Positions 1 through 64,000 of a stretch of 64,000 nucleotides of DNA are shown one piece after another (the first letter of the stretch is position 1; every line of letters begins with the position of its first letter). The position numbers were made by a program, and so were the translations under genes. The notes beneath the pieces are model-generated. The model did no database searches and was not told where the DNA came from. It saw only the letters and a list, made by a program, of their open reading frames with translations. Origin of the DNA: Elusimicrobiota bacterium (lineage in GTDB: Bacteria; Elusimicrobiota; Elusimicrobia; Elusimicrobiales; UBA9959); NCBI GenBank assembly GCA_029267355.1, contig JAJUJA010000003.1, positions 22,519-86,518 of the forward strand, in the 5' to 3' direction.

Positions 1-1101
1 TCTCCTCACCCCTCAAATGCCAGGATGACAGAGCGCACAGCAAGCAGGGTTCTGGATTTTATATTTTCATGTCCGTCGAAGGAAATCAGCATTGAATTCC
101 AGGGCGGCGAAGCGCTGCTTAATTGGCCTGTTTTAAAAAAATCGGCCGAAAAAGCTGCGGCGCTTGCCGCAAGGAAGGATAAAGATCTCAATGTTTCAGT
201 GGTTACAAATCTTTCGCTGATGAATTTTCAAATGGCGGATTATCTTTGCGAAAATGGAATTTCAGTATGCACCTCTCTTGACGGGCCGAAGGAGATTCAC
301 GATAAGAACCGGCTTTTTTTTGCCGGCTCATCGCATGATTTGGCTGTAAAATGGCTTGAGTATTTAAGGAAAAAAGTTTCTGCGGGGAAAGGCCGCAAGG
401 ATTCGCTGCCTTCGGCTTTGATGACTACCACAAGATTTTCACTTTCTGCGGCTGAAAAAATCGTAAGTCATTATCACAGCCTCGGCCTTGGCGGAATTTT
501 CATAAGGCAGCTTTCCCCCATAGGATATGCCAAAAATGTCTGGGATAAGATAGGATATTCTCCGGAGGATTTCCTCCGCTTTTATGAAGAGGCGCTTGAT
601 TGCGTGCTTAAAATAAACGGAAAAGGCGAAAGATTTATAGAGAGAAATGCCGCCATAAAACTTAAAAAATTGCTTTTTCTAAAAGACCCGAATTTTCTGG
701 ACCTGCGCTCTCCCTGCGGAGCTGCCATAGGACAGCTGGCCTACAATTGGGACGGTTCCATTTATACCTGCGATGAAGGAAGAATGACCGGCGCCGCGGG
801 CGACGATTTCTTTAAGGTCGGCAGCGTGTTTTCTTCTTCTTTCAGGGATGCTGTAAGCTCGCCGGCGGCAAAGATTTGCGCCATGTGTTCCTGCCTTGAA
901 AATCAGCCGTCCTGCTTCAGATGCGCGTTCAAGCATTATTGCGGAATTTGTCCTGTTCACAACTATGAAACTTCGGGAAGTCCGTGGGGCAATGCCGGGT
1001 TTGGCGGCTGGTGCGAGATTGAGAAGGGAATTTTCAAGATACTTTTGAAAAAAATGCGGAACAAAGAGAATAAGAAAATTTTTCTGGGATGGTTTGACTG
1101 A
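1..1101 (+). CDS. Radical SAM enzyme with C-terminal SPASM domain (anSME/peptide-maturase-like), 5'-truncated by the window edge
   Basis: Frame 1 is open from nt 1, with no stop before the ATG at 25. The FQGGEALL (GGE motif) lies about 25 aa into the ORF, but the CX3CX2C motif that normally precedes it is missing, so the N-terminus lies upstream of the window. SPASM-type cysteines are present: CGAAIGQLAYNWDGSIYTC ... CFRCAFKHYCGIC ... WC. Confidence 0.8.
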   Translation, partial: SPHPSNARMTERTASRVLDFIFSCPSKEISIEFQGGEALLNWPVLKKSAEKAAALAARKDKDLNVSVVTNLSLMNFQMADYLCENGISVCTSLDGPKEIHDKNRLFFAGSSHDLAVKWLEYLRKKVSAGKGRKDSLPSALMTTTRFSLSAAEKIVSHYHSLGLGGIFIRQLSPIGYAKNVWDKIGYSPEDFLRFYEEALDCVLKINGKGERFIERNAAIKLKKLLFLKDPNFLDLRSPCGAAIGQLAYNWDGSIYTCDEGRMTGAAGDDFFKVGSVFSSSFRDAVSSPAAKICAMCSCLENQPSCFRCAFKHYCGICPVHNYETSGSPWGNAGFGGWCEIEKGIFKILLKKMRNKENKKIFLGWFD

Positions 1102-1988
1102 TGCCTGATATATGCTTTTGGAATAAATGCGACAATAAATGCATAATGTGCACAAATCCGCCGGAGTTTTCAAGATCTTCTCCGGAAGGGAACTATGATT
1201 TTAAAACGCAGCTTGCAAAACTTGAAGCTTATCTTTCAGGCAATAAAGATACCTACTATTCAAACAGGCGCCGTCATGATTATATTTCCATTACAGGCGG
1301 CGAGCCGACAATGCATCCTGATTTTTTTGCGCTGCTTTATGCCGTAAGAAAACGGCTTCCTCAGACCCCTATAACTCTTCTTACCAACGGAAGAAGGCTC
1401 GGCGATAGAAAATTCTTTGAAAAATTTCTTAAAATAGCAAAGCAGCCTTTTTCCGTGGGCGTGCCTTTGCATTCGCAAGACAGGCAATTGTTTGAAAAAA
1501 TAACCGGCGTTAAAGGCAGTTACCTGCAGACTTTATCCTGCCTGGACAATTTGTTTGCACGCTTTCCTGGCGATGTTCAAATCAGAGTTGTCATTCATAA
1601 GCTTAATTACAAAAAAATAGGCGATATAGCGGCCTTTATCTCAAAAAGGTGGGGCAAACGCTTTAAAGCTGCTCTTATACACTATGAAATAGAAGGAATG
1701 TCAGATATAAATTCAAAAAAGGTGGGCCTTAAGCTGACGCAGTCTGCGAAAGCGATAGAAAAAAGCGCAAAAGCTCTTTCAGGGCTTGATTTTGAATTGT
1801 ATCATTATCCCCTGTGTGTTTTGTCCGATTCTCTAAGAGATAAAGCGAGAATAACTCTTCCGGGGGAGGAAAGGGTTTATCCGCCGGTTTGTTTTAGGTG
1901 CGCATTGAGAAAAAAATGTCTTGGACTTATGAAGGAATATTTTAAAGTTTACGGTTATTCTGAACTGAAGGCCCAAAGGAAGATATGA
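1101..1988 (+). CDS. Compact radical SAM enzyme, paralog 1 of 4 (CX3CX2C plus C-terminal CX2CX5C)
   Basis: CDNKCIMC (CX3CX2C) near the N-terminus, ITGGEPTMHPDF, and C-terminal PLC...CFRCALRKKCLG. The start ATG shares a base with the upstream TGA (TGATG). Confidence 0.85.
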   Translation: MPDICFWNKCDNKCIMCTNPPEFSRSSPEGNYDFKTQLAKLEAYLSGNKDTYYSNRRRHDYISITGGEPTMHPDFFALLYAVRKRLPQTPITLLTNGRRLGDRKFFEKFLKIAKQPFSVGVPLHSQDRQLFEKITGVKGSYLQTLSCLDNLFARFPGDVQIRVVIHKLNYKKIGDIAAFISKRWGKRFKAALIHYEIEGMSDINSKKVGLKLTQSAKAIEKSAKALSGLDFELYHYPLCVLSDSLRDKARITLPGEERVYPPVCFRCALRKKCLGLMKEYFKVYGYSELKAQRKI

Positions 1989-3163
1989 AGATTCATTCCA
2001 TCATAGGATATGCAGCTCTGATATTTTTTGTAATTTGGGGCTATTTTATATCTGTAGAAGACCTTAAAACAAGCAAAATATCAAACAAAAGGATAATCCT
2101 GGGTTTTCGGCTTCTTTTTGTTTTCTTCATCGCCCAGGCCGCAAACAGCATTTTAGGCAAATACGGATACGGAGAGATATACCTGAACAAAATTTATTTC
2201 TACTACCTATTTCTGAACATGGCTTTGGCGATTATGGGAGGCATAATTCTTTGGTACGGCGAAATCTGGCCCGCGGGAGACGCCAAGTTTTTTATAACTT
2301 CCGTTTCGCTGCTGCCTCTGGCCTTGCCGGAGATAGCCGGTTTTCCCGGGTATTTATGGCTTTCAGTGCTTATAAATACTTTTGTTATTGCCGGGATATA
2401 CGCAGTGGCGCGTTTTCTTTATGAAAGCTACAGAATGAAGCTGAGCGGCGATAACGACGCTTTTAAGGAGCTTAGAGATTTTAAGGAAAAGATAAGGGCT
2501 TTTTTTGCCGAGAATTCCGGCAAGACCGCGGCTCGAAAAATAGCAGGAATTTTTTTCAGTCTGGGCATAATATTTCTGGCCAAGCAGGTTTTGAATATGT
2601 ATTTGATGGGCCTTTTAGGCAGAAGCCTTTCAAAGGCTTATATAATATACTTTCTGCTGTTTTTCGGCTGGGAAAAGGCCGGAAAAATTTTTCAAAAGAA
2701 ATCATGGAAAATAGCCATGGGCGTCCTGTACGCCGTTTATTTTTCTGCCGGAATGATTTTTTTCAGGGATGAGGTTTTAAGCCATGTCTTGAAGGCGCTT
2801 TCAAATGTCGTTAAGTTCAGCGTGATTTTAACGCTTGGAAGATTTGTGCTTGAGTATCTGGTTGAAAAGAAAAACGCTTACTGGGTTTCATCAAAGGATG
2901 TCAAAGAAGGCATGGTCCTGTCATCTTTTTCCATTAAAAGCGTAAGAACCAATGAGGAAATAGCGCCTCTTTTTGAGGGTTACTATAAGGACGGTATAGA
3001 CTCAGAGCAGGCGCAGGCCCTGTCCGCGTGGCTGTCAAAGATAGACGGAGGAAAAGGTAAACTGGAGATGGTCAAGGGCTATCCGTTTGCTTTTTGGATT
3101 TACCTCGGCTGTATTTTTTTGCTGGTTTTTAATAAAAGTATCCTCTCCTTCATAAGGTTATGA
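1985..3163 (+). CDS. Polytopic membrane protein with A24 (prepilin/preflagellin-type) aspartyl-peptidase motifs and a large internal insertion
   Basis: Many hydrophobic segments. SVEDLKTSKISNK resembles the first A24 Asp motif (D-x5-I/L-P-N/D). WPAGDAKFF resembles the second (G-x-GD-x-KL). C-terminal GYPFAFWIYLG resembles the A24 PFGP-x-L tail. ATGA overlaps at both ends (1985-1988 and 3160-3163). Confidence 0.6.
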   Translation: MKIHSIIGYAALIFFVIWGYFISVEDLKTSKISNKRIILGFRLLFVFFIAQAANSILGKYGYGEIYLNKIYFYYLFLNMALAIMGGIILWYGEIWPAGDAKFFITSVSLLPLALPEIAGFPGYLWLSVLINTFVIAGIYAVARFLYESYRMKLSGDNDAFKELRDFKEKIRAFFAENSGKTAARKIAGIFFSLGIIFLAKQVLNMYLMGLLGRSLSKAYIIYFLLFFGWEKAGKIFQKKSWKIAMGVLYAVYFSAGMIFFRDEVLSHVLKALSNVVKFSVILTLGRFVLEYLVEKKNAYWVSSKDVKEGMVLSSFSIKSVRTNEEIAPLFEGYYKDGIDSEQAQALSAWLSKIDGGKGKLEMVKGYPFAFWIYLGCIFLLVFNKSILSFIRL

Positions 3164-4101
3164 ACGAAAATAAACAGGAAAAAAGACAGAAACTTGTGAT
3201 TTTTACGGGTTATGCCTGTAATAACAATTGCGTTTTCTGCATAAACGCAGATAAAAGGCAGATAAGGCCGAAAAATACCCAGGAATTGCTCAAAGAGATT
3301 TATGCTTCATCCAAAAAAGGGATTGAAATACTTGAACTTATCGGCGGAGAGCCCTCAATAAGAGATGATTTCTTTCTGCTGTTATCCGCCGCTAAAAAGG
3401 TGGGCATAAAAGAAACTGTAATAGCGACAAACGGCAGAATGTTTTCAGATTTTTCCTTTGCCAAAAAGGCGGTTGAAAGCGGTCTTGGCGCAATAATATT
3501 TTCGGTTCATGGAAGTCATGCCCGGCTGCACGATATGCTGACTCAGGCGCCAGGCTCTTTTTCGCAGCTTAAAAAAGGAATCGAAAATTTCAGAAAGTTG
3601 AAGTTCCCCAAAATAAACGGCAATACAACTGTAGTAAAGCAAAATATGAGGGATATTCCAAAAATAGCGGATTTATATGTTTCAAAAGGAATCAGGAACG
3701 TTGAGTATATATTCGTAGATCCCAACTACGGCGGCGCGAAAAATAACTTTGAAAAATATGTTCCTAAAATATCAAAGGCGGCCGTTTTTATTAAAAAAGC
3801 TTTGGATATCGGTCTTAAGGCCGGTTATGATCAATGGAAGGCAAGATATGTGCCGCTTTGCCATTTTAAGGGCTATTTTGACCATATAAGCGAGATAAAC
3901 GAGAGAAAGCTTTTTTTTGTAAGGCATTCCGCTCCGGATTTTAGAAATGAGGATGTTTTATCTTCCAGAAGAAAAGCAGGAAGAAGGAAGACCGCCGCCT
4001 GTAAGGGCTGCGCCGTTTACAGGCTTTGCGAGGGTATCTGGGTGGAATATATAAGCAGGTACGGCGATGGAGAGCTTAAGCCGGTTAAAAATGGAAATTA
4101 A
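3160..4101 (+). CDS. Compact radical SAM enzyme, paralog 2 of 4
   Basis: YACNNNCVFC (CX3CX2C), ELIGGEPSIRDDF, and C-terminal PLCHF...CKGCAVYRLCEG (CX2CX5C). Confidence 0.85.
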   Translation: MNENKQEKRQKLVIFTGYACNNNCVFCINADKRQIRPKNTQELLKEIYASSKKGIEILELIGGEPSIRDDFFLLLSAAKKVGIKETVIATNGRMFSDFSFAKKAVESGLGAIIFSVHGSHARLHDMLTQAPGSFSQLKKGIENFRKLKFPKINGNTTVVKQNMRDIPKIADLYVSKGIRNVEYIFVDPNYGGAKNNFEKYVPKISKAAVFIKKALDIGLKAGYDQWKARYVPLCHFKGYFDHISEINERKLFFVRHSAPDFRNEDVLSSRRKAGRRKTAACKGCAVYRLCEGIWVEYISRYGDGELKPVKNGN

Positions 4102-5149
4102 AGAAAAAGAAGTACAGCTTGCCGTATATCCGTGGGGTGATTGCAATATGCGCTGCCTTTACTGCTCATACAGGGGCGCGCGCGGGACTTTAAAGATAAA
4201 AGATTTTGTATCAGTTTTGAAATTCCTCAAAAAAGTTGAGCCGGGTTTTTCTAAGATAACTTTTCTCGGCGGCGAGCCGACCTTAAAACCGCGTCTTTTA
4301 AGAGCTTATTTTGAAGCGGCCGGGATAAATGCGCCGGATTGCCGGCTGTTTCTCTTTACCAACGGCCTTGAGGTTGAAGAAGGTGTTTTCAGGATTTTAA
4401 AAGAATTCAATGTTAATGTCGTCTTGAGCATAGACGGATTTGAAAGGGTAAATTACAGCCAACGGAGCAGGGCCGATAAGAAAAAGTATTCGCCCTTAAA
4501 AATAGCCGAAAAGTTTCTGTCGGCCGGGCTTAATTCTCTCGCTTTCTCTCTTACCGTTACGCCCGATAATGCCGCGTTTCTTGTTTCAAATTTGAAAAAA
4601 ATGGCGCTGCTGGGCGCTTCGGCCATAGGGTGGAATGCGGATTATGCGGCTTCATGGAGCGATTCGGATTTGAAACAGCTTAAAAAACAGATTGAAGGCG
4701 AGCGGTTATTTTATCTTAAGCTTTTAAGAGCCGGCAAGCCTTACAGAATTTCAAATTGTTATGAGCTTATGGAGGAGATTGGAAGCGGCAATAAAAGTTC
4801 CTGTTCGGCCTTTTCCCTATTCCCTGACGGTAAAATATACGCCTGCGACAAGGTATTTTCTGCCCCTTTGGAGAAAAGAAAAAAGGCCGTTTTATCAAGG
4901 GATAATTTCAAAAAAGACAGAAAAAAATTTTTCAGCACGGCCCTGAAGGCCGGCTTTGAAGATAGGGGGCTTATTTGCAGGGCAGGACTGTATTTTTATC
5001 ATAAATTTGTAAAATGTCTTGAAGGAAAAGCTCTTGAAGAAAGTCTATCGGTTTCTTTGAAGACAGCCGCCCTGATTGAAAGGGAAAAGATGAAAAGCTT
5101 GAGATTATTTATGAAATACGGCCTTTTCAGGAAGCTTCACGGATTATGA
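4067..5149 (+). CDS. Radical SAM enzyme with twitch/SPASM-like C-terminal region
   Basis: DCNMRCLYC (CX3CX2C), ITFLGGEPTLKP, CSAFSLFPDGKIYAC (C-x8-G-x4-C), and later Cys residues in ICRAG...KCLEG. It overlaps the upstream gene by 35 nt, or by 11 nt if the ATG at 4091 is the start. Confidence 0.8.
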   Translation: MESLSRLKMEIKEKEVQLAVYPWGDCNMRCLYCSYRGARGTLKIKDFVSVLKFLKKVEPGFSKITFLGGEPTLKPRLLRAYFEAAGINAPDCRLFLFTNGLEVEEGVFRILKEFNVNVVLSIDGFERVNYSQRSRADKKKYSPLKIAEKFLSAGLNSLAFSLTVTPDNAAFLVSNLKKMALLGASAIGWNADYAASWSDSDLKQLKKQIEGERLFYLKLLRAGKPYRISNCYELMEEIGSGNKSSCSAFSLFPDGKIYACDKVFSAPLEKRKKAVLSRDNFKKDRKKFFSTALKAGFEDRGLICRAGLYFYHKFVKCLEGKALEESLSVSLKTAALIEREKMKSLRLFMKYGLFRKLHGL

Positions 5150-6321
5150 GCGAAAAAGATACGGATAAAGGTTCCTGCTATGAAATATTGCTGAATTACA
5201 ATTGCAATGCGGCCTGTTCTTTTTGTTCGCAGGGCAATTTTGACAAATCCCTGAACGCGCCTTTTGAACTCATAGCCAGGGAAATATATACGGCTAAAAA
5301 GAACGGCTTTTCAAGACTCGGTTTCAGCGGCGGCGAGCCGACCGCCAATAAGAATCTTCTTAAAGCAGTAAAGCTTGCCAAAAGCGTTGGATTTAATTTT
5401 ATCAGGATACAGACAAACGGGATAAGACTCAAGGATTACTCTTATTGCCGCAGTTTAAAAAAAGCCGGGCTTACTTTCTGCAAATTTTCTTTTACAAATG
5501 ACGATGCTGTTGTGCATGACAGTCTGACGCGTGTGAACGGCTCGTGGGAGAGCGCCTCAAAAGGCCTTGAAAACATGAAAAAACTCAAGGTCAGGCTCGG
5601 CAATAATATCGTAATAAACCGCTACAACTATAACCGTCTAAAGTCCATAGTAGAGTATTTCCTCAAGAGAGGGATTTCCAATTTTGTAGTAATATACCCT
5701 ATATACACTGGTTCAATGGCAAAAAACGGCAAAAAACTGGGAGTTTCACTGCCGGACTGCGCCCCTTACTTCATGGAGACGCTTTCTTTTATGGCCTCCA
5801 TGGATATGGCCGGAGAAATCCTTTTCCTTAATGTGCCGCCATGTTTTTTGCCCGGTTATGAAAGCAATGCGATAGGAGGGGACAGGTTCAATACTGTTGT
5901 AGCCGACCCGGACGGGGGCACTATGGACCTGGACGAAAGTGCCGATTTAAACAAAAAGAAAGGCAAGCCGTGCCGATTGTGCCGGCTGAAAAACAAGTGT
6001 CACGGCGTTGATGCAGGGTATTTGAAGATTTTCGGATGGGAAGGTTTCAAGCCGGCTTCATTGAAAAAGCCGGTGCAAACTGTAGTTTCCAGGGCGTCCT
6101 ATTATACAGACAATGAAAGATGCATGATTGAGATACTTAAAAAAAGGGGAGCATTGAGCACTTCAGAGCTTTTAAAAGAGTCTCAAAAACTGGCTATTTG
6201 CAAGGATTGTTCCGACGGAGCTGCCGTAATATCTGCAGGAGAAAAGCTTTTGAAAAGAAAATTGGTGGCAAGAGAATTTAAGAAAGGCGCTTATATCTGG
6301 AAGCTGACGGGAAAAATATAA
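5146..6321 (+). CDS. Radical SAM enzyme, paralog 3 of 4, with an extra C-terminal winged-helix-like domain
   Basis: YNCNAACSFC (CX3CX2C), GFSGGEPTANKN, PPCFLPG...CRLCRLKNKCHG (CX2CX5C). A tail of about 70 aa follows (ERCMIEILKKRGALSTSELLKES...LVAREFKKGAYIWKLT) with a wHTH-like pattern. ATGA overlap at 5146-5149. Confidence 0.8.
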   Translation: MSEKDTDKGSCYEILLNYNCNAACSFCSQGNFDKSLNAPFELIAREIYTAKKNGFSRLGFSGGEPTANKNLLKAVKLAKSVGFNFIRIQTNGIRLKDYSYCRSLKKAGLTFCKFSFTNDDAVVHDSLTRVNGSWESASKGLENMKKLKVRLGNNIVINRYNYNRLKSIVEYFLKRGISNFVVIYPIYTGSMAKNGKKLGVSLPDCAPYFMETLSFMASMDMAGEILFLNVPPCFLPGYESNAIGGDRFNTVVADPDGGTMDLDESADLNKKKGKPCRLCRLKNKCHGVDAGYLKIFGWEGFKPASLKKPVQTVVSRASYYTDNERCMIEILKKRGALSTSELLKESQKLAICKDCSDGAAVISAGEKLLKRKLVAREFKKGAYIWKLTGKI

Positions 6322-7172
6322 TGCTTTTAAGAGTTATAAAAAACTGCAATCAAAATTGCGTTTTCTGCTCTTTTGACGAGAAAAAGACTGACAGACAGGA
6401 AAATCTCGCTTCTTTGGCCGCAAAGGAAAAAAAAGGTCCGGGCCTTATTCAGATTTCAGGCGGCGAGCCGCTTCTTTGCCGGCCTCAGGATTTGCTTGAT
6501 TTTTGCGGTAGGCTTGTCAAAAAAGGGAAGACCATAGAATTCCAAACCAACGGCACTCTTGTGGAATCTTTTCCGCCGGCATATTTATCAAAACTGGTTC
6601 GCTTAATTTCAGCAAGAAAAGGATATTTCAATATTAACTTTTCAGCCGCAGATGCCAAAGCTGATTTGAAAATAACTGGCCTTAAGGAAGCATTCCTGAA
6701 AAGGCTTAAGGCCGTTAAAATACTTAAATCCCTCAAAGCGGCTATAAGGCTTACTTTTGTGATAAACTCCATCAATTACAAGACTTTGAAATCTTTTGCG
6801 GTTCTGGCCGCCGGCCTGAAGCCGGATTTGATTCAGTTTAGTTTTGTTAAAGGACAGGGCAGCGCCTCAGGCAAAAAAAACATCATTCCCTCATACGAAA
6901 GCGTCTCTCCTTTTCTTATGGCAGCCATGGAAATCCTTGAAGGCAAAAAAATAAACTTTGAAATTGACCATATGCCCTGCTGCCATCTCGGCAGATTCTG
7001 GCGTTTTAATGTGGATGTGGATAAAGCCTTAAAAGGCCTGGACGGGCCGCATAAAAGCGAAAAGATACATGTTAAACAGTGCGGCGGATGCGGACTGAGA
7101 AAAGTTTGTTTCGGACCGAGAAAAGATTATTTGAAAGTGAGGAAATTCAGAAAAGGCAGGATAGCGCTATGA
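6321..7172 (+). CDS. Compact radical SAM enzyme, paralog 4 of 4
   Basis: KNCNQNCVFC (CX3CX2C), QISGGEPLL, and MPCCHLG...CGGCGLRKVCFG (CX2CX5C). TAATG overlap with the upstream gene. Confidence 0.85.
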   Translation: MLLRVIKNCNQNCVFCSFDEKKTDRQENLASLAAKEKKGPGLIQISGGEPLLCRPQDLLDFCGRLVKKGKTIEFQTNGTLVESFPPAYLSKLVRLISARKGYFNINFSAADAKADLKITGLKEAFLKRLKAVKILKSLKAAIRLTFVINSINYKTLKSFAVLAAGLKPDLIQFSFVKGQGSASGKKNIIPSYESVSPFLMAAMEILEGKKINFEIDHMPCCHLGRFWRFNVDVDKALKGLDGPHKSEKIHVKQCGGCGLRKVCFGPRKDYLKVRKFRKGRIAL

Positions 7173-8389
7173 GAAAAGAGCTGGCTCGCCTTTTCCCCGC
7201 CATTAAGAAAAAGATAAACGGGAAAGAACTTGTTTATCTTGACAGCGCCTGCACCGCTCTTAAAAATTCGGTTTCCGCGGAAATACAGGAAAAAAGTCTG
7301 CTTGAAGAAGGCTTTTGCGCCGGAGCAAGGTCTTTTAACGATGCTTCAATTCTGGCTCAGGAAAGGTTTTTACTATCCAGAAAAAAAATTGCCTGCTCTA
7401 TTAATGCCAAAGAAAGAGAAATAGTCTTTGTTTCAGGCGCCACTGAAGCGGCTAATATGGTAGCCGCTTCATTTCCCTTTAAAGCCGGAGATGAAATATT
7501 TCTGAGCGCTTTGGAGCATAATTCGGTGTTTTTGCCTTTTTGGAAAGCCGCAAAAGAAAAGAAACTTAAAATCAGGATAGTGCCTCTTAGAAATTACAAA
7601 GCTGATCTGAATCATTTCCGCCGGCAGGCCGGGAAAAAGGCCAGGATGCTTTGCCTTACCATGTCTTCAAATCTTACAGGCGGCGCGGAGGATTTTGCGG
7701 GTTTTGTATCCTTTTGCCGTCAAAAAGGCATAAAGGTCTTTCTGGACGCGGCGCAGTACATATCCTCGCATGGCCTAGATTTCGGCAAAACAGGCGCTGA
7801 TTTTGCGGTTTTTTCAGGCCATAAAATATCGGCCCCCTTCGGCACGGGAGTTCTTGCCGTGAGAGAAGACAATTTCAAACTGCTCAGGTCCTCAAAGCTT
7901 GGCGGCGGCACAATAGTGAAAATAGTCAAAGACGGCGGCTTGTATAAACCCTGTCTTCTGGATAATAATGCTTCTTTTGAGGCCGGCATACAGAATTATT
8001 CCGGAGCCCGCGCTCTGGCCGAAACTTTTTCGATTCTGGAAGAAACCGGTTATAAAAAAATAAGAACGCATATCGCCGGGCTTTGTAAAACGGCTTATGA
8101 AGTTTTAAGCTCAATAGACGGCATTAAAATCATCGGCGGCGGGCATGAGCAGGGTTCTCTGCTTTCTTTTGTTTTTGAGGGCAAGTTATCGGCGGCTGAT
8201 TTTCAGCTTTATGCCCGGGATGCCTGCAAGGCAAGTCTTGCTTTCAGAACGGGAAAAATGTGCGCAGATTTGGCCTGTCTTAATCTGGGCATAGACGGGG
8301 CTGTGAGGATTTCGTTCGGATTTTACAATGAAAAAAGGGATATAGAAATTTTTGCTCAAACCTTGAAAGATTTTTTGAGAGAATCATGA
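7169..8389 (+). CDS. Class V aminotransferase / cysteine desulfurase (SufS/CsdA-like)
   Basis: LDSACTALK near the N-terminus, the FSGHK PLP-lysine motif, and C-terminal RTGKMCADL resembling the SufS R-x-G-H-H-C active-site Cys loop. I placed the start at ATG 7169 (ATGA overlap with the upstream stop) rather than the track start at 7079, which lies inside the previous gene. Confidence 0.8.
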   Translation: MRKELARLFPAIKKKINGKELVYLDSACTALKNSVSAEIQEKSLLEEGFCAGARSFNDASILAQERFLLSRKKIACSINAKEREIVFVSGATEAANMVAASFPFKAGDEIFLSALEHNSVFLPFWKAAKEKKLKIRIVPLRNYKADLNHFRRQAGKKARMLCLTMSSNLTGGAEDFAGFVSFCRQKGIKVFLDAAQYISSHGLDFGKTGADFAVFSGHKISAPFGTGVLAVREDNFKLLRSSKLGGGTIVKIVKDGGLYKPCLLDNNASFEAGIQNYSGARALAETFSILEETGYKKIRTHIAGLCKTAYEVLSSIDGIKIIGGGHEQGSLLSFVFEGKLSAADFQLYARDACKASLAFRTGKMCADLACLNLGIDGAVRISFGFYNEKRDIEIFAQTLKDFLRES

Positions 8390-9090
8390 AAAAGAAAAAG
8401 CTTCATATCTGTTCTTTCGGGCTTAAACCGTCGGATATCTCAATTGAAGCGGCTCAGATCATCAGGAACTGTGCGGTTGTATCAGATTCTCTTAGAAGCG
8501 ACAATAAGCTGGCTGAAGCGGCAAAAAGCTTTTCCTTCGCCAGGGCCTTTAATGATAAGGGCGAAAAGGGGGATTTAGAGAGAGAAATAAGAAAAGCGCT
8601 CAAAGAAAACGGCGAGGCCGCATATTTTACCTGCGGGAATCCGCTTTTTTTAAATGAGCTGCATTTGGGAATTATGAAAAAATTTTCAGCCGAAGCCGAT
8701 ATCAGGCTTTATCCGGCAGTTTCTTCGCTGGATTATGTTTTTCAGTTCATAAGGGAAAAATTTTTAATAGATGATTTTGACTGCGTCTGCCTTATGCGCC
8801 CCAGATTTTTCCCCAGGGAATATTCATATTCGCCTTTGCTGGTCTTTAATCCTTTTTCTCTGCTTAAAGATGCGGGAATAATGAAAAAATTCTGTTCCAT
8901 TGTAAGGCAGTATTATCCTGGCAGCCATAAAGCCTATGCAATAAAGCTGCCGGCATACCCGGATTACAGCTGCAGCTTGAGAAAATCCAGCGTTAAGGAT
9001 ATAGAAAAATTTTTGAGAAAAATGTCTCCAGAAGAGACCTTGTATCTGCCGGGCAATTTTAAAAATGAGAATTGCGAAAATGACTGGTGA
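8386..9090 (+). CDS. Tetrapyrrole-methylase-fold (TP_methylase superfamily) protein, divergent
   Basis: The motif order matches the fold: KLHICSFGLKPSDISIEAAQIIRNCAVV (cf. LYIVGIGPGD...L..A...l..advv), GEAAYFTCGNPLFLNE (cf. V-x-L-x-x-GDP), and IRLYPAVSSLDYVF (cf. v-PG-v-SS). GDP is changed to GNP. ATGA overlap at 8386-8389. Confidence 0.5.
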   Translation: MKKKKLHICSFGLKPSDISIEAAQIIRNCAVVSDSLRSDNKLAEAAKSFSFARAFNDKGEKGDLEREIRKALKENGEAAYFTCGNPLFLNELHLGIMKKFSAEADIRLYPAVSSLDYVFQFIREKFLIDDFDCVCLMRPRFFPREYSYSPLLVFNPFSLLKDAGIMKKFCSIVRQYYPGSHKAYAIKLPAYPDYSCSLRKSSVKDIEKFLRKMSPEETLYLPGNFKNENCENDW

Positions 9091-9162
9091 TTTGGGCTTT
9101 ATAAAATATCGGGCAAATAATGTACAATAAATTGATGGCCTTTGCCGCCAAAGGAGATTGAA

Positions 9163-10365
9163 ATGGATATAAAACCCGAAATTTTAAACAGGAAAATAAA
9201 ATCATACGAAAAGGATATGATCGCTTTCGCCAGAGACATGGTAAGGATCCCGTCTTTTTCATGTCAGGAAGGAAAACTGGTTGAAAGAATAAAGAAGGAA
9301 ATGATAAAAGCCGGTTTTGACAGGATAAAAATAGACTCAATGGGCAATATCATAGGCTTCATAGGCAAGGGAAAAACCAAGCTGATGATTGATGCTCATA
9401 TAGACACTGTAGGCGTCGGCGACCCCAAGGCCTGGAAAATAGACCCTTTCGCCGGAGTTTTTAAAAACGGCGCCATATACGGAAGAGGGGCCACTGATCA
9501 GAAGCTTTCAATGGTATCTATGGTGTATGCCGGCAAGGCTATAAAAGAGCTCGGCCTCGGCAAGGATTACACCTATATAGCTGTGGGTTCGGTTCAGGAG
9601 GAGGATTGCGACGGTTTGCCGCTTCTTCACATCATAAACAAGGAGAAAATAAAGCCGGATTTTGTCGTTTTGACAGAACCGACTAATCTGGCCGTTTACA
9701 GAGGCCACAGGGGAAGAATGGAGATGAAAGTTACTGTAAAAGGCCGATCCTGTCATGCTTCAGCTCCGGAAAGGGGAGACAATGCCATAACTAAAATGTC
9801 ATACATAGTCCAGGAGATAGACAGGCTGAATAAGAGGCTTAAAAATGACAAGTTTTTGGGAAAAGGCACGGTGGCTGTGACATTTACTGAAGCTAAGACG
9901 CCTTCTCTTAATGCCGTTCCCGATGAATGCGTCATTTATCTGGACAGGCGTTTAACTGTCGGCGAAACTCTCAAAAGCTCCGTAAAAGAAATAGAATCTC
10001 TGCCTTCTGTCAAGAAATTCAAGGCAAAGGTTGAAGTGCTGCAATATGACGCAGTTTCATGGACAGGGCTTAAGGTAGGGCAGGAGAAATATTTCCCTAC
10101 CTGGGTTTTGCCTGAAAATCACAAGCTTGTTCAAGCCGGAGCTGAAGCGGGCAAAGCATCGTTGGGGAAAATGCCTGTGGTTGATAAATGGGTTTTTTCC
10201 ACTAACGGAGTGGCCAGCGCGGGCAGGCTGGGAATTCCGACCATAGGTTTTGGGCCTTCAAATGAAGTTTATGCTCACACGGTTAATGAATTCATGCCGG
10301 TTGAACATCTGCTCAAAGCGGCTTCTTTTTATGCCTGCATAGGCGAATTTTTAACAAGCAAATAA
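9163..10365 (+). CDS. ygeY: YgeY-family M20 peptidase (putative selenium-metabolism hydrolase family)
   Basis: Long collinear similarity to E. coli YgeY as I remember it: VRIPSFSCQEG, DAHIDTVGVGD, VQEEDCDG, YRGHRGRMEMKVTVKGRSCHASAPERGDNAI, DKWVFSTNGV, GFGP. An AAAGGAG RBS precedes ATG 9163. The track start at 9142 is a TTG upstream of that RBS. Confidence 0.9.
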   Translation: MDIKPEILNRKIKSYEKDMIAFARDMVRIPSFSCQEGKLVERIKKEMIKAGFDRIKIDSMGNIIGFIGKGKTKLMIDAHIDTVGVGDPKAWKIDPFAGVFKNGAIYGRGATDQKLSMVSMVYAGKAIKELGLGKDYTYIAVGSVQEEDCDGLPLLHIINKEKIKPDFVVLTEPTNLAVYRGHRGRMEMKVTVKGRSCHASAPERGDNAITKMSYIVQEIDRLNKRLKNDKFLGKGTVAVTFTEAKTPSLNAVPDECVIYLDRRLTVGETLKSSVKEIESLPSVKKFKAKVEVLQYDAVSWTGLKVGQEKYFPTWVLPENHKLVQAGAEAGKASLGKMPVVDKWVFSTNGVASAGRLGIPTIGFGPSNEVYAHTVNEFMPVEHLLKAASFYACIGEFLTSK

Positions 10366-10377
10366 ACAGGAGGATAA

Positions 10378-11583
10378 ATGAGCGTAAAAATTAATAAATC
10401 TGAGATAATGAGCCAAATAGGCGAGCTTGAGGATCTCAAGGCGGACCTTTACGGGAAAGATTTTCTTCTTACCTGGGAAAAATCGGATGCCCAGCTTCAC
10501 AGCGTGCTTAAGATAGCCGAGATACTTAAACAGATGCATTCTGAAAACATTGACGTTTCAATGTTCAAAACAGGCCTTGCGGTTTCAAATTTCAGGGATA
10601 ATTCAACAAGAACCAGATTTTCTTTCGCCAGCGCCTGCAATCTGCTTGGTCTGGCTGTACAGGACCTGGATGAGGGGAAATCCCAGATAGCTCACGGCGA
10701 GACGGTGAGAGAAACAGCCAACATGATCTCCTTCTTGACCGAGGCCATAGGCATAAGAGATGATATGTTCATAGGAAAGGGTCATACTTATATGAAGGAA
10801 GTGGCTGAAGCCCTGGATGACGGCTATAAAAACGGCGTCTTAAATCAGAGGCCGGCTGTTGTTAATCTGCAATGCGACCTGGATCATCCGACGCAGACCA
10901 TGTCTGACTTGCTGTTTTTGAAAAATTACTTCGGCGGATTTGAAAAATTGAAAGGCAAAAAGATAGCAATGACATGGGCTTATTCGCCAAGCTACGGCAA
11001 ACCGCTTTCAGTTCCGCAGGGCATAATAGCGCTTATGACCAGATTCGGTATGGAAGTTGAGCTGGCCTATCCTCAGGGCTATGACCTGCTCGGCGAGACC
11101 ATAGAAATCGCCAAAAATAATGCGAAAAAATCTGGCGGCTCTTTCAAGATTTCAAATTCAATGGAAAGCGCCTTCAAAGATGCTGATATAGTCTATCCCA
11201 AGAGCTGGGCTCCTTACGCCGTAATGGAGAAAAGGACCAAGCTTCTTGAACAAAGGGACCAAAACGGCCTGAAGGAGCTTGAAAAGGAATGTCTAGCCCA
11301 AAATGCAAAATATGATTCATGGGAATGCGACGCTGATAAGATGAAACTTACAAGGAAAGGCGAAGCGGTGTATATGCATTGTCTTCCGGCTGATATAACA
11401 GGCGTGTCCTGCAAGAAAGGCGAGGTTTCGGCTGAAGTTTTTGAAAAATACCGCATCGGTACTTACAAGGAAGCCGGCTATAAGCCTTTTGTAATAGCCG
11501 CCATGATAGCCGCCTGCTCCAAGAAGAATCCTGCGCAGATTCTCAGGGAACTGTATAAGAAGGCGGAAAAAAGAGTTCTGTGA
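10378..11583 (+). CDS. ygeW: YgeW-type knotted carbamoyltransferase (ATC/OTC superfamily)
   Basis: KDFLLTWE, FRDNSTRTRFSFASA, DLDEGKSQIAHGETVRETANMISF, VNLQCDLDHPTQ, KKIAMTWAYSPSYGKPLSVPQG and YMHCLPADI are near-identical blocks to E. coli YgeW as I recall it. AGGAGG RBS. Confidence 0.9.
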   Translation: MSVKINKSEIMSQIGELEDLKADLYGKDFLLTWEKSDAQLHSVLKIAEILKQMHSENIDVSMFKTGLAVSNFRDNSTRTRFSFASACNLLGLAVQDLDEGKSQIAHGETVRETANMISFLTEAIGIRDDMFIGKGHTYMKEVAEALDDGYKNGVLNQRPAVVNLQCDLDHPTQTMSDLLFLKNYFGGFEKLKGKKIAMTWAYSPSYGKPLSVPQGIIALMTRFGMEVELAYPQGYDLLGETIEIAKNNAKKSGGSFKISNSMESAFKDADIVYPKSWAPYAVMEKRTKLLEQRDQNGLKELEKECLAQNAKYDSWECDADKMKLTRKGEAVYMHCLPADITGVSCKKGEVSAEVFEKYRIGTYKEAGYKPFVIAAMIAACSKKNPAQILRELYKKAEKRVL

Positions 11584-11603
11584 GTTGTTTGCTTGACTTG
11601 TTA

Positions 11604-11633
11604 CGGCGGGCTTTAATGCCCGCCGTGTTTTTT
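11604..11633 (+). terminator. Rho-independent terminator after ygeW
   Basis: Perfect 8-bp GC stem CGGCGGGC/GCCCGCCG (11604-11611 and 11618-11625), 6-nt loop TTTAAT, followed by TGTTTTTT. Confidence 0.8.
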
Positions 11634-13586
11634 ATGAGCGTTTATTCGTTTCTTTTTTCTATACTGCTTGCTTTGCCCCTATGCGCCGATGATTTTATAC
11701 AGTATTACTGCCGGGATATCAAAAAGCCTTTTTTTAAAATAGAAGAGGTAAATGGAGAAAAAAGAGTAAGACCGAACAGGCCCAAGGCGCATTATTTTGA
11801 TTTTCTATTTAAGAAGGCAGGCAACAAAAAAAGAGTTTTCATAATAGGCGAATCAGTTGCCGATATTCTTTATTCAAATAAAGATATGCCTCCCGGCCAG
11901 CCGTTCTGGGGCTTGAAAGATATTGAGATATTTGATTTCGGCATGGCTGCCTATGACAGTAAAAGATTGAAAGACGTTTTTTTGCAAAGTCTGGAATTTT
12001 CGCCTGATGCCGTGATAATAATGAGCGGGAACAATGAAAATTTCAATGAGCCTTGCACTGATATCTTCTCCATAACAAAAAAAAGATATCTGAATCTTTC
12101 ATACAGGCTGGCCAAACTTTTTTCAAATGAAAGGGAGAAGCTTTTCAATTTAAGCCTTGAAATTCAAAAAGATAATCTGTCCGAGATGATAGATAAGGCT
12201 TCAAAAAAAGGCGTAAAGGTTTTTGTAACTACGCTGCCTTACAATATTTTTCTTCCTCCCAGCGGAGAAAGACCTTCAAATAAAGAATATATCCCCGGCT
12301 ATCTGGCATACGATTCAGGCAAGTATCCGCTTGCGGCAGAAATTTTTGGAAAAATAGTTTTGAAAGATAAAACAAAGGAGCCTTTTGCCAGGTATTATCT
12401 TGGGATGTCTTTGTACAAAACAGGCAAAAAAAGGGAAGCCTTTGAAAAACTTGTTGAGGCGGTTAATTTTGATAATCGTCTTGACAGGGCGGGTTATACA
12501 AGAAATCAAATGCTGAGGCAGCTGGCTTTGGATAAAAAAATCGGGCTGATAGATCTTGAAAAGGAGTTTCTAAGAGTTTCAAACGACGCGTATTTTATAA
12601 AAGAGGATTTTTTTGCTGACGGGGTGCATTGGCTGAGAGAAAATAATTTTTCGATACAGAATTTCTTTGTTTCACAGTTAAGGGAGGCTTTTTTTAATGA
12701 AAAACCGGAAGCTCTAAAATGGACTGCCGAAGATTTATACGGCGAGAACCGCTCATCGCTGGCTTTATCTTATGCAGCAAGCTCTCTTTCTCTTAAAAAT
12801 CAGGATAAGATTTGCGAAATCAATGAAAGATCGCTTTATTTCCTTGACAGATATCTCTCTTATGGAGGAAAACTGGAGAAGGTGAATATCCTCAGGGAAC
12901 TCAAATCAAATTCTTTTGCCGCAGGATATGAAAAAATTTTTCTAAAGGCCTATCCATATCTTGCAGCTGAATATTTTTCAAGAAAAAGCCTTAAAAGAGA
13001 AGCAGAATTTTTTTTGGAATTGCTTGAGCCAAACGATGCGTGTTCCATAAAAGTGAAGCTTTCAGCCGCCAGCCGGAAGGGCGCTTGCAAAGAAATAGAA
13101 GCGCTTAAAGACGATTTTGAAAAGTCAAAACTTGCTGATTATTATTACGGCTATGGATGTTACGCCTGTTCCGGCATATGCAAAAACTTAAAAAAGAAAG
13201 ATTTTAAATCCGATCCCCAAAGAGATTTAAAGGCAAAAAAATATTCGGATAGGGCAGTTTTGCTCATAAAAGAAAACCGTCTTAAGGAAGCTGAAAAAGA
13301 GCTTGAAACCGCTCTTTCAATAAATCCCTATCATTTCGAAAGTTTGATGAATATGGCGTATGTTCTGCAATTGCTCAACAGATATGAAGAAGCCCCGGTC
13401 TTTCTGGATGCAGCCGAGGAAATATCAGGAAAACTTTCAAAATCGCAGGCTTGCGGCGTTTATCTTTCCAGAGCGTATATATTTGAAAAGACGGGCGACA
13501 GGGAAAAAGCTGAGATTGAGAGGGAAAAATCAAAATCTTTTTGCCGGGATATGGAGAATAATTCAGGCGGGGAAAGCAGGAAATGA
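11634..13586 (+). CDS. Exported SGNH/GDSL-like hydrolase fused to TPR repeats
   Basis: Signal-like N-terminus MSVYSFLFSILLALPLCA. SGNH blocks FIIGESVA (block I, GES rather than GDS), MSGNNE (block III) and DGVHW (block V). TPR-like helices in the middle and at the C-terminus (AEKELETALSINPYHFESLMNMAYV...). The start is moved to ATG 11634 because the track's GTG 11580 start would translate through the terminator hairpin. Confidence 0.6.
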   Translation: MSVYSFLFSILLALPLCADDFIQYYCRDIKKPFFKIEEVNGEKRVRPNRPKAHYFDFLFKKAGNKKRVFIIGESVADILYSNKDMPPGQPFWGLKDIEIFDFGMAAYDSKRLKDVFLQSLEFSPDAVIIMSGNNENFNEPCTDIFSITKKRYLNLSYRLAKLFSNEREKLFNLSLEIQKDNLSEMIDKASKKGVKVFVTTLPYNIFLPPSGERPSNKEYIPGYLAYDSGKYPLAAEIFGKIVLKDKTKEPFARYYLGMSLYKTGKKREAFEKLVEAVNFDNRLDRAGYTRNQMLRQLALDKKIGLIDLEKEFLRVSNDAYFIKEDFFADGVHWLRENNFSIQNFFVSQLREAFFNEKPEALKWTAEDLYGENRSSLALSYAASSLSLKNQDKICEINERSLYFLDRYLSYGGKLEKVNILRELKSNSFAAGYEKIFLKAYPYLAAEYFSRKSLKREAEFFLELLEPNDACSIKVKLSAASRKGACKEIEALKDDFEKSKLADYYYGYGCYACSGICKNLKKKDFKSDPQRDLKAKKYSDRAVLLIKENRLKEAEKELETALSINPYHFESLMNMAYVLQLLNRYEEAPVFLDAAEEISGKLSKSQACGVYLSRAYIFEKTGDREKAEIEREKSKSFCRDMENNSGGESRK

Positions 13587-14221
13587 GAAAATTGGTCTTG
13601 ATTTCTTTGTTCTTTTTTTACGGCTGCGCCTCCTACGAGAGAATACCGGATTCCCAGGGAGATTTCTTCGCTTTTGCCTCTTCCCATGTTTACGGAAAGG
13701 ATTATGAGATAGAGAAAAATGATAAAGGAGCGCCCTGTTCCGCCTTTGCTGTGCATGGCGGGCTTCTTGAAAGAGGAACTGATACCCTGGCAAAATCTTT
13801 TTCAAACCGCGGCGCCAATTATTACGCTTTTAAAATTATTTCGAAAAAAGGCCTGAAAAACGGGCATATAACTTCAACCAGATTTAATGAGCCGCAGGCG
13901 GTTTTTATGGCCGAAAAAAGCCAAAGCGTGATTTCTTTTCATGTTATGGTCGATAAAAGAGATATTGTTTGCGTGGGCGGCTTGAACAGGCCTTTGGCTG
14001 AAAGTTTTGTCCGTTCTTTAAACAGAAGGGGATTTAAAACGGAATATCCCTGTAAAAGATTGCCGGGCATCAGCCCCAAAAATATAGCCAATCTGGCGGT
14101 TCAAGGCGGGGTACAGCTTGAAATAAGCGTAAAACTTATGAAAAAACTTGATAAAAACCCCGCTAAACTTCTAAAATTTACAGAGTCGGTTGAAGAAGCC
14201 GCCTCAGGCTTCTGTTATTGA
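13583..14221 (+). CDS. Lipoprotein of the poly-gamma-glutamate hydrolase (PghP/YjqB, PF05908-like) family
   Basis: Lipobox LFFFYGC. AVHGGLLERGTDTLA, GHITSTRFNEP, VISFHV, VCVGGLN and GGVQLEIS match the family signature HGGgIEpGT / LHITSt-Fd-P / s-HG / vGG / GvQLE. Confidence 0.7.
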   Translation: MRKLVLISLFFFYGCASYERIPDSQGDFFAFASSHVYGKDYEIEKNDKGAPCSAFAVHGGLLERGTDTLAKSFSNRGANYYAFKIISKKGLKNGHITSTRFNEPQAVFMAEKSQSVISFHVMVDKRDIVCVGGLNRPLAESFVRSLNRRGFKTEYPCKRLPGISPKNIANLAVQGGVQLEISVKLMKKLDKNPAKLLKFTESVEEAASGFCY

Positions 14222-14248
14222 TTTTAGAATTTTTAATGGAGAGAAAAT

Positions 14249-15367
14249 ATGCCTAATAAAAAAACGGTTAGAATATTCGCCTTTGGCGGGAATGAAGTTT
14301 CGCCTGTCGGGTTAAAAGATCCGGTTACCGGAAAGGCTATAAATCCGGATATAGCCATGCAATGGAAAAGAACTGCCCAGACCCTTAAAAACGTCGCAGA
14401 TATATTTGAGAATCACCCTGACGATTATTATGTCCTTACCCACGGCAACGGGCCGCAGGTCGGCAATGTGCTTTTGAGGGCCGAATTATGCAGAAACACG
14501 CTTCCGCCCCTGCCTCTTGATGTTTGCGGAGCCGATACTCAGGGCGCTATGGCTTATATGATAGCCCAGCTCAATAATGAGCTCAATATAAGAGGCATAG
14601 ACAATATAGTTACCGGCATAGTCACTCAGGTAGTGGTGGACAAGGACGACCCGGATTTTAAAAATCCCAGCAAATATATAGGCCCTTCTTATACCAAAGA
14701 GGAAGCCAAAGAGAGAATGGAGAAAGAAGGCTGGGCCATGAAGATGTATAAAAAGGATGAGAAAGGGAATGAAATATGGCGGAGGGTTGTTCCTTCTCCG
14801 GCGCCGAAAGATATAGTTGAAATAGACGCGATAGAGGCAGTGCTTGAGAAAAAGCTGGTTCCTATAACAGTGGGCGGCGGCGGGATACCGGTAAGAGAGG
14901 TCTCTCCGCAAATAAAGGACGGGCAGGAAATTTATGAGTTCAACTACGGCGTTTCTCTGGCAAGGCCCCACAAACAGGGACAAAAACCCCTGAAAATGTA
15001 CACCGGGGTTGAAGCTGTTATAGACAAGGACCTGGCCAGCGCCTTTCTTGGAAATATGCTTATGAAAAGGGCGGAAAGCCGCGGAGAGGAGATGGATGTT
15101 ACGCTGACCATTTTTACCGGAGAGGACGGAGTTAAAATAAACTATCAGAAGCCGGACCAGAAGGATATAAGAGTCATAAAGGTCAGCGAGCTTGAGAAAA
15201 TGTACAACTCCAATCCCTGCCCCTTCCCTCCCGGAAGCATGGGGCCTAAGGTGAAAGCCTGCATAGATTTTATAAAGAACGGCGGAACTGCGGCCTATAT
15301 AACCAAGACTGAGCTTTTTGATAAAACGCTTAAGGGAGAAGCAGGCACTACGGTTATACCCGGCTGA
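14249..15367 (+). CDS. Carbamate kinase family protein (long form, 372 aa)
   Basis: FAFGGNEV, THGNGPQVGN (carbamate kinase signature), GADTQGAMAY, and GGGGIPV. GGAGAG RBS. Confidence 0.8.
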   Translation: MPNKKTVRIFAFGGNEVSPVGLKDPVTGKAINPDIAMQWKRTAQTLKNVADIFENHPDDYYVLTHGNGPQVGNVLLRAELCRNTLPPLPLDVCGADTQGAMAYMIAQLNNELNIRGIDNIVTGIVTQVVVDKDDPDFKNPSKYIGPSYTKEEAKERMEKEGWAMKMYKKDEKGNEIWRRVVPSPAPKDIVEIDAIEAVLEKKLVPITVGGGGIPVREVSPQIKDGQEIYEFNYGVSLARPHKQGQKPLKMYTGVEAVIDKDLASAFLGNMLMKRAESRGEEMDVTLTIFTGEDGVKINYQKPDQKDIRVIKVSELEKMYNSNPCPFPPGSMGPKVKACIDFIKNGGTAAYITKTELFDKTLKGEAGTTVIPG

Positions 15368-15393
15368 TTTTACCGGAAGCTGCGGCTAAAAGT

Positions 15394-16635
15394 ATGAAAA
15401 AAATAAAAACACTGCAATGCATATCGTGCGGAAAAGAACATGATCAGGATGAGGTGCAGTATCTCTGTTCATCCTGCGGCGGCAATCTGCATGTGATGTA
15501 CGATTACAATCTCATCAAAAAGCGCTTCAGTCAGGATGAGCTTAAGGAAAACAGGCATATGGATATGTGGCGCTATCTTGATTTGCTGCCTTTGTCTGAC
15601 CTTAAAGGCATTTCCGGCCTGCAGATAGGCTATACCCCTTTGTACAAATACAAGGCTTTGGCTGAAGAGTTCGGCGTGGCTGAGTTCTATGTGAAAGATG
15701 ACGGCAGGAATCCCAGCGCGTCTTTCAAGGACAGGGCCTCCGCCGTTGTTTTGGCCAAGGCAATGGAAAGCGGCCAGAAAGTTATTTGTTCAGCCTCAAC
15801 CGGCAATGCGGCATCATCTTTGGCCTGTCTTTCCGCAAATATGGACATAAAAACCGTCATATTCGTTCCGCAGAAAGCGCCGGCCGCCAAAATAGCTCAG
15901 CTTCTGGTTTTCGGCGCAATAGTGGTGACCGTCAACGGAACATATGACGACGCTTTTGAGCTTTCAGTAAAAGCCAGCGAGGAATTCGGCTGGTATAACA
16001 GAAATACCGGATACAATCCTTACAGCAGGGAAGGCAAAAAAACCTGCGCTTTTGAAATTTGCGAGCAATTGGAATGGGAAACGCCGGACTATGTTTTTGT
16101 GCCGGTCGGAGACGGAAACATCATAAGCGGAATATGGAAGGGCTTCCTGGAGTTCAAAAAAATAGGTTTTATAGAAAAATTACCGAAGCTTGTAGCCGTT
16201 CAGGCCGAAAACTCAAATGCGATAAAGCTCGCTTTTGAGGGAGACTCGGTTATACGCCCTGTAGGAGGCCAGACTGTCGCTGACAGCATTTCTGTAAGCC
16301 TGCCGAGGGACGGACAATCCGCCGTTATGGCCCTTAAAGAATCCGGAGGTTTTGCTGTTTCAGTTCATGATAAGGAGATATTGAAGGCTATATCGAGTTT
16401 TGCCAGAAAAACCGGAGTTTTTGCTGAACCGGCCGCGGCGGCTTCCTATGCGGGGTTTCTCAAGGCCGTCAAAGAGGGGAAAATAGACAAGGGAGACTCT
16501 GTTCTAATTCTCGCCACAGGTAACGGCCTTAAAGACGTGCAAAGCGCCATGAAATCCGTCGGCAAACCCTATCTTATAGAGCCTCAATTAAGCGCGCTGA
16601 AAAATATTGTGGCAGATTTCGGCCTTGAGAAGTAG
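15394..16635 (+). CDS. Threonine-synthase-like fold-type II PLP enzyme with N-terminal zinc ribbon
   Basis: CISCG...CSSCGG zinc ribbon, the SFKDRAS PLP-lysine motif, ASTGNAASS, and GNGLKD near the C-terminus. Confidence 0.7.
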   Translation: MKKIKTLQCISCGKEHDQDEVQYLCSSCGGNLHVMYDYNLIKKRFSQDELKENRHMDMWRYLDLLPLSDLKGISGLQIGYTPLYKYKALAEEFGVAEFYVKDDGRNPSASFKDRASAVVLAKAMESGQKVICSASTGNAASSLACLSANMDIKTVIFVPQKAPAAKIAQLLVFGAIVVTVNGTYDDAFELSVKASEEFGWYNRNTGYNPYSREGKKTCAFEICEQLEWETPDYVFVPVGDGNIISGIWKGFLEFKKIGFIEKLPKLVAVQAENSNAIKLAFEGDSVIRPVGGQTVADSISVSLPRDGQSAVMALKESGGFAVSVHDKEILKAISSFARKTGVFAEPAAAASYAGFLKAVKEGKIDKGDSVLILATGNGLKDVQSAMKSVGKPYLIEPQLSALKNIVADFGLEK

Positions 16636-16683
16636 CAGGATACCCCCTGCGCAGTCTGCCATTTAACCTTCAAACTTAATATA

Positions 16684-18171
16684 ATGTTATATATGGAAAA
16701 AAACATAAGGGTCAGATTTGCGCCCTCTCCGACAGGGCATCTTCATATAGGCGGAGCCAGAACGGCTCTTTTTAATTATCTTTTTGCGCGCAAATATTCG
16801 GGCACTTTCATACTCAGGATAGAAGATACGGATGAATTGCGTTCAACCCAGGAATCAGTCAAATGGATATTTGAAAGCATGGCCTGGCTCGGCCTCAATT
16901 GGGATGAGGGCGCCATGCCGGACGGCTCTCAAAAGGGAGATTTCGGCCCTTATGTGCAAAGCGTAAGAGAGGCGAATGGGATTTACAGAGAATACGCAAA
17001 AAAGCTCGTGGATGAGGGGAAAGCTTATTACTGCTACTGCACTGCCGAAGAGCTTGATGAGATGAGAAAAAAAGCGGCTCTTGAAAAAAGGCCGCCTAAG
17101 TATGACGGAAGATGCAGACATTTGACTGATGAACAGAGAAGCCGCTTTGAAAAAGAGGGAAGAAAACCGGTCATAAGATTTCGAATGCCGGATGAAGGCA
17201 TTACTTCCTGGAAAGATTTGATACATAAGGAGCTGTCTTTTGAAAATAAGCTGTTATACGACTTTATAATGATAAAAGCCAGCGGCTATCCGACATATAA
17301 TTTCGCCTGCGTTATAGACGATTATCTTATGAAAATTTCCCACGTAATACGCGGCGATGACCATATATCCAACACGCCTCTGCAGATAAACCTCTACAAG
17401 GCATTCGGCTGGCAAATGCCTGAATTTGCGCATCTTTCAATGATACTTGGTCCGGACGGGTCAAGATTGTCAAAAAGGCACGGGGCAACAAGCGTTCAGG
17501 AGTACAGGAAAGAGGGATTTTTGCCTGAGACGATAAAAAACTATCTCGCCCTGCTCGGCTGGTCCACTCAGGACAGCCAGCAGATATTTGAGAAGGGTGA
17601 GCTTGAAGACAAGTTTTCTCTTGAAGGCTGCCAGAAAAATCCGGCTACTTTTGACCCGGTAAAGCTCAAATGGATGAACGGTGAATATTTGAGAAAACTG
17701 GATAAGAAAACAATGCTTGAATTTGCCATGCCCTATCTCAGGGAATCTGGCCTGGACCTTTCCTATCCCAGGGTGCCTTTGGAAGATCTCGTTTATCTTG
17801 AATATGAGAAATACAAAGTTTTAAGCGAAATTCCAGCCCTTTTGTCTTTTTTCTTCAAGGAAAATGTCGATTTTGATAGTCAGGCCGTTGAATCAGTTTT
17901 TTCAAAACCTTCCGCTTCAAAAGTTTTAAGCGGCATAGCGGACGTTTATTCGTCCATTGATAATTTCAAGGAAAGCGAGATAGAAGCCGCCACCAGAAAA
18001 TTTGCCAAGGATAACGGACTTAAGAACGGCGAGGTTTTTCATCCGGTGAGAGTGGCCGTGTCGGGCAAGGCCCAGGGGCCTACGCTTTTTAAGATGATAG
18101 AGTATCTCGGCAAAGACTGCGCCGTGAAGAGAATAAGGGCCGCCTTTGAGCTAGCCGCCGCTAAAAAATAG
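16684..18171 (+). CDS. gltX: Glutamyl-tRNA synthetase
   Basis: RFAPSPTGHLHIGGARTALFNYLFAR (HIGH motif) and RLSKRHG (KMSKS-type motif). The true start may be ATG 16693 (MEKNIRVRF). Confidence 0.95.
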   Translation: MLYMEKNIRVRFAPSPTGHLHIGGARTALFNYLFARKYSGTFILRIEDTDELRSTQESVKWIFESMAWLGLNWDEGAMPDGSQKGDFGPYVQSVREANGIYREYAKKLVDEGKAYYCYCTAEELDEMRKKAALEKRPPKYDGRCRHLTDEQRSRFEKEGRKPVIRFRMPDEGITSWKDLIHKELSFENKLLYDFIMIKASGYPTYNFACVIDDYLMKISHVIRGDDHISNTPLQINLYKAFGWQMPEFAHLSMILGPDGSRLSKRHGATSVQEYRKEGFLPETIKNYLALLGWSTQDSQQIFEKGELEDKFSLEGCQKNPATFDPVKLKWMNGEYLRKLDKKTMLEFAMPYLRESGLDLSYPRVPLEDLVYLEYEKYKVLSEIPALLSFFFKENVDFDSQAVESVFSKPSASKVLSGIADVYSSIDNFKESEIEAATRKFAKDNGLKNGEVFHPVRVAVSGKAQGPTLFKMIEYLGKDCAVKRIRAAFELAAAKK

Positions 18172-18267
18172 GGTCTCGGGCGAACAAATTAACATTTTTG
18201 TCACATATTTGTATTAAATTGAAAATATCCTTTTTTTAGAATGTAAGAGAAGGAGAAAGCCGGATTT

Positions 18268-20541
18268 ATGAAATATTGGCTGTATGAGAATGGAAGCATT
18301 TCAGGCCCGTTTGAGGCGCAAGAGCTTTTGATTAAGCCTTCTTTCGGTCCAGATTCCATGGTATGCGAAGCTTCCCTTTCGGGCTCAAGCCCTGATGACT
18401 GGAAAAGAGCCGCAGTCGTGCCCGAGCTTTCGTCCTTTTCAGTGCTGACGCAGGACAAATTCCAGCCGTCAAACAGCGATTATCCGTTTGACTATCAAAG
18501 CGAACTTTCCCATCCCAATATAATAGACAGCATAGACGATACGCTGTCTTCGCTTGATTTTCTTTCTTCTTCTCAGGTAGAAGAGGAAACTGATTCCTTT
18601 GACCTTAAGATTTCCCAGATAAAAGAGCAGCTGGAAACGGCAGTGTGGGAAAAAAATCTGTTAATGGAGAAGGTCAATATAAAAGAGGCAAGAGAAAAGG
18701 AGTACAGGGAAAAAATAAAGGAGCTTGAAGAAAGAGTCGATGAGCTGATAAAAAGCTCTCTGAAAAAGGCTTATGAGACTTCAGGTTTGCGGCCTGAACC
18801 CGTTTCTGCAGTAAAGGAAGAAGCAGAAGAAAAAACTGAGGCCGAAGGCCTAAAAACCGAGCCTGCCGGTAAAGTTGAAGTTAAAACCGGAATTTCCAAA
18901 AAATCTGAAGAAATTCCGGCAGAGAGTCCGCAAAAAGAAAGCAGTTTTTCAAAAGAAGAAAAAATGGAGACGGTTCAAAAGCCTCAAATAGAAGAAAAGC
19001 GTGAGAGTTTCAAAAAAATTTCCGCAGACATGGATAATTATAAGCTTGGAAGCGAGAGACTCATAGATTCCTATCCTCAGGAAAAAGAGGATATGGAAAT
19101 TTTTGATCTTAAAAGTTTCGGCTCTCAAAAATTGGAGGCTAATCCTTATGAGAAGGTCTCAATAGAGCCGGATTTTTCTCCAAGCATAATAGAGATTTCA
19201 AAGCCTGCAGCTGAAATTGATGCCGATTTTTCGCAGATAGCTGCCAAAAAAAATATTCCACAGACCGATATCGGCAAGCAGGAAAATGCCGCCGGACTTG
19301 CTCAGACTCCGCAAGAGTATAAGCCTTTTGAGGAGACTGCCAAGCCTGAACCTGCTGAAAACGCTGCGGAGCCGCCTGTTTTTATTCCGGAGCCTCAGCC
19401 TGAAATACCTGAATTTAAGCCGGAAACCGCGCTTAAAAAAGAGCCGGAACCGCAAAAAACTGAAACCGTTCAGAGCGTAAACCCTTCTGAGCCTAAAAAA
19501 CCTGATATAAAGGTCTCAACCGGCTCGTTCAGCAATATAAGCGAGATAAACATAGAAATACCCGCGGCTTCCAAAAGCCATGTTCTGGATATACCTTCCA
19601 TGACGGCCCGCAGAAAAAAGGATGAGGAGACTTCTTCAGCGGCTAAAGCGGAAGCCGTGTCCCTGTCTCCGTCAGAGCCCAAGACGCCCATTGACCCTCA
19701 GGTCACTCAGAGAATAGAGGTTAAAAATCTAAAGCAGACAGTGGTCGTCCCGGCCAGGCAGACAGCTTATTCTCCCAGGAAAAACAAATTTAAGCTTTAT
19801 ATATCCCTGGCAATATCGCTTATGATAATAGTCGGCGGCTTTCTGTTTCTTGTGGATTTCAGGAAATCATCAAAAAAGTCAAACCTTATGACCGCTTCCG
19901 CAGCTGCGGCAGGGGAAAAGAGCATGCAGGAAACTCAAAGCCCCGCCGCCCAGCAAACGCCCCAGGAGGAAACCAAGCCGCAGCAGGAGAAGGATGCCGG
20001 CGCGCAGGAAGAAGCGGTTGAAACTTCTCAGCCTTCAGTTTCTATTAATCAGGGCGTTCAAAAAGCCATAGATTCGGTTAAAAATTTTAATCTCTCTGAC
20101 GGCCGCGGCACGGTTTCAAACTGGTTTTCAAATTCTTTCGTTTCATCCGGGCAGTCAAGGGAAGAATGGACGGCTACTCTGCTGCAGGGGAAAATATTCG
20201 TCGTCCAGTACAGGCTTATAAGGCAGAAGCAGGAGCCTTTGGTGTATCAGTTTGAAGTAGATTCGGAATCCGGCCGCATACTCAGAGGCATAAACAATAA
20301 TGCCATAGATCTTTTGGAATCTTCCAGCGAAAAAAATCAGGCCAAAAAATCCGTTCAGCAGGCTAAGCCGAAGCCCGTTAGAGTTAAAAAACCTGCCGCC
20401 GCCAAAAAAGATTCCCTGATGCCTCTTCCCGAAAGAGACGCCGAGGATTATTCCGAGCCGACAGGCTTTGAAAACTCTGATATGATCTCCAAGGCCCCGT
20501 TAAAAATCACCGCTCCGGAAAGCGATGATGAGCTTTTTTAA
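18268..20541 (+). CDS. GYF_2-like N-terminal domain / coiled-coil / Glu-Pro-Lys-rich / single-TM protein with a C-terminal extracytoplasmic domain
   Basis: MKYWLYENGSISGPFEAQELL resembles the GYF_2 (DUF4339) signature. Coiled-coil stretch KISQIKEQLE...ELEERVDELIK. About 350 aa of low-complexity E/P/K sequence (PEPQPEIPEFKPE...). One TM (LYISLAISLMIIVGGFLFLV). A C-terminal region of about 200 aa follows. Confidence 0.5.
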   Translation: MKYWLYENGSISGPFEAQELLIKPSFGPDSMVCEASLSGSSPDDWKRAAVVPELSSFSVLTQDKFQPSNSDYPFDYQSELSHPNIIDSIDDTLSSLDFLSSSQVEEETDSFDLKISQIKEQLETAVWEKNLLMEKVNIKEAREKEYREKIKELEERVDELIKSSLKKAYETSGLRPEPVSAVKEEAEEKTEAEGLKTEPAGKVEVKTGISKKSEEIPAESPQKESSFSKEEKMETVQKPQIEEKRESFKKISADMDNYKLGSERLIDSYPQEKEDMEIFDLKSFGSQKLEANPYEKVSIEPDFSPSIIEISKPAAEIDADFSQIAAKKNIPQTDIGKQENAAGLAQTPQEYKPFEETAKPEPAENAAEPPVFIPEPQPEIPEFKPETALKKEPEPQKTETVQSVNPSEPKKPDIKVSTGSFSNISEINIEIPAASKSHVLDIPSMTARRKKDEETSSAAKAEAVSLSPSEPKTPIDPQVTQRIEVKNLKQTVVVPARQTAYSPRKNKFKLYISLAISLMIIVGGFLFLVDFRKSSKKSNLMTASAAAAGEKSMQETQSPAAQQTPQEETKPQQEKDAGAQEEAVETSQPSVSINQGVQKAIDSVKNFNLSDGRGTVSNWFSNSFVSSGQSREEWTATLLQGKIFVVQYRLIRQKQEPLVYQFEVDSESGRILRGINNNAIDLLESSSEKNQAKKSVQQAKPKPVRVKKPAAAKKDSLMPLPERDAEDYSEPTGFENSDMISKAPLKITAPESDDELF

Positions 20542-20581
20542 AAACCTGCCTTCAGCGGCTAATTTGCTATCATATCTGTAG

Positions 20582-22354
20582 ATGAGCGAGAAAGGATTCC
20601 AGATAAATATTTCCAGGCGGCTTGGCGAAATGATAGTTTCAAGCGGCGTCATAACCTCTTCGCAGCTTGCGGAAGCCCTTGAAATACAGAAGCAAACCGG
20701 GGTGAAGCTTGGTCAAATTTTAATAGAGAAGCAGTATGTCACCGAAAGGCAGCTTCTTGAATTTTTGAGCAAACAATTTTCCCTTGAGTTCATAGAAATT
20801 TCCAAAATGGAATTGCCGCAGGAAGCTATAAAAGCCGTTCCTGAAAGCGTGGCCAGAAGATACCGGCTGATAGGCATAAAAAAAGAGGCCAATTATCTTA
20901 AAGTCGCCATGGAGGATCCTTTGAATATAGTTGTCCTGGACGATTTGAAAATGATGACCGGACTTGACATAAAGCCGGTTTTCGCTTCCGAAAAGGAAAT
21001 TTTTGAAGCAATAGACAGATACTACGGAGCTAAAAACTCGCAGGAAGCCCTCAATGAGATACTTAAAAAAACGAATGCTGACGAAAGCTCCGTTCAGCTG
21101 GACCTTGTGGATGAAAAATCCAAAGCCGGCGAAGAAGATATAATTTCGCTTGAAGGCAAAGGCGAGGCCGCGCCCATAGTCAAGATGGTAAATCTGATAA
21201 TTTCATCGGCTATAAAATCGCATGCTTCAGACATACACATAGAACCGAGCTACAAGGATACCAGAGTGCGTTTCAGAATAGACGGCGTGCTGCATCCTCA
21301 GCCGGCGCCGCCCAAGAAGTTTCATAATGCCATAATAAGCAGAATAAAGATAATGGCAAATCTGGATATTTCTGAGAGAAGAATACCCCAGGACGGAAGG
21401 ACAAAGCTTAGAATAGAGGACAAGGAAATAGACCTTAGAATATCCATACTTCCCTGCGGGCCGGGGGAAAAGGTTTGCATGAGAATACTTGATTCGTCAG
21501 GTCTTAAGCTTAAGCTTGAGGACCTTGGTTTTGAACCGGAAAATCTGGCCATTTTTTCAAAGTGCATAAAGGCGCCGCACGGAATAAACCTTATAACAGG
21601 CCCTACGGGTTCCGGCAAATCAACCACGCTTTACTCGGCTCTTTCAACGCTAAACGGGCCCGATGTGAATATTTCAACCATAGAGGATCCAATAGAATAC
21701 AACCTTGAAGGCATAAATCAGGTAGGCGTAAATTCGGAAGTGGGCCTGACATTTGCCGCCGGCTTGAGATCTTTCCTGAGGCAGGACCCGGATGTGATAA
21801 TGGTGGGAGAAATAAGAGATTTTGAGACAATGTCGATAGCAATAAACGCTGCCATGACCGGGCATCTGGTGTTTTCAACGCTGCATACAAATGACGCGCC
21901 CGGCGCCATAACAAGAATCGGTATGATGGGCATAGAGCCGTTTTTGACCTCTTCCACTCTGCTTATGGTCGTGGCCCAAAGACTTGTAAGAAGCGTATGC
22001 AAAAACTGTAAAGAGCCCTATGAAATAAAGCCTGAGCTTTTGACCGGCATGGGGGTAAGCAGGCAGCTTATTGACAAACATACAAATGACGGAAAGCTTT
22101 TTCTATACAGAGGCCGGGGCTGCGAAAAATGCGCAAAGACCGGTTATAAGGGGAGAGTCGGCATACACGAGATACTTGAAGTGAACGATTCAATAAGAAA
22201 GCTTATAATAGAGAAAGCGGATGCCGGCAGAATAAAGGAAGACGCCAAGAAAAACGGCATGATAACATTGAGAGAATCTGCTGTCAGAAAAATGCTGGCC
22301 GGCCTCACCACCATAGAAGAGGTTATAAGGGTTACCGGCTCTGATGTAGATTGA
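20582..22354 (+). CDS. pilB: Type IV pilus assembly ATPase PilB (GspE family)
   Basis: N-terminal T2SSE_N-like repeat, Walker A GPTGSGKSTT, Asp/His boxes (MVGEIRD, TGHLVFSTLHTND), and the tetracysteine CKNC...CEKC. Confidence 0.9.
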   Translation: MSEKGFQINISRRLGEMIVSSGVITSSQLAEALEIQKQTGVKLGQILIEKQYVTERQLLEFLSKQFSLEFIEISKMELPQEAIKAVPESVARRYRLIGIKKEANYLKVAMEDPLNIVVLDDLKMMTGLDIKPVFASEKEIFEAIDRYYGAKNSQEALNEILKKTNADESSVQLDLVDEKSKAGEEDIISLEGKGEAAPIVKMVNLIISSAIKSHASDIHIEPSYKDTRVRFRIDGVLHPQPAPPKKFHNAIISRIKIMANLDISERRIPQDGRTKLRIEDKEIDLRISILPCGPGEKVCMRILDSSGLKLKLEDLGFEPENLAIFSKCIKAPHGINLITGPTGSGKSTTLYSALSTLNGPDVNISTIEDPIEYNLEGINQVGVNSEVGLTFAAGLRSFLRQDPDVIMVGEIRDFETMSIAINAAMTGHLVFSTLHTNDAPGAITRIGMMGIEPFLTSSTLLMVVAQRLVRSVCKNCKEPYEIKPELLTGMGVSRQLIDKHTNDGKLFLYRGRGCEKCAKTGYKGRVGIHEILEVNDSIRKLIIEKADAGRIKEDAKKNGMITLRESAVRKMLAGLTTIEEVIRVTGSDVD

Positions 22355-22432
22355 TTATTTGACCGTAAATTTATATTATTATTATTGCTGCTGCCGCAAA
22401 GCCTGATACAGGGCTTAACCGGAGAGGTGCTT

Positions 22433-23509
22433 ATGGTTACAATGAGCGAACTTTTTATAATGATGCATGAAAAAAATGCTTCCGATATCCATCTTACGGC
22501 CGGTGCTCCGCCGATGATGAGAATAGACGGAGAGCTTGCCCCAACCCCGTTTGAAAAATTGACGCCTGAGATGTGTCAGACTCTGGTTTTTTCTCTTATG
22601 ACAGATGCGCAAAGGCAGCGTTTTGAGGCCACAAATGAACTTGACTTCGCTTTCGGCATAAAAGGCATAGGCAGATTGAGAATGAACGTTTACAGGCAGA
22701 GAGGAGTGATAGGCGCTGCCATACGCTCCATACCGAGCAAATATAAAACTTTTGACGAGCTGAATTTGCCTGCTGTGACTTACGAGCTTATGAAGCTGAC
22801 CAAGGGCTTGATACTGGTAACCGGTCCTACCGGCTCAGGCAAATCAACCACTCTCGCCTCAATGATAGACTATTTGAACGAGAACAGGAATTATCACATC
22901 GTTACAGTTGAAGACCCCATAGAATATGTTCACAGCCACAAAAAAAGCATAGTCAATCAGAGAGAGGTGGGCGCCGACACGGAAAGTTTTGGACAGGCTT
23001 TAAGGCATGTGCTCAGACAGGATCCTAACGTCATACTTATAGGCGAAATGAGAGACCTTGAAACCATAAGCGCGGCTCTCAATATAGCCGAAACCGGCCA
23101 CCTGGTTTTTGCGACCTTACACACCTCTGACGCTGCCCAGACCATAAACAGAATCATAGACGTGTTCCCTCCGCATCAGCAGGAACAGATAAGAGTGCAG
23201 CTTTCGTTCGTGCTTCAATCTGTTTTTTCTCAGCAGCTTGTGACTGCTGCCTCAGGAACCGGGCGCGTGCTTGCCTGCGAAATACTCATAGTTAATTCAG
23301 CCGTGAGAAACCTCATAAGAGAACAGAAAATAGAGCAGATAAATACGGTCATACAGACCGGCGGCAAGTACGGAATGATAACGATGAATCAGGCTCTTGT
23401 GGACCTTTACAGGAAACAGAAGATTACTTATCAGGAAGCTGTCAACCGCTCCACGGATCCTGAAGATTTGAAGAAGCTTTTGCAGAAATCTCTCTCCGTA
23501 AGCAACTGA
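22433..23509 (+). CDS. pilT: Twitching-motility retraction ATPase PilT
   Basis: ASDIHL, GPTGSGKSTT, LIGEMRD, TGHLVFATLHTSDA, and AVRNLIRE. The start is set to ATG 22433 after GGAGAGG; the track start at 22385 is a TTG. Confidence 0.9.
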   Translation: MVTMSELFIMMHEKNASDIHLTAGAPPMMRIDGELAPTPFEKLTPEMCQTLVFSLMTDAQRQRFEATNELDFAFGIKGIGRLRMNVYRQRGVIGAAIRSIPSKYKTFDELNLPAVTYELMKLTKGLILVTGPTGSGKSTTLASMIDYLNENRNYHIVTVEDPIEYVHSHKKSIVNQREVGADTESFGQALRHVLRQDPNVILIGEMRDLETISAALNIAETGHLVFATLHTSDAAQTINRIIDVFPPHQQEQIRVQLSFVLQSVFSQQLVTAASGTGRVLACEILIVNSAVRNLIREQKIEQINTVIQTGGKYGMITMNQALVDLYRKQKITYQEAVNRSTDPEDLKKLLQKSLSVSN

Positions 23510-23510
23510 T

Positions 23511-24710
23511 ATGCTTTTTTCCTACAAGGCCAAAGATCCAGCCGGCAAGATTCTTGAGGGCGAAGTTGAGGCCCAGGATGAAAAAGCGGCTTCGGCAAAA
23601 CTCAGGGCACAGCGCTTTGTAGTTTTAAGCATAGAAAAATCCAAGGTTAAAAAAAAGAAAAAGGGCAAGGTTTCCTCAAAGGAAATAGTCATATTTTCCA
23701 GGCAGCTGTCGACACTTGTTTCAAGCGGCGTGCCCATAGTTCAGGGTTTAAGCATACTTGAATCGCAGGCTGAAACTCCAGCTTTTTCTTCAGTTATAGC
23801 CAACATAAGAACGGATATAGAGGGCGGCCTATCCATTTCCGAGGCGATGAGAAAGCATCCCAAGGTTTTTTCCGAATTGTATGTGTCAATGATAAAGGCC
23901 GGTGAGACCGGCGGCATACTGGACACCATACTTGAGAGACTTTCCTCATATCTGGAGTCTTCAGAGGCCCTTAAAGCCAAGGTAAAAAGCGCCATGATGT
24001 ATCCTATGGTGGTAGGCGGAGTGGCGGCCTCAATAACCGTTTTTCTCATAATTTTTGTTATACCCATATTCAAGGGAATTTTCGCCAGTTTCGGAGCGGA
24101 ATTGCCTTTTCTTACCAGGATGATAATAGGCGCCTCTGACATGTTGAGGGCCAATATTATCTACATACTTATCGTTTTAGGCGGCGCTTTTTACGGAGCG
24201 AAAAAATATTTGCAGACAGAGCAGGGAAAAAGAAAATTCGATGAGACCGCCCTTAAATTGCCGGTTTTCGGAATACTTTTGAAAAAAGTCGCCATAGCCA
24301 AATTTTCAAGAACCCTTGGAACTCTTATCAAATCCGGCGTGCCCATACTTCAGGGACTTGAAACCGTCGCCAAAACAGCCGGCAATAAAGTAATAGAAGA
24401 AGCCATAATGAAAAGCCGGGATTCCATAAAAGAGGGCGGCCGTCTGGCTGAGCCGCTGAAAAAATCCAATCTTTTTCCTCAGATGGTTGTACAGATGATA
24501 GGAGTGGGTGAAGAGACGGGAAGCCTTGATACCATGCTTATAAAAATAGCCGACTTTTATGATCAGGAAGTGGATACGGCCGTAAAAGGCCTGACATCCA
24601 TGATAGAGCCGCTGATAATGGTCTTTATGGGCGTTGTAATAGGCTTTATAGTCATAGCGATGTTCATGCCCATGTTTGAGCTTGGAGACCTGGCGTCAAA
24701 GGCCAACTGA
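23511..24710 (+). CDS. pilC: Type IV pilus platform protein PilC (GspF family)
   Basis: Two T2SSF repeats (FSRQLSTLVSSGVPIVQGL and FSRTLGTLIKSGVPILQGL) and three TM segments. Confidence 0.9.
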   Translation: MLFSYKAKDPAGKILEGEVEAQDEKAASAKLRAQRFVVLSIEKSKVKKKKKGKVSSKEIVIFSRQLSTLVSSGVPIVQGLSILESQAETPAFSSVIANIRTDIEGGLSISEAMRKHPKVFSELYVSMIKAGETGGILDTILERLSSYLESSEALKAKVKSAMMYPMVVGGVAASITVFLIIFVIPIFKGIFASFGAELPFLTRMIIGASDMLRANIIYILIVLGGAFYGAKKYLQTEQGKRKFDETALKLPVFGILLKKVAIAKFSRTLGTLIKSGVPILQGLETVAKTAGNKVIEEAIMKSRDSIKEGGRLAEPLKKSNLFPQMVVQMIGVGEETGSLDTMLIKIADFYDQEVDTAVKGLTSMIEPLIMVFMGVVIGFIVIAMFMPMFELGDLASKAN

Positions 24711-25004
24711 TTTTTTTCTTTCCTTATTCAAAAGTTCTATTTTTTTCCTGATTCCCCCCGGCGCGGAATAGCCGCCGATTGAGCCGTCGGACCTTATAAC
24801 TCTGTGACACGGCACATAAGGCGCAAAGGGATTTTTCTTTAAGGCCATGGCCACGGCCCTCGCCGCCTTAGGTTTTCCTATTTTGCAGGCTATCCACTTG
24901 TAGCTTCTGGTCCGGCCGCAGGGAATTTGCATGGCAGTCCGCCATACTTTCTGGTAAAAGTCAGGATATTTTTTCATCTCTTTCAGCACTTTTTTGATTG
25001 TCAT
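24696..25004 (-). CDS. ogt: Methylated-DNA-protein-cysteine methyltransferase, catalytic/DNA-binding domain only (102 aa)
   Basis: IPCGRTRSY and the PCHRVIRSDGSIGGY active-site motif with the Cys retained. There is no N-terminal domain. It overlaps the pilC 3' end convergently by 15 nt. Confidence 0.8.
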   Translation of the reverse strand: MTIKKVLKEMKKYPDFYQKVWRTAMQIPCGRTRSYKWIACKIGKPKAARAVAMALKKNPFAPYVPCHRVIRSDGSIGGYSAPGGIRKKIELLNKERKKSVGL

Positions 25005-26296
25005 AAAAAGTCTTCGTTTCTGATTTTTCTGTGATATGTTACGGCAAAGCGATGCGCTTCATCCCTTATTTTTCTGAAAAACAAAAGCTCCTTTGACCTC
25101 GGATCAAGCCTTATCGGGCTTTTATTGTGTGCAGTATATATTTCCTCAAATCTTTTTGCCAAAGATACAATTTCTGTATCTATACCGGCTTTCCTTGAGG
25201 CTTCAACGGCCTTTTCAAGCTGTATCGGACCTCCGTCTATCACAAGAAGATCAGGGGTATCTTGCGGATTGTTCCTTATCTGTCTCAGTCTTCTTTCAAC
25301 CGCTTCAGCCATCATTTTGAAATCATCTCCGCCGGAATTTGAAGGCGCGTATCTTATCTTGAATTTTCTATAATGACCGTGATTTTTATTTCCATTCAGA
25401 AAGCATATGCAGGAGGCCACGGCATGCCTTGAAAAAAGCTGGGATATGTCAAAAACCTCAATGTGAAGCGGCGCTTTTTTTAAGTTGAGCTTTTCTTTTA
25501 TCGACAGGAAAATATCGGCTTCCTCAAGGGCTTCTTTCGCACTCAGCCGCTCTATCCTCACTTCCTGCGACATATGCCGTATCGCTTTCAGGCAGTCTCT
25601 GGCCTGAGCCGCCTTCTCATATTGTCTTGTTTTTGAAAATAGAAGCATTTCTCTTTCAAGCGTTTTTGCAAGCTTTATATAGTCTCCGCTTAAAACTTTA
25701 GCGGCCCTTTTTGCAAGGTTAAAATACTCTTTTTGCGATACTCTACGGGGATCGCATGGAGCGGGACATTGCTGCGTGTGATAATACAGGCAGGATCTTA
25801 TTTTAGCCGGCGGCAAAGGCTTTGAAAGCGAGAAATCCCACTTGCATCTTCTAAGTTTTATCAGCCCGCTTTCCTGGAATCTGCTTACCGCTTTTTTTAC
25901 TATCTCCGACTTGGGAAAAGGCCCGAAATAAACTCCGCCGTCATTTTCTTTCTTTCTGGTGAAGACAAGCCTTGGATAATCTTCCCCGGTTATTTTAAGC
26001 ATTGAATATTCTTTGCTGTCCTTCCACAGTTTATTGAAAAAAGGGTTAAATTTTTTTATGAGCTGCCTTTCGAGAAGCAAAGCTTCCCTTTCGCTCAGGC
26101 ACACTATGTAATCTATTTTTTCCACGCTGAGTTTTATTGAAGCCGTTTTCCAGCTTTTTTCCGCAGAGCTTGAGAAGTAGGAGGAAATCCTGTTTTTAAG
26201 ATTTATCGCCTTGCCGACGTAGATAACTGTCCCGCGCAGGTCCTTGAAAATATAAACTCCGGGATTTTTGGGCAAAACGGCTAATTTATCGTTCAT
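25001..26296 (-). CDS. uvrC: UvrC-like excinuclease, short form (431 aa; GIY-YIG, UVR and endonuclease V-like domains; no C-terminal HhH visible)
   Basis: GVYIFKDLRGTVIYVGKAINLKNRISSYF (GIY-YIG), YEKAAQARDCLKAIRHM (UVR), IEVFDISQLFSRHAVAS and LLVIDGGPIQL. The protein ends about 170 aa short of canonical UvrC. Confidence 0.75.
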   Translation of the reverse strand: MNDKLAVLPKNPGVYIFKDLRGTVIYVGKAINLKNRISSYFSSSAEKSWKTASIKLSVEKIDYIVCLSEREALLLERQLIKKFNPFFNKLWKDSKEYSMLKITGEDYPRLVFTRKKENDGGVYFGPFPKSEIVKKAVSRFQESGLIKLRRCKWDFSLSKPLPPAKIRSCLYYHTQQCPAPCDPRRVSQKEYFNLAKRAAKVLSGDYIKLAKTLEREMLLFSKTRQYEKAAQARDCLKAIRHMSQEVRIERLSAKEALEEADIFLSIKEKLNLKKAPLHIEVFDISQLFSRHAVASCICFLNGNKNHGHYRKFKIRYAPSNSGGDDFKMMAEAVERRLRQIRNNPQDTPDLLVIDGGPIQLEKAVEASRKAGIDTEIVSLAKRFEEIYTAHNKSPIRLDPRSKELLFFRKIRDEAHRFAVTYHRKIRNEDFL

Positions 26297-27749
26297 TTGA
26301 AAACTCCAAAAAAGGCCTTGATATGAAATAGTATAAAAGCGCTGAAATAGTTATGCTTAAAAGAATATTAAGTCCCGCCTTGATCAAAAAATTTGCGAAA
26401 AAAGCGCAAACTGCGGAAAAGAAAGCCGCTTTAAGAAGGAATCGCAAAAGGTTTGAGGCTTCTGAAGCTAGCGGCTTTTGGCGGTCAAGGAAGACAAATA
26501 AAAATCCTGCGGCTGAAACGGCCATAGAGGAATAAGCGCAGGCTTCACTATTTTCGCGATAAAAAAGAGACAGCAAAATTATGGACAGCATTGAAATGAT
26601 CAAAAAGATAAAAGATGCGGCGTTTCTTCCGCAGGCATAAAAAAAAGATATCAGTATTTTGGCTGCTGAAATGAATGGAATGGAAAGGGAGAATATTTTT
26701 AAGCAGGATACGGTCAAAGAAAGCTCTCTTTCGCCGTATGCGCCTCTTTTAAAAAGAAAGGCGCTTACCGGATTTGCCAGAACAAACAGACCCGCCGCTG
26801 CCGGGATAGTCCAGAAAAAAGATATTTTTAAAGCTTCAGCCAAAGTTTTATTTCTTTCTTTTATCAGGCCCTTTGCCGAATAGTCCGCCATTTTTGAAGC
26901 GGCTGCCGCCGCTGCCGGCGATGAGGCAAGAGAAAGGGGAAATTGCGCAAGTCTTGCCGCATTATAAACGGCCGTCAGGGCGCCTGTCTGAAAAAACGAG
27001 GAGAAGAACATATTTACCGTGAATATAAAATAGTCATATCCTGAAGGTATGGCGGAAAAGAAAACTTTTGCCGTTTCTTTGAGCTTTTCTTCTGTAAAAG
27101 CGGAAAACACTCCAGAGATTTCCTTCTCTTTTTTAAGCGCTGACTTGAATAGATAGAATTGAATCACACAGGAAAAGGTCCCGGCCGCGGCGGCCCAAAG
27201 ACAGGCTGAACGGGGTGAATATTCCCTTAAAATAAATGCTGAAAAAGAGACAAAAACCGAAAAAATCAGCTGTATAAGCGCAGGCGCGGCAAAACTGCCT
27301 TTAGAATTCAGTATACCCTGCCATATGGAAAACAATGCTATAAAGAATATCTGCGGCGACATAAGAATCATAATGAGGGCATAAAGGGAGGCGGTTTCGG
27401 CGCGGCCGGGGAAAATAATGCCGGAAAGCGGATAAGCGAGAACTGCCGTCAAAAAAGAGAAAAAAAGGCCTATGGCGGCCGCGCTTGACGCATATTGAGC
27501 CTTTAATCCGTCCTGCCCCGTTTTTTCTCTTGAAAGGGCAAAACTTAGCGCCGCATTTATATTGCCTTCAGAAGCCGTTTTTCTGAAAAAAGTCACAACT
27601 CTTAAAGCTGAATAATAGGAGTCTGTTACAGCCGAAGCGCCGAAAAACCAGGCAAAAAGCGCGTCCCTCACATAGCCCAGCCCTTTTGACAAAAGAGATA
27701 TCAAAGCCAAAACCGAGGAGTTCTTTAAAATAGTTGATTTTTCGCTCAT
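26286..27749 (-). CDS. murJ: Lipid II flippase MurJ (MviN)
   Basis: LISLLSKGLGYVRDALFAWFFGASAVTDSYYSA N-terminal signature and about 14 TM segments. I prefer the start at MSEKS (27749) over 27770. Confidence 0.85.
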   Translation of the reverse strand: MSEKSTILKNSSVLALISLLSKGLGYVRDALFAWFFGASAVTDSYYSALRVVTFFRKTASEGNINAALSFALSREKTGQDGLKAQYASSAAAIGLFFSFLTAVLAYPLSGIIFPGRAETASLYALIMILMSPQIFFIALFSIWQGILNSKGSFAAPALIQLIFSVFVSFSAFILREYSPRSACLWAAAAGTFSCVIQFYLFKSALKKEKEISGVFSAFTEEKLKETAKVFFSAIPSGYDYFIFTVNMFFSSFFQTGALTAVYNAARLAQFPLSLASSPAAAAAASKMADYSAKGLIKERNKTLAEALKISFFWTIPAAAGLFVLANPVSAFLFKRGAYGERELSLTVSCLKIFSLSIPFISAAKILISFFYACGRNAASFIFLIISMLSIILLSLFYRENSEACAYSSMAVSAAGFLFVFLDRQKPLASEASNLLRFLLKAAFFSAVCAFFANFLIKAGLNILLSITISALLYYFISRPFLEFSNER

Positions 27750-27771
27750 AAAATAATAAACTATACTCACT

Positions 27772-28059
27772 ATGGCAAAACTTAAAACTGGAAGACATAC
27801 AAGCGCGATAAAGGCCGTAAGGCAGGCGGAAAAAAGAGCCGCCGCTAATCGCGGAATAAAAGTCAGGATTCACGATAAAATTAAGAATTTCAAGAAACTG
27901 CTTTCCGCAAAAGACCTTGAAAATGCCTCTAAACTGCTGCCTCAGCTTTCTTCTATGCTGGATAAGGCAGCCAAAAAAGGCACGCTGCATCATAAAAACG
28001 CTTCAAGGCGCAAGGCCAGGCTGGCTTTGATGTACAAGAAAGCCGCTTCCGGCAAATAA
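27772..28059 (+). CDS. rpsT: 30S ribosomal protein S20
   Basis: MAKLKTGRHTSAIKAVRQAEKRAAANR; small, basic and helical. Confidence 0.9.
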   Translation: MAKLKTGRHTSAIKAVRQAEKRAAANRGIKVRIHDKIKNFKKLLSAKDLENASKLLPQLSSMLDKAAKKGTLHHKNASRRKARLALMYKKAASGK

Positions 28060-28077
28060 TACGGCTTAAATCGCCAA

Positions 28078-28107
28078 AGCCTCCCTCTGTGAGGGGGGCT
28101 TTTTTTA
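28078..28107 (+). terminator. Rho-independent terminator after rpsT (between convergent rpsT and holA)
   Basis: AGCCTCCCTC-TGT-GAGGGGGGCT forms a roughly 10-bp stem with one G-U pair, followed by TTTTTTT. Confidence 0.7.
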
Positions 28108-28108
28108 T

Positions 28109-29119
28109 TCAAAGAGCTTTGTTCAACTCGTAGGCTATATTTTTAATCAGTATCCTGGGATCCCTTCCGGATGAAGTCTTAAGCAGATTTTCGGCTTCGG
28201 CACATCTGCGCAGAAGTTTCTCGGCTTTTATAGAAGATATGCCTCTCGATGAGTTAAAGGCCTTGAATTCCCTGTAGAACACTCCTATTGAATAAGCTGT
28301 TTTAAAATCTCCGGAAAATCCATTTTCTCTCAGGATGGCCATTTTCAATAATTTCTCGCCGGCCAGGGTGAATACGCTTAATATTGCCAGCGGTTCCACG
28401 TTTGAATCCAGAAGCTTTTCGGTTATGTTAAGAATTTTTTTTCTGTCGCCGTTCAGGGCTGCATCCATTATCTCATAAGGATTCTCTTCCCTGTGAACTG
28501 AGCAGCAGAGGGAAATATCGCTCTTCTCTATCTCTTCCTTTCCGCAGGCATATAAGGATATCTTTTCAGCCTCATTTTCCAACACGGAACTATCTCCCCC
28601 GGCCATTGAATAAAGGAATTCCGCATTCTCCTGGGAAATATGCATCTTTCTTTCTTTGAATTTCTCCTTTATAAAAGCGCAGGCCTCAATGATGTCCATT
28701 TCCTCAAAAACACAATGTATCATTCCGGATTCTTCAAGAAGTGCGTATGCCGCATCTTCCTTGCCAAGGGTTTCTCCGTACATTATTACAAGGCATGTGA
28801 AGTCAGGCGGATTCTTGCAGTAGGAGAAAAGATCCCTGAGTTCTGCGGCGCGCAGCTTTTCGGCTCTTTTCAAAACCGCCACTTTTTTGGGGCAGTGCAT
28901 CGGCGGGCTGTCGCAGTCAAGAAGGAAATCTCCCAGATTTTTGGGGTCAGCCTCTTTTTTTAGAAAATCAAAAGGATTGTCCTTGTATATTTTGTTTTTT
29001 TCAAGTATGCACAGCAGTTTTGTCTTTCTCAGATGATCGGGGCCGGAAAAAAAATAGACTTTGCCCAGATTCAGGCTGGAAAAATCATCCGCTATCTTTT
29101 TTGCGTTTTCAATTTTCAT
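28109..29119 (-). CDS. holA: DNA polymerase III delta subunit (HolA-like)
   Basis: Size (336 aa), the VYFFSGPD N-terminal pattern, and conserved lptE-holA synteny. Sequence motifs are weak. Confidence 0.6.
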   Translation of the reverse strand: MKIENAKKIADDFSSLNLGKVYFFSGPDHLRKTKLLCILEKNKIYKDNPFDFLKKEADPKNLGDFLLDCDSPPMHCPKKVAVLKRAEKLRAAELRDLFSYCKNPPDFTCLVIMYGETLGKEDAAYALLEESGMIHCVFEEMDIIEACAFIKEKFKERKMHISQENAEFLYSMAGGDSSVLENEAEKISLYACGKEEIEKSDISLCCSVHREENPYEIMDAALNGDRKKILNITEKLLDSNVEPLAILSVFTLAGEKLLKMAILRENGFSGDFKTAYSIGVFYREFKAFNSSRGISSIKAEKLLRRCAEAENLLKTSSGRDPRILIKNIAYELNKAL

Positions 29120-29672
29120 TTTTTGCAGGGTCTGGGAGCTTTTTTTCTGAAACGCTTGTGGCTGATCCGAAGCCCATGACCGTCCTTTTAACTATGTCCT
29201 TGGCCATTACTTCCCATATTTGTTCTCTGGCCTGCTCTTCGGTCAGCCCGCCGGGAAGCGTGGCCGCCGAGTATATTTTGGTCGTTTGAAGGGCCGGCTC
29301 CTGCCAAAGATAAAAGTTTCCCTTTTTATCAAGGAATCTGACTCCGACTATCACATTCAGCTTATAAACAGTTGTCACCATATTCCTGTCATATTGTATG
29401 GGAGTCAGAATATAATGGGAAATCTCGCCGCTTAAAGTCCCGTCCGCTTCCTGTTCGCTTACAAGCTTATATTGTCCGTCTTTAAGAAATTCGTCTATTA
29501 TTTTGAGAGTTAGTTTTTCCTCAAGGCCGAATTGCTGGCTTTTATTTGAAAAATTCTTAACCGCTATGGATTTTATATGATTGGGCAGTATTTGAGCCGC
29601 AGGCCTGTAAATTATGTTTTCCGAACCGCAGGCCGCAAAAAAAATGCATGCGGATAAAATAGCCTTTTTCAT
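29109..29672 (-). CDS. LptE-like outer-membrane lipoprotein
   Basis: Lipobox FFAACGS, size of about 187 aa, and position immediately upstream of, and overlapping, holA as in the proteobacterial lptE-holA arrangement. Confidence 0.5.
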   Translation of the reverse strand: MKKAILSACIFFAACGSENIIYRPAAQILPNHIKSIAVKNFSNKSQQFGLEEKLTLKIIDEFLKDGQYKLVSEQEADGTLSGEISHYILTPIQYDRNMVTTVYKLNVIVGVRFLDKKGNFYLWQEPALQTTKIYSAATLPGGLTEEQAREQIWEVMAKDIVKRTVMGFGSATSVSEKKLPDPAKNEN

Positions 29673-29765
29673 AAATTCCCCCGTAATACAACAAAAGCGT
29701 TAAAATTTTCCTTCATATTCAAGCTAAGTATATTCTATCAAATAGGAAATTTGTTTTTTAAGATA

Positions 29766-30182
29766 TCAGAAATCTCTTCTAAGCCAGCGCAAAGTCTCTT
29801 TATTCATGGCTTTTCTTAAGGCCGGGGTTTTATCTTCCCTGCCTAAAAGGTGAAGGCAGGCATGTACCAGCAAAACGGCAAGCTCGCAATAAAGGCTGTG
29901 TCCGTAAAATTTTGCCTGAGATTCGGCCTGATCCACGCATATATAGGCTTCTCCGGTTTCCCCGGCAGGCGAAATCAAATTGAAAGTTATTACATCGGTC
30001 GGGGTTTTCTTATTGAAATAGGTCATATTAAGCTTTTTTATGTAATTGCGGTTTACGAATATAAAGCTGACCTCGGCGTCAAATCTTTTAAGCACCATAG
30101 CGGCAAGTTTTCCTGCTTTTTTAAGGAAAGGGGAAAGATCCCTTTTTGTTTTATTGTAAAAACTTATTTTTTCTTTTCCCAT
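29766..30182 (-). CDS. ybeY: rRNA maturation endoribonuclease YbeY
   Basis: TDVITF and LLVHACLHLLGRED (H-x3-H-x-x-G metal motif; the third His position appears to be Glu). phoH-ybeY synteny. Confidence 0.75.
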   Translation of the reverse strand: MGKEKISFYNKTKRDLSPFLKKAGKLAAMVLKRFDAEVSFIFVNRNYIKKLNMTYFNKKTPTDVITFNLISPAGETGEAYICVDQAESQAKFYGHSLYCELAVLLVHACLHLLGREDKTPALRKAMNKETLRWLRRDF

Positions 30183-31111
30183 TTCTCGTACGCCTCTATT
30201 ATCCTTGACACCACAGGATGCCTGACTATATCGGTCTTTTCAAGCCTGATGAACTTTATCTGCTCTATATTTCTGAATATCTTTTCAGCCAGAACCAGAC
30301 CTGAAGGCATGCCGCCGGGCAGATCGCTTTGAGTGATGTCGCCCGTAACGATCGCTTTTGAAAACATCCCCATTCTTGTCAGAAACATTTTCATCTGTTC
30401 GGCAGTGGCATTTTGAGCCTCATCCAGAATTATAAACGAATTTTCAAGAGTGCGCCCTCTCATATAGGCAAGCGGAGCCGTTTCTATGATCTGCTCTTCC
30501 CTGTAAATTCTGAAGGTTTCAGGCCCGAGCAGCGAAAAAAGCGCGTCATGCAAAGGCCTGAGATAAGGGTTCACTTTTTCCTCAATGTCGCCCGGCAGAA
30601 ACCCAAGCCTTTCTCCTGCTTCCACTATCGGTCTGGCCAGAACTATCCTCTTAACTTCCTTTCTTTTAAGCGCCGCCAGAGCCATGGCTACGGCAAGATA
30701 GGTCTTACCCGTGCCGGCGGGACCTGTGGCAAAAACGACATCGCTTTCTGCCGCCGCTTTTATGTATTTTTTCTGATTTTCAGTTCTGGGAAAAATTTCC
30801 TTACCGCTGCAGGACATATAAATGGCGCCCTGCGGCAGGGGCTTCTCAGGGGTTTCATCGGCTTCTTGGCTTTTCTTCTCGTTTTTTATGAAGTAATAGG
30901 ATTGGAGCATATTTGTTATTTCCCTGTGCGCCTTGTCGACAGATGAGTTCTTGCCTCTTAGGGTAAGAACTGCGCTTTCATTCTGCTCATCATGTTTTAT
31001 GAATACCGTTATTCTGAAGGCCCTTTCAAGCGTTCTCAGATTTGAGTCTGACGGGCCGAGAATATTTACTATCTCTTCATTGTTTTTTAAGTAGACTTTT
31101 CTTGTTATCAT
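30164..31111 (-). CDS. phoH: PhoH-like ATPase (YbeZ)
   Basis: GPAGTGKTYLAVAMA Walker A, FIILDEAQN, and GDITQSDLP. Confidence 0.9.
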   Translation of the reverse strand: MITRKVYLKNNEEIVNILGPSDSNLRTLERAFRITVFIKHDEQNESAVLTLRGKNSSVDKAHREITNMLQSYYFIKNEKKSQEADETPEKPLPQGAIYMSCSGKEIFPRTENQKKYIKAAAESDVVFATGPAGTGKTYLAVAMALAALKRKEVKRIVLARPIVEAGERLGFLPGDIEEKVNPYLRPLHDALFSLLGPETFRIYREEQIIETAPLAYMRGRTLENSFIILDEAQNATAEQMKMFLTRMGMFSKAIVTGDITQSDLPGGMPSGLVLAEKIFRNIEQIKFIRLEKTDIVRHPVVSRIIEAYEKWEKKK

Positions 31112-33176
31112 AATTCTCGTTCTTTATGAAATCGTATTTCCACGCCAGTTTTGAATAAGGCGAAATATCCAGAAATGATTTTATCCTCTTTTCATAATCG
31201 GCATTTTTCCCTGCCGACAGAGTTATGAAATGCTTCATATAGTCATAGGCGAAGGGCAGTTTTTTCAGAAGAGAAAAAGGTTTTTCGTCCTTTTCCAGAA
31301 TTTCAAAGGCTTCAAAGGCTTTGTTGATATCCCAGCCGGCCATTGCCGCCTTTCTTATGAAAGCAGCCAGCTGCAGATTCTGTTTTTCACGCGAGAGGAA
31401 AATTTCAGCGAAGGCCTTTTCCTCGTCTCTTAAAGATGAGATGTCCAGATTAATTTCAAATTCGGAAGATTTTGACTTAAGATTGTTTTCAAAATCGGCA
31501 AGTTTTGCCCGCCTCGCCGAGAATAATAGATTGTCCTGCGTTTTTTTGATATGAGCAAAAAAATCGCTTTTTATAAAGGTGGAAAGCTCCGCCGAGGATA
31601 TGTGGAAAAAGAAATCGTTTCCTTCCGTTTTCTCGCGCAGAACTCTGAATCTGTAATCGCAATGGGTTTCAAAAGGCACGTCATATCCCAGAACTATCTT
31701 TGATGCAAAAGCGAATATCGCGCAATAAGGAGTTTTGCTTTCTTCATTAAGAAATGAAAGAAGTTTCCGGCCGTTATAGCCGCGCACATTTGACCTTACG
31801 TTTTCAAGGATTTCAAAAAGCGGGAAAATATCTTCTCCAAGAGACATTGCTCTTTCCGCCGCTCTCCGCGCAAATTTCAGCGCCTTTAATGGCTCTATTG
31901 AGGTTATATCATCAAAAAACCATGCGCAGCTTGTTGCGGCATACTGGGCATTTTTCATCATTTCCAGAGCCGAAAGAGCCTGCCTTATCTCCGAAGGCGG
32001 AATATTGTTAAACGCCCTCTCTTTCACAAAGGAAAGCACGAACATGGGGCTTCTTTTATCCAGGCATTGCGGGTAAGAAAGCAGCGCTTCTTGCGGATCC
32101 TTGAAAATGCTTTTTGTTTTGTCAAAATATATCCTCTCCGTTTCCGACTGAAGCTTGTCTGAAAAAGTTTTAAGAGTTTCGCGCCAGCTCTGTTCCTTAT
32201 TGCTCTGGTCTATTCTGCAGCCGCAATTTCTTTCCCATCTGCCCAAACCGTGAGAACATGACCATGCCGTGTTATTGATTATGGATATTTCTTTCTGCGG
32301 GGGGAACTGTTTCAAATATGCGGAATAGTTTATAAGAGAGATTTTTTTGTCCTTCAATATTTTTTCCAAAAGGGCGGTCAAATGCAAGTCCCCGTCCTTG
32401 ATATGATGTCCGTAATTTTCTCCGTCGCTTGCTATCGAAAGTATCTGCGGCGAGCTGTCTGCGGAAAATGAGGAAAGAATTCTGAGATAATACTTCTCCG
32501 TATTTTCCATTTCAGGCTTTATTTTTTGTGAGAGAGCGGAGTTGAAGAAAAAAACTGAAAGCTTTTTGCCTGGCTGCTGTCTTGAATTGAAAACATACGG
32601 CTGCAGTGTTTTTGAGTCCTCAAGCGTCTGAGCGCCGTCCTTTGCCTGAGATGGAGATAAAATGACAAATTCCGCTCGGCAGGCAATGAGAGCTTCAAGG
32701 GTATCTTCGTCCACAGCCGTTTCGGCCAGCCACAAGGCTTTGGGTTTTCTCCTGAACTTTGATTCAAAATAGTCCATCCCCCATTTTATCTGTATTTTTT
32801 TTGCCAGGGGGGAGCAATGCGGCATTATGCGGTGATTGTAAACCTGCGCTATGGCCGAGCCTTCTCCGTAGATTTTTGCCGAAACGGCGTCGGCTTCCCT
32901 TATGGCGGCAAAAAGCCTTGGATAATGGTCTTCTATCCAGCTTAAAAGAGTAGGGCCGAAATTAAAGCTTATATGCGAGTATACGGAGACAAAGCAGTCC
33001 AGCGAATGCGATTTTATTCTCGGCAGTGAAAGAGGGCCATAGCACTCATCCGTTATTTTTCTGTTGAAATCCCTGTAAGGCGCGGCTTGCGGCTCAAGCT
33101 CGCAAACCATTGTCCACGGATTTTGCCTGGGCGGCTGATAAAAATGTGCATGCGCGCAAAAGAATTTGTTTTTCAT
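31077..33176 (-). CDS. Glycoside hydrolase family 57 protein with long C-terminal extension (DUF3536-like)
   Basis: The FCAHAHFYQPPRQNPW N-terminal GH57 pattern, DGENYGHH, and WSCSHGLGRW. It is adjacent to glgC. Confidence 0.7.
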   Translation of the reverse strand: MKNKFFCAHAHFYQPPRQNPWTMVCELEPQAAPYRDFNRKITDECYGPLSLPRIKSHSLDCFVSVYSHISFNFGPTLLSWIEDHYPRLFAAIREADAVSAKIYGEGSAIAQVYNHRIMPHCSPLAKKIQIKWGMDYFESKFRRKPKALWLAETAVDEDTLEALIACRAEFVILSPSQAKDGAQTLEDSKTLQPYVFNSRQQPGKKLSVFFFNSALSQKIKPEMENTEKYYLRILSSFSADSSPQILSIASDGENYGHHIKDGDLHLTALLEKILKDKKISLINYSAYLKQFPPQKEISIINNTAWSCSHGLGRWERNCGCRIDQSNKEQSWRETLKTFSDKLQSETERIYFDKTKSIFKDPQEALLSYPQCLDKRSPMFVLSFVKERAFNNIPPSEIRQALSALEMMKNAQYAATSCAWFFDDITSIEPLKALKFARRAAERAMSLGEDIFPLFEILENVRSNVRGYNGRKLLSFLNEESKTPYCAIFAFASKIVLGYDVPFETHCDYRFRVLREKTEGNDFFFHISSAELSTFIKSDFFAHIKKTQDNLLFSARRAKLADFENNLKSKSSEFEINLDISSLRDEEKAFAEIFLSREKQNLQLAAFIRKAAMAGWDINKAFEAFEILEKDEKPFSLLKKLPFAYDYMKHFITLSAGKNADYEKRIKSFLDISPYSKLAWKYDFIKNENYDNKKSLLKKQ

Positions 33177-33180
33177 GATC

Positions 33181-34392
33181 TCACCATTGCCACTTTGAAA
33201 TGCCTCTTGGTATGACCACTATGCCGTCCGGGTCTATGTAGTAATTCTGAGCGTCTTTTTCCTGGTCGTATCCTATTGTCGTCTTGGGTTCAAACGTATT
33301 AAAGCGGTCTATTATGACCCTTTTGAGTTTTGAACCGGCTTTTATTTCACAGCCGTCCATTATTATGCAGTCCTCAAGCTGGCATTTCTCGTGAATGATG
33401 ACTTCAGACGATATGAAACACCTTTTAAGCGAGGACTGATTTATAACGGAACCGTCGCAGACCATACAGTCCTGCAGATTGGATTCTATTATTTTTGCCG
33501 GAGCCGAATGATGCTGTGAGCAATGTATCGGCCAGCTCTTATTGTTAAGGTCCAGAAGCGGCTTGGGACCGAGCATGTCCATATGCGACTGCCAGAATGA
33601 CTCTATAGTGCCTACGTCTCTCCAATAGTTCTTTTCCTCATAGGATTTGACGCCGGGCAGGTTTTGAGAACTGAAATTATAAGCGAAAACCCTGTATCTT
33701 TTGTGTATTGAGGGAAGTATGGTCTTGCCGAAGTCCAGCGCCTCTCCGTCACCGCCTTCTTCGTGCAGTATCTTGACCAGGGCATCGTAGGAGAATATGT
33801 AATTACCCATTGAGGCATAAACGAGATTGGGATTTGAAGGCAGGGGTTTTGGATTTTTCGGCTTTTCTTCAAAACCTGTGACTTTATTCTTTGAATCAAC
33901 AACGATAGTGCCGAACCTCCCTGCCTGTTTTATGGGTACGGTTATCGCTGAAATGGTTACATCCGCCTTATTTTCAGTATGGAACTTTATCATCTGGCCT
34001 ATGTCCATTCTATAAATATGGTCCGCTCCGAAAATGGCCACAAGGTCGGGGTTAAAATCGCTTATGAGGTTAAGATTCTGCTTTACAGCGTCAGCCGTCC
34101 CTCTGTACCACATTTCTCCAAGCCGCATTTGCGGGGGGACTATTGTTATGAACTGCTCTTTTGTCAGGCCGGTGAGCACCCAGTTGGATCTCAGGTATTC
34201 GATAAGAGATTGCGAGAGATATTGAACCAGAACATAGTTTGCATGTATGCCTGAATTTATAAAGTTGGATAGAACGAAGTCTATTATCCTATATTTACCT
34301 GCAAAAGGCACAGCCGGCTTGGATCTTTCCTTTGTCAGCGGGTAAAGGCGTTCGCCTTTGCCTCCAGCCATTATTATTCCAAGTGTTTTCAT
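33181..34392 (-). CDS. glgC: Glucose-1-phosphate adenylyltransferase
   Basis: GIIMAGGKGERLYPLTKERSKPAVPFAGKYRIIDFVLSN, WYRGTADA, and a C-terminal left-handed beta-helix region. Confidence 0.9.
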   Translation of the reverse strand: MKTLGIIMAGGKGERLYPLTKERSKPAVPFAGKYRIIDFVLSNFINSGIHANYVLVQYLSQSLIEYLRSNWVLTGLTKEQFITIVPPQMRLGEMWYRGTADAVKQNLNLISDFNPDLVAIFGADHIYRMDIGQMIKFHTENKADVTISAITVPIKQAGRFGTIVVDSKNKVTGFEEKPKNPKPLPSNPNLVYASMGNYIFSYDALVKILHEEGGDGEALDFGKTILPSIHKRYRVFAYNFSSQNLPGVKSYEEKNYWRDVGTIESFWQSHMDMLGPKPLLDLNNKSWPIHCSQHHSAPAKIIESNLQDCMVCDGSVINQSSLKRCFISSEVIIHEKCQLEDCIIMDGCEIKAGSKLKRVIIDRFNTFEPKTTIGYDQEKDAQNYYIDPDGIVVIPRGISKWQW

Positions 34393-34462
34393 CTTTCCTC
34401 CATAAAAAACTGAAACTCCGGGCTTTTTCAGATACTGCCCGAACAGTACGGGAGAAAATATT

Positions 34463-35149
34463 TCAGCTTAAGCCGTCAAGAATATCCCGCAAATCCCTTC
34501 CTATGGCGAGATATACCGGCCTGTCTGACAGCGTGTAGTTCTTTATTCTCTGCTTTTTAAGCTCTTTGGTCGCTTCTACCAGCTTTTCCAGGCTCTTTGA
34601 TTCTCTGGTGACGACCATATCCTGATCATCTATGCCATAGGAATGGAAAAAATTCTCCTTGATATCCCCGTAAGCTGAAAGGACCTTAGCCCTTTCATTT
34701 ATAAGCGATTCCCTTTCCATATGCGTCATTTCATACCATATCTGGCTTTTGATAAGGGGGTGCACAAGAAGGTACTTGTAAATACCGAAATTGCCCTGCA
34801 TGAAGGAAAATATATCTTTCGTACCGGCCGGGGCCTTGTACATTCCTATGTAGGAGTCTGTCTGCTCAAAATATTTGCCTATGCCCATGGAAAATGTCCT
34901 TGAGCATATCTCCTGGAGAAACTGCAGATCCTCCGACATGCGCCAGAACAGGATATCGCAGCTTTTTTTTAGTCCGGTCATAAAGTATGTTCTGAGAAAA
35001 ATTTTTTCCTGGCAGCTTCCTATAAGATTTTCAAATTCCTGCTTGGCGGCTATTTTTTCGTTTGAAACCAGCAGTCTGAAATCTGTCTTGAGTTTTAGAA
35101 AAAGAAAACTGGAATATATGTTCACATCGCTTTCATTGTTCTGCGTCAT
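34463..35149 (-). CDS. Chlorite dismutase / HemQ (ChdC) family-like protein
   Basis: IWYEMTHMERESLINE... and SYGIDDQDMVVTRESKSLEKLVEATKELKK resemble the family pattern WY-l---eR---m--H and GlDD-efiv-fEt-dl--f-dLv--LR. Confidence 0.45.
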   Translation of the reverse strand: MTQNNESDVNIYSSFLFLKLKTDFRLLVSNEKIAAKQEFENLIGSCQEKIFLRTYFMTGLKKSCDILFWRMSEDLQFLQEICSRTFSMGIGKYFEQTDSYIGMYKAPAGTKDIFSFMQGNFGIYKYLLVHPLIKSQIWYEMTHMERESLINERAKVLSAYGDIKENFFHSYGIDDQDMVVTRESKSLEKLVEATKELKKQRIKNYTLSDRPVYLAIGRDLRDILDGLS

Positions 35150-36194
35150 ATTCCTCCTTTTTTGGCGAAGCTTTTGCCGGCTTCCTCGTTTTGGCTGAGA
35201 CGCCTTTTTTTGCCGAGTTTTTTGCTTTTGACGGCAAAGCTGTTACGCTCTTTTTTGCCGGCTTGCTTGCGGAAAGGCTCTCTTCCCTGGCGGCTTTTGC
35301 TTTCTCTTTCATCTCAGTCTGAGGCGGCTCTGTCCCTGCCGGCCTGCTTTGAGCGGGTAGGAATGATTTTGTCGGACTTAAAATTTCAAGTTTATCGGCT
35401 GATATGAGCCCGGGCTTTATCTCAATAAGCAGGTATCTTTTGCCGTCCTTTATTATCACATCCCTGCGGTCAACAAGCTTGGCGTTTTTGCTTTCACCTA
35501 TGAAAATTGAACCCTCAAAGGTTTCGCCTATCTTTATCCTGTCCTTAAGCTCCTCAATATCCATCCACAGCCTGTAGAAAAAAGGCTTGTCCTTGAGGGG
35601 GACAAAGCTTTTCAGATAAAGATCGACCTTAACTCCGTCATCTCTTACGGAAGCCATCGACGCTTTCATCATTGTCGCCAGATGCGAGTATATGGGTTCG
35701 GTATTGACGGCTATTATCTGCATTTTCCTTGCCACTGTAAAAAGTTTATCGCCTTCATTGACATAATCCTTCGGCTTTACATAGACGTTAACGATTATGC
35801 CCGGGTCTTTCGGTTTTATGTCATAGTAGTCAAAGGAGCCCTTCCATCTTTTCAGTATCTGTTTTTTTGACTGCGGGTCTGAGGTGTTGGCGGTGTCCAG
35901 AAGGGCCGCCATATCCTTGGTTACGGCCTTGGCCATAATTGTTTCAGGATAAACCAGATCAAAAAGTTCCGACCTCACCTCGTCTATTCTGCCGTCAAAA
36001 GGCGCATAAATGTCATAAGTCTCATAGGCGGAAGGAGTGCCTCTTATTTTGGCGGAAACGGAAATATCGGCGGTGTCTATCTCCTTCTCCATGCCGAAGG
36101 CGCAGGCGCTTGAAATATCTAAAAGCTGTTCCTGGGCAGAAAGCGTCAAGCTTAAGGCAAACAGAATGCAGGCCGGGATCTTATTTCTTGACAT
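35133..36194 (-). CDS. Exported hypothetical protein with barrel-sandwich (lipoyl/HlyD-like) motif and Lys/Ala/Pro-rich C-terminal tail
   Basis: Signal-like MSRNKIPACILFALSLTLSA. IYAPFDGRIDEV resembles the membrane-fusion-protein lipoyl motif. The last ~75 aa are rich in K, A, S and P. The start is set to 36194 to limit overlap with thyX. Confidence 0.4.
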   Translation of the reverse strand: MSRNKIPACILFALSLTLSAQEQLLDISSACAFGMEKEIDTADISVSAKIRGTPSAYETYDIYAPFDGRIDEVRSELFDLVYPETIMAKAVTKDMAALLDTANTSDPQSKKQILKRWKGSFDYYDIKPKDPGIIVNVYVKPKDYVNEGDKLFTVARKMQIIAVNTEPIYSHLATMMKASMASVRDDGVKVDLYLKSFVPLKDKPFFYRLWMDIEELKDRIKIGETFEGSIFIGESKNAKLVDRRDVIIKDGKRYLLIEIKPGLISADKLEILSPTKSFLPAQSRPAGTEPPQTEMKEKAKAAREESLSASKPAKKSVTALPSKAKNSAKKGVSAKTRKPAKASPKKEEYDAEQ

Positions 36195-36861
36195 AAATGC
36201 GGTTAAATGCCTCCCAGGTCCACGGCATTTTTTCCTCAAATATCGCGGCTATGGCTTTAGCGTACAGCCGTATTTCATGCTGGGCATGAGAATCAGTTCT
36301 CAGCTTTATGAAGTTAAGCAGGCTTCTTGCGTTTATGGTCCAGTAATATTCCGTGTACATGGATACGGGCAGCACCATACGGGCCATTTCTCTGGCTGCG
36401 CCGGCTTCCATAAGCTGTTTATAGGCCTTATAAGAATGCTTAAGGGCGTCTTCATAGATTTTTAGCATTTTTTCATTATCCAGCAAGTCTGACTCAACGG
36501 AGCCCTGTACATTGCTTTTGTCCTGCGCTCTGAATTTTTCAGGAAAATAAAATTCCTCCTTGACCTGGGTATATCTGGCGCTTATTTCATTATAGGAGGC
36601 GATCCTGTGGCGCATCCATTGTCTTGCCACAAAAATGGGGCATTTTATATGGAACTGAAAAACTGAATGCTCAAAGGGGCTGAAATGTTCATGTTCCAGC
36701 AGGTACTCAAGCAGCTTTTTATCTCTTTCCGGCCCCTTTGAAGAGGAACCGAAGCTTACTCTGGCGGATTCAACCGCCCTCTGATCTCCTCCTACAAAAT
36801 CCACAAGGCGCACGAAGCCCTTGTCTAAAACTTTCAAAATTTTTTCAGTCTGATTCATCAA
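36181..36861 (-). CDS. thyX: Flavin-dependent thymidylate synthase ThyX
   Basis: The ThyX signature RHRIASYNEISARY (RHR-x7-S-x-RY). Confidence 0.9.
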   Translation of the reverse strand: MMNQTEKILKVLDKGFVRLVDFVGGDQRAVESARVSFGSSSKGPERDKKLLEYLLEHEHFSPFEHSVFQFHIKCPIFVARQWMRHRIASYNEISARYTQVKEEFYFPEKFRAQDKSNVQGSVESDLLDNEKMLKIYEDALKHSYKAYKQLMEAGAAREMARMVLPVSMYTEYYWTINARSLLNFIKLRTDSHAQHEIRLYAKAIAAIFEEKMPWTWEAFNRIYVKK

Positions 36862-36917
36862 AGCCCCTTTGCGGTCCTTTCAGCCGCATATTTTATATAA
36901 TCTATTTTATCAAAATT

Positions 36918-37316
36918 ATGAAAGAGTTGGACAAATCGCTTGCTATAATGAAAAAACTGCTGGGCCCAGGCGGCTGCCCCTGGGACAAAAAACAGACTCA
37001 CCGCAGTCTGCTTAAATATCTCAGGGAGGAAAGCGCGGAATTTTCATCGGCGGTTTTCAGAAAGGACTATTCTAATATGAAAGAAGAGCTTGGTGACCTG
37101 CTTTTGCAGGTTATTTTTCACTGCGCTATCGCCGAAAAAAACAGGAAATTTTCATTCAAAGATGTGGCGGCAGAGCTTAACAGAAAGCTGATAAGAAGGC
37201 ATCCGCATGTTTTTTCTTCAAGGAAAAAAATAAGCGAGAGGCAGGTGCTTAAACAATGGGAAGAGATAAAGAAAAAGGAGAGAAAATGCGAATTGAAAAA
37301 AAACTTGCGCGCCTGA
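36918..37316 (+). CDS. mazG: MazG-family nucleoside triphosphate pyrophosphohydrolase
   Basis: GCPWDKKQTHRSLLKYLREESAEF and EELGDLLLQV. The start is set to ATG 36918; the track start at 36738 lies antisense within thyX. Confidence 0.85.
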   Translation: MKELDKSLAIMKKLLGPGGCPWDKKQTHRSLLKYLREESAEFSSAVFRKDYSNMKEELGDLLLQVIFHCAIAEKNRKFSFKDVAAELNRKLIRRHPHVFSSRKKISERQVLKQWEEIKKKERKCELKKNLRA

Positions 37317-38740
37317 TTTACCCTGAATTGAGATTCGGGAAAACCGCTTTTGAAGAAGCCAGGAAACTGGTTAAGGACGGGGTGGGCGGATTTTGCATAT
37401 ACGGCGGCTCCAGAGACGAAATAATAGAGTTCACATCGGCTTTGAGGGCTGAGTCGGATCACAGGCTTGTTTTCGCGGCAGACTATGAAAACGGCGCCGG
37501 CCAGTGGATAAAGGAAGGGACATTGCTTCCCAGCAATATGGCTATCGGCGCCTCAGGCGATCCGGAAATAGCCAGAAGAAAAGCGGTAATAACAGCCGTT
37601 GAAGGCGCGGCCCTGGGTATAGACTGGATCTTCGCTCCGGTTCTGGATTTGGCTGAGGAACATGAAAATCCGATAGTCAATCTCAGAGCTTTTTCAGATG
37701 AGCCTGCCAAAGTGTCTGCTCTGGCTTCAGCTTATATTGAGGGCCTTGACGCCGTGGGCTCTATTTCCTGCCTAAAGCATTTTCCCGGTCACGGCTCCAC
37801 CAAAGCCGATTCTCATCTTACCCTGCCTGAAGTCACAAAAAATATGCAGCAGCTTTTTGATAGAGAGCTTAAACCGTTCCAGTCTTTATGCAGAAAATCG
37901 GATTCGGTCATGGTCGGCCATCTGAATATTGCGGCTCTTGACGCCGAAAATATAACCTCATTTTCAAAAAAAACGATAACAGGACTTTTAAGAGAGAGGC
38001 TTTCTTTTGACGGACTTATAGTTACAGATGCGCTCTCAATGAAAGCTATTTCTGATGAGGGCCGGGCGGGCGTGAAAGCTCTGCTGGCCGGAGCGGATAT
38101 ACTGCTTGTCCCGGAAGACGCATACAGGCTGCTTGACGCACTGATTAAGGCCTATGCCTCGGGAGTGATAAACGATGAAATGATAGACAAAGCGCTGGCC
38201 AGGCAGGAGAAGATGGCGGCCAAGCCCGGGAAGAACTTTTTTTCAGCATATTCCAAAGACATCATAGGCTGCGCCGAACATAAAAAATTCGTTCATGAAA
38301 TCGCATCCAAATGCCAGGTTCAGGTTAAAGACGAATATTTTCCCAGAAAGAAAATTTATTACTGGGAAGACGGCGATAAGACTCAAATCAAGGGAGAGTT
38401 TTTCAGGGAAAAACTAAGGGAGCTTGGGGCGAGTTTCGCGGATTCGCCGTCCGGCGCTGATTGTATTCTTCTGGCTTCATTCTCAAGGCCGAGAGCTTAC
38501 AGCGGGCGCATCAATATGGCCGCGGAAGATAAAGCTGAAACTGAAAAGCTGCTGTCTGCGGGAAAACCGGCCGCCATGGTTTGTTTCGGCAGTCCTTTTT
38601 CGGCTGACAGCTATCTGGACCGCTTAAACGGCCTTATCTGCGCCTTCTCGGATTTGCCCGACTTTCAAAGAAAAGCCGCGGAAGGTTTTATGCATAAAGC
38701 GTCTCTTACAGGAGAAATGCCTGTAAGGCTGGGCAAATGA
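37286..38740 (+). CDS. Glycoside hydrolase family 3 (NagZ-like beta-N-acetylhexosaminidase) with C-terminal domain
   Basis: KHFPGHGSTKADSH signature and VTDALSM. An AAAGGAGAG RBS precedes ATG 37286. Confidence 0.8.
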   Translation: MRIEKKLARLIYPELRFGKTAFEEARKLVKDGVGGFCIYGGSRDEIIEFTSALRAESDHRLVFAADYENGAGQWIKEGTLLPSNMAIGASGDPEIARRKAVITAVEGAALGIDWIFAPVLDLAEEHENPIVNLRAFSDEPAKVSALASAYIEGLDAVGSISCLKHFPGHGSTKADSHLTLPEVTKNMQQLFDRELKPFQSLCRKSDSVMVGHLNIAALDAENITSFSKKTITGLLRERLSFDGLIVTDALSMKAISDEGRAGVKALLAGADILLVPEDAYRLLDALIKAYASGVINDEMIDKALARQEKMAAKPGKNFFSAYSKDIIGCAEHKKFVHEIASKCQVQVKDEYFPRKKIYYWEDGDKTQIKGEFFREKLRELGASFADSPSGADCILLASFSRPRAYSGRINMAAEDKAETEKLLSAGKPAAMVCFGSPFSADSYLDRLNGLICAFSDLPDFQRKAAEGFMHKASLTGEMPVRLGK

Positions 38741-40188
38741 CCCCGCAATTGTATCCCTTGGATTGGGCCATACTCGCTTTTGCCCTGGGCGTTCTTTTGC
38801 TTATAGCCTTTTTTTCCGGGCGCGGACAGAAGGATACGCAGGACTTTTTCCTGGCGAAAAGAAAAATACCGGTTTGGGCGGCGACATTCTCCTTCGTGGC
38901 CACTGAGATAAGCGCCATGACGATAGTCGGCGTGCCTGCAGTCGGCTTTTCGGAAAACTGGCAATACCTGCAGTTTTTTATAGGCTCTGCCGCGGCGAGA
39001 ATATTTATCGCCTACTTTTTTATCCCGTCTTTTTACAAATACGGCAGTGTGACGATTTACGAATTTTTAGGAAAGCGTTTCGGAGTTTCAACCCAGTATT
39101 GCTCAAGCGCTTTTTTCTTTGTCACAAGGCTTTTTGCCTCCGGCGTGCGGCTTTATGCCGCATCGCTGGCCGTGTCGGTTTTGTTGGGCTGGCCTCTTAT
39201 TCATGCCATAGTTTTTTTCTCTGTGGTATCAATTGCCTTCATAGGATTCGGCGGAATAAGGGCAGTGGTCTGGACCGGCATATGGGAGGCATCCTCTTTT
39301 TATATAGCCGGCGCTTTGATGTTTTACGCCATTTTCAACGCTTCAGGCCTGTCTATCGGACAGTTTCTGGAAACAGCTGCCGCCAGCAATAAGCTTTCTG
39401 TAATAAACTGGGGAATGAATTTTTCCGACCCTAACATATTTCTGATAGCGGTCATTAACGGCGTTTTCGGATCTATGGCCGCTTTCGGCACAGATCAGGA
39501 GCTTATGCAGCGCCTTCTGACTCTCAACACAAGAAGAGAAAGCCAGAAAAGCATAATGCTCACCATATTTGCCACTCTTCCGCTGGTTACACTGTATCTT
39601 GCAGTGGGCACGGCAATCTTTGTCTATTACAAGGTTAATCCCGGAGCCGCGCTGCCCGACAACAGCGACAAAATACTTTCGCATTTTGCGCTGAATTTTT
39701 TCCCCGCAGGGCTTAAGGGCGTCTTTCTTGCCGCTGTCATGCTTGCCAGCATAGATTCTCCGCTGAGTTCTCTTTCCTCTTCTTTTATAACCGACGTTTA
39801 TAAGCCGCTTTCAGGGCAGACAGACGAACAGAAACTTTTGAGGCTTTCGCGCTTTTCCATTTTTGCATTCGGCTTAATCCTTGCTGCTATAGCGTTCATG
39901 TGCCAGAATGTAAAGGGAATGCTGTGGCTGGCTTTCAAGATTAACGGCTTGACGGCAGGCAGTCTGCTCGGCATTTTCCTGCTTGGCATTTTCACGAACA
40001 GAAAGTCGGATAAAAGCAATGCCGCGTCTATGATAGCAGCCTTCCTGATATGCCTGACCGTGATGATCCTGTCTGAAAAAAATATTTTGCCCGTCGGCTG
40101 GAGCTGGTTTATAGTCATAGGCACAATTTCAACCTTTACCATGGCCTTTTCTCTTTCGTCCAGGAATGAAAATGGCCCTGCGAAATAA
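38737..40188 (+). CDS. Sodium:solute symporter family (SSF) transporter
   Basis: About 13 TM segments, FFLAKRKIP, and GGIRAVVWTGIWE. ATGA overlap with the GH3 gene at 38737-38740. Confidence 0.7.
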   Translation: MTPQLYPLDWAILAFALGVLLLIAFFSGRGQKDTQDFFLAKRKIPVWAATFSFVATEISAMTIVGVPAVGFSENWQYLQFFIGSAAARIFIAYFFIPSFYKYGSVTIYEFLGKRFGVSTQYCSSAFFFVTRLFASGVRLYAASLAVSVLLGWPLIHAIVFFSVVSIAFIGFGGIRAVVWTGIWEASSFYIAGALMFYAIFNASGLSIGQFLETAAASNKLSVINWGMNFSDPNIFLIAVINGVFGSMAAFGTDQELMQRLLTLNTRRESQKSIMLTIFATLPLVTLYLAVGTAIFVYYKVNPGAALPDNSDKILSHFALNFFPAGLKGVFLAAVMLASIDSPLSSLSSSFITDVYKPLSGQTDEQKLLRLSRFSIFAFGLILAAIAFMCQNVKGMLWLAFKINGLTAGSLLGIFLLGIFTNRKSDKSNAASMIAAFLICLTVMILSEKNILPVGWSWFIVIGTISTFTMAFSLSSRNENGPAK

Positions 40189-40222
40189 AAAAACCTCCCC
40201 CGCGAGGAGGAGGCTTTTTCTC
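40186..40222. terminator. Possible bidirectional terminator between the convergent SSF and ytxH genes
   Basis: An A-run, then a CCTCC...GGAGG stem, then CTTTTTCT. The stem is short (5 bp, with two possible registers). Confidence 0.4.
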
Positions 40223-40233
40223 TTATTAAAAGA

Positions 40234-40449
40234 CTAATTCTTCATCAGCTGTTCTTTTCTCTTCTTAAGCTCATTTTCCAGCTTTTCTATAGCTTCTTTG
40301 GCGTTTTCGCCCTTTTCTTCAAGCCAGTCATTGAGCCTTTCTCTTGTAACCTTTCCGCTGGCCGGCGCAAATAGTATGCCGAGAGCAGCGCCTATTACGC
40401 CGCCGAGCAGGAAAGCTGTAAGTATCTCTCCGTTTCTGTTTTCAGACAT
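40234..40449 (-). CDS. YtxH domain protein
   Basis: LLGGVIGAALGILFAPASGKVTRERL matches the YtxH signature. One TM plus a helical tail. Confidence 0.75.
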   Translation of the reverse strand: MSENRNGEILTAFLLGGVIGAALGILFAPASGKVTRERLNDWLEEKGENAKEAIEKLENELKKRKEQLMKN

Positions 40450-40549
40450 AAGCCCTCCATATTAGAAATTCTCTGCCTGCTGAGATAATTCTAACTTAAT
40501 AGAAGCCGAAGGTCAAACAAAAGTCTTCCCTTTTTATATAATCTTAGCT

Positions 40550-41809
40550 ATGAAAGCCTGGACGGCGCTTTTTTTGCTTTTGCCTGCTCAAATATCGGCC
40601 TATCCGCAGGATTTGCTTTTGAGCAAAAAACTTTTCAGCGAATACCGCGAAACCATAAGGAAAACAGACACAGGAAAAGATTTTTACGAGCGTTTTGAAG
40701 CTTTAAGCAGCAGGGAACCGAGGATTTTATTGAGATATTCCAAAGGGGACGGGCTTGCCTATTATGTTCCCAAGAAAGACGTCATATATCTGAATACAAA
40801 GTACATAAGAATGTTTTTTTCCATAAAAGGATATTCCGACGAAAAGATAATAAAAGCTTTCAATACTGATTCAGCCGTAAGAAAAGAATTCGTCTCCTAC
40901 AGCGATTCGGTTTTTTTTCATGAGCTTGTGCATTGCCTGCAAAACAGAAAATACGGCAGGGCCTATTATATGAAGGAAGGGACGATTTTTATTGAGTTTG
41001 AATACGAGGCCTTTTTTCTGAGCGATATGTATTTTTACGAAAAAATGAAAAATAACAGAAAGCTTTTTTATGAGCTTCTAGCCGGAAAATACTGGGATAT
41101 ATACACGGGCTCTGATCTCGCCGGATATTTGAAGATAACAATGGACCCTGAAAAATACAAGAGGGAGATAGAGTCAAGATATGCCGACGAAATGGGCGGA
41201 TATGTTCCCTTAAGTTTTGAGGAGACCAGAAAAAAGGTCAGGGCAGATGAAAGCAGGCTTCTTTCAATGGCCGGCGGCTCAGGCTGGGAAAAAGAAAAGC
41301 AGGATCTGCAGGAGATAGAAAGACAAAAAAAGGAATATGAGGCTTTCATCAAAGATTTCTATGAAAAGAAATGGCCGGTTTTTGCGCCTCAGGCTTTTTT
41401 TTACACTTTGGAAGTTTCCACGCAGGCGGAGAATTTTTCACTGGCGCTCAGTCTGGTCTCTGAAGCCGAAAAAAACATTGAAAGTTATTCCATTTCTGAG
41501 GCTGAAAAGACAAGGCTTAAAACGGCCTGCGCCCTGGTCTTCCTTCAGGCGGCTGATTTTTTCAGGGATAAATCCTCAACTCTCACTGGAAGACAGAAGT
41601 TTTTTCTCCTTTACAATCTGGACAGGGCCTGCATATCTGCAGGCAGGGAATTCCCGTCTGACCTCAGGGAAGAAAAGGAAAGGCTTTACAGAAAGACGCT
41701 GAAGGAGCTTTTGAAGGAAAGCGAGACTGTCTCAAAGCAGGAAAAAGAGGAGATAAGCGAAATAATAAAATTTCTGACATCTTCAGTTTCAGGCGGAGTA
41801 CAGCAATAA
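40550..41809 (+). CDS. Secreted hypothetical protein with HExxH motif (HELVHCLQ, DUF4157-like signature)
   Basis: Signal peptide MKAWTALFLLLPAQISA. FFHELVHCLQNR resembles the HEL-x-H-x-x-Q pattern of DUF4157 metallopeptidase-like domains. The C-terminal half is helical. Confidence 0.4.
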   Translation: MKAWTALFLLLPAQISAYPQDLLLSKKLFSEYRETIRKTDTGKDFYERFEALSSREPRILLRYSKGDGLAYYVPKKDVIYLNTKYIRMFFSIKGYSDEKIIKAFNTDSAVRKEFVSYSDSVFFHELVHCLQNRKYGRAYYMKEGTIFIEFEYEAFFLSDMYFYEKMKNNRKLFYELLAGKYWDIYTGSDLAGYLKITMDPEKYKREIESRYADEMGGYVPLSFEETRKKVRADESRLLSMAGGSGWEKEKQDLQEIERQKKEYEAFIKDFYEKKWPVFAPQAFFYTLEVSTQAENFSLALSLVSEAEKNIESYSISEAEKTRLKTACALVFLQAADFFRDKSSTLTGRQKFFLLYNLDRACISAGREFPSDLREEKERLYRKTLKELLKESETVSKQEKEEISEIIKFLTSSVSGGVQQ

Positions 41810-41856
41810 GTCTCTGTTAAGGCGGTTATTGATGACTTGCTGCTAATCTTGCCTCT

Positions 41857-41886
41857 ATTCATACTTTTTAATAAAATAGTATGAAT
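41857..41886. promoter_or_regulatory. Perfect 9-bp inverted repeat with NikR-type half-sites at the TonB-dependent receptor start
   Basis: ATTCATACT (41857-41865), 12-nt AT-only spacer, AGTATGAAT (41878-41886). It contains TCATAC and GTATGA, the hexamers of the E. coli NikR operator GTATGA-N16-TCATAC, here in the opposite relative order with N14. The right arm overlaps the ATG at 41885. Confidence 0.45.
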
Positions 41887-43912
41887 GAACGGAAAGACCA
41901 ACGTCGGGTTCTTTTTTCTGCCGCATTTCTTGCCTTTTCTGCTTTTTTGCGCCTGCCTTGAAGGCGCGGACATAAATCTCAGCATTGAGTCGGCTTCAAG
42001 GTTTAAGGAGCCTCTGCGCGAACTTCCTGCTTCGGCAGAGATTTTGCTGGATAGACAGCTCTCAGCCCTGTCTCAGAAGAACCTTGACAAAAAGCTTTCT
42101 CTGCTGGTGCCCGGGCTTGATTCAAGCAGAAGTTTTTCTGATTTTAGCGACAGGAATGCGGTTTTGACCATGAGGGGATTCGGCATAGGCACGCAGGGGG
42201 GCAGAGGGCAGGGCAGGACCCTGCTTATGATCAACGGCTTGCCGCTGAATTCATCTGCGAACGGGTCGCTGATACTTAATGACCTTGACAAAGAGGATAT
42301 AGAGAAAGTGGAAATCATAAAGGGACCTTCTTCGGCTCTTTACGGCTCAAACGCTCTGGCGGGCGTGATAAATATATTCACGAGGAAACCTCAAGATAAA
42401 AAAGAGATTTCCGCCTCCGTCGGGTCTTACGGCCTTTTTGATTCAAGAGCGCGCGCCGGTTTCAGTTTTGGAGATTTTTATTTAGGATTTTCCGGCGGAT
42501 ATCTTGAAAGCGGCGGCTATATCAAAGCCCTGCCTGAAGACAGAAGCGCGTATTCAGTGAAATCATGGCTGAGGGAGAAGAACGCTTCTTTGAAAGCCTA
42601 CTGGGGGGCGCCGGATTATGGAAATTTCAGTGCATATCTTTCCCGCTTGGACGGCATAAACGGGCTTGGGACAAATTACCGCGGAGATGCCAGGGGAGAA
42701 TACAGGCGCAATGTAAGCGATACCGGAATGATCTCATGGCATCTTGAAAAAAATGGAGCGGAATTTAAAATTTCAGCTTACTGGACCGAAAGTTCCCAGG
42801 ACAGGCATGAGGCAAGCAGTCCTGCAAAATTTACGGACATAACGGTTGACAAGGGAGATAAAGGACTGATGTCAGCGGCGTATGCCGGCTTTTTTGACTG
42901 CCGTTTTTCTCTGGGTTTTGACTGGAAACGCGGCTATGTTGACGGCTATGACGACTATCTTAACGGAAAATATGCATCGGACAGAGCTAAAATAGAAACC
43001 TATTCGCCTTTCATCCAGGCTGAAAAGAAAATTTTTTCAGACAAATTGAATCTCACGGCGGGCTTAAGATACGATTACTCAAAGTTTTATGACGGTTATG
43101 TCTTTAACTCATCGGCTCCAGGCTTTTTCCCCGGGCCTCTGTCAAAGAGGGCGATGGATAAGGCTTCCCTCAAGGCTTCAGCCGGCTTTGATTATGCGCC
43201 CGGGTTCAGCCAGTATATTTCTTACTCTCAGGGTTTCAGAAATCCGGAGCTGGAAAGCATGGTCCTTGCTTTGGTCAAAGGAAGCGGTTCAAATAAATGG
43301 TATCAAAAGCCCAATCCAAGTCTTGGTCCGGAGAAAAGTCAGACCGTGGAAAGCGGCTTCAAGATAAATCCTGCCGCCGGATTTTATACCGATCCCTCTT
43401 TCTATATAACATGGGCTGACGATTTTATATATCAGATCCTTACCGGCGTGAATGACCCTTCCTACGGAAAGGAAAAAATTTATGCCAATATAGCAAAGGT
43501 CAGAATATACGGCGCCGAGCTGCCTTTGAAATACATAAACAGAAACTTTGTGTTTTCAGTTTCTTACGCTCAATCCTATTCAAGGATTATTGAAGCTCCG
43601 GGCCTTGCCATTGAAGGCAAAAGGCTTACATATGCGCCGAGAACTATTTATTCTTTAAGCGTTCAGAAAATATTCAAAAGAGGATCTGTTTTTGCGGATT
43701 GGGCTTATAAAAGCAGACAATTTGCCGACGATGCAAATTCTGTCTCAGTGCCCGGCTACGGCTGCGCGGGAGCGGGAGCTGAGCTGTATGCGGGAAGAGA
43801 CTATCAGCTCTCATTTTCAGTGTCAAATATTTTTGACAGGCGGTTTCAGCAGTCTGAAAGCGAACTGGCTCCGGGAAGGACATTTGTTTTCTCGGTCAAA
43901 AAAAACTTTTAG
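41885..43912 (+). CDS. TonB-dependent outer-membrane receptor
   Basis: Signal peptide. Plug-domain motifs LLMINGLPLNSS and IEKVEIIKGPSSALYGSNALAGVINIFTRKP. A beta-barrel region with a terminal F (VKKNF). Confidence 0.9.
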   Translation: MNGKTNVGFFFLPHFLPFLLFCACLEGADINLSIESASRFKEPLRELPASAEILLDRQLSALSQKNLDKKLSLLVPGLDSSRSFSDFSDRNAVLTMRGFGIGTQGGRGQGRTLLMINGLPLNSSANGSLILNDLDKEDIEKVEIIKGPSSALYGSNALAGVINIFTRKPQDKKEISASVGSYGLFDSRARAGFSFGDFYLGFSGGYLESGGYIKALPEDRSAYSVKSWLREKNASLKAYWGAPDYGNFSAYLSRLDGINGLGTNYRGDARGEYRRNVSDTGMISWHLEKNGAEFKISAYWTESSQDRHEASSPAKFTDITVDKGDKGLMSAAYAGFFDCRFSLGFDWKRGYVDGYDDYLNGKYASDRAKIETYSPFIQAEKKIFSDKLNLTAGLRYDYSKFYDGYVFNSSAPGFFPGPLSKRAMDKASLKASAGFDYAPGFSQYISYSQGFRNPELESMVLALVKGSGSNKWYQKPNPSLGPEKSQTVESGFKINPAAGFYTDPSFYITWADDFIYQILTGVNDPSYGKEKIYANIAKVRIYGAELPLKYINRNFVFSVSYAQSYSRIIEAPGLAIEGKRLTYAPRTIYSLSVQKIFKRGSVFADWAYKSRQFADDANSVSVPGYGCAGAGAELYAGRDYQLSFSVSNIFDRRFQQSESELAPGRTFVFSVKKNF

Positions 43913-43930
43913 CCGCAGCAGGAGGTCTTT

Positions 43931-44323
43931 ATGGAGAGGATAACGATTTGTCTTGAAAAGGAGCTGCTTGAAAAACTTGACGATATAATAGACAAGAGGC
44001 ATTATACAAGCCGTTCAGCCGCTCTTTGCGAATTTCTCAGGAGAGCTTCAATGAACAGAAAATTGAATGCGGACAAAAAGGGCCTCGCTCTTATAAGCGC
44101 TGTTGTGCCTTCGCAAAAGGAAGGCGCGCTGTCTGAAGTAAGAAAAATAGTCAGGAATTTTTTTGACAATAACTGCCAGATAGGCGAATTTTTGAGCGGA
44201 AAAAGCCTCTGCATTTATTTTTTTGCGCAGGGCAGAGCGGACAGGCTTGAAGAACTCTCAGACAGAATCAGGGCCGTCAAAGGTGTCAGAGGCGGCTCTT
44301 TTTCCATTCTTGAGTATTTCTGA
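43931..44323 (+). CDS. NikR-like ribbon-helix-helix regulator with ACT-like C-domain
   Basis: MERITICLEKELLEKLDDIIDKRHYTSRSAALCEFLR (RHH, cf. NikR R-x-t-i-s-l...RSEaiRdliR). The C-domain is collinear with NikR (..LCIYFFAQGRADRLEELSDRIRAVKGVRGG, cf. CLEVIVLKGDAKEI--LADKLIALKGVKHG). Confidence 0.6.
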   Translation: MERITICLEKELLEKLDDIIDKRHYTSRSAALCEFLRRASMNRKLNADKKGLALISAVVPSQKEGALSEVRKIVRNFFDNNCQIGEFLSGKSLCIYFFAQGRADRLEELSDRIRAVKGVRGGSFSILEYF

Positions 44324-44375
44324 TTTCATCTCATTAGCCGTGCAATAAATAAAATGTTATAATTAATGGACAGTT

Positions 44376-45701
44376 ATGCCTAAATATTTCGGTACAGACG
44401 GAATAAGGGGAATACCTTGGAAATTCCCTTTCAATGAAGATTTTCTGAAAAAACTCGGTTTTGCTTCAGGTATTGTGCTGGGACGCGGCAAAAAGGGGCG
44501 TGTTTTTGTCGGGGGTGATTCCAGAGCTTCATGCAAGAAGATAAAATCCTGGCTGTTTTCCGGCCTTAAGGCGGCCGGAATGGAGCCCGCGGACCTCGGC
44601 ACGGTTAACACGCCTCTGGTTGCCTGCGCCTGCCTGAAAGAAAGGGCGGCTTTCGGAATAATGGTTTCGGCCAGCCACAATCCGCCGGAGTTCAACGGAG
44701 TTAAGTTTTTTAACGGCAAAGGCGAGAAAATATCTCAAAACCAGGAAGAAGAAATAGAAAGGAAGATAGAGTCTGAAAAACGCTGGCCGGAATTTAAAAA
44801 ATGCCGTCCATTGGAGATGGATTATTCCGGCAAGTATTGCGATTTCGTGATTTCCACTTTCCCGAAGCCGGAGCTTTTCAAGGGGATAAAGCTGGTTTTG
44901 GACTGCTCCAACGGCGGGGCTTACAGGATAGCGCCGAAAGTTTTTGAAAGACTTGGAATAAAGACAAAGCTTATAGGGGTGAATCCTGACGGCTTTAATA
45001 TCAATGTGGGCTGCGGCGCCCTGAATACCGGCAAAATGCTCAAGGCTGTGGCTGCGGGGGCCTATTTCGGCGGTATTTCGCTTGACGGAGACGCCGACAG
45101 ATGCATACTTTCAGACGAAAAAGGGGAGTTGATGGACGGCGACGATATAGTCGCTGCTCTTCATTCCTTTTTATCCTCTGCCAGAAAAAAGGCTGCAGTT
45201 CTGACAGTAATGTCGAATTATGGGCTGTTCAAATACCTGAAATCCAATAATGTCAAGACTTATGAAGTTGCTGTCGGTGACAGGAATGTCACAGAGGCCA
45301 TGAAAAAATACAAGGCGCCGGTCGGCGGCGAGAACAGCGGGCATATAATACTTCTGGATTTTTTGCCGACAGGCGATGGAATACTTTCTTCTCTCTGGAC
45401 GGTTTATTCGGCTTTGTCCTGCGGATTGACTCTTTCCCAAACCAGGAATAAATGGAAAAGGTATCCGCAAAAGCTTCTTTCCTTCAGAATAGAAGAAAAA
45501 AAATCTCTGGAAAATATGCCTGAGCTTGCCAAAGCCATCAGGGAAAAAGAAAGGCTTATAAAAGGCCGGATTTTCGTCAGATATTCAGGCACAGAGCCGG
45601 TGATAAGAATTCTGGCAGAAGGCGAAAATAAAGATTTGGTTGAGCGGGCCGCTATGGACATAGCGGAGATATACAAAAAAAGCGTCTCGCTTGGGAGGTA
45701 A
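44376..45701 (+). CDS. glmM: Phosphoglucosamine mutase
   Basis: YFGTDGIRG, the SASHNPPEFNGVKFF phosphoserine loop, and DGDADR. Confidence 0.9.
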   Translation: MPKYFGTDGIRGIPWKFPFNEDFLKKLGFASGIVLGRGKKGRVFVGGDSRASCKKIKSWLFSGLKAAGMEPADLGTVNTPLVACACLKERAAFGIMVSASHNPPEFNGVKFFNGKGEKISQNQEEEIERKIESEKRWPEFKKCRPLEMDYSGKYCDFVISTFPKPELFKGIKLVLDCSNGGAYRIAPKVFERLGIKTKLIGVNPDGFNINVGCGALNTGKMLKAVAAGAYFGGISLDGDADRCILSDEKGELMDGDDIVAALHSFLSSARKKAAVLTVMSNYGLFKYLKSNNVKTYEVAVGDRNVTEAMKKYKAPVGGENSGHIILLDFLPTGDGILSSLWTVYSALSCGLTLSQTRNKWKRYPQKLLSFRIEEKKSLENMPELAKAIREKERLIKGRIFVRYSGTEPVIRILAEGENKDLVERAAMDIAEIYKKSVSLGR

Positions 45702-45702
45702 A

Positions 45703-46419
45703 ATGAGCATTAAATTGGGCGTTAATATAGATCATGTGGCCACTTTAAGGGAGGCCAGAAAAGATTCAAATCCGGATACAGTTGAGGCAGCCAGAGTTGC
45801 CCTGTCTGCCGGCGCTGAAATGATAGTTATGCATCTGAGAAAGGACAGAAGACATGTGCAGGAAAGCGATATAGAAAGAGTAAGAAGAGAAGTTAAATGC
45901 TATCTGCATATGGAAATGGCGGCAAATGAGGAGATGGAAAAACTGGCAATTAAACTTCGGCCGGACAGCGTTTGTCTTGTGCCTGAAGAGAAAGACGAGG
46001 TCACCACTCAGGGCGGACTGAAAATAAAGGAAAAAGACGAAAATCTTTCAAAAATCATAAGGAATATCTCTTCCAAAGGTATAGGCGTCAGTCTTTTCCT
46101 GGATCCGGAACCGCAGGATATAAGAGCCGCCTACAAGCTCGGCGCAGACACCGTTGAACTTTGCACAAAGGCCTACGCAGAAAGCTGGGGCAGGAAAAAT
46201 CAGGAAAAGGAGCTGGAGAAGCTGCAGCTGGCTTCCTATCTTGTTAAAGAGCTTAATATGTCGCTTCACGCCGGGCACGGGCTGGATTATTATAATGTCA
46301 GGCCTGTAGCTCAGATAGAGGGAATGGAATGCCTCAATATAGGCTTTTCCATAATTTCAAGGTCCGTTTTTGTCGGCCTGAAGAATGCCGTCTCAGGAAT
46401 GAAAAGTCTGATAAGCTGA
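45703..46419 (+). CDS. pdxJ: Pyridoxine 5'-phosphate synthase
   Basis: LGVNIDHVATLREAR and HAGHGL. GGGAGG RBS before ATG 45703. Confidence 0.9.
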   Translation: MSIKLGVNIDHVATLREARKDSNPDTVEAARVALSAGAEMIVMHLRKDRRHVQESDIERVRREVKCYLHMEMAANEEMEKLAIKLRPDSVCLVPEEKDEVTTQGGLKIKEKDENLSKIIRNISSKGIGVSLFLDPEPQDIRAAYKLGADTVELCTKAYAESWGRKNQEKELEKLQLASYLVKELNMSLHAGHGLDYYNVRPVAQIEGMECLNIGFSIISRSVFVGLKNAVSGMKSLIS

Positions 46420-46451
46420 TAATTTTCACTAGCGGGTTGCCGGAGGAATGA

Positions 46452-48323
46452 ATGTGCGGCATAGTAGGTTATGTCGGCGATAGGAAGATAGAGGAAGTTC
46501 TTATAGAAGGTCTCAGAAGACTTGAGTACAGGGGTTATGACTCCTGCGGCCTGGCTCTTAATGGAGAAAAAAGCGGCATATACAGAAAAAGGGCTCTTGG
46601 AAGAATAGACAATCTGGCCAGAGCGATAGAAGGTCACACACCTTCTGACAAAAGATCCGGCATAGCTCACACCCGCTGGGCCACTCACGGCGAGCCCAGT
46701 GAAGACAATTCTCATCCGCACTGCGACTGCTCCTGCGAAATAGTTGTGGTTCATAACGGCATAATAGAAAACTATTCTTCATTGAAAGATGAGCTTGAGA
46801 AGAAAGGCCATAAATTTTCATCCCAGACGGATACAGAGGTAATAGCTCATCTTGTAGAGGAAAAACTCAAGGAAATTTCCAGGGGTGCGGGCATAAAGCA
46901 CGCCCTTCCCGAGCCGCTTTTTTTTGAGGCCTTCAGAAGAGCCGTGAATTTGCTGTCAGGCTCTTTTGCCGTTTCCGCCTTGTGGGTTAAAGCGCCGGAA
47001 CTTATAATGTCGGCAAGGATGCATAGTCCATTAACTGTCGGAATGGGCGAAGGCGAAAATTTTCTCGCTTCAGACGTTTCAGCTTTCCTTAAGTATACGA
47101 AAAAAGTCTATTTTATGGATGACGGGGAGATAGCCGCCATAAGAAGAAATTCAGCCGAGTTTTACGATTTCAAGGGCAAAAAAAACAATAAGCAGCCGTC
47201 TATTATAAACTGGGACTTGAGCATGGCGGAAAAAGGCGGTTACAGGCATTTCATGCTTAAGGAAATACATGAGCAGGCTCTCAGCGCGCAGAATACCATG
47301 GCAGGCCGCCTTCTTCCATTTGAAGAAAAAAGAATTTTTTCCGAAATAGGGCTTGATTTTAACGAGGCGGCGCGTATAAAAGAGCTGCAGATAATAGCCT
47401 GCGGCACTGCTTTTCATGCAGGACTTGTCGGAAAATACGTTTTTGAAAGGCTGGGGATAAGGGCAGCAGCGGATTTGGCCAGCGAATTTGAAAGCAGGGC
47501 GGCGCTTTTAGACAGGGGGACGCTTGTAATAGCTGTGAGCCAGTCCGGAGAAACTGCCGACACTCTTCATGCCGTTAAAGCGGCCAAAAGGAACGGTAAT
47601 AAAGTTCTGGCTGTCACGAACACTTTAGGTTCTTCCATCACCAGAGAGGCGGATTATACCCTGTATACGCATTGCGGTCCAGAAATAGGCGTAGCTTCGA
47701 CAAAAGCCTTTCTGGGCCAGCTTATAGCTTTTTATATGCTTGCAGTGAATTTTTCCCATGCCAGGGGAATAACGGATCCGCAGAAAGCCGAGCAGCTTTG
47801 CCGTCAGCTTTTGCTTATACCGGATTTGATAGAAAAAACTATGGCTTTGGAGAACAAGATAGAAAAGCTGACTGAGGCATTCTCATCCAAAGAGCATTAT
47901 CTTTTTATCGGCAGAGATTTAAGCTACCCTATAGCTCTTGAAGGAGCCCTGAAAATAAAGGAAATTTCATATGTGCATGCCGAAGGCTATGCCGCCGGGG
48001 AGATGAAGCACGGTCCCATAGCGATAATAGAAAAAGGCATGCCTGTTCTATCATTGGCTTTGTCGTCTCAGAGCCTGGACCTTATAAAGGGGAATATTGA
48101 AGAGGCCAAGGCCAGAGGCGCTGACATAATAGCTGTGGTCGACGAAGAGAGCAAAAAAACCGTCAAAGCCAGGCATTATCTTGAGGTGCCTCAGATAAAT
48201 GAGCTGTTTTCCGGGGCTCTGGCTGTTATTCCGCTGCAGCTTTTCGCCTACTACATAGCATTGCAGAGAAAATGCGACATAGACAAGCCGAGAAATCTTG
48301 CAAAGAGCGTAACGGTAAGATGA
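46452..48323 (+). CDS. glmS: Glutamine--fructose-6-phosphate aminotransferase
   Basis: The MCGIVGYVG Ntn-Cys start, two SIS domains (SQSGETADT), and a C-terminal KSVTV-type ending. Confidence 0.95.
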   Translation: MCGIVGYVGDRKIEEVLIEGLRRLEYRGYDSCGLALNGEKSGIYRKRALGRIDNLARAIEGHTPSDKRSGIAHTRWATHGEPSEDNSHPHCDCSCEIVVVHNGIIENYSSLKDELEKKGHKFSSQTDTEVIAHLVEEKLKEISRGAGIKHALPEPLFFEAFRRAVNLLSGSFAVSALWVKAPELIMSARMHSPLTVGMGEGENFLASDVSAFLKYTKKVYFMDDGEIAAIRRNSAEFYDFKGKKNNKQPSIINWDLSMAEKGGYRHFMLKEIHEQALSAQNTMAGRLLPFEEKRIFSEIGLDFNEAARIKELQIIACGTAFHAGLVGKYVFERLGIRAAADLASEFESRAALLDRGTLVIAVSQSGETADTLHAVKAAKRNGNKVLAVTNTLGSSITREADYTLYTHCGPEIGVASTKAFLGQLIAFYMLAVNFSHARGITDPQKAEQLCRQLLLIPDLIEKTMALENKIEKLTEAFSSKEHYLFIGRDLSYPIALEGALKIKEISYVHAEGYAAGEMKHGPIAIIEKGMPVLSLALSSQSLDLIKGNIEEAKARGADIIAVVDEESKKTVKARHYLEVPQINELFSGALAVIPLQLFAYYIALQRKCDIDKPRNLAKSVTVR

Positions 48324-48652
48324 AAGTTTCCGGTCTGGGCATAGACATAGTTGAAACTTCCAGGATAAAAAAAGCCGCTTCAAAGGCTTTTCTGCGCAGG
48401 GTATATTCCTCAAACGAGCTTTCTCTTTGCCTTAAAAGCGCCAACAAATATGAGCGTCTGGCGGCAAGATTTGCCGCCAAGGAAGCTGTGATAAAGGCTT
48501 TAAGCAATAAAACAATTCCGCTCAAGGATATAGAAATTGTCAATGAGCTTACCGGCCGTCCGACCGTTAAAATAAAAGGCAAAAAGACAGGGCTTCTTAT
48601 AAGTATTTCGCATTGCGAAAAATATGCTTGCGCGGTATGTCTGGCGGTTTAA
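48320..48652 (+). CDS. acpS: Holo-ACP synthase
   Basis: GLGIDIVETSRI and RFAAKEAVIKAL. ATGA overlap with the glmS stop at 48320-48323. The track start at 48272 lies inside glmS. Confidence 0.9.
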   Translation: MKVSGLGIDIVETSRIKKAASKAFLRRVYSSNELSLCLKSANKYERLAARFAAKEAVIKALSNKTIPLKDIEIVNELTGRPTVKIKGKKTGLLISISHCEKYACAVCLAV

Positions 48653-48663
48653 GGTCAACTTAA

Positions 48664-49521
48664 ATGAATTTCAAAAAAATAATTCCTCAAAGGCCTTTAA
48701 AAGCCAATAAAAATGATTTTGGCAGAATAATGGCCGTTTGCGGCTCTAGGGGCATGATGGGGGCCGCCTACCTTGTGTGCAAGTCGGCTTTCAGGTCCGG
48801 AGCCGGACTTGTATATTGCGCTCTTCCCGAAAGCGAGAGATTCTCCCTGAACCGTATGATACCAGAGGCGGTCATTATCCCCCTGCCATCCTCAAATGGA
48901 TTCATAAAAGCTTCAGCGGCTGAAATTTTGCTTGATAAAATCCTGAAGTTAAGAATAGACGTTCTTGCAATAGGTCCCGGACTCGGCCTTGAATCCGCCG
49001 CTTTTGCCGAAAGAATATTGATAGAGACCAGGCTTCCATGCGTCATAGACGCCGACGCCCTCAATGCGATGGCTGAAAGGAGGGACATCCTGAGAGGGCT
49101 TAGAAACAGGCCCTGCATACTCACTCCTCATGAGGGCGAAATGAAAAGACTTATAGGAGATTTTGACAACAGAAAACTTGCGGCGATGAAACTCAGCAGG
49201 CTTACGGGCGGCATAACTGTTTTGAAGGGGAATAAAACGCTGATTTCAGACGGCAAAAAAATTTATGTAAACAGAACCGGATCCCCGGCTCTGGCTAAGG
49301 CCGGAAGCGGAGATGTTTTGACAGGAGTTATCACCTCCATATGGGCTCAAAACGGTAAAAGAAGTAAGGATTTTTACAAAACCGCTTTTGAAGCCGCCTC
49401 TCTTGGCGTGCATATTCACGGACTGGCCGGAGAGCTGGCCGGTAAAAAACTTGGAGAGAGAAGTTTGCTTTCAGGCGAGATAGCCGACTTTTTATCAGAA
49501 GCTTTCAGGAAAATAAAATGA
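48664..49521 (+). CDS. nnrD: ADP-dependent NAD(P)H-hydrate dehydratase (YjeF C-terminal type)
   Basis: GPGLG, LTPHEGE and GSGDVLTG. Confidence 0.85.
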   Translation: MNFKKIIPQRPLKANKNDFGRIMAVCGSRGMMGAAYLVCKSAFRSGAGLVYCALPESERFSLNRMIPEAVIIPLPSSNGFIKASAAEILLDKILKLRIDVLAIGPGLGLESAAFAERILIETRLPCVIDADALNAMAERRDILRGLRNRPCILTPHEGEMKRLIGDFDNRKLAAMKLSRLTGGITVLKGNKTLISDGKKIYVNRTGSPALAKAGSGDVLTGVITSIWAQNGKRSKDFYKTAFEAASLGVHIHGLAGELAGKKLGERSLLSGEIADFLSEAFRKIK

Positions 49522-50468
49522 AGGAAAAAGATTTACTGTCTTTTTTTAAAAAGATTTTCTCTTATCCGCACGATGCTTCGCTGCCGGTAGGACCCGGCGA
49601 TGATTGCGCCGTGATGGACTTGGGCGGCAAAGAATATCTGCTGGCTACTGTTGATGAAATTCAGCAGGACACTCATTTTATTATGGATTTTTCAAGCCCC
49701 GAGCTTCTGGCTGCAAAACTTGTAAGGATGAATGTAAGCGACATTTATTCAATGGGCGCCGCGCGTCCGCTTTTCTGTTTCATTGCGGGAGGCCTGCCCA
49801 AAGGGTTAAGGCAGGAGTGGGTTAAGGAATTTGCCGTTGCTGCAAGAAAGGAGGCCGGTCTTTTTAATATGAAAGTAGCAGGCGGCAACCTTTGCAGGTC
49901 TGATAAGATTCACTTTTCAATGACTGTCATAGGTCTTGCTGATAAAAAACATCTTGTCCTGAGAACAGGAGCAAGACAGGGAGACATCATAGCCGGCGTC
50001 GGCGCCATGGGGGAGGCGAGAGCAGGCCTTGAAATCTTGATTAAGGGCAAAAAGCAGGGTATTGCTGAGAAGAAGCTTGTCTCATCTTTTTGGCGTCCTG
50101 AAATAAAGCAGCAGGAAGCCGGCAAAATAGCGCGTTTCGCCACTGCCATGCTGGACAATTCGGACGGTCTTTTCAGAAGTTTGGAAATACTTGCGCAGGA
50201 AAACGGGCTCAAGGCCGAAGCTGAAATAAAAGAGGAGATGGTTTCCAAAGAGCTCAGGGCATGGTGCAGTTCTCAGGGAAAAGACTGGCGGAAATACGCG
50301 CTGGCCGGCGGCGAGGATTACGGCCTTATATTCACAGCAGGAAAAAAAGATTTTGAGATTCTCAAAAGAGAATTAAAAAATTGCTATCAAATAGGGGAAA
50401 TGAAGAAAGGAAAAGGAGTTTCAGTTAAGAATTATGGGTCTGAAATACAAACTTTTGAACACTTTTAA
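49518..50468 (+). CDS. thiL: Thiamine-monophosphate kinase
   Basis: AIR-synthase-related fold: GPGDDCAV, NVSDIYSMG and DNSDGL. Confidence 0.8.
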   Translation: MKEKDLLSFFKKIFSYPHDASLPVGPGDDCAVMDLGGKEYLLATVDEIQQDTHFIMDFSSPELLAAKLVRMNVSDIYSMGAARPLFCFIAGGLPKGLRQEWVKEFAVAARKEAGLFNMKVAGGNLCRSDKIHFSMTVIGLADKKHLVLRTGARQGDIIAGVGAMGEARAGLEILIKGKKQGIAEKKLVSSFWRPEIKQQEAGKIARFATAMLDNSDGLFRSLEILAQENGLKAEAEIKEEMVSKELRAWCSSQGKDWRKYALAGGEDYGLIFTAGKKDFEILKRELKNCYQIGEMKKGKGVSVKNYGSEIQTFEHF

Positions 50469-50874
50469 GACCTCCGGAGAGGAGGAAACTTTTCATATAG
50501 CCGAAAAGTTTTCAAAAAAATTTTCAGGCGGGGAGATACTGGTCCTATTGGGCCCCATAGGGGCAGGCAAGACTGTTTTTGTTTCAGGACTGGCGGCCGG
50601 AATAAAATGTAAAAAAAGGCCGATAAGTTCAAGTTTCGGACTGGCAAAGGTATACGGCGGCGAAAAGCTGAAGCTTGCGCATTTTGATCTATTCAGGCTT
50701 GAAAGCCCCAAAGATATGGATTTTGAATTTGAGGATTATCTTTCAAAAGACTTTATTGTGGCCGTGGAATGGCCGCTTCCGGCCTTTGACATTTATTCAA
50801 GATTCAGGCACTATAAAGTTTCCATTGCCCTTAAGGGAAAGGACAAAAGGGAGATAAAGATATATGAAGCTTAA
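50434..50874 (+). CDS. tsaE: tRNA t6A37 biosynthesis ATPase TsaE
   Basis: GPIGAGKTVFVSGL Walker A, HFDLFRL, and VAVEWP. Confidence 0.8.
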   Translation: MGLKYKLLNTFKTSGEEETFHIAEKFSKKFSGGEILVLLGPIGAGKTVFVSGLAAGIKCKKRPISSSFGLAKVYGGEKLKLAHFDLFRLESPKDMDFEFEDYLSKDFIVAVEWPLPAFDIYSRFRHYKVSIALKGKDKREIKIYEA

Positions 50875-51532
50875 ACTCGGGATGTGCACATGCCTTAAAG
50901 ACCTGACACTGTCAGTTGTCGGTCCAAATGGAAATTTTTCATCAGTAATTGAATTCCTGAATCAGGAGGAAATAATATTTGGCGAAATAGAGAAGCTGGC
51001 GCGCAAGGCGGGCGGCTCTTTCAGGGATTTTTCAGCGATAGTTTCAGTCAGGGGCCCAGGCCGTTTTACAGGAATGAGAATTTCATACACTTTGGCGAAG
51101 GTTTATGCTGCCTGCCGAAAGACAGGTCTTTACGGCTTAAGCGTTCATGACTGCCTGGCTTATAATTTTTATTCGTCGCGTTATTTCAATGGAGAAAAGG
51201 AAATTCTGGCCTGCATTTCCAGGGCCTTTAAGGATGAATTTTATTTAAGCTATTACTCTGTTTGCGGAAAAAAACTTGAAAGGAAAAGCCGTATTTTTTG
51301 GCTCAAAGAAGAGGATCTGAAAGAAAGACTTGAAAAGCATCTCGGACCTGTGATAGGGGAAAAAAGAGACTATACGGATATATATTCTCTCTGCCCTCCC
51401 GGGGCATTTAAGGCGGCGGATAGTATATCCTCGATTTTGCCTGAAAAAATTATTGAAGCCGGTCTTTATTTCAGAGAAAAAGAACTGTCGCCGATATACG
51501 CCAAGCCGGCAAAGTATGAAAACATAAAATGA
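50864..51532 (+). CDS. tsaB: tRNA t6A37 biosynthesis protein TsaB (YeaZ)
   Basis: VRGPGRFTGMRISYTLAK and position between tsaE and rimI. Confidence 0.7.
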   Translation: MKLKLGMCTCLKDLTLSVVGPNGNFSSVIEFLNQEEIIFGEIEKLARKAGGSFRDFSAIVSVRGPGRFTGMRISYTLAKVYAACRKTGLYGLSVHDCLAYNFYSSRYFNGEKEILACISRAFKDEFYLSYYSVCGKKLERKSRIFWLKEEDLKERLEKHLGPVIGEKRDYTDIYSLCPPGAFKAADSISSILPEKIIEAGLYFREKELSPIYAKPAKYENIK

Positions 51533-51969
51533 AAATAAGCAGAGCGTTTAAAGAAGATATCGGAGTTTTATGCCTTATTGAGAAAGAGCATGAAGGCTAT
51601 GCCGTCTGGGGCGAAGCCGGTTTTGAGGCAGAATTTTCAAAGCCTTTCTCGGTGACGCTGAAAGCCGAGCTGGAAGGGAAAATCGCCGGTTTTATAAATT
51701 TCTGGCTTTTAAGGCCTAAAACGGAAATAAATACTCTGGTCGTATCAAAGATTTTTCTGAGTAGAGGGGTGGCAAGAGCGATTCTTTTAAAAGCTCAGGA
51801 ATACGCCGTAAAAAATGACTGTCCGGAGCTTCTGCTTGAGGTTTGCGAGATTAACCTGCCGGCTGTTTCTCTTTATCGTTCTTTCGGTTTTGAAAAAATT
51901 TCTTCAAGGCCGAAATATTACAATAATCTGTATGACGCGCTGGTAATGTCAAAGAGGATAAAAATATGA
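51529..51969 (+). CDS. rimI: GNAT acetyltransferase, RimI-like
   Basis: GNAT motif A RGVARAILLKAQEYA, LLLEVCEINLPAVSLYRSFGF, and tsaB-rimI synteny. Confidence 0.65.
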   Translation: MKISRAFKEDIGVLCLIEKEHEGYAVWGEAGFEAEFSKPFSVTLKAELEGKIAGFINFWLLRPKTEINTLVVSKIFLSRGVARAILLKAQEYAVKNDCPELLLEVCEINLPAVSLYRSFGFEKISSRPKYYNNLYDALVMSKRIKI

Positions 51970-54020
51970 AAAAAGCGATAATTTTGATCGTGTTTTCTTC
52001 CGCGGCTCTATGCGGAACTGACGAGTCTTACAGGGCATATTTCAACGCTTTGATAAATGAGAAAGAGGGCAAATATGAAAAGGCCCTTGAAGAATATGCC
52101 AAAGCGGCGCAATTGGATCCGGATCCTTACATATACAAGTCGGCCGTGAGGGCGGCCATGGCTTATGGAGATATCCCAAAAGCTCTCGAGTATTCGCGAA
52201 TTTCAGTGGAGAATGACTCCTCCAGCGCGCAGGCCTGGTATGAATACGGCAATGCCCTTTGGGCCGCAAATAAAAACGAAGAGGCGCAGAAGGCTTTTTT
52301 AAATGCCATAAAGATAGATGAAAATTATGCTGAGGCTTATTATCAGATAGCATCGCTGAACAATGCCGACCCGGTAAAAGCGATGTATTACCTTAATAAA
52401 CTGATTGAATTGCGGCCTGATTTGAAGGCGGACGCTTATATGAGAGCTGCGGAGATATACTACAATGCCAAAAATGTCGCCAAGGCTCTTGAATACCTTA
52501 AAAAATCAGCTCAGGCGGATGAATTCTATTCAAGGCCGAGGTATATGCTTGCTTTGTATTATGAGGATATTAAGGACTGGAATTCCGCCATATCAATGTA
52601 TAAGCAGATAGCGGCGGCTGAGCCCGAGAATCCCGATGCTTTTATAAAAATTGGAGAGCTGTATCTTTCCGGACTTGAGGACAGCCAGTCAGCCGAGAAG
52701 TATTTTTTGGCGGCCTACCGGGTTTCCCCAAAAAATCCGCAGGTTCTTTACTGGCTTTCGGTTCTGAGCGAAATGAAAAAAGATTTTGGGCAGGCCATGT
52801 TTTACGCCAGAGAGCTGGACAAATATGCGCCAAGCGCTTCAAACTCGATAAAAATAGGCTATTACCAGAGTTTCACAGGCGACATAAACGGCGCTATAGA
52901 CACGCTTCTGAAGGCGCATAAGAAATGGCCTGAAAATTATGAATTGCCATACTTCATCTCTCTCGGCTATGACGACTTGAAAGACAACAAGAAGGCCAGG
53001 TTCTACCTTGAGAAGGCGCTGTCTTTGAAACCGGATTATTCTCAGGCTCTTATGCAGCTGGGAGTTGTATGTGAAAGGCTGAATGATACGAAATGTTTCA
53101 AAAAAAGCTTTGAGAACTTAATAAAGAAAGAGCCTGATAATCATACGGCCTTGAACTATCTCGGCTATTCCCTGGCAGACAGGGGGCTTGAGCTTGATTT
53201 GGCTGAAAGCCTTGTGAAAAAAGCGCTGGAATATGAGCCCGAGAATGCGGCTTATCTTGATTCCATGGCCTGGGTCCTTTACAAGAAGAAAAAAAATGAT
53301 GAGGCCGCCGCTTACATAGAAAAATCCATAGCCCGCTATGGAGAAGATCCCGTTGTGCTTCTGCATGCCGGAGATATATACTCTTCTTTGGGCGAATATG
53401 AACAAGCGTGGAAAAACTATGCTCTTTCGGCGCTGATGACCCCGGACAAGAAAACGGCTTCAAGGGCGGCGGAGTCTTTCAAAAAAATTTCCGACAAGAA
53501 AATTTTTCTTTCCTTCTTATCGGAGAAATATGCGTATTCGCTTGCTCACGAGACGCCGTGTTATGCCAAATTCAACCTCCTGGGACGAAGTTTTTCAGCC
53601 GACTGCCATATATCCCTAAAGGAGAACGGAAAATTTTATTTCATCGTTTATGATCCGTTTATGTCGCCTTATTTCTATTTTTCTTTCGAAAAGGAAGATT
53701 TTAACATCAAGCTTCCCGATGAAATAAAAGAAAATCCGGCTGCGGCCGAAAAAATTTCCCAGGCGGCACGCATGCTGCGCTTTGTATTTTCGCCTGAGAT
53801 AGCCAATGCCGAAGGCTGGAAATATGCGGGCGGCAGATTTGAAAAAAACGGATATAAATCGTATTTGAACAGAGAAAAAAACTTTTTTGAAAAAATAAAT
53901 TCCGGAAGGATCAAGGTTTTTATTGAAAAAACATATTTAAACGGCAAAATAAAGATAAATAAACTGATGCTTAAAATGCCGGGAGTCAATGCTGAATTTT
54001 ACTTCAGGGAGCCGAAATGA
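51966..54020 (+). CDS. TPR-repeat protein with a C-terminal LolB/DUF4292-like beta-rich domain
   Basis: Signal-like N-terminus. At least 10 TPR-like units (e.g. AWYEYGNALWAANKNEEAQKAFLNAIKIDENYAEAY). The C-terminal ~170 aa are non-TPR (CYAKFNLLGRSFSADCHISLKENGKFYFIVYDPFMSPYFYF). The gene lies directly upstream of, and overlapping, ispE, the position of lolB in E. coli. Confidence 0.55.
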   Translation: MKKAIILIVFSSAALCGTDESYRAYFNALINEKEGKYEKALEEYAKAAQLDPDPYIYKSAVRAAMAYGDIPKALEYSRISVENDSSSAQAWYEYGNALWAANKNEEAQKAFLNAIKIDENYAEAYYQIASLNNADPVKAMYYLNKLIELRPDLKADAYMRAAEIYYNAKNVAKALEYLKKSAQADEFYSRPRYMLALYYEDIKDWNSAISMYKQIAAAEPENPDAFIKIGELYLSGLEDSQSAEKYFLAAYRVSPKNPQVLYWLSVLSEMKKDFGQAMFYARELDKYAPSASNSIKIGYYQSFTGDINGAIDTLLKAHKKWPENYELPYFISLGYDDLKDNKKARFYLEKALSLKPDYSQALMQLGVVCERLNDTKCFKKSFENLIKKEPDNHTALNYLGYSLADRGLELDLAESLVKKALEYEPENAAYLDSMAWVLYKKKKNDEAAAYIEKSIARYGEDPVVLLHAGDIYSSLGEYEQAWKNYALSALMTPDKKTASRAAESFKKISDKKIFLSFLSEKYAYSLAHETPCYAKFNLLGRSFSADCHISLKENGKFYFIVYDPFMSPYFYFSFEKEDFNIKLPDEIKENPAAAEKISQAARMLRFVFSPEIANAEGWKYAGGRFEKNGYKSYLNREKNFFEKINSGRIKVFIEKTYLNGKIKINKLMLKMPGVNAEFYFREPK

Positions 54021-54901
54021 AAACGAGAGCTTATGCCAAGCTTAATCTTTTTCTGGAGATAAAGAAAAGAAGAAAGGACGGGTATCACAATCTCCTCAGC
54101 CTTTTTTGTCTGACCAGCGTTCATGATGAAATAGAGGTAAGAAAAATCAAAAAGCCGGGGATAAGGCTTGAAATGAAAAATTTCGCCAATATAGACTCTC
54201 TGCCCGCCGAAAAAAATCTGGCCTATAAGGCGGCGCTGGCGTTTTGCGATAAATTTTCAAAAAAGCCCTGCTATGAAATAACGATAAAAAAGTTCATCCC
54301 TGCCGGCGCAGGCCTTGGCGGCGGGTCATCGGATTGCGCGGCGGTTTTGCGCTGCCTGGCCGATATGGAGAAAATTAATCTCAAAAGTGAAAAAAACAGG
54401 AAAAAATTATTTTCCCTGGCTTTGGAGCTGGGCGCTGACGTGCCTTTTTTTCTTTCCCGGGAAAGCGCAGCGGTCTGCTCTCTTAAAGGAGAAAAAATAA
54501 GGCCTTTAGCCGTAAATGCGCCTATGCCATATGCGCTGATAGTATGGCCGGACGCCTTTGTCTCCACTGCGGATGTTTACAGAAATCTTGTCATTGCTGC
54601 AGAAAAAGAGATAGAGAAAAAAAGCCTGCTTCTTAAAAGTTTTGAAAAGGCGCTGGTCGGCTCGAAGCCCGTTGATTTCTCAAAGTATCTTTTTAACAGG
54701 CTGGAAAGCCCCGCGTTCCGGCTGTCTCCTGCCGTAAAAAGAACCGCCGGCTTTTTGAAGGAAAAAACAGGCGGCAATGCTCTCATGACAGGGTCTGGCG
54801 GAGCTGTTTTTGCGCTTTCCTATGACAGGAAGCGGCTGATTGAGATAAAAGCCGCTCTTTCCCCTTTACATAAGTTTATTTTTTTGGCAAAATTTATCTG
54901 A
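54017..54901 (+). CDS. ispE: 4-diphosphocytidyl-2-C-methyl-D-erythritol kinase
   Basis: AYAKLNLFLEI and the IPAGAGLGGGSSDCAA GHMP kinase motif. Confidence 0.9.
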   Translation: MKTRAYAKLNLFLEIKKRRKDGYHNLLSLFCLTSVHDEIEVRKIKKPGIRLEMKNFANIDSLPAEKNLAYKAALAFCDKFSKKPCYEITIKKFIPAGAGLGGGSSDCAAVLRCLADMEKINLKSEKNRKKLFSLALELGADVPFFLSRESAAVCSLKGEKIRPLAVNAPMPYALIVWPDAFVSTADVYRNLVIAAEKEIEKKSLLLKSFEKALVGSKPVDFSKYLFNRLESPAFRLSPAVKRTAGFLKEKTGGNALMTGSGGAVFALSYDRKRLIEIKAALSPLHKFIFLAKFI

Positions 54902-54927
54902 AAGAGTTGAATTTTGGCTCTTTTTTA

Positions 54928-54955
54928 TTGCTTGCTGGCAGCCTCGTGGTATAAG
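54928..54955 (+). promoter_or_regulatory. Candidate sigma-70-type promoter for spoVG
   Basis: TTGCTT (54928-54933), 16-nt spacer, TATAAG (54950-54955), with TG at 54947-54948 (extended -10-like). It lies about 85 nt upstream of the spoVG ATG. Confidence 0.3.
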
Positions 54956-55040
54956 GTTCAGGCATAAACAGCCGCAGCCGTTTCCGTCGGGGGGTCTTGC
55001 AGGGGGTGCGCGGACCTGCTTTATCGCGCAAGGAGAGGTT

Positions 55041-55328
55041 ATGGAAATAACGGAAATAAGGATACATTTGCGAAATGAGGAGAGGCTGAAGGCTTTTGCC
55101 ACCGTCACCTTTGACTCTACTTTTGTCGTCCACAATATGAAAATAGTGAACGGCAATAAGGGCCTTATAGTGTGTATGCCGTCGAGAAAGATAAAGGACG
55201 GTACATACAAGGATATTGCCCATCCGATAAACAATGAGTTCAGAAGCAAGCTGGAAAGCGCCGTTATAAAAGAATATGAGAAGGCGCTGAAAGAGCAGGG
55301 CAATACTGCTGCTGCGCCTAAAAAGTAG
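55041..55328 (+). CDS. spoVG: SpoVG family protein
   Basis: MEITEIRIHLRNEERLKAFATVTFDSTFVVHNMKIVNGNKGLIVCMPSRK. AAGGAGAGG RBS. Confidence 0.9.
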   Translation: MEITEIRIHLRNEERLKAFATVTFDSTFVVHNMKIVNGNKGLIVCMPSRKIKDGTYKDIAHPINNEFRSKLESAVIKEYEKALKEQGNTAAAPKK

Positions 55329-55335
55329 ATTTAAT

Positions 55336-55406
55336 TCCCGGGTGGTGTAACGGTAACACAGCGCCCTTTGGAGGCGTTGTTCATGGTTCGAATCCATGCC
55401 CGGGAG
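55336..55406 (+). tRNA. tRNA-Gln (anticodon UUG), no encoded CCA
   Basis: Hand-folded cloverleaf. Acceptor TCCCGGG/CCCGGGA (U1-A72) with G73. D arm GTGT-AACGGTA-ACAC. Anticodon arm GCGCC-CTTTGGA-GGCGT. 4-nt variable loop. T arm CATGG-TTCGAAT-CCATG. Confidence 0.9.
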
Positions 55407-55464
55407 AACCGGGGCTTCCTGCTGAACTTTTCAATGTATTCGTGAAATTTTGTAGAATCTAATT

Positions 55465-56853
55465 ATGCCCCGGCAAAAAATTTCAGTTATAATTCTGGCT
55501 GCCGGTCTGGGCACCAGAATGAAGTCGCAACTCCCCAAAGTCCTTCACAAATTTGACAAAACGCCGATGATAATACGCTCCTTGAAGACGGCTTTGGCCC
55601 TTTCGCCTCAGTCCGTGACTGTAATAGTAGGCCATAAAGGCAAGCTTGTTAAGGCGGAAGTAACTTCATGGGCCGAAAAAAACAAAATATCCAGGCCTTT
55701 GTTTTTTGTATCTCAGAAAATGCTTAAAGGAAGCGGCAGGGCTGTGTTTGAAGCCTTTGAATCCAAAGCTTATAAAGGCGCTGTCCTTATTCTCTCTGGT
55801 GATGTTCCGCTCCTGCAGCCGTCCACCTTGAGAAAAATGCTGAATAAATTTCATAAGGAGAAAAGCGATTGCTGCGTTTTAACCTGCGATGTTCAGGATG
55901 CAAAAAGCTACGGCAGAATAATAAGAAATGAAAAAGGCTGTTTTGAGGATATAAGAGAGGCCTGCGATGCCGGCGATGAGGAACTTTCCATAAGGGAAAT
56001 AAACTCAGGGGTGTACGCTTTTTCGGCAAATTCTTTGAAAAAGGCTCTTAAAAAGCTCAAACCCCAGGGGCCGAAGAAAGAGTATTATCTTACCGACTGC
56101 GCCAGGATAATAAAGGAGAGCGGCGGCAGGGTTTCGTTGTTCAGAATAAATGATGAACTTGAAATATCCGGCGTAAATTCCAAGAAAGAGCTGTCAGCGC
56201 TTTATCTGGCTGCATGCAAAAGAAAATCAGATGAGCTATATGAGGCAGGCGTAAACATAATTGACCCTTCCTCAGCTTATTTTTCGCCTGACACGTTCAT
56301 AGGCGCAGACACGATAATTCATCCTCATGTGATAACAAAAGGCAGGGTCAGAATAGGCAAAAATTGTTCCGTGGGGCCCTATTGCGTGCTGGAAGATTGC
56401 GAGATAGGCGACAATAGTGAGATAAAGCCTTTTTCCTGCATATACTCAAGCAAGGCTCAGGAAAGCGTTTCTGTCGGCCCTTTTTCCCATTTGAGGCCTG
56501 AAACCTTTCTGGCCGCTAAGGCCAAGGTCGGAAATTTTTCGGAAGTCAAAAAATCAATCATAGGCCGCGGCTCCAAAGTGCCGCATTTGAGCTATATAGG
56601 CGATACGACCATGGGGGAAAAGGTTAATGTCGGGGCGGGAACCATAACATGCAATTATGACGGAGTCAACAAGAATAAGACTGTCATAGAAGATGCGGCG
56701 TTTATAGGTTCAAATACAAATCTGGTGGCGCCGGTAAGGGTTGGCAGAGGAGCTTTGATAGGGGCAGGCTCAACTATAACAGAAGACGTGCCGGCCGAGT
56801 CTTTAGCCTTGGCCCGCGCAAGGCAGGTAATAAAAAATAAGAGGTCAAAATGA
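55465..56853 (+). CDS. glmU: Bifunctional GlcNAc-1-P uridyltransferase / GlcN-1-P acetyltransferase
   Basis: VIILAAGLGTRMKSQLPKVLH and C-terminal hexapeptide repeats (GDTTMGEKVNVGAGTITCNYDG). Confidence 0.9.
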   Translation: MPRQKISVIILAAGLGTRMKSQLPKVLHKFDKTPMIIRSLKTALALSPQSVTVIVGHKGKLVKAEVTSWAEKNKISRPLFFVSQKMLKGSGRAVFEAFESKAYKGAVLILSGDVPLLQPSTLRKMLNKFHKEKSDCCVLTCDVQDAKSYGRIIRNEKGCFEDIREACDAGDEELSIREINSGVYAFSANSLKKALKKLKPQGPKKEYYLTDCARIIKESGGRVSLFRINDELEISGVNSKKELSALYLAACKRKSDELYEAGVNIIDPSSAYFSPDTFIGADTIIHPHVITKGRVRIGKNCSVGPYCVLEDCEIGDNSEIKPFSCIYSSKAQESVSVGPFSHLRPETFLAAKAKVGNFSEVKKSIIGRGSKVPHLSYIGDTTMGEKVNVGAGTITCNYDGVNKNKTVIEDAAFIGSNTNLVAPVRVGRGALIGAGSTITEDVPAESLALARARQVIKNKRSK

Positions 56854-57800
56854 GAGAATACTGGAAAAGCGGAACCATAAAGATTTTTTGCGGAAATTCA
56901 AATCCGGCTTTGGCCGTCAAAATATGCGAACACTTAGGCGTTCCTCTGAGCAGTTCAAGAGTTTCGCGTTTTGCCGACGGAGAAATAGACGCCCATATTC
57001 TTGAAAATGTGAGAGGCGCCGATTGCTACATAATTCAGTCAACCTGCAAACCGGTAAATGAAAATTTGATGGAGCTTTTGATAATGATGGATGCGCTTAG
57101 ACGCGCTTCAGCAGGGCGGATAACGGCGGTGATCCCCTACTACGGCTATGCCCGGGCCGACAGAAAACCTGCGCCGAGAGTCGCCATAACCGCAAAGCTT
57201 GTGGCAAATCTCATAACTGAAGCCGGAGCTGACAGGGTTATAACTGTGGATTTGCACGCCCCGCAGATACAGGGTTTCTTTGACATACCTTTGGATCACC
57301 TTTATGCAAGGCCTGTTATCTTGGAGTACATAAAAAATTCTAATCTTGAGAACGCTGTGGTTGTTTCTCCGGATGTTGGCAGCGTGGAGCGTTCAAGATC
57401 CTTTGCAAAGAGACTGGACCTCGGCCTTGTGATAATAGACAAAAGAAGGCCTAAGCCCAATCATGCCGAGGTTTTTAATGTCATAGGCTCGGTTGAGAAT
57501 ATGAACTGCCTTATATTCGACGACCTTGTTGATACTGCCGGGACTCTTACAGAAGTGGCAAAGACCATAAAAGAGCGCGGAGCTTCAAGAATAATAGCCT
57601 GCTGCACTCACGGGGTTTTGTCCGCAGATGCGCTGCAGAAGATAGATAAATCTCCCATAGAAGAGATAATTCTTACAGATACCATTGGAATTGACGCCTC
57701 AAAAAGTGCTAAAATAAAGGTTGTATCGGTTTCCGGCCTTTTGGCCGAAGCCATAAGAAGGAACCATTTGAGAGAATCCATAAGCGAGCTTTTCAACTAA
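56850..57800 (+). CDS. prs: Ribose-phosphate pyrophosphokinase
   Basis: FADGE, YYGYARADRK, and the DDLVDTAGT PRPP loop. Confidence 0.95.
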   Translation: MREYWKSGTIKIFCGNSNPALAVKICEHLGVPLSSSRVSRFADGEIDAHILENVRGADCYIIQSTCKPVNENLMELLIMMDALRRASAGRITAVIPYYGYARADRKPAPRVAITAKLVANLITEAGADRVITVDLHAPQIQGFFDIPLDHLYARPVILEYIKNSNLENAVVVSPDVGSVERSRSFAKRLDLGLVIIDKRRPKPNHAEVFNVIGSVENMNCLIFDDLVDTAGTLTEVAKTIKERGASRIIACCTHGVLSADALQKIDKSPIEEIILTDTIGIDASKSAKIKVVSVSGLLAEAIRRNHLRESISELFN

Positions 57801-57843
57801 AGCGGCTTTTGAAGGTTTTCTTTAATATAATTTCGGAGGAAGT

Positions 57844-58539
57844 ATGGAACAACTTTTGTTAAACGCTTTGACCAGGGAAAAAGCCGGAGTCAAAGGAAAA
57901 CTCAGCGCTTTGAGAAAAGAGGGCCGCATTCCTGCTGTGGTTTATGGCGCGGACAAAAACTCGCAGGCTGTTGAAGTAAACGAAAAAGAGTTTACGGCGA
58001 TAATGAAAAAGGGCCATAACGCTATAATAAAGATAAAGTACGGCGCGGCCGAAGACAGCGTCATAGTAAAGGAAATACAGAGGCATGTGGTGAGCGGCAA
58101 GATAATCCATGTTGATTTTTACAGAATTTCAATGAAGGAAAAGATAGAGGTTAAGGTGCCGCTTAAGTTTGTCGGAGAGGCCTACGGCGTAAAGACTCAG
58201 GGCGGACTTATAGAGCATGATATGAGAGAATTGACCGTGAGATGTCTGCCCGGAGATATACCTCATGAGATAACGGTAGATGTGACAAATCTGAAAATAG
58301 GAGACTCCATAAGGGTCAAAGATCTTAAGAGGGATAAGATAGAGATAAAGGAAGACGCCGAAAGGATAGTGGCCAGCGTTATTACAGCCAAGGAAGAGGT
58401 GGTGGAGAAGGCTGCTGCAACTCCTGAAGGCGCTCAGGAGCCTGAAGTTATAGCCAAAGGCAAGAAGGAAGAAGAAGGGGCGGAGGCTGCAAAAGATGCC
58501 AAACCCGCTTCCGATAAAAAGCCTGAAGCCAAGAAATAG
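57844..58539 (+). CDS. rplY: 50S ribosomal protein L25 / general stress protein Ctc (long form)
   Basis: RKEGRIPAVVYG, HVDFYRI, and an acidic/Lys-rich C-terminal tail. GGAGGAAG RBS. Confidence 0.85.
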   Translation: MEQLLLNALTREKAGVKGKLSALRKEGRIPAVVYGADKNSQAVEVNEKEFTAIMKKGHNAIIKIKYGAAEDSVIVKEIQRHVVSGKIIHVDFYRISMKEKIEVKVPLKFVGEAYGVKTQGGLIEHDMRELTVRCLPGDIPHEITVDVTNLKIGDSIRVKDLKRDKIEIKEDAERIVASVITAKEEVVEKAAATPEGAQEPEVIAKGKKEEEGAEAAKDAKPASDKKPEAKK

Positions 58540-58552
58540 GGCTTTTTCTTTC

Positions 58553-58586
58553 AGGGGCCGAAGTTTTGCTTCGGCCCCTTTTTTTT
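58553..58586 (+). terminator. Rho-independent terminator after ctc
   Basis: Perfect 11-bp stem AGGGGCCGAAG/CTTCGGCCCCT, 5-nt loop TTTTG, then TTTTTTT. Confidence 0.85.
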
Positions 58587-58599
58587 GTATCTTATTCAT

Positions 58600-59172
58600 A
58601 TGTCAGGAATATTCGCTTTTGCCGGTCTCGGCAATCCGGGAAGGGAGTATGAGAAAACAAGGCATAATGCCGGGTTTATGGCGGCTGACGAATTATCATT
58701 AAGACTGGAAACCGGCCCTTTTTCAATCTGGAAAAAAGAAATAGCCTTTTGCCGGAAAGAATTAAACGGAATAAAAATTTTCATTTTAAAGCCCATGACA
58801 TATATGAACAACTCAGGAGAGCCTCTGAAAAAATTCGCCTCTTTTCACGGATTTGGAATTGAGGATATAATGGTCATTTTTGACGATATTTCAATGGATT
58901 TCGGGAAATTGAGAATAAGGAAAGACGGGTCTGCTGGGGGACATAACGGAATGAAATCTGTAATTGAAAATTTCGGCAGCCAGTCTGTAAAAAGGCTGAA
59001 AATAGGAATAGGCCCTGCGGTTACCGGCCCCGGACTTAAAGATTTTGTGCTTTCAAATTTTTCAAAAGAGGAAAGTTTGAAACTGCCGGAGATTCTGAAA
59101 AAAGCCGCTGATGCCTGCATATTCAGTCTGGCTGAAGGCATTGAAAACGCTATGAACAGGTATAATCGATGA
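58600..59172 (+). CDS. pth: Peptidyl-tRNA hydrolase
   Basis: GLGNPGREYEKTRHNAGF and GGHNGMKS. The start is set to ATG 58600, since the track start at 58585 lies in the terminator T-run. Confidence 0.9.
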   Translation: MSGIFAFAGLGNPGREYEKTRHNAGFMAADELSLRLETGPFSIWKKEIAFCRKELNGIKIFILKPMTYMNNSGEPLKKFASFHGFGIEDIMVIFDDISMDFGKLRIRKDGSAGGHNGMKSVIENFGSQSVKRLKIGIGPAVTGPGLKDFVLSNFSKEESLKLPEILKKAADACIFSLAEGIENAMNRYNR

Positions 59173-59384
59173 TGCCGTACTTGAAACTGCTCCTTGGCCT
59201 TATTTTCTGCTTTCTGGGCTATTGTTATCTGTATAAGATTTCGGTGATATACAGAATAAACAGGGTCCTCAGGGAAACGCTTTTAAATGATTCTTACTGT
59301 GCTCTTGTAAAAGAAAAAGCAGCCCTGCTTTTTTGGCTGGCCGGGCTGCTTCTCTTATATATGGGTTTAACCGCTATACTCTAA
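59169..59384 (+). CDS. Small hypothetical membrane protein (71 aa, 2 TM)
   Basis: ATGA overlap with the pth stop. Two hydrophobic helices. No recognisable family. Confidence 0.4.
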   Translation: MMPYLKLLLGLIFCFLGYCYLYKISVIYRINRVLRETLLNDSYCALVKEKAALLFWLAGLLLLYMGLTAIL

Positions 59385-59581
59385 GCGCCTGACTCTTCGT
59401 CCAAAACTTTAACCTGCGTCCTTTTATGCGACTCGTTTGAAATCATAAAAAGCCACAGAAGTTTATCTGTTGAGTCCATAATGTTTTTCCAGTTGCTGCC
59501 GAGCTCAGGCTTGCCGTTTCTGGTCAAAGAGGAAACCTTGCCCTCTTTCTCATACTTTTTGTTTATTTCCTTCCATGTCAT
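59381..59581 (-). CDS. Hypothetical protein (66 aa)
   Basis: ORF only, with no recognisable motif. It is convergent with, and overlaps by 4 nt, the 71-aa ORF. Confidence 0.3.
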   Translation of the reverse strand: MTWKEINKKYEKEGKVSSLTRNGKPELGSNWKNIMDSTDKLLWLFMISNESHKRTQVKVLDEESGA

Positions 59582-59682
59582 ATGCCCCCCATATCCTCAA
59601 AGAAATTGTAGCAGATTTGACGGAAAATTTAAGTTTCTTAAGTCCAAAAGGAACATAGGTCCAAAGTCCCAGCGGCCGAAAA

Positions 59683-60093
59683 TCAGTTTTTTGAGTCCAT
59701 ATCAATTTTTTTCTCAGATGAGAGAAAAAATGTTTTTACTGGTTTTGAACTGTAAAAAGAGCCTTTTTCTTTTGACCCCACCATTCCGCTCATATTCATC
59801 TCGCCGGATATTTCAATTCTGCCTGTCGTTAATCCGGGAAGGAAGATATCACTGCGGGAAATCTTTGTTTTCAAGGGGAAAACAGGGTCTATGACTTTTT
59901 TCAGACCCACAGGGACTCCCTTTTCGTTTTTAACGCTTATCAAAAGGATATTATTCGGCGCAAAATATTCCTGCGCCGGCGCTGAAATGCTTATCTCAAG
60001 CGGAACCGAGAGGACAAATGAAAAAATATCGTTTTTTTTGTATAAAACAAGCGCCGCCGCGGCGATCATAATCAGGAGAAATTTTTTAGCCAT
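59683..60093 (-). CDS. Hypothetical exported protein (~136 aa)
   Basis: Signal/anchor MAKKFLLIMIAAAALVLY, then beta-rich sequence. The start is set at MAKKF (60093) rather than 60141. Confidence 0.4.
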   Translation of the reverse strand: MAKKFLLIMIAAAALVLYKKNDIFSFVLSVPLEISISAPAQEYFAPNNILLISVKNEKGVPVGLKKVIDPVFPLKTKISRSDIFLPGLTTGRIEISGEMNMSGMVGSKEKGSFYSSKPVKTFFLSSEKKIDMDSKN

Positions 60094-60207
60094 AAGCAAA
60101 GGTAAATCCTTATAAATATAAATTTTACAAAAATGTAACATAAATAAAACCTGCCCTCTTGTATAATAAAAATGTAAAAGCTGCAGCGGTCTTAAAGCGG
60201 AGAAAAT

Positions 60208-63200
60208 ATGAAGGACAAAAACGAAATAGAAAATCTCATAAGTGAAGTTTCCAATATAGACACTGCCAAAATGACATTGCGCTGGGCTCTTGAAAAGATA
60301 GCCGGCATGGAAAAAGAGGAGACGGAGCTTAGAAAAAACCTGGAAATCGCAGAAAATGCCAATAAAGAGCTTTCAGCCCGCCTGGAGAGCATAAGAGATT
60401 CTTTCTCCGCAAGAATAAAGACCGTGGAGGACAAGGAAGAATTTTACAGGAAGCTTGAAGCCACAATGCAGCTTTTGTCCGAGGGGAAGCTCAATATAAG
60501 CCAGCTGGTGGAAAAAGAGGCCAGAATAGACATTCTCAGACGCGAGCTTGAAAATGACTATCAAAGAAAATTTGAAGAGCTGGACAAGGCGCAGAAGCAT
60601 ATGGTCGAAAACTGGAACAGGAGACTTCTTGAAACTGAAAGCCAGTATTCTTCAAAACTTGCCGAGGCGCAGAAAAAATATGATTTGCTGAATTTTGAGC
60701 TCCAAAAATCGTTTGATGAAAGGGTCTCAAGTCTGCAAAATTCATATTTGCAGAGGGAAAAAGAGCTTAATGAAAGAATATCTCTTCTCAGCAATGCGTC
60801 AAAGGAAAAGGAAGACTGGCTTAAAGCGAGAGAGGCGGAACTTGAAAGCGAATATTTGGCCAAAAAGGAAGAGGCCGCTTCTTCTTTTGAAAGATACAAA
60901 CAGCAGCTTAATTCAATTTTCAACGCAAAGATCAACGCTTTGCAAGAGGAAAGAAAAGAGGAGATAAAAAACCTTCATACAGCCTGGGACAAGGAAAGGA
61001 AAAGGCTTGAAGATTCAGCCAGAGAAATGGCTGAAAAATATTGGCAGGCTCAGGAACAGATAAAGGTCCTTGAAGACAAAGTTATAGAAATAAAGAAAAA
61101 ATTTGATGAAGAAATGTTTAAAAAAATAAGGGAAACAGAAGAAAAATACTCGTCTGACAGGGCCGCTTTTGAAGAAGAAAGAAAGAAATTTTACCTTGAA
61201 AATGAAAATTTAAGAGAAGCGATGAGGAATCTGGAACTGTCCTTTTCAAAGGAAAGAGAAGAGCTTAAATCAAAATACATGGACTTGAGCGCACAAAGGG
61301 AAAAAGAAATAGAGGCGGCAAGAAGAGAATGGGAAAAGGCCTACAATGATAAGGAAACCGAGCTGAAAAAAGATTTTGATCAAAAGATTTCCTTTTTCCG
61401 CAAGGAAATAGAAACGCTGAAATATGAAATCCTTAAAAAAGAGGAGGATTTCGAGCGCCGCGCCGGAGAAATAATCTCAAATAAAGACGCGCTAATTGAG
61501 GAATTAAAAAGCTCTTTTTCTCAGAAGATCGCCGCCCTTGAGGAGAAAAATTCCGGGTTGCTCGCCGGCATGTCAGCGCTGAAAAACGGCTATGAGTCTA
61601 AAATAGCCGCAATGGCAGAAAAATTTTTGAAGGAAAAAAATGAGATTTCAGCCAGATATCTTGCTCAGGCGCAAAGAGAAGCCGAGGAGTGGAAACAAAA
61701 CTTAAGGGAAAATCTTGCCGCAGCGGCCGCCGAAAGCGAAGAGGAAAAAGCCGCTCTTGCCTGCGCTTATCTGTCAAGGATAGAAGCCGACTCCGCCAGA
61801 ATAGAGGAGCTGAAAGCCCTGCTTGAAAGAAGCGAAAAAAACTTTTCGGAAGAAAGACGCAAAGTTCAAGAAGCCCTGAGGGAAGAGTTTTTGGCCAGAG
61901 AAAAAGAATTGATGTCTAAAATGGAAGAGATTAGAAAAATGTCCGCCGCCGAAAAACAGGCGCTGTCAGAGTCAATGCTGCAAAAGGAAGAAGAGATAAA
62001 GAAGCTTTCTTCTGAAATACTGCAAAAGGAAATAAATTTTGCGAAGCAGCTTGAAGCGGCCAGAAGGGAATTTGAAGAGGAGAATTTGCTCATTTCCCGG
62101 AAAAGGGAGGAGGAAATAGCTGGGCTGAAAAAATTGATAGCCGAAAAGGACGCCGCTGCTTCAAGCGAGCTTCAGACCGCCTATGAAAATTTCCAGGCTC
62201 AGCTTAAGGAGATTGAGGAAAAATATAATCAGAAGCTTTATTCTCAGAAGGCCGAAGCCGAAGCTTTTTACGGAGAAAGGCTTGCCGAAAGCGCTGATAA
62301 AATAAGGAAACTGGAAATCATTATCGCTCAAAAAGAAAATGAATATAAAGAGGAAAAATCCAGGCTTAAGGCGGGCTATGAGAAAGAGATGAATGATAAG
62401 CAGCGGGCTTTAATGGATCAGATTGAAGCAATCAAAAATGAGACGGAAAATATCATGGCAGCGAATGCCGCCAAAATTGAGCAGATTATAAGGGAAAAGG
62501 AACAGGAGAAAGCCAGACTTGTAAGCGAATATGAAAAATCAGCCGCTTTGATAAAACAGGAATACGAATCATCCATTGGACTGCTCAGAAAAACGCTTGA
62601 AGAAAAAATAAGTAAAGCGGAACAGAGAAATTTGGAATTATCTGAAGCGCTTTCTTTGGAGAAAGAGAAGTTTTCCAAAGAGCTTGAAAATCTCAGAGAG
62701 AAGGCTAAGGCAGAGGCCGAGTCTTTTTACGGGGCCAAACTTGCCGAAAACGCGGTCAGGATAAGAGAACTTCAAGAGACAATTTTGCTCAAAGACGAAA
62801 AACATCTTAAAGAAATTGAAGAAATGAAAAGCAGATTGCAATCTGCGCTGAATGAAAAAGAATTGAATCTCTCCCAGGAGAGAAAAGCGTTTGAAACAGC
62901 CCTGCAATCCTTTAAAAACAGGATAGAGGCGGAAAAGGCCGCGAAGGATTCGGCGGTGAAAGAAGCCGTGGCGAAGGGCGAGGCCGCTTGCGCCAGGCTT
63001 GAAGAAGAGATAAACGGCCTTAAGGCGGCTATCGCCCAGGAAAAAAACAGGGCGGAAAACGGCATTGTCGCCGTAAATGAGGCGAACAGAAAAAGGACTG
63101 AAGAGCTGATAAAATCCTATGAGCAAAAGCTTTCAAACGCTCATGAACTGCTTGAGAAAAATTTAAGAGAAAAGGAGGAGTTGAGAGCTTCCCTGTCTGA

Positions 63201-64000
63201 GCAATGGCAGAAGAATATAATCGAGCTCAAGGCAGGATATGAAGAAAAAATAAAAAACCTGCTTAAAGAAATTGAAAATTTCTCTGAAAAAAGCGAGAGC
63301 GAAAAAAAGGCCCTTCAGGCCTTGTATGAGGAAAAAATCTCATCTTTGAACCGCGGTTTTGCGGCTGACAAGGAAAAACTGTCAGCTTCTTATCAGAAAG
63401 AAATGGATGAGCTCAGCAAATCTTTGCTTGAAAAGATTTCCATTTTTGAAGATGAAAAATCGAGGATCGTCTCCGAGTTTGAGAAAAAACTGGAAGAGTT
63501 GAGGGGGGAGCTGGCCTCAAAAGACAATTATTACGCTCAAAGAGAGGCCAGGCTGCGGCAGGAGCTCTCCGATGCCTATTCCCGCCGCCTTGACTCGCTG
63601 TCAGATGAATTTGAAAACAGAAAAAAAGAATTTGAAGAGGAAAAGAAGGTTTTGGCTGAGGGATTTAAAAAAGAGATAGAACGCCTCGCGGCCGAAAAAG
63701 AAAAGAATAAGTCCGCATATAATTCAAGTATCGCCTCCTATTCGGCAGAGCTGGAAAATTTAAGGGCTGAAATGCTGGAAAAAGACAGTAGATTTCAGGC
63801 TTTCTTGAAGGAAGCTCTTGAGAAGCAAAAGTCCGAATATGAGAAAAAAATCGCCGGAATAAATCTTGAAAATGAAAATCACATAAAGGAAATTAAATCT
63901 CATATTGAGCAGGACGCCCAGAGAGCGGTTGAAAGATATAAAGAAATTTATGAAAAAGAAAAAGCCAGCTGGCTTTATGAAAAAGAGCATCTAGAGAAAA
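60208..64000 (+). CDS. Giant Glu/Lys-rich coiled-coil protein, 3'-truncated by the window edge (at least 1264 codons)
   Basis: By manual translation, the frame starting at ATG 60208 (GGAG 7 nt upstream) has no stop codon through nt 64000. It is absent from the ORF track because it has no stop in the window. The sequence is almost uninterrupted heptad-like E/K/L/A/R (MKDKNEIENLISEV...EKEHLEK). All track ORFs in this span are minus-strand shadows. Confidence 0.85.
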   Translation, partial: MKDKNEIENLISEVSNIDTAKMTLRWALEKIAGMEKEETELRKNLEIAENANKELSARLESIRDSFSARIKTVEDKEEFYRKLEATMQLLSEGKLNISQLVEKEARIDILRRELENDYQRKFEELDKAQKHMVENWNRRLLETESQYSSKLAEAQKKYDLLNFELQKSFDERVSSLQNSYLQREKELNERISLLSNASKEKEDWLKAREAELESEYLAKKEEAASSFERYKQQLNSIFNAKINALQEERKEEIKNLHTAWDKERKRLEDSAREMAEKYWQAQEQIKVLEDKVIEIKKKFDEEMFKKIRETEEKYSSDRAAFEEERKKFYLENENLREAMRNLELSFSKEREELKSKYMDLSAQREKEIEAARREWEKAYNDKETELKKDFDQKISFFRKEIETLKYEILKKEEDFERRAGEIISNKDALIEELKSSFSQKIAALEEKNSGLLAGMSALKNGYESKIAAMAEKFLKEKNEISARYLAQAQREAEEWKQNLRENLAAAAAESEEEKAALACAYLSRIEADSARIEELKALLERSEKNFSEERRKVQEALREEFLAREKELMSKMEEIRKMSAAEKQALSESMLQKEEEIKKLSSEILQKEINFAKQLEAARREFEEENLLISRKREEEIAGLKKLIAEKDAAASSELQTAYENFQAQLKEIEEKYNQKLYSQKAEAEAFYGERLAESADKIRKLEIIIAQKENEYKEEKSRLKAGYEKEMNDKQRALMDQIEAIKNETENIMAANAAKIEQIIREKEQEKARLVSEYEKSAALIKQEYESSIGLLRKTLEEKISKAEQRNLELSEALSLEKEKFSKELENLREKAKAEAESFYGAKLAENAVRIRELQETILLKDEKHLKEIEEMKSRLQSALNEKELNLSQERKAFETALQSFKNRIEAEKAAKDSAVKEAVAKGEAACARLEEEINGLKAAIAQEKNRAENGIVAVNEANRKRTEELIKSYEQKLSNAHELLEKNLREKEELRASLSEQWQKNIIELKAGYEEKIKNLLKEIENFSEKSESEKKALQALYEEKISSLNRGFAADKEKLSASYQKEMDELSKSLLEKISIFEDEKSRIVSEFEKKLEELRGELASKDNYYAQREARLRQELSDAYSRRLDSLSDEFENRKKEFEEEKKVLAEGFKKEIERLAAEKEKNKSAYNSSIASYSAELENLRAEMLEKDSRFQAFLKEALEKQKSEYEKKIAGINLENENHIKEIKSHIEQDAQRAVERYKEIYEKEKASWLYEKEHLEK

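Follow-up and report, generated by a model that had tools for sequence, protein, structure and literature searches.

A nine-gene radical SAM operon of Elusimicrobiota, probably part of an expanded Hxs-type peptide-maturation system

The first 9,090 positions of the window (the whole 64 kb stretch of DNA that was analysed) hold nine open reading frames, all on the + strand and, as the ORF list and inspection of the junctions show, overlapping at every junction. They encode six radical SAM (rSAM) enzymes, an A24-like membrane protein, a SufS-like desulfurase and a TP-methylase-fold protein:

1..1101, + strand: ORF1, HxsB radical SAM/SPASM maturase by profile match (NCBIfam TIGR03978, 369.1 bits, cut-off 370)
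1101..1988, + strand: ORF2, HxsC-like radical SAM enzyme, 295 aa (top NCBIfam match HxsC, TIGR03977)
1985..3163, + strand: ORF3, polytopic membrane protein with A24-type (prepilin peptidase-like) aspartyl protease motifs (motifs, sub-threshold Pfam match)
3160..4101, + strand: ORF4, HxsC4-like radical SAM enzyme, 313 aa (top NCBIfam match HxsC4, NF038332)
4091..5149, + strand: ORF5, PapB-like radical SAM enzyme with a partial SPASM/twitch cysteine pattern (top NCBIfam match PapB family)
5146..6321, + strand: ORF6, HxsC/HxsC4-like radical SAM enzyme, 391 aa (NCBIfam HxsC4 96.6 bits, HxsC 81 bits)
6321..7172, + strand: ORF7, HxsC-like radical SAM enzyme, 283 aa (top NCBIfam match HxsC, 73.2 bits)
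7169..8389, + strand: ORF8, SufS/CsdA-like PLP-dependent cysteine desulfurase, 406 aa (Pfam Aminotran_5, 244.4 bits)
8386..9090, + strand: ORF9, class III (TP-methylase-fold) SAM methyltransferase homologue of a rare family (Pfam, PDB profile search, Foldseek)

The junctions consist of TGATG at 1101 (ORF1/ORF2), ATGA at 1985, 3160, 5146, 7169 and 8386, and TAATG at 6321 (ORF6/ORF7). The nine-gene overlapping operon described in the first-pass annotation was confirmed in its gene types, its coordinates and all eight junctions. The 35-nt overlap of ORF4 and ORF5 at 4067 holds for ORF5 as listed, but the ATG at 4091 (11-nt overlap, 352 aa) seems the likelier start, since the orthologues measure 352 aa with an 11-nt overlap (L001) and 349 aa (L075). 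The GTG-7079 extension of ORF8 is unneeded, the ATG at 7169 yielding the ATGA overlap. ORF1 is open from base 1, with the C-terminal 366 aa in the window and the N-terminus and CX3CX2C motif outside it; the window edge cuts the operon, and ORF1 to ORF9 are probably the last nine of thirteen genes.

All six rSAM ORFs contain GGE, and CX3CX2C is present in the window sequence of ORF2, ORF4, ORF5, ORF6 and ORF7. The C-terminal CX2CX5C motif is carried by five ORFs (ORF1, ORF2, ORF4, ORF6 and ORF7). Five of the rSAM ORFs match Pfam Radical_SAM with 45 to 79 bits and, nearly all of their orthologues, taken from as many as 56 other loci, retain CX3CX2C (ORF1 47/51, ORF2 56/56, ORF4 56/56, ORF5 22/22, ORF6 40/40 and ORF7 33/33). 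Given these Pfam scores and motif conservation, the nine ORFs are not chance ORFs.

The first-pass annotation had found no pathway to which this gene set could be matched, a statement that no longer holds, since ORF1 corresponds to HxsB by its profile score and, for four further rSAM ORFs, the best NCBIfam match is HxsC or HxsC4. The truncated ORF1, in which a seven-Cys SPASM region and GGE were seen, aligns to positions 110-465 of the 466 in TIGR03978, and its full-length L001 orthologue (cluster motif CNHACVYC) scores 427.3 bits against the same model. By best match, ORF2, ORF4, ORF6 and ORF7 are HxsC/HxsC4-type paralogues; nevertheless, all four lie far under the curated cut-offs, which counts against the Hxs assignment (ORF2, 166.4 bits against 267.9 for HxsC; ORF4, 148.2 bits across the full profile length against 500 for HxsC4). 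ORF2 orthologues keep GGE in 56/56 and the C-terminal CX2CX5C in 55/56, and the motifs of ORF4 (56/56) and all three of ORF7 (33/33) are also kept. ORF6 has its CX2CX5C at aa 276 and carries a C-terminal extension of about 90 aa. ORF5 reaches 77.5 bits with the PapB family, under the cut-off of 340, and GGE is conserved in its 22/22 orthologues.

In the first-pass annotation, one protein had been called A24-like, another a class V desulfurase and a third a TP-methylase-fold protein, and each of these calls stands at motif or fold level. In ORF3, which has in addition a long insertion and a small soluble domain, D26, N34 and W95-P-A-G-D99-A-K101 are invariant across 21 homologues, WPAGDAK is found in all 69 loci with the ORF3 family, and three motifs align in order with E. 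coli GspO. The match to Pfam Peptidase_A24 is sub-threshold (17.2 bits, threshold 26.5), with 8/21 family members matching this model (best E 2.8e-5), and no significant support came from Foldseek (AF2 model, pLDDT 84.9), from a profile search of the PDB or from hhalign with GspO. The A24 assignment, which thus comes from motifs and sub-threshold Pfam matches, is a point against our main reading. ORF8 scores 245.5 bits with the NCBIfam SufS subfamily (cut-off 475) and contains the PLP-Lys motif SGHK and the catalytic-Cys motif RTGKMCA, both also present in 32/32 orthologues.

ORF9 belongs to a family with 33 representatives among 1.84 billion proteins; among the loci fetched with the ORF3 profile it occurs only in L001 and L004, and a family member is also present in the cluster of L074. 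Its score with Pfam TP_methylase is 27.9 bits (cut-off 27.8). Against the PDB, the family profile retrieved the peptide methyltransferases dbOphMA/OphMA (4e-20), MroMA (5e-17) and SonM (1e-14) ahead of CbiF (4e-12), diphthine synthase (4.5e-11) and SUMT (2e-10), and the 50 top Foldseek PDB matches of the AF2 model (pLDDT 89.5) are all SonM, OphMA or MroMA (E ~1e-12, TM ~0.7). The closest solved relatives are borosin peptide alpha-N-methyltransferases, not tetrapyrrole methylases, and the TP-methylase fold does not point to a tetrapyrrole. A Cys occupies the position aligned with OphMA Tyr98, which is a further point against our main reading.

A profile search recovered the ORF3 family in 69 loci from species-representative genomes, all except one from Elusimicrobiota or unclassified MAGs. 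The cluster is syntenic phylum-wide: the gene-neighbourhood check proposed in the first-pass annotation gave the order HxsC (ORF2 orthologue), A24-like ORF3 and ORF4 orthologue, as direct neighbours, in 52/71 loci. Close relatives (65 to 72% identity) have four extra genes upstream in the operon, namely a U32 pair, a PEP-utilising enzyme and a seventh rSAM gene, and the accessory genes of the clade comprise the PEP-utilising enzyme, ORF9 or a second U32 pair. In L061, HxsA4, U32, its partner and the orthologues of ORF1 to ORF8 follow one another on one strand, in window order. The first-pass annotation had pointed to published work in which groundwater Elusimicrobia have suites of rSAM genes beside nitrogenase-like paralogues; such a paper exists (bioRxiv 10.1101/765248), and NifH/D/K-like genes indeed flank the cluster in 12/71 related loci and in the further relative L074. 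No nitrogenase-like genes flank it in the 64 kb window, and NifH-like genes just upstream are unlikely, because in three close relatives the operon starts with a U32 gene abutting a divergent shikimate operon.

In 17 loci, the HxsA4 profile identified a precursor gene that lies upstream of the one for the A24-like protein and belongs to the same co-directional cluster. These precursors (90 to 140 aa) have a basic N-terminus, a conserved leader (FLxSEEGK...D..K....LGIxG), a hydrophobic segment, a segment H(S/T)N(Y/F), long His-rich (His-Gly-Ser)n repeats and usually an RGGWC tail. The L003 precursor scores 74.2 bits with NCBIfam NF038313 (cut-off 55) and the adjacent HxsD 54.8 bits (cut-off 50). 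Two observations count against our reading: the leader has no Pfam Flp match, and one HxsA4 cluster, from Omnitrophota, lacks any A24-like gene within 20 kb, so that the A24-like protease is not universally coupled to HxsA4. As the first-pass annotation had remarked for the operon, no substrate gene is visible, and this is true for the whole 64 kb window: HxsA4 was not found by profile, HxS-repeat regexes or leader regexes, HxsD was not found, and an ORF scan returned no His-rich, Cys-rich, G-X-Y or repeat-rich small ORF. HxsA4 and HxsD were likewise not found in the 21 kb loci of the close relatives L001, L004, L075 and L076, and the first HxsB copy is absent from these and from the window. 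An unlinked precursor is common, since at least seven compact HxsB-HxsD-HxsC loci have no HxsA4 within 10 kb.

The canonical Hxs system was characterised in 2026: HxsA is matured by HxsB and HxsC through N-terminal processing plus covalent modification (a +8 Da change at SHRSS) and exported, its basic HxS repeats blocking DNA entry (PMC13128918). We consider it probable that this operon represents a greatly expanded form, specific to Elusimicrobiota, of the Hxs radical SAM system for peptide maturation, with an HxsA4-type substrate from another locus.

Three other explanations were weighed. The product could be a cofactor and not a peptide, either derived from a tetrapyrrole or a metallocofactor, along the lines suggested for the Group VI nitrogenase-like clusters of Elusimicrobia, with the rSAM enzymes acting like NirJ, AhbC/D or MoaA and ORF9 as a tetrapyrrole methylase. 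A tetrapyrrole has been proposed in the literature (bioRxiv 10.1101/765248; PMC13474568), ORF4, ORF6 and ORF7 have secondary matches to AhbD, NirJ and MoaA (40 to 76 bits), ORF9 passes the TP_methylase threshold by 0.1 bit, and nitrogenase-like genes accompany some related loci. However, those pathway matches are far under their cut-offs (231 to 650 bits) and are all outranked by the Hxs models, the profile and fold matches of ORF9 favour peptide methyltransferases, the core of the cluster includes a membrane protease-like gene, and the ribosomal precursor gene lies within 17 related clusters, including L056 and L022, which contain nitrogenase-like genes; we regard a cofactor product as very unlikely. 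Nor do we favour coupling of the operon, in this clade, to a substrate other than HxsA4, be it another unlinked protein or peptide or a product of its own, such as the ORF6 C-terminal extension. The missing HxsA4, HxsD and first HxsB copy, the clade's own accessory genes and the unexplained extension would fit such uncoupling, but L049 and L061 join HxsA4 and the U32 module in one locus (L049 also with the PEP-utilising gene), unlinked precursors are common and the window offers no alternative small ORF, which makes it quite improbable.

An antiphage defence role, in which a matured His-rich peptide in the cell envelope would block phage DNA entry as in canonical HXS, concerns role and is compatible with a peptide-maturation mechanism. 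The homology of HxsB and HxsC, the activity of exported HxsA and the leader, hydrophobic segment and long repeat of HxsA4 argue for it. Nevertheless, the cluster keeps one chromosomal position, adjoining an M20 peptidase gene (75 to 90% identical across loci), while the cluster genes there have diverged to 33 to 60% identity, which suggests vertical inheritance and not a mobile defence island. Moreover, HxsA4 is short, with no peptidoglycan-binding domain match, PADLOC returned generic rSAM and desulfurase matches only, and at least seven rSAM genes, together with nitrogenase-like, U32 and PEP-utilising genes, go far beyond the four genes of canonical HXS. Such a role seems unlikely.

Returning to the expanded Hxs system, the substrate is most likely a small His-Gly-Ser repeat peptide of the HxsA4 type, judging from the related loci, and its gene would lie elsewhere in the genome in this clade. 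HxsB, the four HxsC-type paralogues and the PapB-like enzyme would each perform a radical-mediated modification on the repeat or tail region; if the canonical system is a guide, these modifications could be cross-links or the insertion of carbon at His/Ser. The leader may be removed at the membrane by the A24-like intramembrane aspartyl protease, possibly coupled to export, and the SufS-like desulfurase would supply persulfide sulfur that goes either into the many Fe-S clusters or into the product itself, while ORF9 would methylate the peptide. Of the off-window upstream genes known from relatives, the U32 pair (UbiU/UbiV-like) would contribute an O2-independent hydroxylation and the PEP-utilising enzyme an ATP-dependent transfer of a phosphoryl group. 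The multi-step rSAM maturation line of the first-pass annotation is borne out, with a ribosomal peptide as its best-supported substrate, and the operon probably corresponds to the uncharacterised variant that carries the NCBI model names HxsA4 and HxsC4.

The nine-gene operon at window positions 1-9090 is real and conserved, but it is not unclassifiable: where the first-pass annotation had found no pathway that could be named, we recognise an expanded, uncharacterised variant of the His-Xaa-Ser (Hxs) radical SAM (rSAM) system. All nine + strand ORFs described in that annotation (ORF1 to ORF9) are present, their rSAM motifs are as described on re-inspection, and the eight overlapping junctions are exact (TGATG at 1101, ATGA at 1985, 3160, 5146, 7169 and 8386, TAATG at 6321 and a 35-nt overlap at 4067). 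The listed start of ORF5 at 4067 is probably to be corrected to the ATG at 4091, which gives an 11-nt overlap and a protein of 352 aa (352 and 349 aa in the orthologues of L001 and L075, two closely related loci), and ORF8 starts at the ATG at 7169, the upstream GTG being discarded. Since the reading frame of ORF1 is open from base 1, its N-terminus lies off the window. By motif inspection, CX3CX2C is found in ORF2, ORF4, ORF5, ORF6 and ORF7, GGE in all six rSAM ORFs, and a C-terminal CX2CX5C in ORF1, ORF2, ORF4, ORF6 and ORF7.

The Pfam Radical_SAM family is matched above threshold, with 45 to 79 bits, by ORF2, ORF4, ORF5, ORF6 and ORF7, and the NCBIfam matches of the six rSAM genes are as follows.

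NCBIfam matches of the rSAM genes (all + strand, window 1-9090)
ORF1 (open from base 1): best match HxsB, TIGR03978; 369.1 bits, cut-off 370; profile positions 110-465
ORF2: best match HxsC, TIGR03977; 166.4 bits, cut-off 267.9; profile positions 33-289 of 292
ORF4: best match HxsC4, NF038332; 148.2 bits, cut-off 500; end-to-end alignment to the profile
ORF5: best match PapB family; 77.5 bits, cut-off 340
ORF6 (5146-6321): HxsC4, 96.6 bits, cut-off 500; HxsC, 81 bits, cut-off 268
ORF7: best match HxsC; 73 bits, cut-off 268

ORF1 is nearly at the HxsB cut-off despite about 100 missing residues, and the complete L001 protein, an orthologue with 66% identity, reaches 427.3 bits; judged by these scores, HxsB (TIGR03978) is present in the operon. 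ORF2, whose HxsC match is below the cut-off, directly adjoins ORF1, placing an HxsC-like gene beside HxsB. The HxsC4 cut-off of 500 is reached neither by ORF4 and ORF6 nor by the rSAM protein encoded upstream in L001 (146.2 bits). In ORF6 we also noticed that the protein continues for about 90 aa past CX2CX5C (residues ~300-391); this C-terminal extension has no family match and could be a substrate-recognition domain.

Membership of a heme d1, alternative heme, F430 or molybdopterin pathway was rejected, as all cofactor-pathway scores are outranked by the Hxs models. Matches to NirJ, AhbD, MoaA and PqqE are secondary and far under their cut-offs, and there is no equivalog-level match to NirJ, AhbC/D or MoaA, the best being AhbD (76 bits, cut-off 500), archaeal MoaA (71, cut-off 325) and bacterial MoaA (64, cut-off 231).

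A scan of species-representative genomes with a profile of ORF3, the A24-like membrane protein, gave 69 loci, all from Elusimicrobiota or unclassified MAGs save one partial Omnitrophota match; the species of the window is not represented among them, the best match being 72%. Synteny, followed with a tblastn matrix and adjacency counts over 71 loci, is phylum-wide: the order HxsC, A24-like gene, ORF4 orthologue is kept in 52 of the 71 loci, usually with the orthologues of ORF6, ORF7 and the SufS-like ORF8 next. The closest relatives (L001 and L004, 72% identity; L075 and L076, 65%) have one common layout, in which a divergent shikimate and chorismate mutase operon on the opposite strand is followed by genes for a U32 protein (UbiU/TrhP-like), its Cys-rich partner, a PEP-utilising enzyme, an HxsC4-like rSAM and HxsB, and then by the window order. 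On this layout, the complete operon probably has 13 genes, seven of them for rSAM enzymes, and the window would contain the final nine, the upstream gene content being inferred from L001, L004 and L075 only. The tail of the operon is variable: L001, L004 and L074 have ORF9 there, as the window does, L003 has one more rSAM gene and L075 a second U32 pair.

Downstream, the cluster adjoins an M20 peptidase gene in 23 loci, and M20 is 75 to 90% identical across loci where the cluster genes are 33 to 60% identical, which suggests that the peptidase gene is a housekeeping neighbour and that the cluster has been inherited vertically. We rejected the M20, OTCase-like and carbamate kinase genes as members of the system on this difference in identity and because a gap of about 70 nt separates ORF9 from M20, which has its own AGGAG ribosome-binding site; no convincing terminator was found in that gap. 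The stretch at 9142-15367 encodes M20, an OTCase-like protein and, named by reading the translations, a 668-aa TPR protein, a small lipoprotein-like ORF and a carbamate kinase-like protein. Elsewhere in the window, one tRNA gene (55336-55406) is the sole Rfam match at the gathering threshold, and the AT skew of about 0.33 at 60196-64000 is explained by one coiled-coil-like ORF, rich in Glu and Lys and longer than 1268 aa, which continues past the window end.

The U32 gene and its Cys-rich partner open the operon in L001 (1-5236) and L075 (1-5148), divergent from the chorismate mutase/shikimate operon. Prephenate is reported to be the oxygen donor of U32 hydroxylases, and the adjacency of the two operons may therefore be functional.

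A candidate substrate comes from the relatives. With the HxsA4 profile, 17 loci were found to have a small ORF upstream of the A24-like gene. Its product has a basic N-terminus, the invariant leader FLxSEEGK...D..K....LGIxG, a segment H(S/T)N(Y/F) and His-Gly-Ser repeats, 8 to 25 in number, and finishes with RGGWC, or with HGSY in the two loci that diverge most. The L003 protein passes NF038313 (74.2 bits, cut-off 55) and its neighbour passes HxsD (54.8 bits, cut-off 50); NCBI already labels such proteins 'His-Xaa-Ser repeat protein HxsA4'. The tightest link between HxsA4 and the window gene order is L061, where HxsA4, U32, its partner, an rSAM gene, HxsB, HxsC, the A24-like gene, the ORF4 to ORF8 orthologues and then M20 and the OTCase-like gene lie on one strand. 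The L003 cluster is collinear too. The absence of a substrate gene, claimed earlier for the operon, holds for the whole 64 kb window: no HxsA-type precursor was found with an HxS regex, a leader plus RGGWC regex or an unfiltered HxsA4 HMM, and a composition scan gave no His-rich, Cys-rich or G-X-Y ORF. Both HxsA4 and HxsD are absent from the window, L001, L004, L075 and L076; L003 HxsD (TIGR03976), which by tblastn finds counterparts in 35 of the 71 related loci, has no match in the window, L001 or L004. At least seven other compact HxsB-HxsD-HxsC-A24 loci also lack HxsA4 within 10 kb, so an unlinked precursor seems to be common. In terms of the NCBIfam 'type 4' models (HxsA4, NF038313; the 'rare' HxsC4, NF038332), the precursors of the 17 related clusters are HxsA4 and ORF4 spans the whole HxsC4 profile, yet ORF4 scores 148 bits against 500 and the window is without HxsA4. 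Neither HxsA4 nor HxsC4 is mentioned in the literature searched, so these names carry no tested function.

Other features recur around HxsA4. A Cys-rich protein with a hydrophobic N-terminus and no family match is encoded directly before it in L003 (1547-2665, 372 aa) and L077 (9231-9971, 246 aa), and this gene occurs in both Elusimicrobiota and Omnitrophota clusters (14 loci by tblastn). Among HxsA4 of L003 (2673-3047) and 10 other HxsA4 genes, Pfam Collagen is matched in 8 of 11 (best E 3.6e-6); (His-Gly-Ser)n is formally a Gly-X-Y triplet repeat, and the resemblance may be a coincidence. U32 proteins, first described as collagenases, recur as pairs in HxsA4 clusters (e.g., L049, L061 and L079). 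The L079 cluster also holds a seryl-tRNA synthetase paralogue (14498-15676, 392 aa) amid its rSAM genes, together with HxsD, a 69-aa ORF, HxsB and a U32 pair. In L021, a 160-aa ORF directly upstream of HxsB (6787-7269) looks, by eye, like a second HxsD-like protein (RDLREFMILKAL).

The canonical four-gene system of Pseudomonadota (HxsD-HxsB-HxsC-HxsA; TIGR03976 to TIGR03979) was shown only in 2026 to act in phage defence; its HxsB and HxsC bring about N-terminal processing and a +8 Da modification, of still unsolved chemistry, at an SHRSS motif, with HxsD as a binding partner of HxsC (Li et al., 2026; PMC13128918). As in that system, in the window an HxsB-type SPASM rSAM is directly followed by an HxsC-type rSAM; related clusters likewise have HxsD and a ribosomally made target that carries His-Xaa-Ser repeats in tandem. 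The differences are considerable: the window has six rSAM genes (seven with the upstream one) against two, a polytopic A24-like protein occupies the slot after HxsC where HXS has HxsA, and SufS, a methyltransferase, a U32 pair and a PEP-utilising enzyme are additions. The HxsA4 proteins of relatives are 90 to 140 aa long and contain 8 to 25 HGS repeats, and a peptidoglycan-binding domain was not detected in them. The window-type cluster occurs in Elusimicrobiota, while Pseudomonadota account for 99.7% of HXS systems, and it looks vertically inherited. By analogy with the canonical system, a defence role is possible, but the fixed chromosomal position, the cluster size and the undetected peptidoglycan-binding domain in HxsA4 argue against simple equivalence. 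On the operon, PADLOC found only similarity to pVip and DndA/SspA, and membership of these defence systems was rejected, the similarity being generic.

In ORF3, residues D26, N34 and W95-P-A-G-D99-A-K101 do not vary among 21 homologues, whose identity is as low as 20%, and WPAGDAK is kept in 69 of 69 genomic loci. Three motifs of ORF3 can be matched, in the same order, to E. coli GspO; the first two contain the two catalytic aspartates of A24 peptidases.

Motifs of ORF3 (+ strand) aligned with E. coli GspO (ORF3 first)
Motif 1: SVEDLKTSKISNK and SVIDFRTQLLPDK
Motif 2: GDAKFF and GDFKLL
Motif 3: PFAFWIYLG and AFGPWLALG

ORF3 carries the Peptidase A24 motifs (D...[PS][ND] and GxGD.K, with two catalytic Asp), and shares with PilD/GspO, TadV/CpaA and FlaK the series SVxD[LF][KR]Txx[IL][SP][ND]K, GD[AF]K[FL][FL] and [PA]F[AG]xW[IL]xLG, in that order, as well as the polytopic membrane topology of A24 prepilin peptidases. 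Unlike these, it contains an insert of about 220 aa, helical and soluble, and pilus or secretion genes are absent nearby. No significant similarity to Peptidase A24 was found by Pfam gathering score, profile or fold: ORF3 has 17.2 bits to PF01478 (cut-off 26.5), which is matched by 8 of the 21 family members (best E 2.8e-5); its AF2 model (pLDDT 84.9) has no Foldseek match in the PDB; the family profile did not find an A24 structure there; and hhalign with E. coli GspO gave a probability of 0.1%. For these reasons we call ORF3 A24-like at the motif level only.

ORF8 matches Pfam Aminotran_5 above threshold (244 bits), and its PLP lysine (SGHK) and catalytic cysteine loop (RTGKMCA) are present, as in 32 of 32 orthologues. 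Since it scores 245.5 bits against a cut-off of 475 for the NCBIfam SufS subfamily, we consider it a divergent SufS/CsdA member. ORF9, just above the Pfam TP_methylase cut-off (27.9 bits, cut-off 27.8), belongs to a rare family, with 33 representatives among 1.84 billion proteins, the named ones being from Elusimicrobiota. As a single sequence it has no significant match in the PDB; matches were seen with the family profile only.

PDB matches of the ORF9 (+ strand) family profile
dbOphMA/OphMA, borosin peptide alpha-N-methyltransferases: 4e-20, over the full domain
MroMA: 5e-17
SonM: 1e-14
CbiF: 4e-12
Diphthine synthase: 4.5e-11
SUMT: 2e-10

The AF2 model of ORF9 (pLDDT 89.5) finds SonM, OphMA or MroMA in all of the top 50 Foldseek PDB matches (E ~1e-12, TM ~0.7). 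Together with the profile ranking, this points to a peptide or protein substrate rather than a tetrapyrrole. With its best matches, the borosin methyltransferases (OphMA, dbOphMA, MroMA and split SonM/SonA), ORF9 has in common the class III methyltransferase fold, and it keeps the presumed SAM-site motifs (G12, G84-N-P86 and S113-S114); the sequence identity is 12 to 17%, and a borosin-type core peptide is neither fused nor adjacent. The catalytic Tyr/Arg set of OphMA, which we take to be Y63, Y66, R72, Y76 and Y98 (partly from mutant structures among the fold matches), does not recur in ORF9: the Tyr98 position is Tyr in most family members and Cys83 in the window and L001, and the R72/Y76 region is not alignable.

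The first-pass annotation had pointed to published rSAM suites next to nitrogenase-like paralogues in Elusimicrobia, correctly: Group VI NifH paralogues lie beside up to 13 rSAM genes in groundwater Elusimicrobia, and tetrapyrrole reduction was proposed for them (Meheust et al., 2020). A July 2026 review (PMC13474568) lists the function of Group VI nitrogenase-like (NFL) clusters as unknown, with tetrapyrrole guessed, and neither publication mentions HxS peptides. The operon shares with these clusters the phylum and the kind of rSAM suite, and ORF3-family and HxsB-like genes occur in NFL-bearing loci, with HxsA4 in L056 and L022. Of the 71 related loci, 12 have NifH/D/K-like genes. L074 has them too: its gene order is that of the window, including an ORF9 homologue, and next to it lie a NifD-like gene, a NifH-NifD fusion and U32. 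In L056, the order is HxsB-like, HxsA4, rSAM, NifH-like (265 bits), two NifD/K-like, two rSAM, A24-like and two rSAM genes. The nitrogenase-like genes lie inside or beside the clusters with A24-like and HxsB-like genes at L056:1274-13166, L022:384-7443 and L074:11409-15512, the HxsA4 of L056 and L022 being a His-Gly-Ser repeat precursor. The window differs in having no nitrogenase-like gene: tblastn and motif searches of the 64 kb gave no NifH, NifD or NifK-like match, and such genes are absent from the loci of the closest relatives. The earlier suggestion that NifH-like genes may lie just upstream of the window is unlikely to hold, because the operon of the close relatives begins at U32.

Beside the observed family assignments, motif conservation in orthologues, synteny and co-location of HxsA4 in relatives, we infer a maturation line in which HxsB, the four HxsC-type paralogues and the PapB-like enzyme would each modify an HxsA4-type peptide, ORF8 would give sulfur to Fe-S clusters or to the product, and ORF9 would add a methyl group to the peptide. 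ORF3 would cut off the leader at the membrane. For this last step, HxsA4 has (K/R)FLxSEEG|K ahead of a hydrophobic segment, which is loosely Flp prepilin-like (the Flp prepilin sequence is RFLKDESG|ATAIEY). Against it, the putative leader resembles the Flp G|XXXXEY site only loosely, HxsA4 has no Pfam Flp match, Collagen being the only one, and an Omnitrophota HxsA4 cluster is without an A24-like gene within 20 kb.

More tentatively, and with rather low confidence, HxsA4 clusters in Elusimicrobiota and some other phyla might make a heavily modified (Gly-Ser-His)n product, such as a redox cofactor or a metal-binding peptide, and Group VI NFL reductases might act on or with this peptide and not on a tetrapyrrole; in these clusters, numerous rSAM enzymes are combined with an A24-like protease and a pair of U32 hydroxylases. 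If it were true, the window would be the nitrogenase-like-free core of a modified-peptide pathway, with in addition a borosin-related methyltransferase of a new subfamily. The Hxs family itself is known; what is new is an expanded variant with unexplored chemistry and a testable link to Group VI NFL genes. With about three times the radical enzymes of HXS, a dedicated protease-like protein of the membrane, a desulfurase, a relative of peptide methyltransferases and, upstream in relatives, homologues of anaerobic hydroxylases, the operon is a promising source of new peptide chemistry. Since the same gene families, HxsA4 included, are found inside Group VI NFL clusters, a defined ribosomal peptide candidate makes the function of these clusters testable.

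What the first reader, a model, noticed from the sequence alone, without database searches (positions are those of the whole stretch)
1985..3163. A24 (prepilin-peptidase-type) aspartyl protease signature in a 392-aa membrane protein embedded in the radical SAM operon
**Seen in sequence.** VEDLKTSKISNK and WPAGDAKFF match the two catalytic Asp motifs of A24 peptidases (PilD, TadV/CpaA, FlaK), and GYPFAFWIYLG matches the family's C-terminal motif. About 200 aa, including an amphipathic or charged loop (KLSGDNDAFKELRDFKEKIRAFF...) and extra TM segments, are inserted between the second motif and the tail.

**Established knowledge.** A24 enzymes cleave class III (prepilin-like) leader peptides at the membrane.

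**Inference.** The ATGA coupling to rSAM genes on both sides suggests this protein is the leader protease or exporter partner of the rSAM substrate. If so, the substrate may carry a prepilin-like leader, that is, a radical-SAM-modified pilin-like protein or peptide. This is the only A24-like gene in the window, although pilB-pilT-pilC lie 17 kb away.
Basis: partly seen in the sequence, partly recalled or inferred. Interest (0 to 1): 0.65.

Follow-up and report, generated by a model that had tools for sequence, protein, structure and literature searches.

The report
Divergent A24 protease in Hxs cluster
The gene encodes a real but highly divergent relative of prepilin peptidases that, in two bacterial phyla, always sits inside radical-SAM clusters that modify a histidine-rich repeat protein (HxsA4), so this protease family appears to have been recruited for a job outside pilus assembly.

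Summary
ORF 1985-3163 (+) encodes a 392-aa, roughly 10-helix membrane protein. Its start and stop overlap the flanking radical SAM genes by ATGA.

- **A24 membership:** the window protein scores below Pfam's Peptidase_A24 cutoff (17.2 vs 26.5 bits). It belongs to a large unannotated family of 1355 clusters at 50% identity. In that family 48 of 102 diverse members hit PF01478, and four pass the cutoff.
- **Catalytic residues:** D26, G98, D99 and K101 are invariant. Topology places both Asp residues at the cytoplasmic face.
- **Context:** the operon is a His-Xaa-Ser (Hxs) system, with a bona fide HxsB, an HxsC-like enzyme and HxsC4-like paralogs. In about 85 Elusimicrobia loci and two Omnitrophota loci the gene lies among these rSAM genes, usually right after the HxsC-like gene.
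- **Candidate substrate:** 25 loci also encode an HxsA4 precursor within 10 kb. It has a basic N-terminus, a conserved FLxSEEG|K motif, a 13-15-residue hydrophobic stretch, and (HxS)n repeats.

The best reading is a dedicated leader protease for HxsA4. The leader is not a canonical class III signal peptide. No HxsA4 gene is visible in this window's lineage, and cleavage is untested. This is a new variant of a known protease kind.

The parts
1..1101 (+). HxsB radical SAM/SPASM maturase, C-terminal about 358 aa; the gene starts upstream of the window
   Evidence: TIGR03978 HxsB 366.5 bits on profile positions 114-465. The full-length 72%-lineage ortholog L001:7744-9117 scores 427.3 bits against a cutoff of 370.
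1101..1988 (+). HxsC-like radical SAM enzyme (295 aa); its stop overlaps the start of the membrane protein gene (ATGA)
   Evidence: TIGR03977 HxsC is the best hit at 166.4 bits, below the 267.9 cutoff. PF04055 E 6e-16. Junction confirmed. It is the upstream neighbour of the membrane protein in 51 of 85 loci.
1985..3163 (+). Divergent A24-family (prepilin-peptidase-like) polytopic membrane protein, 392 aa: the finding
2021..2407 (+). A24 core (aa 13-141, TM1-TM5) matching the whole PF01478 profile
   Evidence: Homologs pass the Pfam cutoff over the same region.
2060..2062 (+). Codon of D26, the putative first catalytic Asp (motif D-x5-[IV]-x-N at the end of TM1)
   Evidence: Invariant in 102 sequences. 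hhalign pairs this stretch with the GspO/PilD first-Asp motif IDFxTQLLPD, weakly.
2267..2287 (+). WPAGDAK (aa 95-101) containing D99, the putative second catalytic Asp (variant of GxGD-K)
   Evidence: G98, D99 and K101 are invariant; W95, A97 and A100 are at least 90% conserved in 102 sequences. AGD[AST]K is present in nearly all 167 family sequences.
2432..3076 (+). Family-specific insertion (aa 150-364): an amphipathic cytoplasmic helix, four further TM helices and a small cytoplasmic alpha/beta domain (aa 298-364; G337 invariant, conserved DGLTxEQ)
   Evidence: AF2 model with pLDDT 84.9 and its secondary structure, conservation, hydropathy and positive-inside count. Weak Arc_PepC (archaeal A24 C-terminal domain) hits in two members.
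3077..3109 (+). GYPFAFWIYLG (aa 365-375), start of the last TM helix, resembling the PFGPxLA tail motif of PilD-type A24 enzymes
   Evidence: F368 invariant. hhalign A2 vs PilD family aligns this motif at E 0.033, which is weak.
3160..4101 (+). HxsC4-like radical SAM enzyme (313 aa), ATGA-coupled to the membrane protein's stop
   Evidence: NF038332 HxsC4 is the best hit at 148 bits, far below the 500 cutoff. Junction confirmed. It is the downstream neighbour in 52 of 85 loci.
4067..5149 (+). Radical SAM enzyme, PapB/SPASM-like (360 aa)
5146..6321 (+). Radical SAM enzyme, HxsC/HxsC4-like (391 aa)
6321..7172 (+). Radical SAM enzyme, HxsC-like (283 aa)
7169..8389 (+). SufS/CsdA-like class V aminotransferase (cysteine desulfurase family). 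The ORF opens at 7079, and the likely start at 7169 is inferred from the 407-aa ortholog
   Evidence: PF00266 at 244 bits; TIGR01979 at 245 bits, below cutoff.
8386..9090 (+). TP_methylase-fold protein (234 aa), the last gene of the conserved block in this lineage
   Evidence: PF00590 at 27.9 bits vs cutoff 27.8. TP_methylase neighbours also occur next to distant family members in L089 and L090.

Best explanation
The gene encodes a divergent A24-superfamily, GxGD-type intramembrane aspartyl protease. It is a dedicated and conserved component of HxsA4-type His-Xaa-Ser radical SAM maturation systems in Elusimicrobiota and Omnitrophota. Shown here: superfamily membership, invariance of the two Asp residues, their predicted cytoplasmic-face position, and tight synteny with HxsB, HxsC and HxsC4-like rSAM genes and, in many loci, with HxsD and the HxsA4 precursor. 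Inferred: the cytoplasmic rSAM enzymes modify the (HxS)n region of HxsA4. The precursor's short hydrophobic segment then engages the membrane. The protease cuts the conserved N-terminal leader at the cytoplasmic face, most likely after the Gly/Ala of FLxSEE(G/A)|K. This would release the leader and commit the modified protein to export or membrane anchoring. The roughly 220-aa family-specific insertion (four extra TM helices plus a small cytoplasmic domain) may dock the precursor or the rSAM enzymes.
For: A24 homology: PF01478 covers the full profile. 48 of 102 diverse members hit it, best E 7.5e-9, and four members exceed Pfam's cutoff. D26, G98, D99 and K101 are invariant down to about 20% identity. 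Topology: the AF2 model (pLDDT 84.9, pTM 0.79) and hydropathy give 10 TM helices. I counted by eye on the loop listing about 32 K+R on the side carrying D26 and D99 against about 8 on the other side. Context: the nearest recognisable same-strand upstream gene is an rSAM gene in 80 of 82 non-edge loci (HxsC-like in 51) and HxsA in the other 2. The nearest recognisable downstream gene is an rSAM gene in 77 of 79. HxsB occurs in 64 of 85 loci, HxsD in 38 and an (HxS)n precursor in 25. HxsA lies immediately upstream in L062 and L073. The same HxsC-to-A24-like pair occurs in Omnitrophota HxsA4 operons L091 and L092 and in the distant locus L090. Precursor: HxsA4 identity. Its leader is extremely conserved, with F17, S20, E21, E22, L37, G38 and G41 invariant, while the protease has diverged to 20-25% identity. 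The leader is hydrophilic, ends in G (13/16) or A (3/16), and precedes a hydrophobic stretch, which is the general layout A24 enzymes cut on the cytoplasmic side (PMC4471445). In the E. coli HXS system, HxsA undergoes an N-terminal cleavage that is not simple signal-peptide removal and whose protease is unidentified (PMC13128918).
Confidence: 0.5

Rival explanations
1. It is a non-proteolytic membrane component of the Hxs system. It would act as a scaffold that tethers the cytoplasmic rSAM enzymes to the membrane, or as an export or insertion conduit for modified HxsA4, built on an A24-like fold.
For: More than half of the protein (aa 150-364) is a family-specific addition of four TM helices plus a cytoplasmic domain with its own invariant residues such as G337. 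The HXS paper proposes that accessory Hxs proteins act as dedicated chaperones or translocators. HxsA4 has a Sec-like hydrophobic segment with an AxA-like site in some members, so a leader protease may not be needed.
Against: Both catalytic-position Asp residues and the G-D-x-K context are strictly invariant across 102 sequences at about 20% identity. This is hard to explain without catalysis. The short form in L092 lacks the cytoplasmic domain but keeps the Asp motifs.
Confidence: 0.2
2. It is an active A24 protease whose substrate is not HxsA4. Instead it cuts another cluster-encoded or unlinked membrane or secreted protein, for example the Cys-rich signal-anchored 240-372-aa protein encoded next to HxsA4. 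Alternatively it serves the nitrogenase-paralog/rSAM pathway found in the same clusters.
For: The window lineage has the protease and seven rSAM genes but no visible HxsA4. Only 25 of 85 loci show HxsA within 10 kb. A conserved unannotated protein with an N-terminal hydrophobic anchor lies beside HxsA4 in 19 loci and in L091 and L092. NifH and NifH-NifDK paralogs flank the gene in 11 loci. L089 has the family without recognisable rSAM neighbours.
Against: The 10-kb flanks limit HxsA detection. Whenever HxsA4 operons were fetched starting from the precursor, the protease was there (L091, L092). The HxsA4 leader is the most conserved candidate recognition element.
Confidence: 0.15
3. It is simply the organism's housekeeping prepilin peptidase, a functional PilD/TadV for type IV pilins, that happens to be encoded in this operon.
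For: pilB (20582-22354), pilT and pilC (23511-24710) are in the window, and no canonical pilD is seen next to them or anywhere in the window. The first Asp motif is TadV/CpaA-like (from my own knowledge).
Against: In about 85 loci and two phyla the gene is embedded among rSAM genes and never next to pilins or pilus ATPases. In the window it is separated from pilBTC by 17 kb of housekeeping genes. It is translationally coupled to rSAM genes. It lacks the PilD N-terminal domain PF06750 seen in canonical homologs. Its architecture differs by a roughly 220-aa insertion.
Confidence: 0.08

Closest known systems
TadV/CpaA and archaeal FlaK/PibD-type A24 peptidases (short prepilin/preflagellin peptidases without a methyltransferase domain)
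   Same: Same Pfam family signal (PF01478 over the full profile). Two conserved Asp residues, one at the end of TM1 in D-x5-[IV]-x-N and one in G-D-x-K at the start of TM4. Both are predicted at the cytoplasmic face. No PilD-type N-terminal PF06750 domain. Weak hints of the archaeal A24 C-terminal domain (PF06819) in two members.
   Different: About 390 aa against about 140-250 aa. A roughly 220-aa insertion of four TM helices plus a cytoplasmic domain lies before the last helix. The second motif is WPAGDAK rather than GxGD. The gene is never encoded with pilins, archaellins or filament ATPases, but always with radical SAM genes. The window protein scores below Pfam's cutoff.
PilD/GspO (bifunctional type IV prepilin peptidase/N-methyltransferase)
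   Same: The first-Asp motif and the C-terminal PF(G/A)P/xW(L/I) motif align, and the membrane aspartyl protease logic is the same.
   Different: Profile-profile similarity is not significant (E 0.03-0.07). There is no PF06750 domain. GspO has 47 residues between the second Asp and the tail motif, against 269 here.
E. coli/Klebsiella HXS antiphage system (HxsD-HxsB-HxsC-HxsA; Nat Commun 2026, PMC13128918)
   Same: It includes a bona fide HxsB, HxsC-like rSAM enzymes, HxsD and a His-Xaa-Ser repeat precursor with an N-terminal hydrophobic signal. In E. coli, HxsA needs rSAM-dependent N-terminal processing and export.
   Different: More than 99.8% of the published systems have four genes, are 99.7% in Pseudomonadota, and have no membrane protease. 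Here there are 7-12 rSAM genes, a SufS-like gene, U32-like, TP_methylase-like and sometimes nitrogenase-paralog genes. The precursor is a small HxsA4-type protein with 10-30 HxS repeats and no peptidoglycan-binding domain, and this A24-like protein is added.
NCBIfam HxsA4 (NF038313) / HxsC4 (NF038332) 'rare' Hxs variant
   Same: The precursor in related loci passes the HxsA4 cutoff, and the flanking rSAM enzymes have HxsC4 as their best hit.
   Different: The rSAM enzymes score far below the HxsC4 cutoff (about 148 vs 500 bits). No NCBIfam model matches the membrane protein, which public records label as hypothetical.

Membership tests
Peptidase A24 (PF01478, type IV leader peptidase family) | Significant match to the family profile at the curated threshold | tested here: inconclusive
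   The window protein scores 17.2 bits against a cutoff of 26.5, E 0.0072, with full profile coverage. Unambiguous full-length homologs pass: P0028 32.3, P0069 29.4, P0135 27.6, P0102 27.3 bits. 48 of 102 members hit at E<0.01. Membership therefore holds by transitive homology, not by the window protein's own score.
Peptidase A24 (PF01478, type IV leader peptidase family) | Two conserved catalytic Asp residues, the second in a GxGD-type motif | tested here: met
   D26 and D99 are invariant in 21 close and 102 diverse sequences. The motif is P-A-G-D-A-K, so G at -1 and K at +2 are conserved but the G at -3 of GxGD is replaced by Pro. Catalysis itself was not tested.
Peptidase A24 (PF01478, type IV leader peptidase family) | Both Asp residues located at the cytoplasmic face of the membrane | tested here: met
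   Two TM helices separate D26 (end of TM1) from D99 (start of TM4), so they lie on the same side. My count of K+R is about 32 on that side against about 8 on the other, based on AF2 helices and sequence. This is a prediction only.
Peptidase A24 (PF01478, type IV leader peptidase family) | Fold similar to a solved A24 enzyme (FlaK) | tested here: inconclusive
Peptidase A24 (PF01478, type IV leader peptidase family) | Acts on class III signal peptides of type IV pilin-like proteins and is encoded with or serves type IV filament machinery | tested here: not met
   No pilin or filament-ATPase neighbours in about 85 loci. The candidate substrate HxsA4 fails the class III criteria of PMC4471445: hydropathy about 1.0 with 3-5 charges against 2.1-2.8 with 1 charge in GspG-J. 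No pilin or Flp Pfam hit.
PilD-type bifunctional prepilin peptidase | N-terminal Zn-binding/methyltransferase domain (PF06750) preceding the A24 core | tested here: not met
   No PF06750 hit in the window protein or its family. Canonical GspO homologs carry PF01478 plus PF06750.
His-Xaa-Ser (HXS) system | HxsB radical SAM/SPASM maturase | tested here: met
   The truncated window copy scores 366.5 bits on positions 114-465. The full-length ortholog scores 427.3 bits against a cutoff of 370.
His-Xaa-Ser (HXS) system | HxsC radical SAM partner adjacent to HxsB | tested here: inconclusive
   The adjacent rSAM gene has HxsC as best hit but at 166.4 bits against a cutoff of 267.9.
His-Xaa-Ser (HXS) system | HxsA His-Xaa-Ser repeat precursor and HxsD in the locus | tested here: not met
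   Neither is found in the window or in the 10 kb upstream in orthologous loci L001, L002 and L007. Related loci have them: HxsA4 in 25 of 85 and HxsD in 38 of 85. The rest of this genome could not be searched.
His-Xaa-Ser (HXS) system | Four-gene composition HxsD-B-C-A as in the characterised antiphage system | tested here: not met
   The cluster has at least 7 rSAM genes plus SufS-like, TP_methylase-like and the A24-like protein, against the four-gene architecture described.

The most novel reading that the evidence does not exclude
A24/GxGD intramembrane aspartyl proteases, so far tied to type IV filament subunits, have a large unrecognised branch (more than 1300 clusters at 50% identity). 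This branch would be the leader protease and export gate of a radical-SAM-modified, His-rich repeat protein (HxsA4). That would be the first non-pilin substrate class for the family, and it would name the kind of enzyme behind the unexplained N-terminal processing step of Hxs systems. The same clusters include the 'group VI nitrogenase paralog + many rSAM' loci of groundwater Elusimicrobia. This implies that those enigmatic enzymes work on, or load a cofactor onto, a ribosomal His-rich peptide rather than a free tetrapyrrole.
Probability: 0.35. Interest if true: 0.8.

Novelty: new variant of a known kind. Interest (0 to 1): 0.62.

Why it matters
A24 peptidases are textbook markers of type IV pili, type II secretion, Tad pili and archaella. 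A large subfamily hard-wired into radical SAM peptide or protein maturation clusters would widen what this protease class is thought to do.

It also gives a concrete, testable candidate for how Hxs-type precursors are processed at the membrane. The 2026 HXS antiphage study left that step open.

Finally, it supplies an annotation for more than 1300 protein clusters now called 'hypothetical'. It links three previously separate observations: Haft's HxsA4/HxsC4 models, the HXS defence system, and the Elusimicrobia nitrogenase-paralog/rSAM clusters.

Tried and rejected
- **PDB sequence searches:** searches with the single protein, the 21-sequence profile, the 102-sequence profile and the N-terminal-domain profile all failed to reach FlaK or any other A24 structure.
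- **hhalign against PilD-type enzymes:** comparisons with E. coli GspO alone and with a 37-sequence PilD/GspO alignment aligned the right motifs but were not significant. I rely instead on Pfam hits of family members.
- **Flp-like leader idea:** no Pfam Flp_Fap or pilin hit appeared at E<=10, and the hydrophobicity test failed. The spacing match of FLxSEEG to the Caulobacter PilA/Flp leader RFLKDESG rests on my memory only, so it stays a lead.
- **Upstream contig:** looking up the window's own contig by exact protein failed because the protein is not on record.
- **HxsA4 in the window lineage:** six-frame motif scans of the window, L001, L002 and L007 found nothing. The HxsA4 family search showed no hit from the 72%-ortholog genome (locus tags AB1637_*) among the 120 listed hits.
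- **Other libraries and literature:** PADLOC and NCBIfam have no model for the membrane protein. Literature searches for A24 or prepilin peptidase together with rSAM or RiPP found nothing.
- **YtoQ hit:** I rejected the weak YtoQ/Nuc_deoxyri_tr3 hit (aa 238-284) as a chance match inside TM helices.
Full report
**1. What is in the sequence**

ORF 1985-3163 on the + strand encodes 392 aa. Its ATG (1985-1987) overlaps the TGA (1986-1988) of the upstream rSAM gene. Its TGA (3161-3163) overlaps the ATG (3160-3162) of the downstream rSAM gene.

**2. Is it an A24 peptidase?**

On its own the protein is borderline. Pfam PF01478 aligns over the entire 104-position profile (aa 13-141), but at 17.2 bits against a gathering score of 26.5. 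NCBIfam and PADLOC have nothing.

The family view settles it:
- A word-indexed search found 21 homologs, all Elusimicrobia and all annotated 'hypothetical'.
- An exhaustive profile search found 1355 cluster representatives at E<=1e-3, of which 177 reach E<=1e-30. Nearly all are full-length at 370-550 aa.
- In an alignment of 102 diverse members (down to about 20% identity), D26, W90, G98, D99, K101, G337 and F368 are invariant. N34, W95, A97, A100, N131 and F133 are at least 90% conserved.
- 48 of these 102 hit PF01478, best E 7.5e-9.
- Four members that I scanned individually pass Pfam's own cutoff over the full profile: P0028 32.3, P0069 29.4, P0135 27.6 and P0102 27.3 bits.

Membership in the A24 superfamily therefore holds by transitive homology.

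Comparisons with PilD/GspO-type enzymes alone are not significant. They do pair D26 with the IDFxTQLLPD motif and the PFAxWI tail with PFGPxLA. The family lacks PilD's PF06750 domain. By my own knowledge its first motif, D-x-x-T-x-[KR]-I-x-N, looks more like TadV/CpaA/FlaK.

**3. Anatomy**

The model and hydropathy give ten TM helices:
- TM1-TM5 (aa 3-146) form the A24 core.
- An amphipathic, highly charged helix follows (aa 161-176).
- Four more TM helices span aa 178-297.
- A small alpha/beta domain (aa 298-364) carries a conserved DGLTxEQ motif and invariant G337.
- A final TM helix starts with the PFAxWIxxG motif.

D26 ends TM1 and D99 starts TM4, so they lie on the same side of the membrane. 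My count of Lys+Arg is about 32 on that side and about 8 on the other. That places both Asp residues, the charged helix and the small domain in the cytoplasm, as expected for an A24 enzyme that cuts on the cytoplasmic face (PMC4471445).

The span from D99 to F368 is 269 residues, against 47 between the equivalent D158 and F205 in E. coli GspO. An Omnitrophota member of 311 aa lacks the cytoplasmic domain but keeps the Asp motifs. Other members are 440-550 aa.

**4. The operon is an Hxs system**

The truncated first gene is HxsB: TIGR03978 at 366.5 bits on positions 114-465, and the full-length ortholog scores 427 bits against a cutoff of 370.

The next gene is HxsC-like, at 166 bits and below cutoff. 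The four rSAM genes after the membrane protein are HxsC4/HxsC/PapB-like. They are followed by a SufS-like desulfurase and a TP_methylase-fold protein.

**5. Conserved context**

Orthologous loci share the order rSAM-HxsB-HxsC-[A24-like]-rSAM x4-SufS.

A scan of one genome per GTDB species found relatives in 228 genomes. The best 80 are all Elusimicrobia.

I classified ORFs in all loci with phmmer against the cluster's proteins. 'Neighbour' here means the nearest same-strand ORF that matched any of my query proteins, so an unrecognised gene could lie in between.
- The nearest recognisable upstream gene is HxsC-like in 51 of 85 loci and another rSAM gene in 29 (rS_300 15, rS_C4a 5, rS_L3_353 4, rS_L3_361 3, HxsB 2). 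It is HxsA itself in 2 (L062, L073).
- The nearest recognisable downstream gene is an rSAM gene in 77 of 79 non-edge cases.
- Within the 10-kb flanks, HxsB is present in 64 loci, HxsD in 38 and an (HxS)n ORF in 25.

Distant members keep the association:
- L088 has an rSAM gene directly upstream.
- L090 has an HxsA4-like precursor, a SufS-like gene, an rSAM gene upstream and a TP_methylase-TPR gene downstream.

When I started instead from two Omnitrophota HxsA4 precursors, both operons contained the family directly after an HxsC-like gene (L091 at 271 bits, L092 at 142 bits).

One distant member (L089) has no recognisable rSAM neighbour.

No pilin or pilus-ATPase context was seen anywhere. In the window, pilB/T/C lie 17 kb away behind M20 peptidase, OTCase, GluRS and other housekeeping genes. 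No other A24-like gene exists in the window or in any fetched locus.

**6. The likely substrate**

The (HxS)n ORF of L003 passes the NCBIfam HxsA4 cutoff (74.2 vs 55 bits). Sixteen such precursors align as follows:
- a Lys-rich N-terminus;
- [KR]FL[NST]SEE[GA]K[MIV][LV]x[SKA]D[IV][VL]K;
- 13-15 uncharged residues (..LGI[LIV]G..);
- an acidic patch, often ending in ..SAQ, then H[ST]N;
- 10-30 HxS repeats;
- RGGWC or G(Q/S)W at the C-terminus.

F17, S20, E21, E22, L37, G38 and G41 are invariant.

This layout recalls a class III or Flp-type signal: a hydrophilic leader of 17-37 residues ending in Gly (13 of 16) or Ala, then a hydrophobic stretch. Quantitatively it fails the published definition. 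The 21 residues after the Gly have mean hydropathy of about 1.0 and 3-5 charges. E. coli GspG-J have 2.1-2.8 and one charge. No pilin or Flp Pfam profile matches.

Some members have an Ala-x-Ala-like site after the hydrophobic stretch, so Sec/SPase I processing is an alternative.

HxsA4-like proteins are numerous, with 786 hits, and occur in Elusimicrobia and Omnitrophota.

**7. How it most likely works (inference)**

In E. coli, HxsB, HxsC and HxsD mature HxsA in the cytoplasm. HxsA undergoes an N-terminal cleavage that persists when the signal peptide is replaced and that depends on the rSAM enzymes. The responsible protease is unknown (PMC13128918). That four-gene system has no membrane protease.

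The HxsA4-type systems add one. I propose that it removes the conserved leader at the cytoplasmic face, most simply after SEE(G/A), once the rSAM enzymes have acted. This would couple modification to export or anchoring. The extra TM helices and the cytoplasmic domain would provide docking.

What is shown is homology, invariant Asp residues, predicted topology and synteny. What is not shown is catalysis, the substrate and the cleavage site.

A caveat specific to this window: neither HxsA4 nor HxsD is visible here, nor in the 10 kb upstream in the closest relatives. In that lineage the shikimate operon abuts the cluster.

**8. Comparison with known systems and novelty**

The protein works like, and is a remote member of, the A24 superfamily. 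It is not a PilD, TadV or FlaK ortholog. It differs in architecture, in its motif variant (PAGD), and above all in context and probable substrate.

I found no paper linking A24 peptidases to rSAM or RiPP systems or to Hxs. Public records call the protein hypothetical. I rate it a new variant of a known kind.

**9. By-product**

In 11 divergent Elusimicrobia loci, NifH and NifH-NifD/K-fusion paralogs flank the gene. These match the 'novel nitrogenase paralog plus many radical SAM' clusters reported for groundwater Elusimicrobia (bioRxiv 10.1101/765248). L059 has HxsD-HxsB-HxsA4 in the same operon as one of them.

Noticed in passing
L065:9095-13467; also L059:3961-4878, L067, L070, L078, L080, L081, L083, L064, L013, L025: NifH-like (PF00142, ~273 aa) and NifH+Oxidored_nitro fusion (~790 aa) genes lie on the same strand next to the A24-like gene. 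These appear to be the 'group VI nitrogenase paralog + up to 13 rSAM' clusters of Meheust et al. (bioRxiv 10.1101/765248). L059 carries HxsD-HxsB-HxsA4 in the same operon, suggesting a peptide or protein substrate rather than a free tetrapyrrole.
   Followed up: partly
L003:2673-3047 and 15 other HxsA4 precursors (alignment A5): HxsA4 precursors end in a conserved RGGWC, or G(Q/S)W in divergent lineages, after 10-30 HxS repeats. A conserved H[ST]N[YF] motif precedes the repeats. The function of these termini is unknown; they could be a crosslink site, a metal ligand or a sorting signal.
   Followed up: no
L001:3717-6864 (upstream of the window's cluster in the 72% ortholog); L004:4050-5591: A U32-family protein (best hits UbiU/TrhP-like O2-independent hydroxylases, far below cutoff), an unannotated 232-aa protein and, in the window lineage only, a 543-aa protein with a PEP-utilizer swivel domain precede the rSAM-HxsB-HxsC genes.
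   Followed up: partly
L003:1547-2665, L091:9027-10004, L092:9192-9914: A Cys-rich, unannotated protein of 240-372 aa with an N-terminal hydrophobic anchor or signal is encoded between HxsB/HxsD and HxsA4 in 19 Elusimicrobia loci and both Omnitrophota loci. It has no family hit.
   Followed up: no
window 60196-64000 (+): The strong A/G skew at the window's 3' end (AT skew ~0.33) is explained by one very long open frame of more than 1268 codons that runs off the window. It is E/K/A/L-rich and coiled-coil-like. No rRNA, Rfam family or tandem repeat is found there.
   Followed up: partly
window 18268-20541 (+): A 757-aa ORF immediately upstream of pilB (T2SSE) has no Pfam hit at E<=1e-4. No pilD follows pilC (23511-24710).
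   Followed up: no
L089:4832-9808; L090:11382-12803; window 8386-9090: TP_methylase-fold proteins, sometimes fused or adjacent to TPR repeats, recur next to even very distant members of the membrane-protein family. This includes a locus (L089) without recognisable rSAM neighbours. They may form a second conserved partnership besides the rSAM genes.
   Followed up: no
window 55336-55406 (+): A single tRNA gene is the only Rfam match in the window at gathering thresholds.
   Followed up: no
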